64,000 nt of DNA from Paraspadella gotoi (Eukaryota; Animalia; Chaetognatha): assembly GCA_051294375.1 (NCBI GenBank), contig CM119267.1, forward strand, positions 11,361,865-11,425,864, written 5' to 3'. The notes beneath the pieces were generated by a model. It was not told where the DNA came from and made no database searches. It was given only the letters and a program-made list of their open reading frames with translations. The position numbers were made by a program, and so were the translations under genes. Numbering within the stretch: the stretch's first letter is position 1; each line of letters starts with the position of its first letter. This document shows positions 1 to 64,000 of the stretch, piece after piece.

Positions 1-1499
1 AGACGCTTCGAGCTTCTCGCCGCGAGGCTCATCCTGGTCCCCAGATTTTTCGCCAAACCCTTCATTTTAGGATGGTCTTTACACAGTGCTACTGTTTAAC
101 TCTTCTTATTTTAATTCTTTCCTTGTCCACATAATACCCAACGAGCCATATTGCGTTGTTAAAACCACGACTTACAGGGTTCCCGCCCATTATCAGATTC
201 TCATTAATTGCAACTACCTGTCATTTTCAAATTTTAGGATCTGTTATGACAAAAATAATGCTAATTTTATTCACTACCAGAGGAAGCAATGTCGATGTTA
301 TTCACAACCTAATTTTAGAATCCACAAAACGTTTCAATTTCTTAAGCCATGTCACAATTGTCACACTGCTCAAACAATTCTTTTCATAATCCCTGTGCAT
401 TGAACACACTGCACTCTCTTCACCCCGCATATTCCAAAACCCTCTCGCCAACCCCGTCCTTACCACTCCAGACGGAGCCGGTCGCGCGCCGGAAACGCCT
501 CGAGCGTCGACGCGGATTGATATTCGACGCGCGAAGAGGCGGAGGCGAAGAAAAGCCGCTTCACTCCCTTCCCCCTCCTCCGACGCTGAACCCTCCGCGC
601 AAAAAAAAAAGTGATCCCAATTTCCACCCCCTTCTTTTTTTTTTTTTTTTTTTTTTATTATCGAGCGTTGGGGTTGGAGAGGGGAGGGAGGAAGGGGAAC
701 TGGCGAGGAGACTGAGGGAAAGAGGAAATAAAAGAAGAAAAATACAGGAGGAGGGGAAAAGGAACAAAAAAGCATTAAAGGTAGGAGAGAGATAGAAAAG
801 AAATTGAAAAGTAACGTAATGTGAGCAATGAGCAATGAGAGGTTTAAGGAGTAACCGAAAGGTGTGAACGAAAATCGGAATAATAGAATTAGAAAGAGAA
901 GATGGATCAAAAAGAAGAAGCAAAACAGCGCTTGAAAATTTTTTTTTTCGCTTTCATTCATATCTAATCTACGATCCGACTCGTCTAAAACACTTTGCAC
1001 ATCCTTCACAACATTGAAGCGTCACCTGCCGAGATTCCCTAAACCACATATACTTATAAGTTATAACAACCAAAAAAATGGTGGACGGGTCCACCATTTT
1101 TTTCAGCGATAGATAGTCTCGAAGCCCGATGTTTACTTTCGCCCGTTTTTTATTTGCTTTCCAGTTACGCGGTTTTCCCGCCGTTCTTTTCTCCTTATTT
1201 TCCTTTTCCCTTCTCTTTCTTCTCCTTTTTCCTTAATCTTTGCACTTTTTTTCGGCTTTTTTCTCCGATTCCTTGATTTTTTTTCAACGCGTTCTATTTC
1301 TAATATTCTATTGTTAATTGAAGAATTCCTTGGATGATCAAAAAAAATGCCAAGGATAGTAAAACTAAAACGCCAAAAAAAAGAAGCTATATCACATTGC
1401 TGATTGCATTAAAAATATTTTAACGAAGTATCCATCTGTGAATTGTAAGCCTAAAAAAAAATTGATGGGTTTTCCCCAAGATTCGTAGAGGAAATTAGT

Positions 1500-1791
1500 T
1501 TCTCCGCCCGTTCCGCCTTTCGTCGGTTTGTACGCCTCCCAGTAGGCGCGGTTTTGAGGGCCTCGTACGGATTTCGGTTTTGATTCTGGGGCGTCGACGA
1601 AAATCTCGTATTTTGCCGTGCCACCTCCTTCGTCAGCCGTTACGACGTGGTGATACTTCGTTAAAGAAACCGAGATGTCTTGACGCGAGTTGGGACTCCC
1701 GTTCGGACGAACCAGAGATCGGCGTCGTTGGTCCAGACTCCGGGAGTTTGACTGAGACGCCCGATGTCGAAGGCGTTGAAGCAGCGGCCAT
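1500..1791 (-). mobile_element. Degenerate Ty3/Gypsy LTR-retrotransposon gag N-terminal fragment (frameshifted)
   Basis: Joining minus-strand frames from ATG 1791 gives MAAASTPSTSGVSVKLPE / WTNDADLWFVRT / SQLASRH / SVSLTKYHHVVTA ... YEALKT. This matches the Gypsy Gag N-terminal pattern VKLPxFWxxDxxLWFxxxExQF...TKYxHVV..L (DUF7041-type). Several frameshifts; no pol or LTR recognised. Confidence 0.6.
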
Positions 1792-3278
1792 GACCGTCTT
1801 GGAAAAAACAGAGGGCGGTGGCGAGAAAGAAAGGAGTTACCCCTTAGTACCCAAAAGTTAGTTAATATACAGACTTCGAGTTTCATAAAAACGTTTGCAC
1901 ACTTAATCAGACGTATATATAAATAATTTTGTATAAAAATATTTAAGTTTAATGCATCGAACATATGAGATCCCGATATCGAATAGTCATTTCGTATCTA
2001 TTTTAATGTTAAAGACCGGTCAAGCCGGTCAAAAAGACAAAAGATACTAGCGAACCTGGCGGATAATTCGCGAATTTTTCATAAAAAGAGCATCTTTTTC
2101 CTGTGAATCTGATGATGAGTTTTAGTTTTTTTAATAACATATGTATTATTAATATATATTCTAGGTTTTATTAATAATTTCATAATGCTTAATAATTTTA
2201 TAAGTTTTAGTAGCTGATGTTGTGATTTTTAATAGTTTTTTTGTTTTTTATAGGAAAACATTTTAGAATTAATCGCTATTTTTGTTTTGCTGTTTTTCAG
2301 TCTGAACATATATTTAAAAGAGAATTAATATAAAATATGATCTTATATAGTCAAATGATAAATAACAATAATATAATTAATATTTAATAAAAGATGAAAT
2401 TTTTTAACAATGACAATATTTATACAAAAACATAAATGCTTTAAACAGGATATGATTAGATTACAATTTTATCCCTTCTTCTTAAACTATTAATTATATT
2501 ATAGAAGTCATTTTCCTATGACTATAGTTTTTCATTTTTATAACTATTAATAGGCTATAATTAAGGATGAATGAGGTTTGAGCATCCATAGTCAAACTTT
2601 TTTTCAATTATAAAAAAATTATCTCGGATTTTTTTTTTAGTTTTTAGTCATTGTATTATTTATTTTCATTTGTTGTTTGATTTAGAGACGAAGATAATAA
2701 CTTTTAATGGTAACAATAACGACATAATGTTTTTACATAAAAAAATAGACATTTTTGACTATGTTAGCTTCATCGTTGTTGTTAACAATTAAAATGTATC
2801 TATATTATCATATTTTTTAATTCATAATTTGTTTACTCACTTTTCAATTTGGTTGATTGAAGATTAACAAAGCAATCTATTCATTATTTACAGACAATAG
2901 GTTTCGATTAATTTTATAATTAATGATTTGATTTAAAAAACTATAAAACAAAATCAATTCTTTAAAATCTTGGGAAGTTAAGTTTCCTCTCAAAAGTTCT
3001 CTGTTTTCTTTATAAATGTAATTAGTTTTTGATTATGATCAGAAAATAACAAATTAATAGGACAGTTATTTTATACATATCAAAAAATGAGTCGCGGTTC
3101 AATGTTGCCTCAAACATAAAAAAAGGATCCAATCGTCCAATCTATGTATGCATATTCAAATTTAGTAATATTATTAGATGTATTTTAATTTTCTTCCTGA
3201 TCATTCAAACATAATTATACTTTTAAATCATGATTATGATATTGAATGGATCCTTTTCACTTATCTATATGTATATAC

Positions 3279-3445
3279 GGGTTGTTAGCAGGATTGTGCC
3301 ACGTATTTATTGGGCCCATAAAATGCGCCCCTAGGATTGCACCCATGTAGCATTGGGCCCACATACAATTGCACCCCTAGTATCCGCCCACTATTCCACG
3401 TATTCCCACGTATTCCTACGTTGGGTTACAATCCTAATTGAACCC
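3279..3445. mobile_element. Small MITE-like element with imperfect terminal inverted repeats and internal ~51-bp subrepeat
   Basis: The 5' end GGGTTGTTAGCAGGATTGTGCCACGTA resembles the reverse complement of the 3' end (GGGTTCAATTAGGATTGTAACCCAACGTA). An internal unit AGGATTG..C.C...ATTGGGCCCA...TGC.CCCCTAG is duplicated. It is a GC-richer island in AT-rich DNA. Confidence 0.4.
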
Positions 3446-5712
3446 TAGTTGGACTAAAAATTACTTCAAAAAATATAGAAAAATATTCATTAATAATTTA
3501 AATAATTTCTTGTTGCAGTAATTTTTAAAATAATTTTTTTTATTAATTATTATTATTAATTATATTAATTTAATATTAGTATTATTATTTTTTTAAATTT
3601 ACTTTTATTAGTTATTTTAATCTTTGTTATCAGTTTGCCATATTTACCTATTTATTAAAGCACGTATAATAGTAACTTAACGAATGATTATACAATTTAT
3701 ATACAATTTATATTATATATATGTAATAAGGAACTTAAACAGCAAAATAGTTTAATATTTTATTTTATGCAAAAATCTCTTCGAATTCCTCATTTTGGTA
3801 AGAAAAAGAAGCATTCAAGATCTCATTTAATTGCTATTTTGTCTTATTATATATTAGTATTAAATACTAATAAATTATTTATATTTATAAATATATATCT
3901 AAAAACTATAATATTCAATTATTTAATTATATTACATTATAAACGTTTAAAATTACGGCGAATAAAGAGCGTCATCGTTATCTGACATTCGATCGTACTA
4001 ATTTGCATAATTTAGGAGCCAGATAAAAATCGACCGGGATCTCTCATGTTGAGAATTTCAAATCGAATAAAAGGTGTTTTAATTAAAGTGATAATATATT
4101 GTGTGAATTTTTGAAAATCTGATCCATCTGATACACTACCCTTAGAAAATCTTTTAGATAGATCCCGTTCACGTCTTAAAAAAAGACCTGGAATCAGACA
4201 GGCAGAAAAAAAATAAATTCTTCGTCGGGCTCACCATTAAAGGGGCACTTTTGGCATAAGTAAGTTTATTATCATTTGATAATTACGAGCGACGCAATAA
4301 TAACAATTACAAACGCTTAAATATTTTGCAGATCGGACCTGATCGAAAGCACGCGTAAATTTTACCAGTTGCTTGATCCGTTGTTTGTTTATGATACAAA
4401 AATACGTTTTAACAATTATTCGATACATAAACATGTTAAAATACATGTCGAACGAATTTTTGGTACAATCGAGTAGTTTACAAAACTGTAATGACTCATT
4501 GTACATTGAAATACTTCTAACAAATTAAACACTAAAAAACGTTTCATCTTTCAGAGCTGTGAAATCTTTTAGTTTGTGCTTTTCGTTAAGCTCTCTGATT
4601 CGGATCGTTTTCGCCGCATCTGCCAATAGCGCGTTAGGCGAGATATATTTTGTCCGTGTCGCTGATCCGACCAGCGTCTTCAGCCCCGTCAATTCCAACG
4701 AAATCAGGAAATGATACAGTAAAGATAGGAGTAATACAAATAAAATTATCTTTTTAATTAGACTTCCTGTCTCGATTCTTCCTCTTCTATATCTACTTCT
4801 CGCTCCAGTTCTCTATACACATCCGCGTGCTCTGGTCCTCCTACTCTCCCTTCTTTTTTATTCTTTCTTCCTTCTTTCCCCGCTTCTTCTTTATCCCCGA
4901 AAGACGCCGCGTCTAGACGAATGAAGGCTTTTAAACCTCGGCTGAATGAACAGATTAAATTTTGTCACCTGTGAGGGTTACGAGTCGAAAGCTTGGGGTG
5001 GCGGAAGGCGGAGGATAAAATCCAACGACCGGAGTGTTGGGCGCGTCCGGGATGAAAGTCGTGCGCGAACGTAAACAAACCGGAGTGGAAATATCCCCTC
5101 CCACTTTATGCTGAGGATATTTTGTTGTCAATTTCAACCTGGCTCAAGATAGTCTAGCGGGTTGTGATTATGGAAAAGTGGAGTGGAGCGCAAATGCGTT
5201 TGGGGGATGATAACGTTCGATGTTGAGCGTTGCGACGGAGCAGGTACAAAGATAGAGACAGAGACAATGTGTAGGAGACGGAGAAAAAGAAGCCTTTCAA
5301 GGACGAACGAGTGAATTATACAAAGTCGCTGGACGAGGGTGAAAAAAGCTGAGAGGAGTCGGGTAAGTTAAGGAACAAGGAGTAAGTTAATTCTGTGTTT
5401 GAGATTTAAAATCCTCCTCAAGGCCTTCGATTCCTCCCACTGAGATGCAAGGTGTCGAAGTTATGGCCTTGAGGATTATTGAATTCTCCAGTGGCGAGAG
5501 GGTGGGTCGGGTGAGGGAATTGGGAATTGGGAATTGGACGAGGTAGATGTCAACAATTCAACTGTTCTAATCATTGATAAGGAAGCCATGCTCTCTGGGA
5601 GGTTATACACTGGATTTTTAGGGAGTCTTGATTGAAAGCTTTCACGGTCTCAATATGCTATTATCTTGTAGTCGGGCATTGCAATATGTTCACGCCGTCT
5701 ATAAGCATGTGA

Positions 5713-5890
5713 CCCCCCTTGGCTCCTTGAGTAATACCATCAGCTCATGACCATGAGGTACCGGGATCGATTCACAATGATACCTACCCTGCGGGAAGCG
5801 TGAGGACGACCGTAAGGCGCCTTGGGAACGTGGAAAACCCTCAAGCCTGGTTCCAAGCCCAGTACCCGTTCCATGGCTGCTAGAGGGGAT
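5713..5890 (+). ncRNA. Possible SINE-like head followed by a degenerate twister-ribozyme-like motif
   Basis: A-box-like TGGCTCCTTGAG and B-box-like GGGATCGATTC, then TAA-GGC-GC-[hairpin]-CTGG TTCCAAGC CCAG ... GCT-A-GAGGG. P1 is poorly supported. Confidence 0.25.
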
Positions 5891-6281
5891 TATAAAAGTT
5901 GCGGATAGCACTCTTCAGCCCCCTTAGCGCGTTATCCACATTCTTGATGGGGGCCTTAACACACCGCACCCTGTCCAAAGTCATGGGCAAGAAAGCTTAG
6001 TATTTACTGAGCGGATAGATGGTTTTATATAGATTACAATCTGTATTGTACCAATTTGATAGAGAAAAGGGAGTGGCTGGGAGTGAGGGGGAAAGGAGAT
6101 ATAATTGTGAAGGAGCGCCGAGCGAAGGTGAAAAACGTGGGGTTCCGAAGGGAGGCACCTGGGGTTCGAAAGGGAAGGCGAAGGCGTGGTGGGATTTTTT
6201 TTTTTCATCATGAAAAAAACATCACGATTCCACGTCAAAATAACTCGAGCGAGAAGCTCGGCTTTTGTGAGTCGTGAGTTT

Positions 6282-6400
<119 letters not shown>

Positions 6401-6833
6401 AATGATTTGAAGGAGTACAGCCATCGATTGAAACGAAACACTTCATCTAATGTCATCCAATGACGCGTAAAGAAGCGACGTTGAAAACCGATTCGATTTC
6501 CCCTGATGACAATATTGTACAAAGTTAAATAAGTTTTAATGTTTATTGCCTAAATATTGTTCAAACACGATGTAAAAATCTTAAACTATAACTAAATCGC
6601 AAAGAAAACGGTTTTCCTTCCGAGTTCCGTCCGAAACACATCCCGATTCTAATGGCATTCGACTTAAAACTGTTTTAACAAAACAAAACAAAAGGAATAA
6701 TAAAAACCAGAGGCGATTTGTTTGAGTGGAAATCCCTTTTGAGACCACTACGATATTTCTTTGGTAGATTTATCCGTCTTTTTCCTTTTTTCTAATCATT
6801 CTCTCTCTGTCTCTCTGTCTCTCTGTCTCTCTG

Positions 6834-6894
<61 letters not shown>

Positions 6895-8360
6895 CTCACA
6901 CACAAACAAACAATTGGAATGATCACGGATAAATCGTAGACGTTTTATCACCGACAACAATTCGTCTAACGATCGAATCCCACAGAAACTTTTCAGCAAT
7001 GATGACAACAATGACGACGAAAACGACGACGAATAAAGACGAAGTCAAATGTTTTTTTTTTCTCCACAAAACAGAAACTGTTTCAAGCGTCGCCAAAAAA
7101 AAATTGTTACAACGTTTTGGATTTCCGGTCTTCCCCGCATAATAGAATCCGATTTTAAATAGTACGGTATTAAATTAGTTTTTCCTCTATGAATAAACGC
7201 TAAAAGGATGCAATTTGAGCGCGACGCATGAGCGAGAGAAAGAGAGAAAAAAATGGAGGTGCGAAGTTTGTTTACAAAACAAGGCGACGAAACCTTTCTG
7301 CGACGTCGTCGCCTAGGAACGACCCGTCGCCTGGCAACGATCCGTCGCCTGACGACAAACGCTCTCCGCAAAACAACCGGAAGTCGATTATCGATCGTCG
7401 GGGGACGCGAGCCGTCGTTAGGGGGACGAAAAATGTCGGGAAAAGACGGAACCGGGTGAAAAGGTTACGGGGGGGGGCTGTTCCTTTTCTTTGCATAATA
7501 TTGATCATTGGAACGAGAACGAGGGCAAAAAAAAAAAAAGGAAGAAAAAAAAAGTATATTTTTCGATACTAAACAACGAAAATAACAAAAAAAGTCGAGA
7601 TTCAAAGGTTTACTTTGCCTATGGAATAAATTGAGCAGTTGATGAAGAGATAGGTATTAGGTAAGGCCTATAAACTGTGGACTCATTCTATTTATAATTT
7701 TAATCAAAGCTAAAAAGTTTTTTATAGAACTACGCAACGATCTTCTTTCACCGAACGAAACATTATCGAACCGTCTTTCGAGAGTCGAAGACGAAGCGCG
7801 ATTAAAATCGTAAAAAATTCACCGCGAACATCATTATTGCGAATAAGAAACCTACTTTTTCAGGATGACAAATGACCTGACCTTCCTTCGACAGCAAAGT
7901 GCTCCCGAAAGAAAAACCTCAAAAGGTTCATTCGATTTATTTCGTCAACTTTGTTTACCGTTTGTTGTGATGGAAATATGAGGCGGCTGAGAGGCAGATG
8001 TCACCTCCGCCGCCAGCGTTTCCGCCGCCGCCGCCGCCGCCGCCATCACCGACAGGTTAACGCGGAGAGACGTCGACAACAAAACCCAGGTCGCTCATTG
8101 GTCGGATTTTGGCGGCTGTTTTGTCTTGGGCGAAGTTGTTGTTGTTGTTCCTCGATGAGCTGAGATCTGGATCGATACCCATTTCTTTTTTTATGTGGGG
8201 GGAGGGGTGAGGGGGTAGTGGGGAGAGGGGAGTGGGAAGTGGGGAGAGGGGAGTGGCCGTTCCATCGTTCCAATTTTCAGCAGAAGCCATCTTTTTTTTT
8301 CTTAGGGAGCTCAACTGTAAATATAATTTATCAATCATCTCGTTCATTTTTAAAGAGGAG

Positions 8361-8471
<111 letters not shown>

Positions 8472-9296
8472 CGGAAAAAGGAGGAAATAAAAACATTGGC
8501 TCAGCCCGTGTTCGCCCGAAAAGAAAGTAAATTCTGCTCAAACATCAATTAGGACACAGAATCTCTTTCTCTCAACCGAAGGATTAATTCGAAGCGCAAA
8601 TTGTGACGAATGCGATTGTGGGAGGCGCCCCCCTCGCCCCCCCCCCGAGAGGAGGTGAGAGGGGCGGAGGAGGAGAGGGAAGGAGGGGTTGGAGCGGTCA
8701 GAGGTTAACGAGGTCAATCGAGGTAAGTTGCGGGGGATCTGACGATGAAAAAAAGGCTGGAAATAGCAAAGTTAGGTTAGTGAATGAGAAAGTAACAGTG
8801 TTGAGTTTGCATTTAATGAGAAATTTCTTTGATTCCATATTAATTCGATGGTTCTTCTTCGATTCTAGGTCAAATATCATTAAATCAAAGAGAAAAAAAA
8901 GGGGTGAGGTACTTTTGGTACGTTTGGTCATTTCTTATCAGGTAGGCCCGCGGATGAGCGTTGGAAGTGGATAGAATTGTAGGGTCCTCGAGGGGAGAGA
9001 GTGACTCATAGATTAAGACGGCGACGTCGTTAAGGTCGTTCGATTCTTGAGGGATAGAGAGCGAGAGGAGATAGAGAGAGGGAGTCGACGCAGTAACGAG
9101 CTGGTTTGGAACGACTAATGACAGCGAGTCGCGAGTCGCGGGGAAGAAGAAATAAAAACAGTGAAATACTGAACTTTTGAAGGCGTGAAGTCAGACTCAC
9201 CTCGAGGGAGTCACTATTAGGATGCAGGAAGACGTGAAATTGAAAGTGAGAGTGAAAGATCGAAAGAAAAAAAGCATGACGGAGAAAGCGAATTGT

Positions 9297-9337
<41 letters not shown>

Positions 9338-9371
9338 AAAAGAGAGAGAGAGAGAGAGAGAGAGAAGAGAT

Positions 9372-9420
<49 letters not shown>

Positions 9421-9537
9421 CTCGTCTCGAAATTGAACATTGGATAACGTTCCCTCTAAGAAAAAGAAAACAGGAACAGAGGAGATTGACAGACATTGAA
9501 GAAGAAGACAAGGAAGGAGGAAAGGTAGGAAAAAGAT

Positions 9538-9624
<87 letters not shown>
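9297..9624. repeat. Cluster of interrupted (AG)n microsatellites
   Basis: AG runs at ~9297-9418 and ~9542-9624. Confidence 0.95.
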
Positions 9625-9625
<1 letters not shown>

Positions 9626-11694
9626 GGCAGCAGGGGCTGGTGACAGGTGAGACAGAATAACGACAGGCGATACCGCGCCGCTAATTTAAAGGAGAACCGT
9701 GGATTCCTCGAGGTGGAGAAAAAGGGGGAGGGGGTGGGAGGAACTCATGAATGGAATTAATCGGTACGAAGTGGTTGGAAGAAAGTCTATAGGGGAATTA
9801 CAGAGTGTATCAAGCGTACTGTCACTTTACAAATGAATACGGTGACTCAGTACGGTTATAAAAAATGCATTTACTGTACTCGTTAGATCCAGAAGTTATT
9901 ACAGTTTTATATGATAATAGTTTGAAAATAGTTTTAGTAGTATAATATACTATATGCATCTACCATTATATGCTGAATCATAACATACTAAATTTTTAGC
10001 ATGTCACAGTTTCTTGAAACCAGAGTGTAACCAGGGAGTAACCGGGTAAGAGCTAACATTTTATGAATTTCTTGAATCGGTTGTCTTTTGTGTGTTACTC
10101 GAATGAACGGATATAGTTCAAGTTAGCGGTATGAGTCACGCAAATCAGTCGGGAAATCATTAATTCGTGAGATGGAAGCGCCGAGTTTTAATGGTGACAA
10201 AAGGCTTTAAATTCGAGATTGTAAAAATAGAGAGAAGGAAAAGATTCTGGCGGATATCGATCGAATGAGCGTTCGTTAGTTTTGAACGTGAATTTAACAA
10301 GAAATGAGCCACTTCGACGTTGAGCGCCGTTTGCGCGAGCGGGAGGGAATAAGACTACCGCAGCAAAAAAATTTTAAAAACCCGATTCTCGTGAGTCTGA
10401 ACCGATTTAATCGTGTTTTAACTTTTTTCAAAAAACCAATTATGCGTCGTAGACTCAGCTGGCGCGGCTGCGTTCTTTTCCAGTGCATAATCAACTCTCT
10501 CTCTCTCTCTTGCTCCCCCTCCTCTTCCCCGTTCCCGAGTCAACAACGTCGATGAGATTAATATTTTTTTTTTCTATTCTGATATCGTTTACCTATAACG
10601 TCAGAGTTTTAAACAATGGATTTATCTTAACTCATTTTATTGCTATACTTGATCATGATCTTGCTTTTAAAAGAAAAAGGAAATGAGGGTAAGTTCTGGG
10701 GAGAGGAATCCGGACAAACGGGGGAGGAACAGGAAGGTAAGGAGAAAGAAATCCAATAAGTCGCCGGCGACGAGACCCGAAATCTGACCTTCAATGATGG
10801 CCCACCAAATAATGGGGCCAGTGAATGGCGGGGTGTTGAAAAAGAGGGGGAGAGGAGGGTAGGGGAAGGGAGAAGAGGAGAGAAGGAGAGAACAGGTAGA
10901 TGGAAGAATAAGAATATTAGCACGAGTAGTGAGGAGGTGTGGACGCAACAAGTTTCAGGGTTATAACAATAACAATCAAAAAGCTCAGATGCTAAGTCTA
11001 TAACAATGGATATTTACAAAGGTCAATGTTTGACCATAAAGAGAATAGCAAAACAATTGAGGGTAAGGTTGAAGTAAGGTCAACTGGTTTGACTGAGGTT
11101 GCGTGTTACAGTTGTCCGTCCACAGAGGTTTTTTATCTTGGCAAAGGATATCTGGATGATGTGAGAGAGATATGAATCTCACATCGACATCGTGATCGTT
11201 TCTCACCGCAATGAAATCCGAGTCTCTTTCTCAACTTATTTCACTGCCTCAGAGTGCGCGAAGACAAAGGAGCTTTAAAATTGAGGAAGGAAAGTAAAGC
11301 GAATATCAATATGAATACTTTTAACTTTGATAAAAATAGAACAACGAACACTAGAAACCCGAAAACCCACCCGGCGTCGTTCGAGTCCGTCGAGGGTGAC
11401 GCCACCCCCATTATTCTCCGGATGAAATGACGCCGGAATCTCGGCGTCGAAATTCACAAAGCCGCGGGGGCGGAACGACGATATATGGAACCGGGTTTAG
11501 GAGGGCGCCACGTGAGGAGAGAGTAATAATTGGTGAGGGGTGGAAATAATTATGGCGGGTACAAAGGGAGTAACATTCAATATGGGGTTAAATTAAAGAA
11601 TCAAAACTAATGTTTACGTTAATCAATCAATTGTAGCTTCCTTTATCATTTATGGGAAAAATGACGACCGAAAGTAAGAAATTGAGAAAGTTAC

Positions 11695-11697
<3 letters not shown>

Positions 11698-11757
<60 letters not shown>
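11698..11757. repeat. (GA)n microsatellite
   Basis: Directly visible. Confidence 0.95.
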
Positions 11758-11759
<2 letters not shown>

Positions 11760-12089
11760 CTTCCACGGATTAATGGGTCGAGGTCGACAGATATAATGCG
11801 CTCGTCGGTCGCAGCGGAGTGAGAGCGTAGAGGAGGCGGGGAGGGGACACGTAGTTGTGAGTAGGGAGGAAGAGGTGGAGAGAAGGGCGTGGAGAAGGAG
11901 GGCGTCGCGGGGGCGGTGTCGACCTCGCTCTGGCGCGTCTACCAGGGCGGAGGAGGTGAGAAGGGCGAGGCTGAGGTCGCCTCTCGGTCCCTCGGCTAAT
12001 GGATTCAAGATGGGCACGTTTCTTCTCTTCAGCCATCGCGTCCCTCGCCAACCACAATTCCTGTTTATTCAACACGCGCGGGTTTTTCG

Positions 12090-12138
<49 letters not shown>

Positions 12139-12921
12139 CGGAGAAAGGCGAAACTTGTAAAATTACGTGAGAAAGGAAACGTAGGTGAAATAATGAACGG
12201 TTAATACAGGTCGCACTCAAAGCTTTCAATGATAGTTAAATCCAAGCTTTAAGAGATTTTAAGATTGTCAAAGATTGAATGGGCACTATGAGGCATTTTG
12301 ACCTTTGACTTTTTAGATCATTATTTTGAAGCTCTTTCAATTAGATATTCATTTTTCATTATGTCTAAAACAATTTTCATTGACATGTACGATATGATTT
12401 TAGGAAGATATAATAACAAAAACAAAACCATGATCCATCTCTCTCGGAAGGAAATAATAAGAAAGAGAAAAGAAAGAAAAAAGCCGTCGAGACGATACAC
12501 TTGACCGCCACTCGACTTGGGACCGATGGAAGAACGTTCATTTCCGGTTGAAAACAACGAGCCGCGCCCCCTCGCCTCCACGCCACTCCCACGCTCGGTT
12601 ACCAGCTCGAGAACCGAACAGGAAATTAAAAAAAATGAGAGGGGGGAGGGACAGACGATAGAGATAAAGATAAACACGAAAACCACAACAAACATGAACT
12701 CAATCTTCTCTCGCCACGAGAAAAAGCGCCGTCGGGAATAAGTGGAGAGACCGAGAAGCAAATGAAACAAAAAAGTGATCAACAGAGAGTATGTTTTATG
12801 TCTCGACCAAATTGAGAGTGAAAAGCTTGAGAAAAAGAGAGATAGACTGGGTACATCGTGGAGTCATTAGGGATCGACGAAACCCCACCAAGTCGAAGAA
12901 GGCACCTGAAAAAGTTGCCGT

Positions 12922-13100
12922 TATGGCAATAGTCGGGTTGCCTGTGATACCCATTGGGATGGGGCATCGCACTGTTGGCTTTGGGGGCTTCCGACCCTCA
13001 GTGGCGCCTCCTGGCGCGGTTACCCTAGCACGGTCTCGTTTTTGCCAACGCAGAGGGACTGTGGATGAAACATAACGCTTGGGGTGGTGTGTTCCCCCTC
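12922..13100 (-). mobile_element. Structured dispersed repeat (~180-200 bp), SINE/retroelement-5'-like
   Basis: Its reverse complement (GGGGAACACACCACCCCAAGCGTT...CCCTCTGCGTTGGCAAA...CACTGAGGGTCGGAAGCCCCCAAA...GCCCCATCCCAATGGG...TTGCCAT) aligns with substitutions to 36803-37008 and 60713-60909. Confidence 0.7.
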
Positions 13101-13791
13101 TTAGCCAACGGGATTTGACTGAACGATCTCGGGTGTGAGATGGTGTGAATAAGGTATGAGATGTGTGAGATGGTGTGATTGAATATACCACCACACCGTG
13201 TCATTTGAAGCTAAAATCTCGTTCGGTCGTTTGGCGTCAACACGACGTCCGTCTCTGGAAACTGGATCAAGAAGCCCAATATCTTCGCTCATTTATGCCT
13301 CTAAAGTTTGAAGCGCACGAATCGAAACGGATCATGTAAAATACTATATTTAATGTGGTGTTATAAATTTTTAACATTGAATAACATTTTCCTGAGATGT
13401 GAAAAATCACACATACAAGTCTTAATATTTTGCACATTACGCAGATTTTCGCTTCGAAATTTGCTCATCAATACTTGTTTCATGTTTATTGTTTAATCAA
13501 TCATTATTTAATTTCTCGCGCTCAAATCTCTTTACTCCGTGGACTCGATTGAAGCTAATCTTTTTTTCGGCCACTCGATTTGGTCTCTCCCGCCAGGCGC
13601 CAGGCCTCGCCGAGACTCAGGTGCGAAATCTGGCGTCGGCCTCGTCAATTTTATTTCGCCGACCTTCCATTTCCTTCTTTCTCTCTTTCTTTTTTTTTCG
13701 CCTTTTATTTGTTTTTTAGTCGGCGGTGAGCGGGACGGACTCGAACGCCGCCATGAATCAAACGAGGCGACGTGGTCGTTAGCGGGAGGCA

Positions 13792-14387
13792 ATGGGCGCC
13801 GCTACGATTGAGCGCCAAGTTATTTCAGTGCCATCTTTAGGTGGACGGGTCAGGTGTTTTGATTGATTGGATGGTTGGTTTGTTATTCGATGGTTTGATG
13901 GTTGGTTTGTTGGTTAAGTAATTTGGATTTAATTTTCATTCTTTATTATTGCTTTCACGCTTTTCTTATTTGACTACTTTTTCAATCTTCTATTTTACAC
14001 GCAAAGTTAATTTACTTTTTAGGTTCTCTCATCTTAGATTTCTGTTATTTTAAAATAAATCAATAAAAACTTTCAACTGGTGAGTCACCAGTCACCACAA
14101 AAGTTCCCCATTCGAACTTTTAACTTTAGTAGATGTTAAACTTTTATAAACGAAATCTTTACGATGTAAATTCGATCATAGGGATTAGAAAAAAATTATG
14201 TATCGAAACAAATGGCTTTTTCAGCGGGAGAAGAACAAGACGTTAGACAAAGGTAGCCTTTATTTTAACTATGTTAATGTATTATCCAAGAATTTTTACT
14301 ATACTACTTTGTCAAGGCCATATAATTTATGTTGCTAAGTATGTTTCATGACAACGACAACGGCGGCGACGACATTGTCTGATTTCA

Positions 14388-14425
<38 letters not shown>

Positions 14426-17400
14426 AGGTCCAGCAATAAAGGCAACCTCGCGGACTCATCGACAACGAATCGCTCGGTCGGAATGCGTCCACAACAAGAA
14501 CCCCATCGCCATCATCTTCCGTCTCGCTGACTTCGTCCTTTTCGTCTACTGCTTCTTCAAGATCAAAAACTTGCAGTGGGATCACTTTGCCGGTTGGTCG
14601 TTTGACGCTTGCATGGTTACTTTTTTTGGTATCAGTCGCTACTGACGGATATGTGCCATCGTTGTTTGGTCTCATTCTTGCTGGTTGGCTGTTCAATGAA
14701 ATTGGTACAACCTATATAAATTTTTAAGTTGTGAACAACTTGTGCGCTTCATATTATTTACTCGGTTGTGTCAATAGGGTTTTCGTTCTAATGGTAAAAC
14801 TTACTAGGGTTAGTATAAAAGAGTCTGTGGAAAAATTCCGGCCACCGTCGTCGTTGCTCAATAATTGATTGATAATTTTTTTTCCGGAGGGCGGGGTTAA
14901 GCTTGTGTAAAGATGTCGACTTTGTTTAAACTTTTCTCTCAAACAGTTGGCCCACCTTTTTTCAATGTCCTCGTCGAAGTTACGAAAAATGTTCCGGCGA
15001 GAAATATAAATCAGAGGTAAGTATATTGTCTTTGAGATTTTTAAACTTTAATAATATGCTTTTATCCATTTTATCGCGATTCGTCTCATTTTCATTAAAG
15101 TTGACTTATGTAAAAATGACGGGGACTTTTCATTATGTATGAGTGGGCAATTGGGCATGACATAAATATTTAACCCCCCCCCGCTGCCAAAATTCACAGC
15201 GTCATCGTTCACCCTACCCTACAAATTCCGTCCTATGACACCAACATCGACTTTGCTACGGGTGTCCCCATTTGGTTCTGGTGCATTCAGATAACGGGCC
15301 TGATCCGACTCATGCTCAGTTGCTTCGTCTCCAGCGCCAACATGGACCTCCTGGGTCCGGGCCTTCGTCACAATTTGCCGCAGTTGGCCCGAACGATGTG
15401 GCTGAACCTCTTGGGCATCCTCCCTTTGCAGATCTTCTGTCTCCACTCGTACAGGGACTCTTTTCTTCTCCTGGCCATGCTGCTGGCCCTCTCTAAGCTA
15501 TACTTCTTTCACAATGATCTCTTCTGGTTGAAGCTGGTCGTGCCCGGGCCTCTCTACGACGCCTTCTTCATTATCTTCGCCGGCGCCGTGGCGGAAATCA
15601 TCTTGGTACTGGTTTGGATCAAACTGCCGGAGGTGAGTTGCGGCGACGAATTCAACCTGCAACACATGGGATGCATGGACCGTGACTGCCATCTACTGAC
15701 AACGGAATTCATGACGCCATGTCTTAACGAGACGTGGATGATCAAGCTGAACCATTCCCTCCCGCTGGTGACGACGCCGGCCACGATGCGAGACACAAAC
15801 GGCGAAAACTTCTTGGCCGTCAAGCTAGTCAACTACCTCTCCGGTTTGGACCAGCTCAACCGCGTCGCCCAGTACTACGTGTTTAAAGTGGCGCGTCGAT
15901 TCGCCGGAGGAGTTTTGTCGCCGATCGGGACGACCGAAGTTCTCTTCTCGATCCTCGTCCTCGCCTTCGGACTCGTTTGGTACAAGTGGAAGTTCTTCGG
16001 CCACATCAACACGCTGGTCGTTTCGCGGGAGGCGAAGCGGATCGAGTACGAGGATCAAATGTCCATCGTCGCTTCGTTTCAAGTAACGCACGAGCTGGAC
16101 GCCGCTTCGAAGAAGAACATCGCCGATCACTGCGAGATCAACCGCGTGAGGGTGTTGAGCATGAAGAGAAAGCCGGGGGAAGAGTGGACCTACGAGACTT
16201 TTCGGCAGTCGCTGCGGGGGATCGATCTCTTGTCGACTTACACGTTCAGGTAACTGACGGCCGGCTGTGGGATTTAATTTATTTGTATTTTTTAAAATTC
16301 AATAAATAAGTTTTTTCAGAAAAAAAATTTAATTCATACTATTCATGAGATCACTCTTATAATACTTATTACACTCCCTGCGATCTCAAAAAATTTTATG
16401 GGGCTTAAGTTGAAAAATACTCCAACCGTCTCACAAACGATGCATACTCAAACTTTCCCGACCCTTACCCGTTCCAGACGCGTACTCCCGAAAGCTTATA
16501 AAGACGCCATCGTGAACGAAGTGATCCGCCCGGCCGTGGCCATCGAGTTGAGGGTGTTCCGCGACATCAACTACGAAGTTCAGCTCGCGCTCTCCTACCA
16601 GTTCGAAGAGATACACTACGTCAAGGGCGACACGGTCTGGAACTACTCTGAGGACGCTCCCGGCATCTTATACCTCCGCAAGGGCATAATGATCGCCGTC
16701 TCTCCGGATTACGAAAACGGCGGACTCGTCAAACTCGGCCCGGGAGATTATTTCGGCGAACTGAGCATCGTCTACAGGTATTTTTTCTCTCTCTTTGTTT
16801 TGTAATGTTGTTCTACAGTTTTGAAAGATTTGTTTTGTTTTTTTAAAAAGAGTCGTTTTTACTGTGATCAACGCTTGACCGAGCTCTGAATTGCTTATCC
16901 TTAATTTTTTTTCAATTTGAGATTTAAAATTTAGAGAAAAAGTGTTTTTGAATTTGTTACAACAATTTATTTTAAGAGACAGACATGTCCGTCTATTAAA
17001 ATAAATTGTTGTAACAAATTCAAAAACACTTTGTTTTCTCTAAATATTAAACAACAACGAAAAGAAAGGATTATCACATGTAACAGATTTAAAATTTAAA
17101 AATATATTACATTTTCTTTTTTTTTGTTTTTTTTTGCCCCAGATATGTATCTCCCACCATCGTATTGGCCGTGACGAATTGCGAAGCTTGGATTCTCACC
17201 AAGAAAGACTTTAGGAAGTTCCTCAAGATTTTGCCGGCGGAAATTCGCCGACAGTTGCGCAAAAACCAACTGGACATTTTCACCGACGTCTTCTGCCGAT
17301 ACCACGTCAACATGAAGGTCATTCCGCTGATGAGTGAAAAAGACGAGAAATTGGCGACCGAGTTGGACGAGAACTACGTCTCAGTCTTTCCCAGCGAAAA

Positions 17401-20400
17401 TTATGATCTTCGACTCGACGCGGAACGGGCAAGTTAAATGTTTATTTAAAAAAATAATTTTGTATACATTTGACTAAAGGAAACTCTCTCTCTCTCATTT
17501 AATTATCACATTCCTTTTCACCTTTTCTTCTCGCTCTTCTCTCTCTTTATGCAACAGTCTTCTTTTCTCAAATTATTTTTTTAAAAAACAGGAAATAAGG
17601 AGAAGACAGATTATTTAAGGTTTAAGGTGTAAAGCAAAAATAAGAAGGTTATCTCAAAACAATTTAGTATCATTCAACTTTCAGCATGACAGTTGGTTGG
17701 ACTGGTTGATGACCCAACTACACGACGAGCAAAAGTTTTTTCAACTATGGACTCTTTCAGCTGGGGTCATTGGTGTTATTGCGTTCACACTGACGTTGAT
17801 AGATACAAGAGCTTATGACATCTCGGACGTTTTTTTTCCCGCCAATCCATACGCGCTTTTCACAATTTTCAAGAAGAATCTTCCCCTTGGAATAATCGGC
17901 ATAGTTATGTTCGTAATGTCGGTATTTTTTTTGGTCGATTTTATAATTTGCATGATCGTTGCGGTAAATACACCTTATGGTCTCTTGTACGGTAAAAAAA
18001 ATCTGAGAAGAAAATTAGGTCCTTCGGACGGGCTGACCAACTACGTTAAGATTTTCAGCATCCCCTTCATTGGATTTCGAGTCTTGAGAATCAGAGATTT
18101 TTTCAACGACAATAGCAACAATAAAATGCAGATTGCTTTTTTCGTAACATTACTAACTTGTACGATATATTTGTTGTGTCATTACTGTGTGAGATTTACC
18201 GACCATTTGCTGAGGCAATCTTGGACCACCTCTCATCACTTTTGCAAAACATTTTGGAGGACGGAATGGAAAAACAGTAGCCATTTATTCACCCTTATGA
18301 ACAAGACTATTCAAAATGTTACTTTTCCAATTTTTAATAATACGTTACTCGATAACTCCACCAAGCCCAATTTAACATTGATCATTTTTAATTCGAGTTC
18401 CCCCGACTGGTATCTTCAACCATGCTGGAACAGCACAAAAAATAATTCGGTAAAATGTAATTATTTGAGTTTTTTAAAAAGAAACGTTGAACTTTCGTTC
18501 GAGTTTGGAAAAATATGCGCAAATAAAGATATGTATGACTCCGAGACTAAGAATTTCTATCAATATTATTGTCAAACGTTGCTAACTTTTATGACCGTAG
18601 CGATACGCCAAGGAGGATATTTTATCGCCTATTTCGCCGAGGACACTAGAAGGGCTGCGCCCCTGCTTATTTCTGTCCTCACCTGTCTCTTTGTGCGGGC
18701 CTTTATCGAAGCCTTGTTCATCATGATGTTTACGATCAAATTTAGCAAAGTGATGCAGTTTTATCGGCGGATCGATTCGTTGGAGCATCTCTTGAAGCGT
18801 CGCGGGTCTCTGAGAAAGCACCGAACCGATCTGCTCAATTTTATGATCACGTCCCACGCCGAGGTCAATCGGATAAGTCAACCATGGGAGGCGCCGTTGC
18901 TTTATTCAGTTCCCGGAAGCCTGAGAATCAACGCGAAAAAGAGGCAGTTGTTCTTTGATCAAACAGTCTTCATGAAGGACAGAATCGAAGTGATTACGAG
19001 CATCATTCTCTCGGCCAAAGAGTATTTCTATCCACCGGGAAATTTAATTACCCACGTTGGGGATTTCATCCCCAGATTTTTCCTCATTTCCAACGGATAT
19101 GTTTTTCAGATCGACGAGTTGGGAAACGTGAGTAAGCGAGGTCCCGGTTTTATCTTCGGGACGATTAGCATGTGGACCGGGCGACAATTCGTTACCACAA
19201 TATCCCTGACCTATGTGCACTTATATGTGGTAGACAAGGAAAGCTTTCTAGAAGCTTTGGGGGAAAATGATTATCGGAAACGGCAATTGCTTTTTCACTA
19301 TTCCTCTTCGATGACAGAGGTTTTATGGGTTCACAGAAGACTTCACAAAATTATTCAAGATTTCGATTTCGCTGACGTGAAAGCGGAAGAAATCATGAAA
19401 AAACATAGATTCACCAATACTCCGGTTGATTGTTACCAACGAAAAGAAAAAGGCTTGAGAAGTAATTGCTTCTCTAAAGTATTTATGTTGAATAATGTAT
19501 ACAGTCCGCATTCGTGGTACGGAATTATCGTTTGGCACGTTCGGATACAAGTGTTATACTTCTCAGTGATAACTACGATCATTCAAATAACAACCTTCAG
19601 GATAACTGGTGGTTTTTCTGTTACTAATTGCGTTTTTGATGTGTTTTTGACAGTCGAGGCGTTTTTCAGAATGAATCAAGGTTATTATAATGAAAAAGGA
19701 ATATGTGTTATGGATGCCCTTCTATGTGCAACACATTGGTGGAAAAAATATGCATTTTTGGACATTATAACGTTATTTCCATTCCACGCTTTTCTTTTTG
19801 CTCTTCCGAGAATTGGATATTTTATAGGGCTTTCACTGCGTTTATTGAGAATAATTCCACTGTATTTATTAATAGAGTGCTGTAAAAAAGCTTATCCTAA
19901 ACATATCATTATAGTGGCTATGCTAGAGACTATATATAGCGTATTCCTTCTGATGAATTTGGTTTTAATGTGTAAGTATAACTTTATAAGGAAAACCGAA
20001 AAAAAAACTTAAAATTGTAATTCATAATTAACTTATGAAAAAGTAATTACAAGTAGAAAGCCTTATTTAAAATTAACTTTTCTATTGACAATTTTATGGC
20101 ACTATTTCCCGAAAGCGCTTCATTTCTGTTCCTTAATCTTTAAGGTTTATAATAAACTTATATCTTACCTTAATTTTTTACTAAATTTATAATCTATCCC
20201 TAACTAAATCATTAACCGTAATCCCGAGTGATAATCTTTAAGTCACCAACCTCATCCCTCATCCTATTTCTACCCTAATATATAAACCTAATTCTAAACC
20301 TAATCTTTAAACCTTGAAAGTATTTAATTCTAAATTTAAGCTGAAATAGGGCGCTTTTTGAAAATAGGGTCAATTTGATAATATATTTTCTTCTTAAATT

Positions 20401-23400
20401 CATGAATAAAGGTTTTATGGTTATATTATTCTCAGTATAAGTAGCCATAGCNNNNNNNNNNTTTTATTGTAAAATATTTTTTTTATACATATATAAATAA
20501 TATATAGTACTACCTTTCTCAGATTGAATAAAAAAGTTTATTTTTAAAATTATAATTATATTTATATAAATATTTTTATATATTATATAATAATATAAAC
20601 AATTTAAAAATTTATTTTTCTAGCATTTGGGACTCACAAGCAACACTGTGCGACGATTTTTGTTTTTAATGAGACTTTTTTTAAATTTTGCATTGTATAG
20701 AGAAAACGCTTTTGAGTTAAGCCCGCGCTTTACCTGATTTGAATAGTAACATCAATACAGTGTCTGTCAATTGTGTTCAAAATTGAAAAAAATGAAGGCT
20801 TGACTATACAGTTTTCACCTAAAAAACCAGTTCATTTGATTGCTTTATCAAGCAATTAAGATTGCAAGAATTTTAATTTTGCTTTTTTTCATCATGTAGA
20901 GAAGACAATAAGGTTTCGGAAACTGTACTAATATGTATGATTTGGTCTTTTTTACTTGGAATAGGGAAAAAACGACCTGACCAGTCTATTTAAATACCAT
21001 TTTTGGGCATGATAAAATGGGAATTTCGATCGCGCTCTACCTCTATTGGCTTCCCAAGACGCCAAGCTTTCGAAATCTGCCCATATTGATATAATTTTTT
21101 TGGGCCGTGACTATGCAGTTTTGAATAGAAGTGAAATATAAAGGAATCTTGATCGGAGCTTCGATTCTAACGATGCTCATCTCTAATTATTCTCAGTATA
21201 AGGTGATCGTACGTTTTTTGGTAACTTTCATGTTTCGGCCGCATTTCACTTTGCGGTAGTTTTCCTTGTAAAGTTTCAAGTTTTGTCGTCTGCGATCAAA
21301 CGGCGATCAAAACATCAAATGGAACTTTCGTCAAGTGCACGAATCCCGATTGGCCAATGCGCTGGTACGACTCCCGGTTGCTCAATGCGACTTTTGATTC
21401 TTTTTCCGCACAACTCCAACGCGACCAGATGAGCCTCTTCCAGCAGCGAGAGTTACATTGTCATCGACCGTCAATGAGAGACGGAGAATTTTGCGAGAAA
21501 TTCCAGGAAGCCATGGAGAGATACTTCGTCTCCTCCTACAAGCATCCCGAGCTGGGCGAGGCCAATCCGCTTATTTGGATTCAAACAGAATACGTGGAAA
21601 TCAGCACCTATTACATCATCGCTCTCTACTGGGCCGGACAGTTTATTGGAAAAAATTTTATCGTCAATATGGCGACGTTGAATTTCGGGGAAATCATCCA
21701 GCATTTGATTTGGACAGGGTTGTTTTACCTCATCTACCAACTAGTGCTTTCGGAATACATCGCGGCCAACATCAACTATGATCTCTATGAGGCGGAAATG
21801 TTCCTCAAGATAGTCGCTCTCCACGAATACTTTAAAAAGTCGGCATTGAGAAAGCTGTTGTCCAAGGAAGACGTGGGAACGCTCAACGCCCGCGCGAGGC
21901 AGTACGAGGAAATGACGTTCGCGTCGAGAAATTACATACTGGAAAAAGAGGTGGCAACTCTGCCGAAGCTCAAGATCATGAATATCCGCTACAAAGCCGC
22001 TGAGGATGCATTTTTTCAGATGGCTCTTGATCGGAGGCTGACGTTGGCGCAGATGAAACTCTTGGCTTCTCGACTCAAACTCATCCACGTGCCCAGGGGC
22101 GAATACATCCTAAGGACTCACGACGTCGTCTCCTCCATCATAATAATCAGAGATGGGATCTTCACCATGCTCGACGAGGCAGATCTTCAACCGCCGCGGA
22201 AATCTACCAAATCAAAATCTAGAAAATCAACTAAATCCGCGAAATCTCGGAAATCCGCCGGCGCCTCCGGCCTCAACGTCAACCGGGATCACATGAAAAC
22301 TCACAAGTTGGCCGGCAAAGAGATCGAGGTGGCCGAGGACGAGTTGACCATCGGAGATTGCGTCGGTCTCAGAGGCTTAGACAGGACGTTTGACATCGGC
22401 GTCTGCAGCCTGGTAGCCAAAGTTCCTTCGACGATCTTTGTGCTGGACTCTGAAGACATGGAGATCTTGACGGGCAACTTCGGGATCGAGGTGGACACCA
22501 TCAAGGCCGTCATTCAGTCCTGCGTCGATTATTCCATCTACAAGATCAACAGATTTTATCGTCGAGCGCGAATCCTGAGGAGATATTCGAGAAGAATCAA
22601 GAAGGATGATAGGGAAAAAGAAAAGGAGAAGCTGAGGAAGAAGCAGGAATCATTTTGGAAGCGCCGCATGGAAAAGTTCAAGAATGATCGCATGATCTTC
22701 CACCCCGGAGAGACGGGCGTCAACATCTTTTTTATCATCACGAGCACTTTCAAGATCATCACCATCCTTTTCGTGATTGTCTACGCTGCCTTTCTCGGTC
22801 TCGACAAAGACAACACCGTCCCGGCCTGGCTCTTCGCCGTCCTCATCATCGTCTTTACCATCGTCGTCATTATCGAGATCTGCTTCAAGCTTCACGTCGG
22901 CTTCATCGAGAAGGACACAGGCAAAATTATCCTTTATCCTCTGGTGGTTTACAACAATTACAAACGGACAAGAACGGAGCTGCTTCTCGACGGGATTTCG
23001 CTGATGCCGATTTGGGTGGTATACTTTGGACTGTGCAAGTGGCCGGACTTGGAGGTGGAGAGAATGGGGTTGGCGACCTTCTTGGTGCGCCTGGTGATGC
23101 TGCTGCCGCTGACGCCGCTCTTCATTCAGATCCATCGAGCGCTGTACTATTTCAACTGGCCTTCCCAGGCCCGACCATACAATTTTCATGTCACAAAGTT
23201 TAAGTACGTGACTCGTGCCTTTCACACCATAATCTTTTTGGTCAGCATAGCCACGGTGCTGTGGATGCAAGTTGGGTGCCCCAACGGTACCTTGTCCCCT
23301 GCCCGTTGCTCAAAGAACGGGTGGATCTACGTGGCATGGCACGTGCGGGGCAGGATGCGAACGTCGACCGCCCTCTTGTTGCACGCTTGGTCCTTCACGG

Positions 23401-23878
23401 CGTCGCTCGGTGCCGGCGGTTATTACGAGGATATTGTACCTCACAATCTGTGGGAAATGATTGTCGTCGTTATTTTGATGATTGGATTTACGCTTATAAC
23501 GGCCAAAATTCAGGTGAGAAAGTGATCATAGTGTGAAAGTGTTTCATAGTGTAACAATGAACCTTTAAAATCTATCATGAAGCTTATGATCGTTTTTCAT
23601 CTAAACTCAAGGAGTAATAATAAAAAACTCTATTTGTGAAAAAAAAGGGAACAAACTCAAATTTATTTTTCATTTATTGTCTCAAGGCCGACGTGGTGAC
23701 CTCAATGTACGCGTTCATCGCCCAGGAGCAGGACAAGGAAGAAGAGGAGTCGCAAGTAGCCTCCCACATGGAGACTCTTAAGCTGAACAAGTCGCTTGCC
23801 AACAGAATCCAGGGTTACTTGAAGGTTTGATTGTGAAAATGTGCTTGTTTGCTTTCTTGGTTTCTTGGTTTTTTGGTT

Positions 23879-23963
<85 letters not shown>

Positions 23964-25718
23964 AACCCATTTTCCTTCTTTTCTCCTCAACCCCAAGGTT
24001 CACTACGCGACGGGGGAAGACTCTCCTTTCCAAGAGATTTTCTCCGACCTTCACACCTGCCTTCGCCAAGATTGTCAGCACGCCATCGCCGGCGACTTTC
24101 TCTCCAAGATTCGTCCGTTGGGTCAACTTCCGATTGGAGTGCGACGCTACTTGTCCACCTTCGTCCGGGAACGCCTCTTCATCTCCGGGGACGAGATCAT
24201 CCAGCGCGGGCAGGTAAGTTTCGGGGGAGTTGGGTCGTTTTCGAAGGTTAAATCTTTGAAGACGCTAAGATTGGAAGTCTTGAGTTGAATGAAAAATGTC
24301 GTTTTGACGAAATTTACATGATGTAAGTTGTGTATAAGTTTAAAAGGTAAATTGTTTTTTTTTTCACTTTTAGCATTTTTTAAAAACAGAAAATTTTTTT
24401 CGGGCAGTTTGACCGTCCTGTTTGTATTCAAATTCTAGCTAAAATTTAACAATAAATTTTCCAATATGTTGCGCCGCAGTGACTTTGTTTTAACTTGTAT
24501 TGCCCTTTGATCAAATGATATGACATGACATGGCATGACATGACTAAAGAACTTTCTTTGCCTGTGTGTTTATGACATTCACTGCATCAAAATTCCGTTT
24601 TTTTCAGTCCCTTAGATTTGAGATTTTTTCTGTCTTATCGAATGAGCAACCAACTATAGGTAAATTATATGCATTTTTATCATAAGTGGGAGAGAACGAC
24701 AGAGAGACATACCGATGGACCGACCGACAGACGGACGACAGACGGACCGACAGAACGACCGAAAAGAGACTTTTAGAGTTGCTCCGCCAGTATTCGTGGC
24801 GCAACTAATAAAATTCACCTTTGTAAACGAAAAAATTTAACTTTAAATTTAAATTTAATTATAAGTAATATAATTTTATTAAAACAATTGACATTGAGAA
24901 GGTAAATCTGCACAAATGACTTGCTAATTTACTTCCTTCCCTAGGTTCTCGACGCCTTTTACTACGTCACTTCCGGTCAAGCCTTGCTCGGTATCGGCGC
25001 CGGCAAGAACTTCCGTACTTTCCGGGTGAGACCCGGCGAAGTGGTGAACCCCGTGCCGGATATCCGACTCGGCCGCGCCTCCTTCGACTGCCTTGCGTTG
25101 GTCAACACGACCATCTTCCTCATCGACATGGCTGACATCAGCCGGGTCCTGCTGGGGCTGCTGGCGCTGGAGACGTGGACGCCGGCGGAGAATCGATCCC
25201 GCTCCGTCGCTCACGACCACGACGACGATGAAAACGAGAGCGCGTTCGCGGATCCGGAGGAAGAGAGGATCCTCGTCGTCAGGGAGGAAGAGGAGGATGA
25301 AGAGGAGGAGGAGGAAGAAGATGATGAGGTCGACAAGAAACCGGAAACGAAAAACAAAAGAAAATTGAGAAAGTTGGGAAGGAAAAAGAGGACGGGCATC
25401 AAGAGGAGAGTTGGAAAAAACTTTAACGCGAAAAGCGACGAGGGGAAGATCGAAGATCCGAACGAAAACAACAACAACAAAAGCGCCGCTTCCTCTGCCA
25501 AAGATGACTCCTCTTCTTCCTCTTCCTCCTCCTCCTCCTCCTCATCCTCCAACGAATCGAACGCGACGAGAACCAACGCCAACTCGAACAGCCACGTAAA
25601 TAAGAACCGAGATTTTCGGGAAGGGGGTCGGGGTCAATGGTCATTGGTCGCGGTCGTGCGTGACGTCATTAATTACATTCTCATCCCCCCTCCCTCCGGG
25701 GGAGCTGGCAGAGTATAA
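13792..25718 (+). CDS. Four-repeat cyclic-nucleotide-binding-domain cation channel (CNGK/tetraKCNG-like architecture), highly divergent, ~2,520 aa
   Basis: Phase-compatible exon chain: 13792-13840 (tentative start), 14428-14592, 14947-15016, 15200-16249, 16478-16777, 17143-17428, 17685-19971, 21274-23513, 23687-23824, 23998-24213, 24945-25718. Total 7575 nt, a multiple of 3 with no internal stop. Four repeats each show an S1 lead-in (CVHNKNP / VFFPANP / VYSPHS / IFHPGE), an S3 motif (e.g. FLDIITLFPF, LLDGISLMP), pore/S6, C-linker and a CNBD (GDYFGELSI; FYPPGNLITHVGD...GFIFG; VPRGEYILR...GDCVG; FISGDEIIQRGQ...FYYVTSG). The first two exons, the AAG acceptor at 21274 (beyond an N-gap) and the 3' end are less certain. 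Confidence 0.85.
16923..17051. repeat. Near-perfect intronic palindrome (foldback/MITE-like), ~55-60-bp arms
   Basis: TTAGAGAAAAAGTGTTTTTGAATTTGTTACAACAATTTATTTTAA is mirrored by TTAAAATAAATTGTTGTAACAAATTCAAAAACACTTTGTTTTCTCTAA around a short spacer. Confidence 0.85.
20102..20367. mobile_element. MITE-like element with TIRs and internal degenerate (CCTAA-like) repeats, intronic
   Basis: The left end CTATTTCCCGAAAGCGCTTCATTTC resembles the reverse complement of the right end (CTATTTTCAAAAAGCGCCCTATTTC). The interior is rich in CCTAAT/CCTTAA/CCTCAT units. Confidence 0.5.
23877..23962. repeat. (TTTC)n microsatellite in channel intron
   Basis: Directly visible. Confidence 0.95.
24448..24812 (-). 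mobile_element. Non-autonomous Helentron-type element (HINE/DINE-1-like), family A
   Basis: On the minus strand: T-run, TAGTTGCGCC subterminal repeat with a hairpin, (GTCC/GTCT/GTCG)n microsatellite, then the inverted GCGGCGCAAC near the far end. Homologous in inverted orientation to 32305-32610. Confidence 0.6.
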
Positions 25719-25848
25719 CTATAATAAACGTAATTATTGTTACATTTTTGCGCTTTAATGACGCAATTTCGTTTCGCGCCGTTGATTGTTTTTTCCCCAG
25801 AGTTGCCCTTCATTAATTCCCTCCGCTATCGCCCAAAAAAAGCGCTCT

Positions 25849-25937
<89 letters not shown>

Positions 25938-26045
25938 GCTCTCTGTAAAGCAATTTCTCATCCGCCGACACGTTAAGCTCCTTTCCGCCATTTTATGACG
26001 GAATCATTTTTTTCTTGTTCTCGTTTCTTCGTTTCTTCGTTTTTC

Positions 26046-26104
<59 letters not shown>

Positions 26105-26177
26105 CTCTCTCCTCTCTCTCTCTCTCTCTCTCTTCTTTCCGTCGGGGGGCGCGCACGGTCGACTCGGAATCCGCCAG

Positions 26178-27505
26178 GACCAAGTCGGTCAACCCGGTCA
26201 TCGACCCATTGCGACCTCTGCCGACCCAGAAGCGCCCGCAGCCACCGTGAGATTTGCTTGGATGTAGGGGTTGTTTCCTTGTTATTGTTTTGGTTGTTGT
26301 TGTTGTTTATGGGGAAATCGTAAGATAAGCTAATAAAATGTTGTGACGCATGGTTTTCAAATTCGTCTGATTTTGACTGCTATTACCTGTTTTTTAAGTA
26401 ATCATGTCTGTCTTCGTTTGTTAACTGTTTGTGCATCCAATAGCTGACCAGCTTGCGAGGACGTTGAGAAAAATACTGGTGACGTTAATGAGTAATGAGT
26501 GATCACGATTAATAAATAATTTATTGATTAATCAAAAGTTAAGGTTTTCACAACTCTTTTATGTTTTTTTATTGACTCCCAGGGACAACGCAAACCAAGG
26601 AACGGCGCCCGATGAGTAAGCCACCATCCCCAAATTAAAATGTAGTCTAATACCAATAATACAACAACTTACAAAACAATCAAAACGACTCCAACAACCG
26701 CAACAACGACAGCAACGCAACGACCCATCACAACGACGTCTCCAAGCCTTCGTAACCTCCCATGAACCCGCTCTGCAGCCCGTTGGCGTCGCTGATTGCG
26801 GGCGTAAGCGTCGAAGCGATCGCCGACAAAGAAGCCACCTTCGTGGACGAGCGTCTCCAAGCGCTCAAGGAGGAAGAGGAGGAAAACAGCGACAGCACCG
26901 ACCTCTTCGAAGACGACGAGGACGACGTCGAGGACGAACTCATGATGGCGGCCGATCGCTTCAACGAGACTCTGGTCAACATCAAACTCGTTCTTGGGGA
27001 GAGAGTGAAGAAGGTGGGGGTCGATCGGACANNNNNNNNNNCAATCAATCAATCAATCAATCAATCTTTCAATCAATCATCAATACTATCAATCTATAAA
27101 CTTTTTAAACGGCAGCGTCTACTCGCACTGGAGAAATGGTCCGAAATGTTGAATAAGATTTATCCGCTGATTCATCAAGTCGGCGCTCATCATTTGGCCA
27201 AGAAGCTTGCTTGGCTCTGCTTGGAGGAGAACATGGCTCTCAACGTACCGGGTGACTAAAACTTTTTTTTATTAAATAATTTTTTTCTTTTAATAATAAA
27301 TAGCAGTTGGGTTTCATCTTTCGATTTAGAAGCAGTAGAAGGAGAAGGAACCAATGAAGAACGGAAGACTACCGTTAAAATCGGCGGCGTTGAGGGTAAG
27401 TTGAGATTGAAAGAAAGAAAGAAAGACAGAAAGAGAAAAAATAAAAGAGCAACGATTTTATCGATTTCTTCAGCAGCGACAACTGCCGAGAAATCCAAGA
27501 ACTGA
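26178..27505 (+). CDS. Chain of six small coding exons for an acidic protein segment; alternative C-terminus of the channel or a separate gene
   Basis: AG/GT-bounded, phase-compatible exons 26178-26246, 26583-26615, 26779-27013, 27116-27251, 27330-27395, 27474-27505 (TGA). They read TKSVNPVIDPLRPLPTQKRPQPP-DNANQGTAPD-DPLASLIAGVSVEAIADKEATF...EDDEDDVEDELMMAADRFNETLVNIKLVLGERVKK-RLLALEKWSEMLNKIY...-EAVEGEGTNEERKTTVKIGGVE-AATTAEKSKN*. The upstream link is unresolved. Confidence 0.5.
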
Positions 27506-28011
27506 ACATCAGAGTCTCAAGAGACTAACCTGTCGATCAGCGCCGGACCTTAAAAAATGTTCAGTCTCCTGACTTTAGTGATTCGTCGTCGTTTAATGTG
27601 TTATCGTAACTTATTCGTAGTCAATTAAAATGCATGTGGATCAAGTTTGTTTTATTTTAGGTGATTCTCAGTTTTTGTTGTTAGTTGTTATAGTCTGTAG
27701 TACAAAACTTATAAAAATAGTAATATTTTCAATTTTTCACACATAAATGCATAAGATTGATTAAGTGCATAAAAGCATATGATCGAAATAAAAATTTACA
27801 TCGACTACGAACCAAATGTAAAGTAGTATTCATGTATTTACCACGTCGTACAAAATTCGTTTCTTTCTGTCGTGAATTCGATCGCTTTTTATATGGACGA
27901 CGCCACAGAGGTTGCCAGTAACGATGCGCCCTCTTCGATTCTATCGCCGATGACGTCGCGGCGCTCGCGACGCCGCGCCACCTGAACCGAATACGAGCGA
28001 TCATTGCCAAA

Positions 28012-28051
<40 letters not shown>

Positions 28052-28634
28052 CTCGAGCCTTATAAAAACGTCATGATCGTCGTCGTCGTCGTCACCTGCT
28101 TCCCAAAGAACATCTGACGCGCAAAGAGAAAGTCTCTACTGGCGGCTGCGGCTTTCGGCTCCAACCCATTCGCCCATCACGTCCTCGTTCGCCGATTTCC
28201 TTTCGAGAGCGGCGGCGTTGTTGTTGTTGTTGTTGTGCTCAGTTTATGATAAATTCATTTTTTTTTGGCGGGCAATGTGCCCCCCCCCTTTTTTTGATAG
28301 AGCTACTTTTGCAGACCGCGTCGATTTTGAAAGGAATCTAGTCGATAACTTTAGCGATAATCGATGTTGGTAAACGTGAAAGTCATTTCGTTTCCTTCAC
28401 GAGTTCACAGTGAAAACCGAAAACGTAAGCGGCTCAAAATAAGAGAGTTGTGATCGTCGTCGTCGTCGTCGTCACTTGGCTCGACGTTACGAACGTGAAA
28501 ACGTTTTTGATTAAAAACCCAAAATAGGGAATGAATCAATGCAACCAGTGTCGTCATTGACTGAGAGGAATTCGGTATCATTTTTTCGTTTTGAGTGGTT
28601 TGATGGCGGTGGGAGAGAAGAGAGAGGAGAGAGA

Positions 28635-28675
<41 letters not shown>

Positions 28676-29146
28676 CTTATAATTGAGATGCCCACCTTTA
28701 AAAAGATCTCCGAACTACATGAAGAATTCAACATATTAAACTTTAATTTTAATTTTAACTTTAATTTTCACTTTAACTTTAATTTTAATTCCTTATCTTT
28801 CCAACATGACTAAAATTTTTATTCCGGGTTCGAGTCATAAATTTCTCCAATTGAACTTTGCGCGGAATTCCGCTCATCCCACGATTGAAATACCTTCACG
28901 CTATCGCTCTCACGTCACGAATTAAGATTTACCAGATCTCCACGATTCATCACGTTTCTCACAGAATTTCTCGTATTTGTTTTATTTTACAGTGGGGATA
29001 ATTTTCTCAGAAGTTAGACGGTTAGGCAATTTTCTTTCTTAGTATAGTTTTGAATTGAAGACAAACCTGCGCGAAATCGACTGGAAAAGAAATCCATTAA
29101 ACATACACACAGTGTCACACACACACACTCTCTCTCTGCTCAATCT

Positions 29147-29190
<44 letters not shown>

Positions 29191-29800
29191 TCTTTCTCTC
29201 TCTCTCTTCTCTCTTCTCTCTTCTCTCTCTCTCTCTCTCTCTCTCTCCTCTCTTCTCTCTCTCTCTCTCTCTCTCTCTCACTTTCTCTCTCTTCTCATTC
29301 TCGTTTTCTGCTGGCCTCGTCGTCAAATCCATTCCCGGCGACGAGATAAAAAGCTTCGATTTGCCTCTTACTCTTCGTCGTCGTCTTCGTCTTCGTCGTC
29401 GTCTTCGTCGTCGTCAATCTCGCCCAGCCCCAGTAAGAAAAAAAAAAGAGCGACCGTTTCCGAGCTCGATGACGTAATAATGGTCTTCGTCCCTTTCGTC
29501 ATCGTCTTCGTCGTCGTCGGCTTCGTCGTCGCCGCCGCTCAGAAATTTTACGACTTACCAATCTTCGTTTAAATATTGATTTAATAAAAAAAAAAAAACC
29601 AAAAAAAAAACTGAAAAATATTAATCCAATTTGTCATTCGGAAATGAAAGGCTTTTTCCCTCGCGAAGGTTAAAACCCCAACGCTTCGTGGAGAAATCCT
29701 CATTCAGCCTCGAGTCGTTCGACAGAATGAAGAGGGAAGATCTTTTTCTTGAAGGAAAAAAAAAGGAGGAGCCGTGACGAGAACTGTCGCGCACGCGAAT

Positions 29801-29831
<31 letters not shown>

Positions 29832-29996
29832 AAAAAAAGAAGAGTTAACGACCGAGAAAAATTCTCGAACGAAATCGAAAACAAAAATTCTAAACGTTGC
29901 TCCGTCTCTCTATCTCTGTCTCTCTCTATTTCGGACATTGACATACTTTTTGTCCACAGCAAAACGAGAACAACTCAACCAAAAAAGACTTTCGCC

Positions 29997-31583
29997 ATGA
30001 CTTCGCCGTCGCCCTCGTCGACGATCCCTTCCACCCTCGGTCCCTCGTCCGTCTCCACGTTCGGCACAACTTCCGCCTTCTCCACCGCCGCCTCCCTTTC
30101 CACAAACGCCACTTTCCTACCCACCAACGCCACCTTCCTACCCACCAACGCCACCTTATTACCCACCAACGCCTCTACCAACGCCTCCACCGGGTGCGAC
30201 GCCCTCGTCAATCACCACGACTTCACCGCCGGCAGCGTCGCCGCTTTTCTATCCATCCTCCCCAACGTGCTGCTGCTGCTGACGTTTCGGCTGGCGCGGC
30301 GCCGGGACAAGGCGGCGCCGATGGGCGTGGTTCACTTCAAGATCCTCGCTTTGCTAGACATCAGCTACGGAGTCGTCGACACGCTCGCCGACTTTCCCTT
30401 CAAAAAAGTTTTGGGGTAAAAGATGTCATGTGATGACGATGATGATAACGAGGATGATGGTGATGATGATGATTGTCATGATATTGGCTATCTGTCTATC
30501 TTTCTCACTCTCTGTCTCACTGTCTGTCTTTTTGAAGATCGTGATGAGGATTAAAACATTTTGAGTTACTTGAAATCTCCGCTCCCATATCTTACTTTGC
30601 CTATCGTTCTGGTATTTTCTTCCGGATATCCCGCTGCGCAACATTTTTTTATTTGCGGCTTGCCGCGACTCAATAAAATACGCTTACCGTCGATCTGACT
30701 TCAGTCTAGGTTAATCCATCTGTTTCTCTGTTTTTATCTTTCTATCTTTCTATCTTTCTATCTGAACATCATGGAAAGCGAACGCCTTTTTGAGCTCTTG
30801 CACTGCAACAATGAGAAAGCAACAGTGCAGAAAGAGCCGAAGGCGATCTCGCTGTTAATTTTTTCTCGCTCTATTGTATTAAAGAACATCAAATAATTCT
30901 CGAACCGTAACTTAAAGAAAGCTNNNNNNNNNNCTTCCGGATATCCCGCTGCGCAACATTTTTTTATTTGCGGCTTGCCGCGACTCAATAAAATACGCTT
31001 ACCGTCGATCTGATTTCAGTCTTCGTTAATCCATCTGTTTCTCTGTTTTTATTGCTATCTTTCTATCTTTCTATCTTTCTATCCGAACATCACGGAAAGC
31101 GAACGCCTTTTTGAGCTCTTGCGCTGCAACAATGAGAAAGCAACAATGCAGAAAGAGCCGAAGGCTATCTCGCTGTTAATTTTTTCTATCATTATTGTAA
31201 CAAAAGAACATCAAATAATTCTCGAACCGTAAGTTAAAGAAAGCTCAACTACTATTCGCCCTGTATCTTTTACGTAAAATACGTAGATGTAAAAAAAATG
31301 TATAACTCCAGCGGAGTTTAAACCTAAAGTCTAATTTCCCCAAGGAAATAATGATCGATTGGGCATAAAAACCATTTTTCTCAATAAACATCAGTCCGGT
31401 GTTATTCATGACCTGCCTCGACGGGTTTCTTCGTTAAAAGGCTCGCGACAGCAGAACCGTTTACACTGGTCTTCGAGGAGAAAACTTCAACTTAATTACA
31501 ATAATTGCGTTAAGGTTGGGGCTGGTTCAGAAAGAAAGAAAGAAAGAAAGAAGAAAGAAACAAAAGAAAGAAGAGAGGAGAGG

Positions 31584-31644
<61 letters not shown>

Positions 31645-34600
31645 AAGACGACCTTTTTTTCGACGCCGTCAAATCCTTTTTAAAAGTCTTCATTTTCATT
31701 GTTCGCGGTGGTCGCCGAGTCGGAAAGCTGGGTTTTGAAGGGGATTTAGGTCGCGTCCCCTGCCTGCGTCGCCTTGACCAAGGATTTTGGTTGCGAAACG
31801 GCCGAAAGAATTCGCACACGCTATTAATACTCGTAATCTTTAATAACCCGGCGATGACCAGTGTGTAAATTGAAAAAAATCGCTTTGAAAAGTTTTCAAA
31901 AACTGTTGTTGATCTGGCAATTTTAATAACTGTTTGAAGCTTCTGGCTTCTATGCGTAGCAACGTAGTACTTCTTTGAACGGCATGATCGATCTAGTATT
32001 AAACAATATTTATGTATAGTAATCGTATGAAAAGTTTGCAGCAAATGTTTACATCGGAATAAAATGAGTCAAAAAGCCCCAAATGTTTTGTTTATCTTCG
32101 CCCAGCTGCCGAAAGTGGAGCTGCTTCCGCGTTCGAGATTTCTTCGTGGATCTTCATGACACCGGCGACGGTCCGTCCGTCCTCGTGCTCAATCGATACT
32201 TCACGGCGTTTTCGCTATCATGACGGTCAAACGACTCTTGGCCTGGTCCAGCCAATTAAGTCGGGCAATTAGTTTTCTTTCAAAGGTGAATACGTTTGTT
32301 TTTTTTTTAAGTGCGCCGCGAGTACTCGCGGAGCAAACTGCGGTTCGGTCTGTCGGTCGGTATGTCTGTCAGTCGGGTCTGTCCCACTTACGTTAAAAAT
32401 GCTTATAATTCTATAGTTTGGTTTCTCAATTTGTTATGACAGAAAAAAGCTCCTAAATTATAAGAATAAAAAAGACGAAATTTTGATGTCATAAATACAC
32501 ACAGGCAAAAAAAAAAATATTTTTAATCATATCAATGTGATCAAGACAAATTATATTGTAAGAATAAAGTCAACTGCGGCGCAACACAATTGGAAATTAC
32601 CGTTCTTGTTTGTTATTTTTTTTTTTTTGCCCAAGAAATAAAACCAAATTGAATTTATGAGGCTTTTGACGGACATTGATTGATTTAAATTGAATCTCTC
32701 CATTAAATTTTTTACTGAGAATAAATTTGCTCTGGTCTCAAGTCGGCGAGTAAGAACGTAGCATTTTTAAATAAAAAAGTAAACACGTAGTTGAGTAAAT
32801 TAGAAAGTCTTAAAGCTTACTTTCCTCGCCATAACCACCCACTACAACAATACGCCCCTTACTCTCTCTAAAGCCAAAAACCAGCGAAAGCGGAGCGACG
32901 TCACCAGCGAGCTCAAATCCTCTCGGCCTCCTCCTCCCTTCTTCCTCCTCCTCGTCCTCGCCGTCATCTCGGCCAATGTGGAGACGACCGTCGACGCGGA
33001 TGTGCGACCTCGATCAGTGTGGTTAGCTTCGCCACCTTCAGCCTCTCCGCCACGACGTCTCCGTCACCATCGTCCTCCGAGGTGAGAAATTTTTTGTTTT
33101 TGTTGGCGTCGAATCGTGGGTTTTTTTTTTGTGTTTGTTTTTGTGTTTTTTGTTGTTTTTGTGTTTGTTTTTGTTGCGTTCGATCGGTTGGGAATATCGA
33201 ACTTTCTCTCTGGGAAATACTACAAGGGAGGTAATATGCTTTTTTTGAGACCTAAACCTTCAGTGCTTAACATCGCATGATAAAAAGGTTTAATGATCGG
33301 AGAAATAAAAAAGATTATATTTGAAAACTAGGCTGATTTTTTTTCTTTTTCGTTCGATATCGAAAATGTCTGGAAAATCCCAACAGCAACTCGTGTCATT
33401 GATGCTTTCGCATTTTGGGGAAGGATTTGGGCGAAATCAAGACAAATTATTGTATGTAGTCAATCTGTTTTTAATATCGCGGAGCGCAATGGCTACTAGA
33501 ATTTGACCAATTTAACACTGCAAAAAAATATAACCAGAGCTTAAAAATGTTTGACGGAAAACGTTAGTTAACAAACGTGGTAAAACATTTATATTCAGTT
33601 AAGAACTAAATTAATTAAAATTTGTTCCATTGTCCTCGAAATTAGGACTCGAAAATCGAACCGGAAGAAAACGGAGCAAGAAAAAAAAAATTTTTCGGTT
33701 GCCCAAGGTTTACGCGTTGCCCGGAAGTGGGCGTGGTCAAAGAGAAACGAGGGGAAAAAAAATTTCATCTTCGTCTGACAATTTTAATGACAAGAAATTA
33801 AACTCTGGGCGCAGAAGAAAGGAAGAGTCGAACAATAAAAAGTGGGCGAGACGTAGAGATAATACGGAAAGGCTTAAATTGTGCGAGCGAGAGAATTTCT
33901 CTTTTGGAAGAGACGCGAATATTAACGGATAAACCCGATAACGAAATTGGGGAAAAAAACCTTCCTTTCTCACTCGGCTCATTAAATGACATTCATGGTT
34001 GTTAATCTTGGATTGCCACTCTGTAACTCTCCATCGCTTATTCCTTCCAGGCGTTCTCATGTATCGGCGAACGCCTGTCTCAAGTCTCCAACGCGATCGG
34101 GCGCCGAGATGGAGCTTCTCGTCTACTCAATCGCCGTTTTTCCTTCGCCCGTTCCTCCACCGCCCCCTTTTTTTTTCGTGCTGTTCGGAGAGGCCGCTTC
34201 TCGGTTCCGCACGAATCCCATCACAGGTGAGGCTGGCGCCAAAATGGTCGCTGAAGGGATTTTGGGAAAATGAATCGACTTTCGTTGATTTGGTTGATTG
34301 ATTTGATTGATTGCTAAAGTTTATATTTATTTTTAGTTGAAAACTTTTCGGACGCATGTAGGTAGGACCAACCAAATTAAATAAAATTTATATCAAAATT
34401 AACCTCTAACTCAGTGATTATTAAAAAAAGAGAAAAAAACAATCAATCAAACGAAATAATTGCACAAAATCTTTTAAATTACAATTAAAAAGGTTAATAA
34501 AGTGGGATTTGTTTAAATTTAATAGTCAAGATATATATTAATAGTGAAAAGCCGAGTTTTTCAAATATTACAATTTTAAAATCTCCAGGCATCAACATAA

Positions 34601-34902
34601 CGGGCAACGTCCACGACATCTGCTTCTCCGTCAACTCGCGCCGTCAACTTCTTCCTCTTTCGTCGCCCGCCACTTCTTCCCTTCAAGCCGCACCTTCGTC
34701 GGTCTCCATCCGCGGATAATCGGCCGAGGACTTCCCCGCGCGCTTCATGAACACCGTGACGGCGCGACCGGAAGGAGGAAGGCGTGGCAGCGAGGAGCAA
34801 AGCACCTCATCGATCTAGTTGGAAAGAGGAGGACGGGGGAGACGAGCCTGGGGAACGGGATCGATCGAAGGGGAGGAAGAGAGGGTGGACGACTTGAAAT
34901 GA
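29997..34902 (+). CDS. Rhodopsin-like (class A) GPCR, peptide-receptor-like (FMRFamide/Srw-type); exons 2-5 of this copy carry indels
   Basis: Exons 29997-30415, 32106-32285, 32874-33081, 34051-34226, 34589-34902. The N-terminus is Ser/Thr-rich with NxS/T repeats. TM1 SVAAFLSILPNVLLLLTF; TM2 FKILALLDISYG (LAxxD); TM3 end FAIMTVKRLLALVQP (across frameshifts). TM6 LLVLLIAVSFAVLHAPFFVL and TM7 SVNSAVNFFLFVAANSSFKRTF read cleanly in the second copy at 58112-58935. Confidence 0.8.
30619..31245. repeat. ~305-bp direct duplication flanking the 10-N gap at 30924-30933 (two allelic versions)
   Basis: 30619-30923 and 30934-31245 both run CTTCCGGATATCCCGC...AAGAAAGCT with several substitutions. Confidence 0.85.
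32305..32610 (+). mobile_element. Non-autonomous Helentron-type element (HINE/DINE-1-like), family A, in GPCR intron
   Basis: T-run, GTGCGCC, hairpin CCGCGAG-TA-CTCGCGG, GTCGGTCTGTC microsatellite, GCGGCGCAAC, ending CTTGTT. Inverted homolog of 24448-24812. Confidence 0.6.
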
Positions 34903-35939
34903 GGTCTAGACGTGATTACCCGAGGGAGGGATTTCTTCTGTTGTTTCTTAATTTATCGATGCTAATTTTGTTTATTTTTTTAGATTTCTCTTCTTTACAT
35001 TATTTTTATTTCTATTTCGTACGATATCAAATCGCATTGATAATTATCATTTGATTTTCTTGGTATAAGAAAGAATGTTCAAGTCAAGATGCTGTCATTG
35101 CAGAATAGAAAACGCTAACGAGTTGCGTCTAGTATTGTTAAATGCGTGATTTGTCACTCGAGTACCAAACCAAAAGGCTGACAAATTTGCCCTCTATTTC
35201 TTTCGTCGGACCTTTCTATATTCCTTGCAAGAGTTTTTGCTTTTTAACGAAAAGTTTTGATTTTTGCCTAACAAGCTCAACACAACAAACAGAAAGGATT
35301 TTTTACAAGATGGTGTTTTATCCATATTATCATGACCACGCCTTTTGAATTCTAAAACAAAACGAAAAAATAGAAAATATTTTTTGTTCTTCACATTTAA
35401 GTCGTAGGCAGTCCGATCAATGGGAAAACTTGAATGCTTATTCAAAAGCCACAATTCCTTTGCCGCGATACGAACGGCGACCCCTCTGCCGCGAAACGAA
35501 CCGCGTCGCTCACGCCCGAGTTAGAGTTTGGCCCTCACCCGAAGAAGGGCGCCGCCTTCTCTCTGCCGCGACAGGGCGCCGTTTGTCTGATTGCGAAATT
35601 TTCTTCTTCGGCGCGGATTCGGATTTAATATCGTTCCTCATAAATTCATCAGACCTAGACGACGAGCTGAAATTCTCTCTCTCTCTCTCTCTCTCTCTCC
35701 ATATCTTTCTCTCTCTCCTTCTCTTCTCTCTTCTCTCTCTCTTCTCTCTCTCTCTCCTCTCTTCTCTCTCTCTCTCTCTCTCTCTGCTCACTTCTCTCAC
35801 GTTGGCTATTTCGTTTTCGACGGCTTAGCAGCAAGAATACGCAGTTTTCCGGCGAGAGATAAAAAGTGGAAAGGGGATTTAAGGTCAAGACTGAAGCGAA
35901 GCGTGGAGAGGTTGAGACAGAACAAGGGGAGACGAAAGG

Positions 35940-35970
<31 letters not shown>

Positions 35971-35977
35971 AAGGAGG

Positions 35978-36042
<65 letters not shown>

Positions 36043-36802
36043 AGAGAGTGGAATGCGACGAAAATCAGAAATGGATGGCGCAATTATAACGCTCAAGAGA
36101 TACAGGAAGGGAGATAAGAGGGAGTTTAGAGAAATATAGAAAGAAAAGAGAGAGAGAGCGAAGAGCGGGTGTGTCGAAACAGCTTTAACCTTTTTTTTTT
36201 CTTGTTTTGAGCATTCTGAATTTGTTCAGAGAGAGCTCCGTGTTAGGAACTCGGAATACTCGTTACCTGGCTCAAATCTCTGGCGCCATTGAAATATTTT
36301 TTTTTGTTTAACACTGTCTGTTTCGGAGTCCCCTCGTAACAATGTTTGTATGTATATAGTATGTATGTATGTAATGCATGTATGTTGGCATGCATGTATG
36401 TTTCCTACTACATGTTACTTTGTTCGCGTATCTTTTTTTTTCATCTTGAAAATCATTCTTGCGTCGCATCAGTCGATCCCAGCTTGAGCCTTGCCGGCGT
36501 TGACCAAATCAATCATTTAACCTAATGACAACTGAATGCCTCCTTACGAAAGTTTTAAGTGAGGTGATTCGTGATTAACTTTACGAGAAAATGGTGTAAT
36601 GATTAAACAGTATACTGAGATATCTCAGATATGAGACATGAGATCTCAATTAAATGAGATCTCATGAGATACATGACATGACGATGACATGACATAAATG
36701 AGATGACATGAGATCTCAATTAAATGAATTTTATTCAATCTAAATTTTAGACGGGGGTTTCCAAAATATGACGCCTAATGGCCTTATGCCTTAATGGCCT
36801 CG

Positions 36803-37008
36803 AATGGGGAAACACAACCACACAAGCGTTGTGTCTATTCACAGTCGTAACGAACTTCCCTCTGCGTTGGCAAAGGCGAGACGCATCTTAGGGTAAACTC
36901 CCCCAGTAAACAGGAAGGCGTTCACTGAGGGATCGGAATGCCCCCGCAAACCAACAGTGAGAAGCCCCATCCCAATGGCATCAACAAGCACTGCCGGTGT
37001 TGCCATTA
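36803..37008 (+). mobile_element. Structured dispersed repeat (copy of the 12922-13100 family)
   Basis: Aligns to the reverse complement of 12922-13100; indel-rich copy. Confidence 0.65.
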
Positions 37009-37751
37009 CGTTTTTTTCTGCGATGCAACTTCAGAGTTTCGCCGTGAAGTCGTCATTGCCTCGGCGGCGATACAATGACGAACCGCCGCGTCCGACGATA
37101 TATCTCAAGAGTCCGAGTTTCCCTGGAGAAAAAACAAACATAAGCCTCGAGGGCCGTGAGAAAAGTTTCGGTTCGAGTTTGAGTTCGAGGGTAAGGGCGA
37201 GTTTCATTCTTACGAATTATGTGAGGTGAGTTGGAGTTGAGACGGCCTTGAAGAAATAGATGAAATTTACGCATTGAATGGCTTTCAAATTGTAGATTAA
37301 TAGGGATTAACTGGACGCAAGTAATACGTTACTTAGTGGATTGAGAAAGAAGTTGGCGAGAGATAGAAGTAGTATTAAAGAATCGGGCTTGGGAAAAGGA
37401 GTGAGGAGAGAAAATAGAGACGCAGAGAAAAACCAGGGAAGAGAAGAAAAAAAAAGAGAGAATTCGAGCAGGAGTTTCATGTCCCTTATATGGCAAAAAA
37501 CAGAGAAAAAATTGGAAATGGCTATAATTATATTGTCCCGTGAAAACACTCAACTTTCGATTTATTTTTTATGCACGACGATAAATCCAATAATATTTAT
37601 TTAATTTATGACAAAAATAGCGAATTTAACCGTTTGTGTTCCTGTAAAAAGGCTACACTTATATCTTTTTAAACTTTAAAAAACTGAGAAATAAAATTGA
37701 TTTTGAAAAATTATTAATTTCCTAATTCTAACTCTAATTCTGCCAATTTTC

Positions 37752-38257
37752 TTTTTTTAGTTGGATCTGCGTATCGCTGATTCTGAACGGTCCACCCCAA
37801 AATCTTGTCGGTAATATCTTATTTAATCATATCAGAACATCGAATTATGATAAATTATGCATAAAATGTTGTCCGTCCGTCCGTTGTCTGTCTTGTCCGT
37901 CCGTCCGTCGGTCCGTCCGTCGTTCCCAAAATTACTCGTGATTGGATGGATGGATTGAATAAAATTTGTGTGGGGTAGTAAAGTGTATGATTAAGATGGA
38001 TATAAAGTTTCAATGGAATCGTGCAAGTGGAATGTGGTTAAAATTGCAAAAACAAAAGTGACATTTCACTTTTTTATACTTATAATTACTCATAATTATT
38101 TCTATTTATTCAGATTGCATAGATGAATTGAGACAAAATTTTGTGTGTGGGTAGAAAGTGTAATGAAGCTTTGCTATAAAGGAATAGAAATCGTGCTATG
38201 AAAATGAGTTTTAAATGAAAAAAACAAAAGTCACATTTACTTTGAATTTTATTAAAG

Positions 38258-38260
<3 letters not shown>
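37752..38260 (+). mobile_element. Second HINE/DINE-like element (family B) with (GTCC)n and two ~175-bp core repeats
   Basis: T-run start TTTTTTAGTTGG, a (GTCC)n tract at ~37870-37921, then two tandem units AAAATTT(T)GTGTG..GGGTAG...AATCGTGC...AAAAACAAAAGT.ACATTT. Confidence 0.5.
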
Positions 38261-38299
<39 letters not shown>

Positions 38300-38444
38300 C
38301 TTTCTCATAGATAAATCATTAATTAACTAATTGTTAAGTTAATTGACTGATTGATTTATATATTTTTAAATGGTTTATTAAAGGATCTGTGATGATTTAT
38401 AATCTAATGATCTGTTATAAAAAAAATTATTAAAAAATTAATTA

Positions 38445-38685
38445 GTTAACCAAATTATCAAAGTTGACAAATTACGACAGTTGACCCAATTTATGCCAAT
38501 TGACCGAATTATGGCCCAGTTTGACAAAATTAAGCCAGTTGACCAAATAAATACCAATTGACCAAATTAGGCAGTGACCGGCAAATTATGTCAGTTCACC
38601 AAATTATTCCAGTTGACCAAATCATGCAAATTGGCTAAATTATGCAGTTGACCAAATTAGGCAAGTTGACCAAATTCTGGCGAGT
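38445..38685. repeat. 18-bp minisatellite (consensus ~TTGACCAAATTATGCCAG), ~13 units
   Basis: Directly visible; cleaner copy at 62305-62545. Confidence 0.9.
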
Positions 38686-39271
38686 TTTATTCATTAAGAA
38701 GTCTGTTATGATTTGTCATGAATTTGTACAACCAATATAAAAATTATCCATGTTATGTATAATTTGTTATAATCTGTCAAGATCACAAATTTAAAGTCAG
38801 AAAGAATTATTGTGATTTATCATCGGATTAGCAGATTACCACTTAATTATCGCAGGGCAGTTCCGACATTGTTGCTCAATCTTGTTTTTTATCGTCTAGG
38901 CTCGACATCCGGGCTTTCGAAATGAGTTGGTTTTTATAAGATCTTCTATCAGAGTCATATCGGCGAACGTCAGAAAGTCCTGCGGGTATAATATGTCTTT
39001 GTCTTCGTGACTTTTTTTTTTCTCTTCTCGTCGATGTCGGCGTGATACATAATTAAACCGGCGCGGGACATAATTCACGAGACCGCTCCAAATCTGATGC
39101 AATAACTAGAGAGTCTCGATGGCGGTTCAAAAGTTCCTTTTAAAAGCGAATCGCAAAGAAAAAATAATAAACTGCGCAATTTTAAAGAAACATTATCAGT
39201 TTTAATAATCGATCGACAGGCTAGAGCCAGAAATTTTCCCGCTGTCGTCATTAATTGTTGCCATTTCGAAA

Positions 39272-41328
39272 ATGGCGTCTTCGATGATCGAGGAGGCGAA
39301 TCCGTTGTCGAAGCCTCGACGCCGAAATGACGACGCGGCGAGCGACGACACAAACGATTCCATCCCCAACGACGACGGTCCGCCGAAAATTCTCGACCGG
39401 CTTCGTCGTCTCGTCGTCGCGTCGGCTTCTTGCTTTTCGTCGCTGGAAAATCGACGACATTAAACTTTAAACGAATGTGTCGAGCTGAATAAATACTTTA
39501 GAGAGTACCGTCGCGTTCACCCGCAGATGGAAATCGCTCCGCGACAAAACGACGCCCATAACCGTGTTGGCGGAGGTGATGGAAGTCGTGATGGCGAGAA
39601 TGGCGGCGGCGGTGATGAAGCGGACCGACGAGGGCTGCGTCAATGTCATTAGAGACGATCCAATCAAACCAGACCCCGCAATCAACAACCGGAGATAAGT
39701 CTTCCCCGGTCTGAATGCCGAACACACTGGCCGTCCGACATCGACGAGCGCACATCCTCCATGGACTATACAGATTCACTCTGCTACCGTCTTTCTTGCC
39801 GTGGAGGATGGAACCGAATCGGAGCCTTGCAGGTCTCCAGAGTCACGCACCTCGTCGACGCCGGCCGCCCGACCGACAACGCCAACGAAAATGGAGAAAA
39901 CTCCGATGACACGTGGAAACGTCTCGCACGCGTTGATAAAGTCCCATTAGTTACGTCCACGGCGTCAGACGGGCGCATTCGAGCCAGTCGTCAGTGACCG
40001 ACGTTCAACTCACGACGTTTGAGATTCACTTATATTCGACTCCAAGGAACAGTTAGAGCACATTTTAAAATATTTATTATTATAGATTATCACTTCATTA
40101 TATTATTTGTTATTTCAATCAAAATTTTAAGAAAATACTTTCGTATTAAGAAAAATTGCAAGGCTACTTGTTTTACTACAATGTACCAATGTACTGTCGA
40201 TTAATAAAACCTTACTACGCCTAGACCAGATAAAAAAAAATATTATCGAAGAACAAGATACTAAATTTTTAAAAAAATTTACCAAGATGAAGGTCATGTA
40301 AAAAACCAACCACATTTTTAGTTAGAGAGTATTAATTTTCGATTAAATTATTCACTTATATTTTTCGTTGTGTCGGGAATATTTAGTGAAAAAGATTCGA
40401 AGTAAATTTGACTTATTTCAAGTCGTTTTCACTTATATTCTTGATGCGATAATCCTTTCTTTTTCGTTGTATTTATTATTAGAGAAAAAATAAAAATACA
40501 AATACAAATACAAATACAAATTCCAAAACACTTTTGCTTTCTCACTTATGAAAATTTGCAAATTACTTGTTTCACTTTTTCTATTTTTCTATTTTTCTAT
40601 TTAATATTTTTATGAAGGATTTAGTATTTAATCTATATTATTAATCAAACATATATTGCTTTCTTTTTTTTAAAATGTTTTATTTATCTAATAATTCAAT
40701 TTGGGAAGGGGAAGTTCAGTGTTGTCTTCTTGAAATTCTTTATATTTTTTAAAATGATTTAATACAATTTGTTGAATAAATAGCTATTACCCATTACCTA
40801 TTATTAGAAGAGATGTAAGGAATCACGTACAGAAAGTCAGACAGACAACATGCAGCAGATAGCGTGAGACCGATCGCAACACAACTGTTTTCCCTTAAGT
40901 TATTATTAACATTGAAGTTTTTAAACTTGATCCCAACCTCGCAGGTCTTCGTCACCTTTCTCGACCATGCTGGACGACACCGCGCCTTAACAGTCGAACT
41001 CTCAAAAAGGTCGGTATCGCTGGGCGCCGTCGAGCTGCCGCCGACTCCTCCGCTCACGGCCAACGACTCCAGGCGGCTCTCTTCGCCATGCGCTCGAGGG
41101 CGGTACACCACCGCCTGGCCTTCGAGAGCGTGGAGTGGCCAAGCATTACAGGCCGTCGTCGCGGGAGTCAGGAACCCGAATCGGGAGGATCGTCGGGTTG
41201 AAGAGGATGAATCGTCTCCGAGGACGTCTTCACAAATGGAAGATGAGATTTCTCGTTGTTTGCTACATGAGGTGGAAGAGGAAAAGGAGGAGAGCGAGAA
41301 AACAAACATGCTGGCGTGTTTTTTGTAG
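39272..41328 (+). CDS. Orphan two-exon gene, acidic/Ser/Gly-rich N-terminus (exon 1 frameshifted in this copy)
   Basis: Exon 1 MASSMIEEA... is broken here but open at 63127-63924, ending ...FEIHFIFDSK|GTACAG. A phase-0 acceptor CAG|GTC at 40945 opens VFVTFLDHAGRHRALTVELSK.... GC-rich coding-like composition; no recognisable domain. Confidence 0.45.
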
Positions 41329-41858
41329 GGGTGATTACTGATTAGTGATCACTGATGACTGATCTGTAGCGTTCCTTATTCAATGTATATTGTATATATA
41401 TTAAATTTAGTTATAATTTACATCCGGGACTTAGTGGCAGAAATCATTTCTCATTGCGCAAAGATACTTTACTGTGAATAAATGGCGCTTCTGCTTTATG
41501 TTTCTTTGAAATATTTAATACGCACTTTAAATTCACATTCATGCAGGTTAATTTAACTGTTTTTTATTGAAATAATTTATCGTGATCTAAGGTGACCTCG
41601 ACTTTCTTATACGATTTTAAAAGTGATGAGAGTTACAAAAAAGTCTGACCGAGAAATCAAGATAACATTTTAATGAATAAAAATGTTATGATAAAAGAAA
41701 AATATATGTATTTTACCTTTTGTTCGATGAGTAAAGATCGCTAATGAGCTAGATCTTTGTTGTGGACCCGAACGTATTTTTTAGAAATTAATTTTGCCTT
41801 TGAGTTCAGAACGCAAAGTCAAAATCGTTACTTGATTGGCTTGTCTTCAATACGGTGC

Positions 41859-41883
41859 NNNNNNNNNNNNNNNNNNNNNNNNN
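41859..41883. other. 25-N assembly gap at duplication junction
   Basis: 25 N; the sequence after it restarts at the equivalent of position 21634. Confidence 0.95.
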
Positions 41884-44800
41884 CCGGACAGTTATTTGGG
41901 AAAATTTTATCTCAATATGGCGACGTTGAATTTCGGTCGGAAATCATCCAGGCATTGATTTGGACAGGGTTGTTTTTACCTCATCTACCAACTAGTGCTT
42001 TCGGAACTACATCGCTGCGCCAACCATCAACTATGATCTCTATGAGGCGGAAATGCTTCCTCAAGATAGTCGCTCTCCACGAATACTTTTAAAAGTCGGA
42101 TTGAGAAAGCTGTTATCGGTTTGCGTCCCAAGGAAGGGCAAGACGTCGGGAACGCTCAACGCCCGCGCGAGGGCAGTACGAGGAAAGACCGTTCGCGTCT
42201 GAGAAATTACATACTGGAAAAAAAGAGCGGGCAACTCTGCGAAAGCCTCAAGATCAATGAATATCCGCTACAAGCCGCCTGAGGATGCATTTTATTCAAG
42301 ATGGCTCTTGCATCGGAGGCTGACGTTTGGCGGCAGAAATGAACTCTTGGCTTCTCGACTCAAACTCTATCCACGTGCCCAGGCGGCCAATACATTCCTA
42401 AGGAACTCACGACGTCGTTCTCCCTTCCATCATAATAATCAGAAGATGGGATCTTCCACCCATGCTCGACGAGGCAGATTCTCTCAACCGCCGCGAAATC
42501 TTACCAAATCAAAATCTAGAAAATCAACCTAAATCCGCGAAATCTCGGAAAAAAAATCCGCCGGCGCCTCCGGCCCTCAACGGTTCAACCGGGATCACAT
42601 GAAAACTCACAAGTTGGGCCGGCAAAGAGATCGAGGTTGGACCGAGACGAGTGTTTGGGCCATCGGAGATTCGTCGGGTCATCAGAGGCTAGACAGGACG
42701 TTTGACATCAGGCGTTCTGCAGCCTGGTAGCCAAAGTTCCTTCGACGATCTTTGTGCTGGACTCTGAAGACATGGAGATCTTGGACGGGCAACACTTCGG
42801 GATCGAGGTGGACCACATCACAAGAGCCGTCATTCAGTCCTGCGTCGATATTCCAATCTACAAGATCAACCAGATTATCGCACGAGCGCGAATCCTCGAG
42901 GCAGATTATTCGAGAAGAATCAAGAAGGTATGATAGGAAAAAAAGCAAAAAGGAGAAGCTGGGAAGAGCAGGAATCATTTGGTAAGGCGCCGGCATGGAA
43001 AAGTTCAAGGAATGATCGCATGATCTTCCCACCCGGAGAGACGGGCGTCAACATCTTTTTTATCATCACGAGCACTTTCAAGATCATCACCATTCCTTTT
43101 CGTGATTGTCACGCTGCCTTTCTTTCTCGGGTCCTCGACAAAGACAACACGTTCCCGGCCGGCTCTTCGCCTCCCTTCATCATCGTCTTTTACATCTCGT
43201 TCATTATCGAGATCTGCTTCAAGCTTCCACGTCGCTTCATCAGAAGGACACAGCCAAAATTATCCTTTATCCTCTGGTGGTTACAACAATTACAAACGGA
43301 CAAGAACCGGAGCTGCCTTCTCGGACCGGGGATTTCGCTGATTGCCCGATGGGTGTATTATACTTTGGACTGTGCAAGTCTGGGCCGGAACTTGGAGGTG
43401 GAGAGAATGGGGTTTGGCGACCTTCTTGGTGCGCCTGTGATGCTGCTGCCGCTGACCGCCGTCTTCATTCAGATCCATCGAGCGCATTCTTTTTGCTACT
43501 ATTTCAACTGGCCCTTCCCAGGCCCGGACCCCATACAATTTTCATGTTCACAAAGTTTAAGTACGTGACTCGTGCCTTTCACACCATAATCTTTTTTGTC
43601 AGCAAGCCACGGTGCTGTGGAGCAAGTGGGGTGCACCCAACTGGTACCTTGTCCCCTGCCCGTTGCTCAAAGAAACGGATGGACTACGGTGCATGGCACG
43701 TGCCGGCGGCAGGGATGCGGAACGTCGACCGCCCCTATTGTTTGCACGCTTGGTCCTTCACGGCCCCCCCGTCGCTCGGTTTCCGGCGGTTTATTACGAG
43801 GATATTGCTACCTCACAATCTGTGCGGGAAATGATTGTCGTCGTTATTTTGATGATTGGATTTTACGCTTATAACGAAGGCCCAAAAATTCAGGTTGAGA
43901 AAGTTGATCCATAGTGTGAAAGTGTCTTTCATAGCTGCTAACAATAACCTTTTAAAATTCTTATCATTGAAAGCTTATGATTCGTTTTCATTCTAACTCA
44001 AGGAATAATAATATAAAAACTCTCCTCTATTTGTGAAGAAAAAAAAGGAACAAACTCAAATTTATTTTTTCATTTATTGTCTCAAGGCGACGTGGTGACC
44101 TCAATGTACGCGTTCATCGCCCAGGCAGCAGGACAAGGAAGGAAGAGGAGTCGCAAGATAGGCCTTCCACATGGAGACTTCTAAGCTGAACAAGTCGCTT
44201 GCCAACAGAATCCAGCGGGTTACTTGAAGGTTGATTTGTTGAAAAATTGTGCTTGTTTGCCCTTTTCTTGGTTTCCTTGGTTTTTGTTTGGGTGGTTTTC
44301 TTTCTTTTCTTTCTTTCTTTCTTTCTTCTTTCTTTTCTTTCTTTCTTTCTTTCTTTCTTTTCTTTCTTTCTTTCAACCCATTTTCCTTCTTTTTCTCCTC
44401 AACCCCAAGGGTTCACTACGCGACGGTGGGGAATGACTCTCCTTTCCAAGAGATTTCTCCCCGACCTTCACCACCTTGCCTTCGCCAAGATTGTCAGCAC
44501 GTCCATCGCCGGCGACTTCTCTCCAAGATTTCGTCCTTGCGCTCTGTCAACTTCCGATGGAGTGCGACGCTACTTGTTCCACCTCATCCGTCGCGGAAAA
44601 CGCCTCTCATCTCCGGGGACGAAGATTCACTCCAGGCGCTGGGCAGGTAAGGTTCGGCGGAGTGGGTCGGTTTCAAGGGTTAAAAATCTTTGTTGTGTAT
44701 TAAGTTTTTAAAAGGTAAAATTGTTTTTTTTTTTTTTTCTTCACTTTTAGCATTTTTTAAAAACATAAAAAAAATTCTTTCGGCGCAGTTTGCACCGTCC

Positions 44801-46405
44801 TGTTGTTAATCAAATATCTAGCTTAAAATTTAAAACAATAAAATTTTCCAATATATGTTGCGCCGCAGTTACTTTGTTTTCATTCACTGTATTGCCCTTT
44901 GATCAAAATGATATGACATGACAGGCATGAACATGAACTAAAGAACTTTCTTTGCCTGTGTGTTTATGACATTCACTGCATCAAAAATTAAAACCGTTTT
45001 TTTCAGTCCCTTAGTTGAGATTTTTTTTCTGTTCTTTTATCGAATTGAGCAACCAACTATAGGTAATTATATGCATTTTTATCATAAGTGGGGAAAAGAG
45101 AACGACAAGAGACATACCGATTGGACCGACCGGACAGAACGGACGGACAGCCTGGACCCGACACCAGAACGACCGAAAAAGAGACTTTTAGAGTTGCTCC
45201 GCGAGTATTTCGATGGCCCGCAACTAATAAAATTCACTTTAAGTAAACGAAAAAATTTAAACTTCATTAATAAGCTAAAAATATAATTTTATTAAAACAA
45301 TTTTATTTGACATTGAGAAGGTAATCTGCACAAATGACTTGTAATCTTACTTTCTTCCCTAGGGTTCTCGACCGGACGCCTTTTTACTACCGTCACTTCC
45401 GGTCTCAAGCCTTGCTCGGTATCGGGCCGCCGTCAGGAATTTCGTACTTTCCCGGAGTGTGAGACCCGGCGAACAAGTGGTGTGCGTGAACCCGCCGTGC
45501 CGGATATCCGACTCGGCCGCGCCTTCCTTTCGACTGCCTTGCGTTGGTGCAACACGGACCATCTTCCTCAATCGACATGGCTGACCATCCAGCCGCGGGG
45601 GTTCCTGCCTGCGGGCTGCTGGCGCTGGAGACGTGGACGCGGCGGAGAAATCGATCCCCGCTCCGTCGCTCACGACCACGACACGACGTTGATGAAAAAA
45701 CCGAGAATGAGCGCGTCGCGGATCCGGAGAATGGAAGAGAGGGATCCTTCGTCGTCAGGGAGGAAGAGGAGGATATGAAGAGGAGGCAGGAGGAAGAAGA
45801 TGATGAGCGTCGACAAAGAAGGAAACCGGAAACGAAAAACAAAAAGAAAATTGAGAAAAGTTGGGAAGGGAAAAGACGACGGGGCATCAAGAGGTGAGAG
45901 GTTGGAAAAAAAAAAAACTACTTTATTAACGCGAAAAAAAGCGACGAGGGAAAGACGAAGATATCGAACGAAAAACAAACAACAACAAAAGCGCCGCTTT
46001 CCTCTGCCAAAAGATGACCCTCCTCTCTTCCTCTTCCTCCTCCTCACCTCCTCCTCATCCTCCAACAATCGAACGCGACGAGAAACCAACGCCAAAACCG
46101 AACAGCACGTAAAATAAGAACCGAAGATTTTCGGGAAAGGCGGGGTCGCGGGTCAATGGTCATTGGTTCGCGGTCGGCACCGTGACGTCATTAATTACAA
46201 TTCTCATCCCCCCCAACCCTTCCCTCCGGGGGAGCTGGCAGAGTATAACTATAATAAACACGTAATTATTCTGTTACATTTTCCTTCGCGCTTTAATGAC
46301 GACCCCCCCGCAATTTCTCGTCGTCGGCCTGGTTTTTGATTTTTTCCCCAGAGTTGCCTCTTCAATTAATTCCCTCGGCTATCGCCCAAAAAAAAGCGCT
46401 CTCTC

Positions 46406-46438
<33 letters not shown>

Positions 46439-49400
46439 TCTCTCTCTCCTCTCTCTCTACTCTTCTCTCTCTCTCTCGCTCTCTGTGAAAAAGCAATTTC
46501 TCATCCGCCGACACGTTAAGCTCCTTTCCGCCATTTGTTATGACGGAATCATTTTTTCTTGTTCTCGTTCTTCGTTTTCTTCGTTTTTCTTTTCATCTCT
46601 CTCTCTCTCTCTCTCCTCTCTCTCTGTCTCTCCTTCTCTCTCTTCATCTCTCTCTCTCTTCTCTCTTTCCGTCGGGGGGCGCGGCACAGGTCGTCGCACT
46701 CGGGAATCCGCCAGGACCAAGTCGGTGTCAACCGGTCATCGACCCATTGCGGGACCTCTGCCGACCCAGGGAACGGCGCCGCCAGCCACCGTGAGATTTG
46801 CTTTGGATGTAGGGTGTTGTTTCCTCCTTGTTATTGTTTGGTTGTTTGTTCTGTTTATGGGAAAAATCGTAAATAAGCCTAATAAAATGTGTGTTGACTC
46901 ATGCGTTTTCAAATTCATAGTCTGATTTTGACTTGTTTATTACCTGGTTTTTTTCAAGTAATGATGTCTTGTCTCGTTGGTTAACTGTTTTAGTGCATCC
47001 AATTAGCCTGGGGACCAGGCTTTGCGAGGACGTAGAGAAAAAATACTGGTTTGGACCGTTAATATGAGTAATGAGTGATCACGGGATTTTAATAAATAAT
47101 TACTTGTTAATCAAAAGTTAAGGTTTTCACAACTCTTTATGTTTTTTTTTTTTTGACTTCCCAGGACAACGCAAACCACAGGAACGGCGCCCCGATGAGT
47201 AATAAGCCACATCCAAAATATAAAATGTAAGTCTTAATTACCAATGATTTACACAACATACAAAAACAATAAAAACAACTTCCAAAACAACCGCAACAAC
47301 GGGACAGCAACCTCAACGACCCAATCACAACGACGTCTCCAAGCCTTCAGTAACCTCCCATTGAACCCGCTCTTTGCCAGCCCCGTTTGGCGTCGCTGAT
47401 TGCAGGAGGCCGTAAGCCCGTTCGAAGCGATCGCCGAACAAAGAAGCCAAAACCTTCTGTGGACGAGCGTCGTCTCAAGCGGCTCAAGAGGAAGAGGAGG
47501 GGAAAACAGGCGACAGCCACCGACCTCTTCGAGACGACGAGCGACGACCCGTCGCGACGGACGAACTCATGATGGCGCGGCCGATCGCTTCAACGAGACT
47601 CTTGACGTCAACATCAAACTCCGTTCTTGGGGAGAGAGCGAGAGTGGGTCGATCGGACAATATATCATTCAATCAATTCAATCAAATCAATCAATCTTTC
47701 AATCAATCATCAATACTATCAATCTATAAACTTTTTTTAAAACGTGGCCAGCGTCTACTCGGCACTGGAGAAAATGGTTCCGAAAATTTGAATAAGATTA
47801 ATCCGCTGATTCATTCAAAGTCGGCGCTCATCATTTGGCCAAGAAGCTTGCTCTGGCTCCTGCTTGCTGGAGCGAGAACATGGCTCTCAACTCCTACCGG
47901 TGACTAAAACTCCTTTTTATTAAAATTAATTTTTCTTTTAATAAAATAAATAGCAGTTGGGTTTTCATTCTTTTTTCGATTTAGAAAGCAGTAGAAGGAG
48001 AAGGAAACCAATTGAAGAACGGAAAAGACACCGCTTAAAATCGGCGGCCGTTGAGGGTTAAGTTGAGATTGAAGGAAATCAAAAAGAAAGAAGAGAAAGA
48101 GAAAAAATAAAGAAGAGGCAACGATTTTATCGATTTCTTCAGCAGCGGACAACTGCCGGAGGAAATCCAGAACTGAACCATCAGAGTCTCAAGGAGACTA
48201 AACCTGTCGATTCAGCCCCGCCGCGGACCCTCTTAAAAAAATGTTCAGTCTCCTGACTTTAGTGATTCGTCGTCGTTTAATGTGTTATCGTAACTTATTC
48301 GTAGGTCAAATTAAAATGCATGTGGATCAAAGTGTTTTTATTTTAGAGGTTGCATTCTCATTTTTTTGTTGTTTAGTTGCTAATGGTCTGTTAGTACAAA
48401 ACTTATAAATAAGTAGTAATATTTTTCAATCTTTTCACACATTAAAATGCATAAGATTGATAATGCATAAAAGCATATCGATCGAAATAAAAAATTTACA
48501 TCTCGACTACGAACCAAATGTTAAAGTAGTATTCATGTATTTACCACTTTCGTACAAAATTCGTTTTCTTTCTGCTCGTGAATTCGATCGCTTTTTATAT
48601 GGACGACGCCCAACAGAGGTTGCACAAGTAACGCGGCCTCTTCGATTCTATCCCGATGACGTCGCGGCGCTCCTACGCCGCGCGCCACCTGAACCGAATA
48701 CGACGATCATTGCCAAATGACGACGACGACGACGACGACGGACGACGACGACGACGACGGACGACACCTCGAGCCTTATAAAAACGTCATTGATCGTCCG
48801 TCGTCTCGTCACCTGCCCTTTTTTTTGGCTTTTCCCAAAGAACATCTGACGCGCAAAGAAAGAGAAAGTCTCTACTGGCGGCGCCCCGGCTTTCGGCTCA
48901 ACCCATTCGCCCATCACGTCCTCGTTCGCCGATTTCCTTTTCGAGGGCGCCGGCGTTTTGTCAGTTGTTGTTTGTTGTGCTCAGTTTTATTTTGATAAAT
49001 TCATTTTTTTTTGCGGCAATGTTTGCCCCCCCTGTTTTTTGGATTAGAGCTAACTTTTACAGGAACCGCGTCGTTTTTGAAAGGATCTAGTCGATTAACC
49101 TCTTTAGCGATATCCGATGTCGGTAAACGTGAAAGTCATTTCGTTTATCCTTCACGAAGTTCACAAGTTAGTTGAAAAATCGAAAACGTAAGCGGCCTCA
49201 AAATAAGAGAGTTGTGCATCGTCTCTCGTCGTTTCGTCGTCGTCCTCACTTGGCTCGACGTTACGAAACGTGAAACGTTTTTGAATTAAAAACCCAAAAT
49301 AAGGGAATGAATCAATGCAACCAGTGTCGTCATTGACTGAGAGGAATTCGGTATCATTTTTTCGTTTTTGAGTGTGGTTTGATGCGCGGTGTGGAGAGAA

Positions 49401-49956
49401 GAGAGAGGGAGAGAGGAAGACGAGAGAGTGAGAGAAAGATCGAGACAGAGAGAGAGAGAGAGCTCTTATAAATTGAGATGCCCACCTTAAAAAGATTTCT
49501 TCCGAAAAAAAAAACTACCCATGGAAGAATTCAACATTATTAAACTTTATTTTAATTTTAACATTAAATTTTCACTTTAACTTAATTTAATTCCTTATCT
49601 TTCCAACATGACCTAAAATTTTTATTCCGGTTCGAGTCATAAATTTCTCCAATTGAACTTTGCGCGGAATTCCGCTCAATCCCACGATTGAAATTACCTT
49701 CACGCTATCGCTCTCACGTCACGAATGTAAGATTGTACCAGATCCTCCACGATTCATCCACGTTTCTCACAGAATTTCTCGTATTTGTTTTATTTTACAG
49801 TGGGATAATTTCTCAGAAGTTTAGACGGCTTAGGCAATTTCTTTCTTAGTATAGTGTTTGAATTGAAGACCAAACCTGCGCGAAATCGACTGGAAAAGAA
49901 TCATTTAAACATACACACAGTGTCACCAACACACACACTCTCTCTCTGCTCAATCT

Positions 49957-50000
<44 letters not shown>

Positions 50001-52261
50001 TCTTTCTCTCTCTCTCTTTCTCTGTCTCTCTTCTCTCTCTCTCTCTCTCTCTCTCTCCTCTCTTCTCTCTCTCTCTCTCTCTCTCTCTCACTTTCTCTCT
50101 CTTCTCATTCTCGTTTTCTGCTGGCCTTCGTCGTCAAAATCCATTCCGGCGACGAGATAAAAAGCTTCCGAATTTGCCTCTTTACTCTTCGTCGTCGTCT
50201 TCGTCTTCGTCGTCGTCTTCGAAACGTCGGTCAAATCTCGGACCCGAGCCACAGTAGACAGATAAGAAAAAAGCGACCGTTTTCCGAGCCGATGACGTAT
50301 ATAATGGTACTTCGTTCCCCTTTCGGTCATCGGGTCTTCCGTCGTCGTCGTCGCTTCGTCGGTGCGGCGCTCAGAACCTATTTTACACTTACCAATTCTT
50401 CGTTTAAATATTGATAATTTTATTTTTTAAAACAAAAAAAAAAAAACTTGAAAAAATATTAATCGCAATTGTCATCGGAATGAGAGAGCTTTTTTCCCTC
50501 GCGAAGGTTAAACCCCAACGCTTCCGTGGAGAAATCCTCATCAGCCTCGAGTCGTCGACAGATGAAGAGGGAAGATCTTTTTCTTGAAGGAAAAAAAAGG
50601 AGGAGCCGTGACGAGAACTGTCGCGCACGCGAATCGAGAAAGAAGAGAGAGAGAGAGAGAGAGAGAAAAAAAAATAGTTAACGACCGAGAAAAATTCTCG
50701 AACGAAATCGAAAACAAAATTTTAAACGTTGCTCCTCTCTCCTAGCTTGTCTCTCCTCTATTCGACATGACATACTTTTTTGTCCACAGCGCAAAACGAG
50801 AACAACTCAACCAAAAAAGACTTTCGCCATGACTTCGCCGTCGCCCTCGTCGACGATCCCTTCCACCCTCAGTCCCTCGTCGTCTCCACGTTCGGCACAA
50901 CTTTCCGCCTTCTCCCACCGCCGCCTCCCTTTCCCACAAAACGCCACTTTCCTACCCACCAACGCCACCTTCCTACCCACCAAACGCCCTTATTACCACC
51001 AACGGCCTCTTCCAAACGCCTCCACCGGGTGCGACGGCCCTCGTCAACCACCACGACTTTCAACCGCCGGCAAGCGTCGCCGCTTTTCTCTCCAATCTCC
51101 CCAACGTGCTGCTGCTGCTGACGTTTCGGGCTGGCGCGGCGCCGGGACAAGGCGGCGCCGATGGGCGTGGTTCACTTCAAGATCCTCGCCTTTGCTAGAC
51201 ATCAGCTACGGAGTCGTCGATACGCTCGCCGACTTTCCCTTCAAAAAAGTTTTGGGGTAAAAGATGACATGTGATGACGATGATGATAACGAGGATGATG
51301 GTGATGATGATGATTGTCATGAATATTGGCAATCTGCATCTATCTTTCTCCACTCTTCTGGTCTCACTGTCTGTCTTTTTGAAAGATCGTGATGAGGATA
51401 AAACATTTTGAGTTACTTGAAATCTCCGCTCCCATATCTACTTTGCCTATCGTTCTGGTATTTTCTTCCGGATATCCCGCTGCGCAACATTTTTTATTTG
51501 CGGCTCTGCCCGCGACTCAATAAAATACGCTTACCGTCGATCTGACTTCAGTCTAGGTTAATCCATCTGTTTTCTCTGTTTTATTCTATCTTTCTATATT
51601 TCTATCTTTCTATCTCGAACATCAGGAAAGGCGTAACGCCTTTTTTGAGCTCTTGCACTGCAACAATGAGAAAGCAACAGTGCAGAAAGAGCCGAAGCGA
51701 TCTCGCTGTTAATTTTTTCTCGCTCTATTGATTAAAGAACATCAAAAAATAATTCTCGAACCGTAACTTAAAGAAAGCCTCAACTATAGTTTCTCTTGTT
51801 ATCTTTTACTTAAAATACGTAGATGTAAAAAAAATTTTTAAACTCCAGGCAGTTTAAACCTAAAGTCTCTTAATGTTCCCCAAGGAAATAATTGATCGAT
51901 TCGGGCAGATTTAAAACCATTGTTCGTCAATTAAACATCAGTCCGTGTTATCATAGCACCGTGCCTCGACGGGGTTTCTTCGGTTTTAAAAAGGCATCGG
52001 CGACACGCAGAACCGTTTACACACTGGGTCTTGAAGCGAGAGAAAAACTTCAACTTAATACAATAATGCCGTGGTTAAGGTTGGGGCTGGTTAGAAGAAA
52101 GAAAGAAAAAGAAAAAGAAAAGAAAAGAAAGTAAGAAAGAATAAAAGAAAGAAAGAAAAGAAAGAAAGAAATAAAGGAAAGAAGAAGAAAGATAAGAAAG
52201 AAAGAAAAGATCAAAAAAGACAGAAAGAAAAAAGAAGAAAGAAACAAAGAAAAGAGAGAGG

Positions 52262-52304
<43 letters not shown>

Positions 52305-52756
52305 TTTTTCGAGCCGTCATCCTTTTTAAGTCTTCATTGTTCGCGGTCGCCGAGTCGGAAGCTGGGTTGAAGGGGATTTAGGTCGCGTCTCTCCTCGTCG
52401 CCTTGACAAGGATTTGGTTGCGAACCCGGAAGAATTCCACGCTAATTAATACTACGTAATCTTTAATAACCTCGCGATGATCAGTGTGTAAATTGAAAAA
52501 ATCCTTGAAAAAGTTTCAAAACCTGTTGTTGATCTGGAATTATTAATAACTGTTTGAAGCTTCTGCTTCTATGCGTAGCACGTAGTACTTCATTTGAACC
52601 GGCATGATCGATCTAGTATTAACAATATTTATGTATAGTAATCGTATGAAAGTTTGCACAAATGTTTACAATCGGATAAAATGAGTCAAAAGCCCAAATG
52701 TTTGTTTATCCTCTTCCCCAGCTCCGAAGTGGACTGCTCCGCGTTCGAGATCTTCG
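41884..52756 (+). repeat. Indel-riddled direct copy of 21634-32146 (channel 3' half, acidic exons, GPCR exon 1); probable raw long-read/haplotype artefact
   Basis: Collinear match throughout (CCGGACAGTT... to ...GCGTTCGAGAT.TTCG) with dense 1-2 nt indels in exons and introns alike. Bounded by 25-N gaps. Confidence 0.9.
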
Positions 52757-53239
52757 NNNNNNNNNNNNNNNNNNNNNNNNNCTCTTTCTCTCATTCTCGT
52801 TTTTGCTGGCCCCTCCGTCGCAAAATCCATTCGGCGGACGAGAATAAAAGGAGCTTCGATTTTGCCTCTTACCTCTTCGTCACGTCGTCTATCCGTTCTT
52901 CTCCGGTTTTTCTTCTTCGTCGTCCGTCTTTCCGTCGTCGGGTCGTCAAATCTCGCCCCAGCCCGCAGTAAAGAAGAAAAAGAGGACCGTTTCCCGAGCC
53001 GATGCTCGTAATAATGGTCTTTTCGTCCCCTTTCGTCATCGTCTTTCGTATCGTCAGCAGTCGGGCTTCGTCGTGCGTGCAGCCGATCAGAATTTTACGA
53101 TTACAACTTCTTCGTTTAAATTTTATTGGATTTAATAAAGAAATAAAAAAACAAAAAAATAAAAAAAGCACAAAGAAAAAAAAACTGAAAAAATATTAAA
53201 TATTCCAAATTTGTCATTCGGAATGGAAAGGCTCATTGC

Positions 53240-53247
53240 GGTTTTTC

Positions 53248-53286
<39 letters not shown>

Positions 53287-53380
53287 TTTTTCCATTCGTT
53301 TTTCTTTTTTATTTTTTTTTTTTACTTTTCTTTTTTTTTTTTATTTTTTTTTTTTTTTCTGTTTTCTGGGCATTTTTTTT

Positions 53381-53413
<33 letters not shown>

Positions 53414-53503
53414 TCCCCCCCATTTTTTGTTTCTTTTTTCTTTTTTTTTTTTTTTTTTTTTTTTCTTTTTTTTTTTTTCCGCCCCCCCCTTTTTTTTTGT
53501 TTT

Positions 53504-53534
<31 letters not shown>

Positions 53535-53915
53535 CTCCCTGTTTTTTTTTTTTTTTTTTTCCCCCCGTTTTTTTTTTTTTTTTTTTTTTCCACTTTTTTT
53601 TTCCCTGTTTCCCCCTTTTTTTTTTTTTTTTTTTTTTCTTCCATCCTTTCCTTTCCCCTCCCCCCCACTTTTTTCTTCCTTTTTTTTTTTTTTTTTTTTT
53701 TTCTTTTTTTTTCCCCCCCTCCCCCCCCGTCTCCCTTTTTTTTCTTTTTTTTTTTCCCGTCTTTTTATCTTTTTTTCTTTTTTTTTCTTTTTTTTTTTTT
53801 TTTCCCCTTTTTTTGCCCTTTTTTTCCCCCGCCCCCCCCCCTCCCCCCCTTTCATTTTCCCCTTCCCTTCCCTTTTTCCTCTTCCCCCCTTTTTTTGTTT
53901 CTTTTTTCTTCCTTC
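53240..53915. other. Poly-T/poly-C low-complexity insertion, likely sequencing artefact
   Basis: ~680 nt of T/C homopolymers inserted at a site where the other two copies (~29653, ~50491) read simply TTTTTCCCTCGCGAAGG. Confidence 0.75.
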
Positions 53916-54301
53916 CCCGAGATCACTACTTTCGCGAAGGTTAAACCCCACGCTTCGTGGAGAAATCCTCATTCAGGCCTCGATGTCGTTCGAACAGATG
54001 AAGAGGGAAGATCCTTTTTCTGAAGGAAATAAAAAGGAGGTAGCCGTGACGAGAACTGTCCCGCGCAACGCGAAATCGAGAAAGAAGAGAGAGAGAGTAG
54101 AGAGAGAAAAAAAGAGAGTTAACGTCGACGCGAGAAAAAATTCTCGAACGAGAATCGAAAACAAAATTTTTCTAAACGAAAGTTGCTTTATTCCTTCCCG
54201 TCTCTCCTATCTCTGTCTCTCTCTATTTGACATGACATACTTTTTTTGTCGCACAGGCAAAAACGAGAACAACTCAACCAAAAAGACTGGGTGTACGGCC
54301 A

Positions 54302-55673
54302 ATGACTTCGCCGTCGCCCTCGTCGACGATCCCTTCCACCCTCGGTCGCCTCGTTCGTCTCCACGTTCGGCCACAACTTTCCGCCTTCTCCCTAACCGCC
54401 GCCTCCCTTTCCCACAAAACGCCAACTTTCCTACCTCCAACCAACGCGTCTCGTCCACCTCCTACCTCACCGACAACGCCACCTTATTACCCACCAACGG
54501 CCTCTACCAAACGCCTTCCCACCGGTGCCGACGGCCCTCGTCAACCACCACGACTTCAACCGCCGGCAAGCGTCGCCGTTTTCTATCCAATACTCCCCAA
54601 CGTTGCTGCTGCTGCTGACGTTTCGGGCTGGCGCGGCGCCGGACAAGGCGCGACCGATGGGCGTGGTTCACTTCAAGATCCTCGCTTTGCTAGACATCAG
54701 CTAACGGAGTCGTCGACACGCTCGCCGACTTCCCTTCAAAAAAGTTTTGGGGTAAAAGATGTCAATGTGATGACGAATGATGATTAACGAAGGATGATGG
54801 TGATGATGAATGATTGTCATGATATTCGGTTCTATCTTTTTCTATCTTTATATCTATCTTTCTCTCAAGACACTCTCTGGTGGTCTCAGTGTCTGTCTTT
54901 TTGAAGATCGTGAATGAGGATTAAAACATTTTGAGTTACTTGAATCGTCCGCTCCCACAATCTCACCCTTGCCTATCGTTCTGGTAATTTTCTTCGGATA
55001 TCGCCGCTTGCGCAACATTTTTTTATTTGCGGCTTGCCGCGACCTCAATAAAATACGCTTACCGTCGATCTGATTTCAGTCTTCGTTAATTCCATCTGTT
55101 TCTCTGTTTTTATTGCTATCTTTCTATCCTTTCTATCTTTCTATCCGAACATCACGGAAGCGTAACGCCTTTTTGAGGCTCTTGCGCTGCAACAATGAGA
55201 AAGCAACCATGCAAGAAAGAGGCCGAAACGCTATCTCGCTGTTAATTTTTTCTATCATTATTGTAAAGCAAAAGAAGCATCAACTAAATTCTCGAACCGT
55301 AAGTTAAAGAAAGCTCACTACTATTTCGCCATGTAATCTTTACGTAAAATACGTAGAATGTAAAAATGTATAAAACTCGCAGCGGAGTTTAAACCTAAAG
55401 TCTAATTTCCCCGCAAGGAAATAATGATCGAATTGGGCATAAAAAAAGCGCATTTTTTCTCAATAAACATCAGCCGAGTGTTATTCATTGACCTGCCTCG
55501 ACGGTTTCTTTCTTCGTTAAAAGGCTCGCGAACCAAGCAGAACCGTTTACACTGGTCTTCGAGAGAAAAACTTCAAAACGTTAATTAACAATAATTGCGT
55601 TAAGGTTGGGGCTGGTTCAGAAAGAAAGAAAGAAAGAAAGAAGAAAGAAACAAAAGAAAGAAGAGAGGAGAGG

Positions 55674-55734
<61 letters not shown>

Positions 55735-58700
55735 AAGACGACCTTTTTTTCGACGCCGTCAAATCCTTTTTAAAAGTCTTCATTTTCATTGTTCGCGGTG
55801 GTCGCCGAGTCGGAAAGCTGGGTTTTGAAGGGGATTTAGGTCGCGTCCCCTGCCTGCGTCGCCTTGACCAAGGATTTTGGTTGCGAAACGGCCGAAAGAA
55901 TTCGCACACGCTATTAATACTCGTAATCTTTAATAACCCGGCGATGACCAGTGTGTAAATTGAAAAAAATCGCTTTGAAAAGTTTTCAAAAACTGTTGTT
56001 GATCTGGCAATTTTAATAACTGTTTGAAGCTTCTGGCTTCTATGCGTAGCAACGTAGTACTTCTTTGAACGGCATGATCGATCTAGTATTAAACAATATT
56101 TATGTATAGTAATCGTATGAAAAGTTTGCAGCAAATGTTTACATCGGAATAAAATGAGTCAAAAAGCCCCAAATGTTTTGTTTATCTTCGCCCAGCTGCC
56201 GAAAGTGGAGCTGCTTCCGCGTTCGAGATTTCTTCGTGGATCTTCATGACACCGGCGACGGTCCGTCCGTCCTCGTGCTCAATCGATACTTCACGGCGTT
56301 TTCGCTATCATGACGGTCAAACGACTCTTGGCCTGGTCCAGCCAATTAAGTCGGGCAATTAGTTTTCTTTCAAAGGTGAATACGTTTGTTTTTTTTTTAA
56401 GTGCGCCGCGAGTACTCGCGGAGCAAACTGCGGTTCGGTCTGTCGGTCGGTATGTCTGTCAGTCGGGTCTGTCCCACTTACGTTAAAAATGCTTATAATT
56501 CTATAGTTTGGTTTCTCAATTTGTTATGACAGAAAAAAGCTCCTAAATTATAAGAATAAAAAAGACGAAATTTTGATGTCATAAATACACACAGGCAAAA
56601 AAAAAAATATTTTTAATCATATCAATGTGATCAAGACAAATTATATTGTAAGAATAAAGTCAACTGCGGCGCAACACAATTGGAAATTACCGTTCTTGTT
56701 TGTTATTTTTTTTTTTTTGCCCAAGAAATAAAACCAAATTGAATTTATGAGGCTTTTGACGGACATTGATTGATTTAAATTGAATCTCTCCATTAAATTT
56801 TTTACTGAGAATAAATTTGCTCTGGTCTCAAGTCGGCGAGTAAGAACGTAGCATTTTTAAATAAAAAAGTAAACACGTAGTTGAGTAAATTAGAAAGTCT
56901 TAAAGCTTACTTTCCTCGCCATAACCACCCACTACAACAATACGCCCCTTACTCTCTCTAAAGCCAAAAACCAGCGAAAGCGGAGCGACGTCACCAGCGA
57001 GCTCAAATCCTCTCGGCCTCCTCCTCCCTTCTTCCTCCTCCTCGTCCTCGCCGTCATCTCGGCCAATGTGGAGACGACCGTCGACGCGGATGTGCGACCT
57101 CGATCAGTGTGGTTAGCTTCGCCACCTTCAGCCTCTCCGCCACGACGTCTCCGTCACCATCGTCCTCCGAGGTGAGAAATTTTTTGTTTTTGTTGCGTCG
57201 AATCGGTTGGGTTTGTTTTTGTGTTTGTTTTTGTGTTTTTGTGTTTTTGTGTTTGTTTTTGTTGCGTCGAATCGGTTGGGAATATCGAACTTCTCTCTGG
57301 GAAATACTACAGGGAGGTATAGCTTTTTTGAGACTAACTTCAAGTGCTTACAGCATAAAAAAGGTTAATGATCGGAGAAAAAAAAAGATTATATTTGGAA
57401 ACTAGTCTAATTTTTCTTTTCGTTCGATATCGAAAATGTCTGGAAAATCCAACAGCAACTCGTGTCATTGATGCTTTTCGCATTTTTGGGGAAGATTTTG
57501 GCGAAAATCAAGACAAATTATTGTATGTAGTCAAATCTGTTTTTAATATCGCGAGCCATGGCTACTAGAATTTGACCAATTTAACACTGCAAAAAAATAT
57601 AACAGAGTTAAAAATATTTGACAACGTTATTTAATATCAAACGTGGTAAAAAACATTTATATTCAGTTAAGAACTAAATTATTTAAATTTGTTCCATTGT
57701 CCTCGAATTAGAACTCGAAAATCGAACCGGAAGAAAACGGAGCAAGAAAAAAAAATAATTTCGGTTGCCCAAGGTTACGCGTTTGCCCGGAAGTGGGCGT
57801 GTCAAGAGAAACGAGGGGAAAAAAAATTTCATCTTCGTCTGACAATTTTATGACAGAAATAAACTTCTGGCGCAGAAGAAAGGAAGAGTCGAACAATAAA
57901 AAGTGGGCGAGACGTAGAGATAATACGGAAAGGCTAAAAATTGTGCGCGCGAGAGAGTTTCTCTTTTGAAGAGACGCGATAATTAACGGATAAACCGATA
58001 ACGAAAATTGGGGAAAAAAACCTTCGTTTCTCACCTCGGCTCATTAAATGAAAATTCATGGTTGTTAATCTTAGATGCCACTCTGTAACTCTCCGTCGCT
58101 TATCCTTCCAGGCGTTCTCATGTATCGGCGACGCCTGTCTCAAGTCTCCACGCGATCGGGCGCCGAGATGGAGCTTCTCGTCCTACTCATCGCCGTTTCC
58201 TTCGCCGTTCTCCACGCCCCCTTTTTCGTGCTGTTCGGAGAGGCGCTCTCGGTTCCGCACGATCCCATCACAGGTGAGGCTGCGCCAAAATGGTCGCTGA
58301 GGGAATTTTGGGAAAATGATCGACTTTCGTTGATTTGGTTGATTGATTGATTGATTGCTAAAGTTATATTTATTTTTTAGTTGAAACTTTTCGGACGCAT
58401 GTAGGTAGGACCAACCAAATTAAATAAAATTTAATCAAAATTACCTCTAACTCAGTGGATTAATTAAAAAAAGAAGAAAAAAAACAATCATAAACGAAAT
58501 AATTGCCACAAAAATCTTTTAAATTACAATTAAAGGTTAATAACGTGGGATTTGTTAAATTTAATAGTCAAGATATATATTAATAGTGAAAAGCCGAGTT
58601 TTTCAAATATTAAAATTTTAAAATCTCCAGGCATCAACCCCATAACGGGCAACGTCCACGACATCTGCTTCTCCGTCAACTCCGCCGTCAACTTCTTCCT

Positions 58701-58935
58701 CTTCGTCGCCGCCAACTCTTCCTTCAAGCGCACCTTCGTCGGTCTCCTCCGCGGATACTCGGCCGAGGACTTCCCCGCCGACTTCATGAACTCGGTGACG
58801 CCGAACCGGAAGGAGGAGGCGTGGCAGCAGGACAAGCACCTCATCGATCTAGTTGGAAAGAGGAGGACGGGGGAGACGAGCCTGGGGAACGGATCGATCG
58901 AAGGGGAGGAAGAGAGGGTGGACGACTTGAAATGA
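54302..58935 (+). CDS. Second assembled copy of the class A GPCR; exons 4-5 intact, exons 1-3 frameshifted
   Basis: Exon 4 (58112-58273, GVLMYRRRLSQVSTRSGAEMELLVLLIAVSFAVLHAPFFVLFGEALSVPHDPIT) and exon 5 (58631-58935, GINPITGNVHDICFSVNSAVNFFLFVAANSSFKRTF...DDLK*) are in frame with phase-1 junctions. Confidence 0.7.
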
Positions 58936-59670
58936 GGTCTACGTGATTACCGAGGGAGGGATTCTTCTGTTGTTTCTTATTTATCGATGCTATTTTGTTT
59001 ATTTTTTTAGATTCTCTGCTTTACATTATGTTTTATTTCCTATTTCGTACGATATCAAATCGACTTGATAATTATCATTTGATTTTCTTGGGTATAAAAG
59101 AATGTTCAGTCAAGAATCAGTCATTGAAGAATAGAAAACGCTAACGAGTTGCGTCTAGTATTGTTAAATCGTGATTGTCACTCGAGTACCAAAACCAAAA
59201 GGCTGCAAATTTGCCTCTATTTCTTTCGTCGGACCTTTCTTCTATTCCTTGCAAGAGTTTTTGCTTTTTAACGAAAAGTTGATTTTTGCCTAACAGCTCA
59301 CACAACAAACAGAAAGGATTTTTACAAGATGGTTTTTATCCATATTTCAATGACCACGCTTTTGATTCTAAAACAAAACGAAAATAGAAAATATTTTTGT
59401 TCTTCACATTTAAGTCGTAGGCAGTCCGATCAATGGGAAACTTGAATGCTTATCAAAAGCCACAATTCCTTTGCCCGATCACGACGGCGACCCCTCTGCC
59501 CGAAACGAAACCCGTCGCTCACGCCCGAGTAGAGTGGCCCTCAGCCCGAAGAAGGGCGCCGCCTTCTTCTCTGCCCGACCAGGGCGCCGTTTGTCTGATT
59601 GCGAATTTCTTCGAGCGGCGGATTCGGATTTAATATCGTTCCTCATAAATTCATCACCTAGACGACGAGC

Positions 59671-59764
<94 letters not shown>

Positions 59765-59932
59765 CTTCTGACAGCGGTTGCTACGTTCACGAGCGAAGCA
59801 ACGCAGTTTCCGGCGAAGAAAAAAAAAGTGGAAGGGATTTAAGGTCAAGACTGAAGCGAAGCGTGAGAGAAAGGTTGAGACAGAACAAGGGAGACGAAGG
59901 GAGAGAGAGAAGGAGAGAGAGAGAGAGAGAGA

Positions 59933-60016
<84 letters not shown>

Positions 60017-60712
60017 AGCGACGAAAATCAGAATGGATGGGCGCAATATAACGCTCAAGAGATACAGGAAGGGAGATAGAGGGAGTAAGAGAAATATAGA
60101 AAGAAAGAGAGAGAGAGCGAGAGCGTGTGTCGAAACAGCTTTACCTTTTTTTTTTCTTGTTTTGACATTCTGAATTTGTCAAGAGAGAGACTCGTGTTAG
60201 GAACTCGGAATAACTCGTTCACTCGGCTCAAATCTCTGGCGCCATTGATATTTTTTTGTTTAACCTGTCTGTTTCGGAGTCTCGTACAATGTATGTATGT
60301 ATATATGTATGTATGTATGTATGCATGCATGTATGTTCCTACTACTTTGTTCCGTATTCTTTTTTTCATCTTGAAAATCATTCTTCCGTCGCATCAGTCG
60401 AACCCAGCTTGAGCTGCGGCGTTGACCAAATCATCATTTAACCTAATGACAACTGAATGCCTCCTTACGAAAGTTTTAAGTGAGGTGATTCGTGATTAAC
60501 TTTACGAAGAAAATGGTGTAATGATTAAACGTTATATGAGATATCTCAGATATGAGACATGAGATCTCAATTAAATGAGATCTCATGAGATGACATGACA
60601 TGACATGACATAAATGAGATGACATGAGATCTAAATTAAATGAATTTTATTCAATCTAATTTTAGACGGGGTTCCAAAATATGACCCTATGGCCTTATGG
60701 CCTTATGGCCTC

Positions 60713-60909
60713 GAAGGGGGAACACACCATCCCAAGCGTTGTGTTCTATTCACAGTCGTAACGACTTCCCTCTGCGTTGGCAAAGCGAGACCATCTTAGG
60801 GTAAACTCCCCAGTAACAGGAGGCGTCACTGAGGGTCGGAAGCCCCCAAAACCAACAGTGAGAAGCCCCATCCCAATGGGCATCACAAGCAACCCGGCTG
60901 TTGCCATTA
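60713..60909 (+). mobile_element. Structured dispersed repeat (cleaner counterpart of 36803-37008)
   Basis: Aligns to the reverse complement of 12922-13100. Confidence 0.65.
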
Positions 60910-62119
60910 CGTTTTTTTCTGCGATTGCACTTCAGGTTTCGCCGTGAAGTCGTCATTGCCTCGGCGGCGATACAATGACGACCCCGCGTCCGACGATATA
61001 TCTCAGAGTTCCGAGTTTCTGGAGAAAAACAAACATAAGCCTCGAGGGCGTGAGAAGTTTTCGGTCGAGTGAGTTCGAGGGTAAGGGCGAGTTCATTCTT
61101 ACGAATTATGTGAGGTGAGTTGGAGTTGAGACCTTGAGAAATAGATGAATTTACGCATTGATTCTTTTCATTGTAGATTAATAGGGATTAACTGGACGCA
61201 AGTAATACGTTACTTAGTGGATGAGAAAGAAGTGCGAGAGATAGAGTAGTATTGAAGAATCGGGCTTGGGAAAGGAGTGAGAGAGAAAAATAGAGAACGC
61301 AGAGAAAACCAGGGAAGAGAGAAAAAAAAAGAGAGAATTCGAGCAGGAGTTTCATGTCCTTATATGGCAAAAAACAGAGAAAAATTGGAAATTGGCTTAT
61401 AATTATATTGTCCGTGAAACACTCAACTTTCGATTTATTTTTTATCACGTACGATAAATCCACATAATATTTATTTAATTATGACAAAATACAGAATTAA
61501 CCGTTTGTGTTCTGTAAAAAGCTACACTTATATCTTTTTAACTTTAAAAAACTGAGAAATAAATTGATTTTGAAATTATTATTTCTAATTCTAACTCTAA
61601 TTCTGCCAATTTCTTTTTTAGTTGGATCTGCGTATCGCTGATTCTGACGGTCCCACCCCAAAATCTTGTCGGTAAATCTATTTAATCATATCAGAACATC
61701 GAATTATGATAAATTATGCAAAAAAATGTTGTCCGTCCGTCCGTCTGTCTGTCTGTCCGTCCGTCCGTCGGTCCGTCCGTCCGTTCCCCAAAATTACTCG
61801 TGATTGGATGGATGGATTGGAATAAAATTTTGTGTGGGGGTAGTAAAGTGTATGATTAAGATGGATATAAAGTTTCAATGGAATCGTGCAAGTGGAATGT
61901 GTTAAAATTGCAAAAACAAAAGTGACATTCACTTTTTTATACTTATAATTACTCATAATTATTCTATTTATTCAGAATTGCATAGATGAATTGAGACAAA
62001 ATTTTGTGTGTGGGTAGAAAAGTGTGTAATGAAGCTTGCTATAAAGGAATGAAATCGTGCTAGTGAAAATGAGTTTTAATGAAAAAAACAAAAGTCACAT
62101 TTACTTGAATTTTATTAAA

Positions 62120-62159
<40 letters not shown>

Positions 62160-62304
62160 CTTTCTCATAGATAAAATCATTAATTAACTAATTGTTAAGT
62201 TAATTGACTGATTGATTTATATATTTTTTAATGGTTTATTAAGAGATCTGTGATGATTTATAATCTAATGATCTGTTATAAAAAAATTATGAAAAAATTA
62301 ATTA

Positions 62305-62545
62305 AGTTAACCAAATTATCAAAGTTGACAAAATTACGACAGTTGACCCAATTATGCCAGTTGACCGAATTATGCCAGTTTGACAAAATTATGCCAGTTG
62401 ACCAAATTATACCAATTGACCAAATTATGGCAGTTGACCAAATTATGTCAGTTCACCAAATTATTCCAGTTGACCAAATCATGCAAATTGGCTAAATTAT
62501 GCCAGTTGACCAAATTAGGCAAGTTGACCAAATTCTGCGAGTTTT
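62305..62545. repeat. 18-bp minisatellite (TTGACCAAATTATGCCAG)
   Basis: Directly visible; it produces the spurious LTKLCQ/VDQIM ORFs. Confidence 0.9.
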
Positions 62546-63126
62546 ATTTATTAAGAAGTCTGTTATGATTTGTCATGAAATTTGTACAACCAATATAAAA
62601 ATTATCCATGTTATGTTATAATTTGTTATAATCTGTCAAGATCACAAATTTAAAGTCAGAAAGAATTATTGTGATTTATCATCGGATTAGCAGATTACCA
62701 CTTAATTATCGCAGGCAGTTCCGACATTGTTTGCTCAATCTTGTTTTTTATCGTCTAGGCTCGGACATCCGGGCTTTCGAAATGAGTTGGTTTTTATAAG
62801 ATCTTCTATCAAGAGTCATATCGGCGAACGTCAGAAAGTCCTGCGGGTATAATATGTCTTTGTCTTCGTGACTTTTTTTTTTCTCTTTCTCGTCGATGTC
62901 GCGTGATACATAATTAAACCGGCGCGGTGACATAAATTCACGTGACCGCTCCAAATCTGATGCAATAACTAGAGAGTCTCGATGCGGTTCAAAACTCCTT
63001 TTAAAAGCGAATCGCAAAGAAAAATTAAAACTGCGCATTTTAAAGAAACATTATCAGTTTTAATAATCGATCGACAGGCTAGAGCCAGAAATTCCCGCTG
63101 TCCGTCATTAATTGTTGACATTCGAA

Positions 63127-63924
63127 ATGGCGTCTTCGATGATCGAGGAGGCCGAATCCGTTGTCGAAGCCCTCGACGCCGGAAATGACGACGCGGCGAG
63201 CGACGACGCCGCAAACGATTCCATCCCCAACGACGACGCGTCCGCCGAAAATTCTCGACCGGCTTCGTCGTCTTCGTCGTCGCCGTCGGCTTCTTTGTCG
63301 TCGCTGGAAAAATCGACGACATTAAACTTTAAACGAATGTTGTCGAAGCTGAATAAATACTTTAGAGAAGTACCGTCGCGTTCACGCCGCAGATGGAAAT
63401 CGCTCCGCGACAAAAACGACGCCCATAACCGTGTTGGCGGAGGTGATGGAAGTCGTGATGGCGAGAATGGCGGCGGCGGTGATGAAGGCGGGACCGACGA
63501 GGGCTGCGTCAATGTCCTTAGAGACGATCCAAATTCAAACCCAGACCCCGCAATCAACACCGGAGATAAGTCTTCCCCGGTCTTGAATGCCGAACCACAC
63601 TGGCCGTCCGACATCGACGAGCGCACATCCTCCATGGACTATACAGATTCACTCTGCTACCGTCTCTTCTTGGCCGTGGAGGATGGAACCGAATCGGAGC
63701 CTTGCAGGTCTCTCAGAGTCACGCACCTCGTCGACGCCGGCCGCCCGACCGACAACGCCAACGAAAATGGAGAAAACTCCGATGACACGTGGAAACGTCT
63801 CGCACGCGTTGATAAAGTCCCCATTAGTTACGTTCCACGGCGTCAGACGGGCGCATTCGAGCCCGTCGTCAGTGACGACGTTCAACTCACGACGTTTGAG
63901 ATTCACTTTATATTCGACTCCAAG
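63127..63924 (+). CDS. Exon 1 of orphan gene (cleaner copy)
   Basis: Open frame from ATG 63127 (MASSMIEEAESVVEALDAG...) to donor AAG|GTACAG at 63924; GC-rich. Confidence 0.5.
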
Positions 63925-64000
63925 GTACAGTTAGAGCAATTTTAAAATATTTATTATTATACATTATCACTTCATTATATTATTTGTTATTTCAATCAAA

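Follow-up and report, generated by a model that had tools for sequence, protein, structure and literature searches.

Gene structure and domain organisation

The window analysed here, a stretch of 64,000 nucleotides, harbors on its forward strand a gene with 11 exons and an open frame of 2,526 residues, which encodes four 6TM-CNBD repeats. Profile matches in all four repeats agree with the initial annotation, which had described a four-repeat CNGK-type protein. The gene model is composed of the following exons.

14198..14252, + strand: exon 1, coding part, modelled; ATG at 14198, in-frame stop 4 codons upstream
14428..14592, + strand: exon 2 (repeat I S1); contig piece 14435-14591, GT..AG joint
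14947..15016, + strand: exon 3; GT..AG joints at both ends
15200..16249, + strand: exon 4 (repeat I S2-S6, C-linker); contig piece with 0 differences
16478..16777, + strand: exon 5 (CNBD I); PF00027 E 1.5e-4, contig piece
17143..17428, + strand: exon 6, followed by a GC-AG intron (17429-17684; joint 17427>17684)
17685..19971, + strand: exon 7 (all of repeat II, repeat III S1-S5); contig piece with 0 differences, relatives
21274..23513, + strand: exon 8 (repeat III pore, CNBD III, repeat IV S1-S6); only in-phase acceptor found
23687..23824, + strand: exon 9 (S6 end, C-linker IV); predicted from GT-AG and profile match, length fits contig remainder
23998..24213, + strand: exon 10 (C-linker/CNBD IV); predicted on the same basis as exon 9
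24945..25718, + strand: exon 11 (CNBD IV, acidic and Ser-rich tail, stop); PF00027 E 0.057, predicted 3' end

A spliced contig of 7,439 bases covers exons 2-7 with no differences (five listed pieces), and its remainder agrees with exons 8-11 as a fit of length only. Repeats I to III-S5 lie on this single contig, filters I and II fall within its zero-difference pieces, and repeats III and IV share one exon. RNA support for exon 1 is indirect (bin depth 90.7 observed versus 93.8 expected), the exon 7-8 junction is a predicted joint that spans an N gap, and 0.97 of the sampled words of exon 8 are present in run X1. Among the locus-bearing sequencing runs listed, none is on record as RNA, and runs X2 and X3 yielded no contig; neither result is counted as evidence.

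The gene is intact and spliced, not decayed. A pseudogene or assembly artefact, which the error-rich duplicated segments in the window and the exon 7-8 junction across the N gap, with no direct contig coverage, might suggest, is a reading already largely refuted and scarcely credible: all 2,526 codons are free of stops, the five contig pieces, with filters I and II inside them, show no differences, and the odd features of the protein are common to other relatives. The two cases that the initial annotation had named against its own claim, an unexpressed pseudogene and a GYG motif hidden elsewhere, were looked at and not found. Elsewhere in the window, the segment 41884-51778 was considered as a paralogue and rejected, its error pattern being that of a raw long read, and an Rfam search of the 64,000 nucleotides gave no match.

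Loss of the K+ signature in the pore loops

The TxGYG filter is required for K+ selectivity. The four peptides found at its position all belong to a single reading frame of the spliced model, as had been reported.

15867-15938, + strand: pore peptide I (spliced model)
15894..15917, + strand: filter position I, RRFAGGVL; gap-free register, both flanks
18585-18632, + strand: pore peptide II (previously placed at about 18590; spliced model)
18600..18623, + strand: filter position II, AIRQGGYF; register uncertain by one residue
21621-21692, + strand: pore peptide III (spliced model)
21648..21671, + strand: filter position III, GKNFIVNM; alternative register ATLNFGEI 8 residues later
23385-23456, + strand: pore peptide IV (spliced model)
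23412..23435, + strand: filter position IV, AGGYYEDI, the least changed; alignment and scoring

The earlier claim that the signature is lost in all four repeats holds: G[YF]G does not occur anywhere in the 2,526-residue protein, and GYG or GFG is found in none of the four pore loops. Scored against 13 GYGD loops drawn from the search matches, canonical filters reach 34-38, whereas the four loops reach -1.6, -4.5, -7.8 and +10.0 in their best-supported registers. For repeats I and III the pore-helix side and the S6 side independently give the identical gap-free register; register II is ambiguous by one residue and register IV requires an insertion of 1-2 residues. The top-scoring 8-mer of the entire protein is ATLNFGEI (17.8), in the alternative register of repeat III. 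This 8-mer, which both HMMER and MAFFT align with GYGDI, is an argument for a channel that is still K+-selective through remnants in repeats III (TLNFGEI) and IV (GGYYEDI). Such a channel is nevertheless extremely unlikely: the register needs an 8-residue insertion before the motif and an 8-residue deletion after it and places Asn at the first Gly, both flanks favour the gap-free register, and repeats I and II hold no remnant.

The Thr position of TxGYG is occupied by R in repeat I and by K in repeat III, whereas the R of repeat II lies one residue further in the favoured register; a ring of four basic residues was rejected by the register analysis. The basic residues, on which the initial annotation had built its argument, prove a weak basis: R or K occupies a common site in no more than two repeats, the closest relative, P0001, has Ser in place of the repeat II Arg, five other relatives have an acidic E-G-x-D loop in repeat II, and Arg inside a K+ filter causes a Na+ leak in KCNJ5 G151R (excerpt of PMC6834635). 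Because R and K make up 12% of the protein, a basic residue in two of four filters is not far from chance. An anion-permeable pore formed by these residues would accord with the diagonal repeats I and III, whose Arg and Lys share an inward-facing site, and with two Arg nearby, but is very unlikely in view of the KCNJ5 leak, the missing repeat II Arg in P0001 and the E and D carried by repeat IV.

AlphaFold models of exon 8 and exon 7 (mean pLDDT 43.6 and 44.6, both low-confidence) run a helix through filter positions II and III, which is not counted as evidence; the models are too poor to show a closed pore. The exon 8 model, at this low confidence, matches CNG/HCN structures with E of about 1e-5 to 1e-4, and the exon 7 model has no Foldseek match at E <= 0.001.

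Outer loops, voltage sensors and nucleotide-binding domains

The segments around the pores are remodelled as well.

15618..15854, + strand: repeat I S5-pore loop, 79 aa, 4 Cys, 2 N-glycosylation sequons
18054..18188, + strand: repeat II S3-to-S5 segment, 45 aa versus the usual 72-77
18186..18560, + strand: repeat II S5-pore loop, 125 aa, 5 Cys, 9 sequons
19029..19265, + strand: CNBD II; PF00027 E 4.4e-6 and HCN2 alignment, binding Glu and Arg replaced
21276..21608, + strand: repeat III S5-pore loop, 111 aa, 4 Cys, 2 sequons
22083..22450 (end approximate), + strand: CNBD III with basic insertion; PF00027 E 2.1e-5 (first part), binding Glu and Arg replaced
23265..23372, + strand: repeat IV S5-pore loop, 36 aa, canonical length

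The S5-pore loops of repeats I-IV (79, 125, 111 and 36 aa) compare with 26-45 aa in 11 canonical repeats, and the repeat II loop measures 117-132 aa in all six relatives that cover it. Voltage sensor II has a deletion of about 28 residues that removes S3b together with the first half of S4; the S3-to-S5 segment is 45, 45, 45 and 40 aa long in the four relatives measured. The S4 segments of repeats I-IV carry 1, 3, 2 and 2 basic residues, as compared to 3-5 in nine canonical S4s.

The conserved deletion in sensor II, whose S4 retains basic residues, allows a further reading in which the central pore is dead and protons pass through a remodelled voltage sensor, with sensor II as the candidate. 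HCNL1, from the same superfamily and cell type, provides a precedent (excerpt of PMC7306766). Such a proton channel is quite unlikely here: the Arg series of HCNL1 is regular apart from one Met gap, and since the S4 segments of this protein hold so few basic residues the HCNL1 mechanism is not in place.

PF00027 matches in four of the eight exon pieces scanned (E 1.5e-4, 4.4e-6, 2.1e-5 and 0.057, all below the curated cut-off) place a CNBD after each of the four repeats. The CNBD arginine is required for nucleotide binding. It is present in nine of ten canonical CNBDs but absent from CNBD I-III and one position off in CNBD IV; in CNBD I (exon 5) GE is retained and the Arg has become Ser. The relative P0037 is 36% identical to CNBD III. 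Gating by cyclic nucleotides would be unlikely.

Relatives and evolutionary placement

On sequence grounds, the gene is a member of a long-branch, unnamed lineage derived from CNGK. For repeats II, III and IV the best-scoring canonical profile is the matching one, whereas for repeat I it is that of canonical repeat II; a quick version of the repeat tree, with P0011 and P0017 left out, gave long branches and did not place the repeats. The nearest named matches are four-repeat-type proteins of Nematostella, Anneissia and Montipora (23-25%). Of the "undescribed channel class" proposed initially, an unnamed and strongly remodelled protein stands, as a CNGK-derived subfamily rather than a new class.

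The closest relative, P0001, shows 41% overall identity. Its repeat II pore helix and filter share only 5 of 24 residues with the window protein (8th percentile among windows of 24 residues), whereas 19 of 19 canonical pairs of repeats, at 32-51% identity, retain 12-18 of 24 there; this test of relaxed constraint covers one repeat (II) and one relative. The filter 8-mer itself (3/8) is about average. Identity to P0001 is above average in S2-S3 (26/46), the C-linker (36/75) and the CNBD (52/100), which indicates that selection persists outside the pore. The filter loop is not free either, since the Gly after the filter site is one of only 7 invariant columns out of 181 in seven repeat II sequences and Gly-Gly recurs in filters I, II and IV.

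Word-index searches found no relative with exon 7 among longer proteins, one match (P0037, spanning neither pore) with exon 8 near its own length, and none with exon 8 among shorter proteins; no relative emerged from metagenome contigs scanned with exon 8 and P0031. As the protein and metagenome searches yielded no further relatives, pores I, III and IV of the relatives were not found. In the ESM Atlas exon 4 had no usable match. The top feature matches for exon 8 (0.95) were arthropod CNBD clusters of about 1,950 aa, in which 93-100% of members have cNMP_binding but only 27-31% have Ion_trans; this suggests other diverged multi-repeat CNBD proteins, whose likeness to the present gene is one of feature match.

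Function of the pore

The protein likely no longer passes K+, judged from its filters. We tentatively favour, at somewhat less than an even chance, an intact four-repeat CNGK-derived protein whose K+ filter is lost in all repeats and whose pore is blocked or nearly so, leaving a non-conducting sensor or scaffold. The following observations lead to this reading: the repeat II pore diverges from P0001 while canonical pairs conserve it, and selection persists outside it; HCNL1 combines an absent filter, unconserved between species, with a non-conducting pore; both flanks fix the registers of filters I and III; P0001 and the window protein both lack the E and D of the relatives; and the CNBD Arg is absent in I-III. 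The pore would be plugged by Arg (I) and Lys (III), which replace the Thr lining the inner filter site, and by Phe-Ile-Val in place of Gly-Tyr-Gly in repeat III. The sensor or scaffold role would rely on the enlarged outer loops and the retained cytoplasmic domains; the glycosylated, Cys-bearing loops probably bind a putative outside partner, and expression may be expected in sperm, by analogy with other CNGKs.

Against a blocked pore, the conserved acidic loop of five relatives points to a conducting ancestor. E-G-[S/N/A]-D occurs in repeat II of five of the six relatives covering this pore, and its E, G and D are three of 17 invariant columns among 193; the window protein and P0001 lack the E and D that these five more distant relatives have kept. 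In the favoured register (summed score 29.1 versus 5.4; two MAFFT runs agree) the E falls at the first Gly of GYG, which we take to be where TLESW-type filters have their Glu. The motif is that of excerpted PMC10120453, and the long loops I-III with a short loop IV follow the Nav/Cav/NALCN pattern, described in an excerpt of PMC6259924 as absent from CNGK. Together with Y-E-D-I-x-P, retained in repeat IV, these features speak for an asymmetric non-selective cation or Ca2+/Na+ channel that still conducts through a wide, side-chain-lined filter flanked by unequal, Nav/Cav-like outer loops. A lost signature, moreover, often leads to leak instead of block, as in KCNJ5 G151R (excerpt of PMC6834635), and CNG channels with a TIGE filter also stand against a block.

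A conducting channel of this kind is a serious possibility, held with less confidence than the blocked pore: repeat II itself carries Q and Y at the relatives' E and D, filters I and III have no acidic residue and III no Gly in its supported register, the relative P0002 favours the alternative register, and the E-G-x-D evidence is confined to repeat II of the relatives. The acidic filter of the distant relatives may pass calcium or sodium. It is conceivable, if doubtful, that the CNGK lineage took the Nav/Cav route independently, with broken symmetry, unequal glycosylated loops and an acidic filter (E-G-x-D, repeat II) in an outside-gated Ca2+/Na+ sperm channel, of which this gene would be a further derived member. 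The initial proposal of non-K+ or absent conduction keeps the backing of established filter biology and of HCNL1 (excerpt of PMC7306766), as a reading of sequence.

CNGKs are described as K+-selective and pseudo-symmetric, without specialisation of repeats (excerpts of PMC4749565, PMC6259924), and filter deviations as rare and not clade-wide outside CNG channels (excerpt of PMC7576140). The lineage contradicts all three descriptions, for conduction by sequence only. At the title and abstract level of the literature no CNGK without GYG was found; the pore alignment of PMC4749565 or Table S2 of PMC7576140 could hold a counter-example. The long S5-pore loops, the deletion in voltage sensor II and the loss of the CNBD Arg in three repeats are new. 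A dead pore would make the protein a four-repeat parallel to HCNL1, a channel chassis retained for sensing; a conducting one would make it a second natural experiment in which a concatenated four-repeat channel evolved an asymmetric non-K+ filter.

Comparison with known channels

Similar to the CNGK/tetraKCNG channels of sea urchin (ApCNGK), zebrafish (DrCNGK) and Ciona (tetraKCNG; excerpts of PMC4749565, PMC8835908, PMC7576140), the protein is a single chain with four 6TM-pore-C-linker-CNBD repeats. Unlike these, it has no GYG or GFG in any repeat, its S5-pore loops are long and unequal instead of short and pseudo-symmetric, voltage sensor II carries a deletion, the CNBD Arg is lost in at least three repeats, including CNBD III, which mediates cGMP gating in sea urchin, and repeat I corresponds best to canonical repeat II.

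With HCNL1 of zebrafish sperm, in which the filter is lost and unconserved and the central pore non-conducting (excerpt of PMC7306766), it shares a CNBD-family origin, a lost filter motif and poor conservation versus P0001 in repeat II. HCNL1 can serve as a functional model for a dead pore. The conserved repeat II filter of five more distant relatives departs from the HCNL pattern, and HCNL1 derives from HCN, has one repeat and carries an Arg-rich S4 with a Met gap, whereas the present protein joins four repeats in one chain and has few S4 charges. Conduction of protons is a feature of HCNL1; the protein described here is known from its sequence.

As in Nav, Cav and NALCN channels (excerpts of PMC6259924, PMC10120453), the filters are unequal and the S5-pore loops are long and Cys-bearing in some repeats but short in IV; five relatives also resemble them in having Glu at the repeat II filter site. 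Those channels lack a CNBD and have T-x-E/D/K-x-W filters with a Trp, a motif found in none of this protein's loops, and the likeness, if any, would be convergent. Metazoan CNG channels (TIGE/TIGD) are likewise a CNBD clade that abandoned the GYG filter and became non-selective. Repeat II scores nearly alike against the CNG (28.0) and CNGK II (29.2) profiles, the other three repeats scoring far lower to CNG; metazoan CNG channels, however, are single-repeat proteins with a conserved filter and intact nucleotide binding.

Gene structure and expression

The channel is encoded by an animal gene with introns on the + strand (14198-25718), modelled as 11 exons which give 2,526 residues with no internal stop. 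One 7,439-base contig from sequencing run X1 matches the window in five listed pieces (14435-19971) with zero letter differences; its four joints coincide with predicted introns, three with GT..AG borders and one, after resolving, with GC..AG. The latter joint backs a GC-AG intron at 17429-17684. Since the contig is spliced, X1 is argued to be RNA, the tool's own label 'RNA?' being a guess. Repeats I and II and the membrane part of repeat III share one transcript. We infer that exon 8, with 0.97 of its sampled words present in X1, is joined to it; the remaining 3,187 bases of the contig would end at 25537 within a TCC run, provided that exons 8-11 are as modelled. The decayed pseudogene that the initial annotation had named as a case against its reading is contradicted by the open model and the spliced, difference-free contig: the channel gene is real and expressed and is no decayed copy. 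An artefact is the least probable explanation considered and hardly credible.

The depth at 14484-14815 is 114, compared with a model expectation of 68, so a second contig lies over part of intron 2; this is possibly an alternative or retained segment. The GC3 of exon 7 (17685-19971) is 0.45 and that of the remaining large exons 0.66-0.78.

Neighbouring DNA

Region 41884-51778, flanked by N gaps, duplicates the 3' half of the gene and downstream DNA (21634-30922; 86.6% identical, 590 gap openings). Within exon 8 this copy differs by 94 insertions and 24 deletions, most of them one base long, and transversions outnumber transitions. A paralogue was considered and rejected, as the error pattern likely reflects an uncorrected long read in the assembly. 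A second large duplicate (30938-40123 versus 54995-64000, 93% identical, 345 gap openings) is likely an assembly artefact too. Short elements at ~12920-13060 and ~10965-11125, with many X1 contigs and very high summed depth (bin depth 20,430), are likely an abundant transcribed repeat; an Rfam search of them gave no match. Two further genes were noted:

26756-27505, + strand (that of the channel): small acidic multi-exon gene, ~1 kb past the channel stop, spanning an N gap
29998-30419 and 58075-58932: GPCR-like gene, its exons recognised by eye (Ser/Thr-rich N-terminus, first helix; NSAVNFFLF-type last helix)

Filter loss in the four pore loops

The four repeats are marked by four CNBD matches, and all are matched by a CNBD-channel repeat profile built from database matches to the gene. 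The four pore peptides described earlier as lacking the K+ signature were located at 15867, 18585, 21621 and 23385, and the suggestion that a GYG might be hidden elsewhere can be dismissed, G[YF]G being absent from the whole protein. Scored against 13 GYGD loops, canonical filters reach 34-38 and those of the window -7.8 to +10.0. At T-T-x-G-Y-G-D-I, repeat I has R-R-F-A-G-G-V-L and repeat III G-K-N-F-I-V-N-M, both in a gap-free register obtained from each flank independently. The filter of repeat II is A-I-R-Q-G-G-Y-F (register +/- one residue), and that of repeat IV, read from the S6 side, A-G-G-Y-Y-E-D-I. For repeat III, HMMER and MAFFT chose the register ATLNFGEI (score 17.8); it was rejected because it requires compensating 8-residue indels, and Asn still occupies the first Gly position. 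The filter Gly and Glu sites are treated as equivalent, and the labels T75 and S3b are used in their conventional sense. K+ selectivity has almost certainly been lost, and its retention is very improbable.

Relatives and descent

A HMMER full protein search with exon 7 as query gave 30 proteins, sorted by inspection into 15 same-lineage fragments, 4 canonical CNGK-type, 7 CNG-type and 4 other CNBD proteins. The 15 diverged-lineage fragments (species or paralogues) are 22-57% identical, and none of those looked up was named. The best-scoring canonical repeat was II for window repeat II, III for III and IV for IV, but II for window repeat I. In the tree, a very long stem leads to a single clade of the four diverged repeat II sequences (SH-aLRT 100), in which P0001, the closest relative, is sister to window repeat II (98); the tree gives no finer placement of the repeats. 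Given these profile scores and the limited placement, descent from CNGK is likely but not proven.

Six of the 15 fragments cover pore II, two having been exchanged for longer cluster-mates (database proteins P0031 and P0036). Five of the six have E-G-[S/N/A]-D at filter II, where E, G and D are three of 17 invariant columns (193 columns); the sixth, P0001, has L-S-Y-G-G-V. Identity between the window and P0001 is 41% overall and 48-57% in S2-S3, C-linker and CNBD, but in the pore helix and filter of repeat II only 5/24 positions agree, compared with 12-18/24 in 19 canonical pairs at 32-51% identity. As a counterpoint, the filter II 8-mer alone is 3/8 identical between the two and its Gly is invariant in 7/7 sequences. 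These alignments suggest two steps, in which the K+ filter of repeat II would first have become an acidic loop and the acids would later have been lost on the window's branch. Pores I, III and IV of relatives were found neither in protein searches with exon 8 nor in metagenome contig scans. The gene is conserved in kind across the diverged-lineage relatives.

P0027, a single-repeat CNBD channel, also has a non-GYG pore loop; such loops thus arise outside this lineage too. The ESM Atlas holds arthropod-dominated clusters of similar length (1,933-1,971 aa) with CNBDs and Ion_trans in <1/3 of members. This weak annotation may mark a parallel case, which would make the window gene less novel.

Outer loops, voltage sensor and CNBDs

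The S5-to-pore-helix loops I-IV comprise 79, 125, 111 and 36 residues; in 11 canonical repeats this loop has 26-45. In 6/6 relatives loop II has 117-132 residues, and in the window it carries nine glycosylation sequons. According to PMC6259924, a short loop in repeat IV and long ones in I and III, and rarely in II, are a Nav/Cav/NALCN hallmark which CNGKs lack. Voltage sensor II is ~28 residues short from S3 to S5 (45 versus 72-77 in the six canonical repeats caught by the pattern); three of four relatives measured also have 45 and the fourth 40. S4 charges are lowered, and proton flow via a voltage sensor is improbable. The CNBD Arg, described as crucial to binding (PMC4749565), is kept in 9/10 canonical domains compared and replaced in window repeats I-III (IV is ambiguous). 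Since it is replaced in CNBD III, cGMP gating via repeat III in the sea urchin style appears unlikely.

Proposed mechanism

The predicted structure models are too weak to choose between mechanisms. We rank first, tentatively, a blocked or nearly blocked central pore, because basic side chains would occupy the inward-facing Thr site in two opposite repeats, filter III would lack any Gly and the pore appears to evolve faster than the remainder of the protein, much as in HCNL1, a zebrafish sperm channel reported to have a filter that differs between species and a dead pore (PMC7306766). With such a pore, the outer loops and CNBD-fold domains would let the protein serve as sensor or scaffold, together with a putative partner. 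An asymmetric pore that is non-selective or Ca2+-permeable is a close second and a real possibility, on account of the acidic loop II of the relatives, the Nav/Cav-like loop pattern and the Na+ leak that a damaged filter can yield, as reported for KCNJ5 G151R (PMC6834635). Anion flow is quite improbable.

Comparison with known systems

The pore of CNGK is described as carrying GYG or GFG (PMC4749565), and strong filter deviations as rare and not clade-wide, CNG channels excepted (PMC7576140). No CNGK without GYG appeared among the titles and abstract openings listed in the literature searched. The gene is stranger than the initial annotation had it. Its protein shares the CNGK architecture but lacks three defining features, namely the GYG filter, the symmetric short loops and the CNBD III Arg, and is therefore classed not among true CNGKs but as a variant derived from them, which may resemble HCNL1 in having a dead pore.
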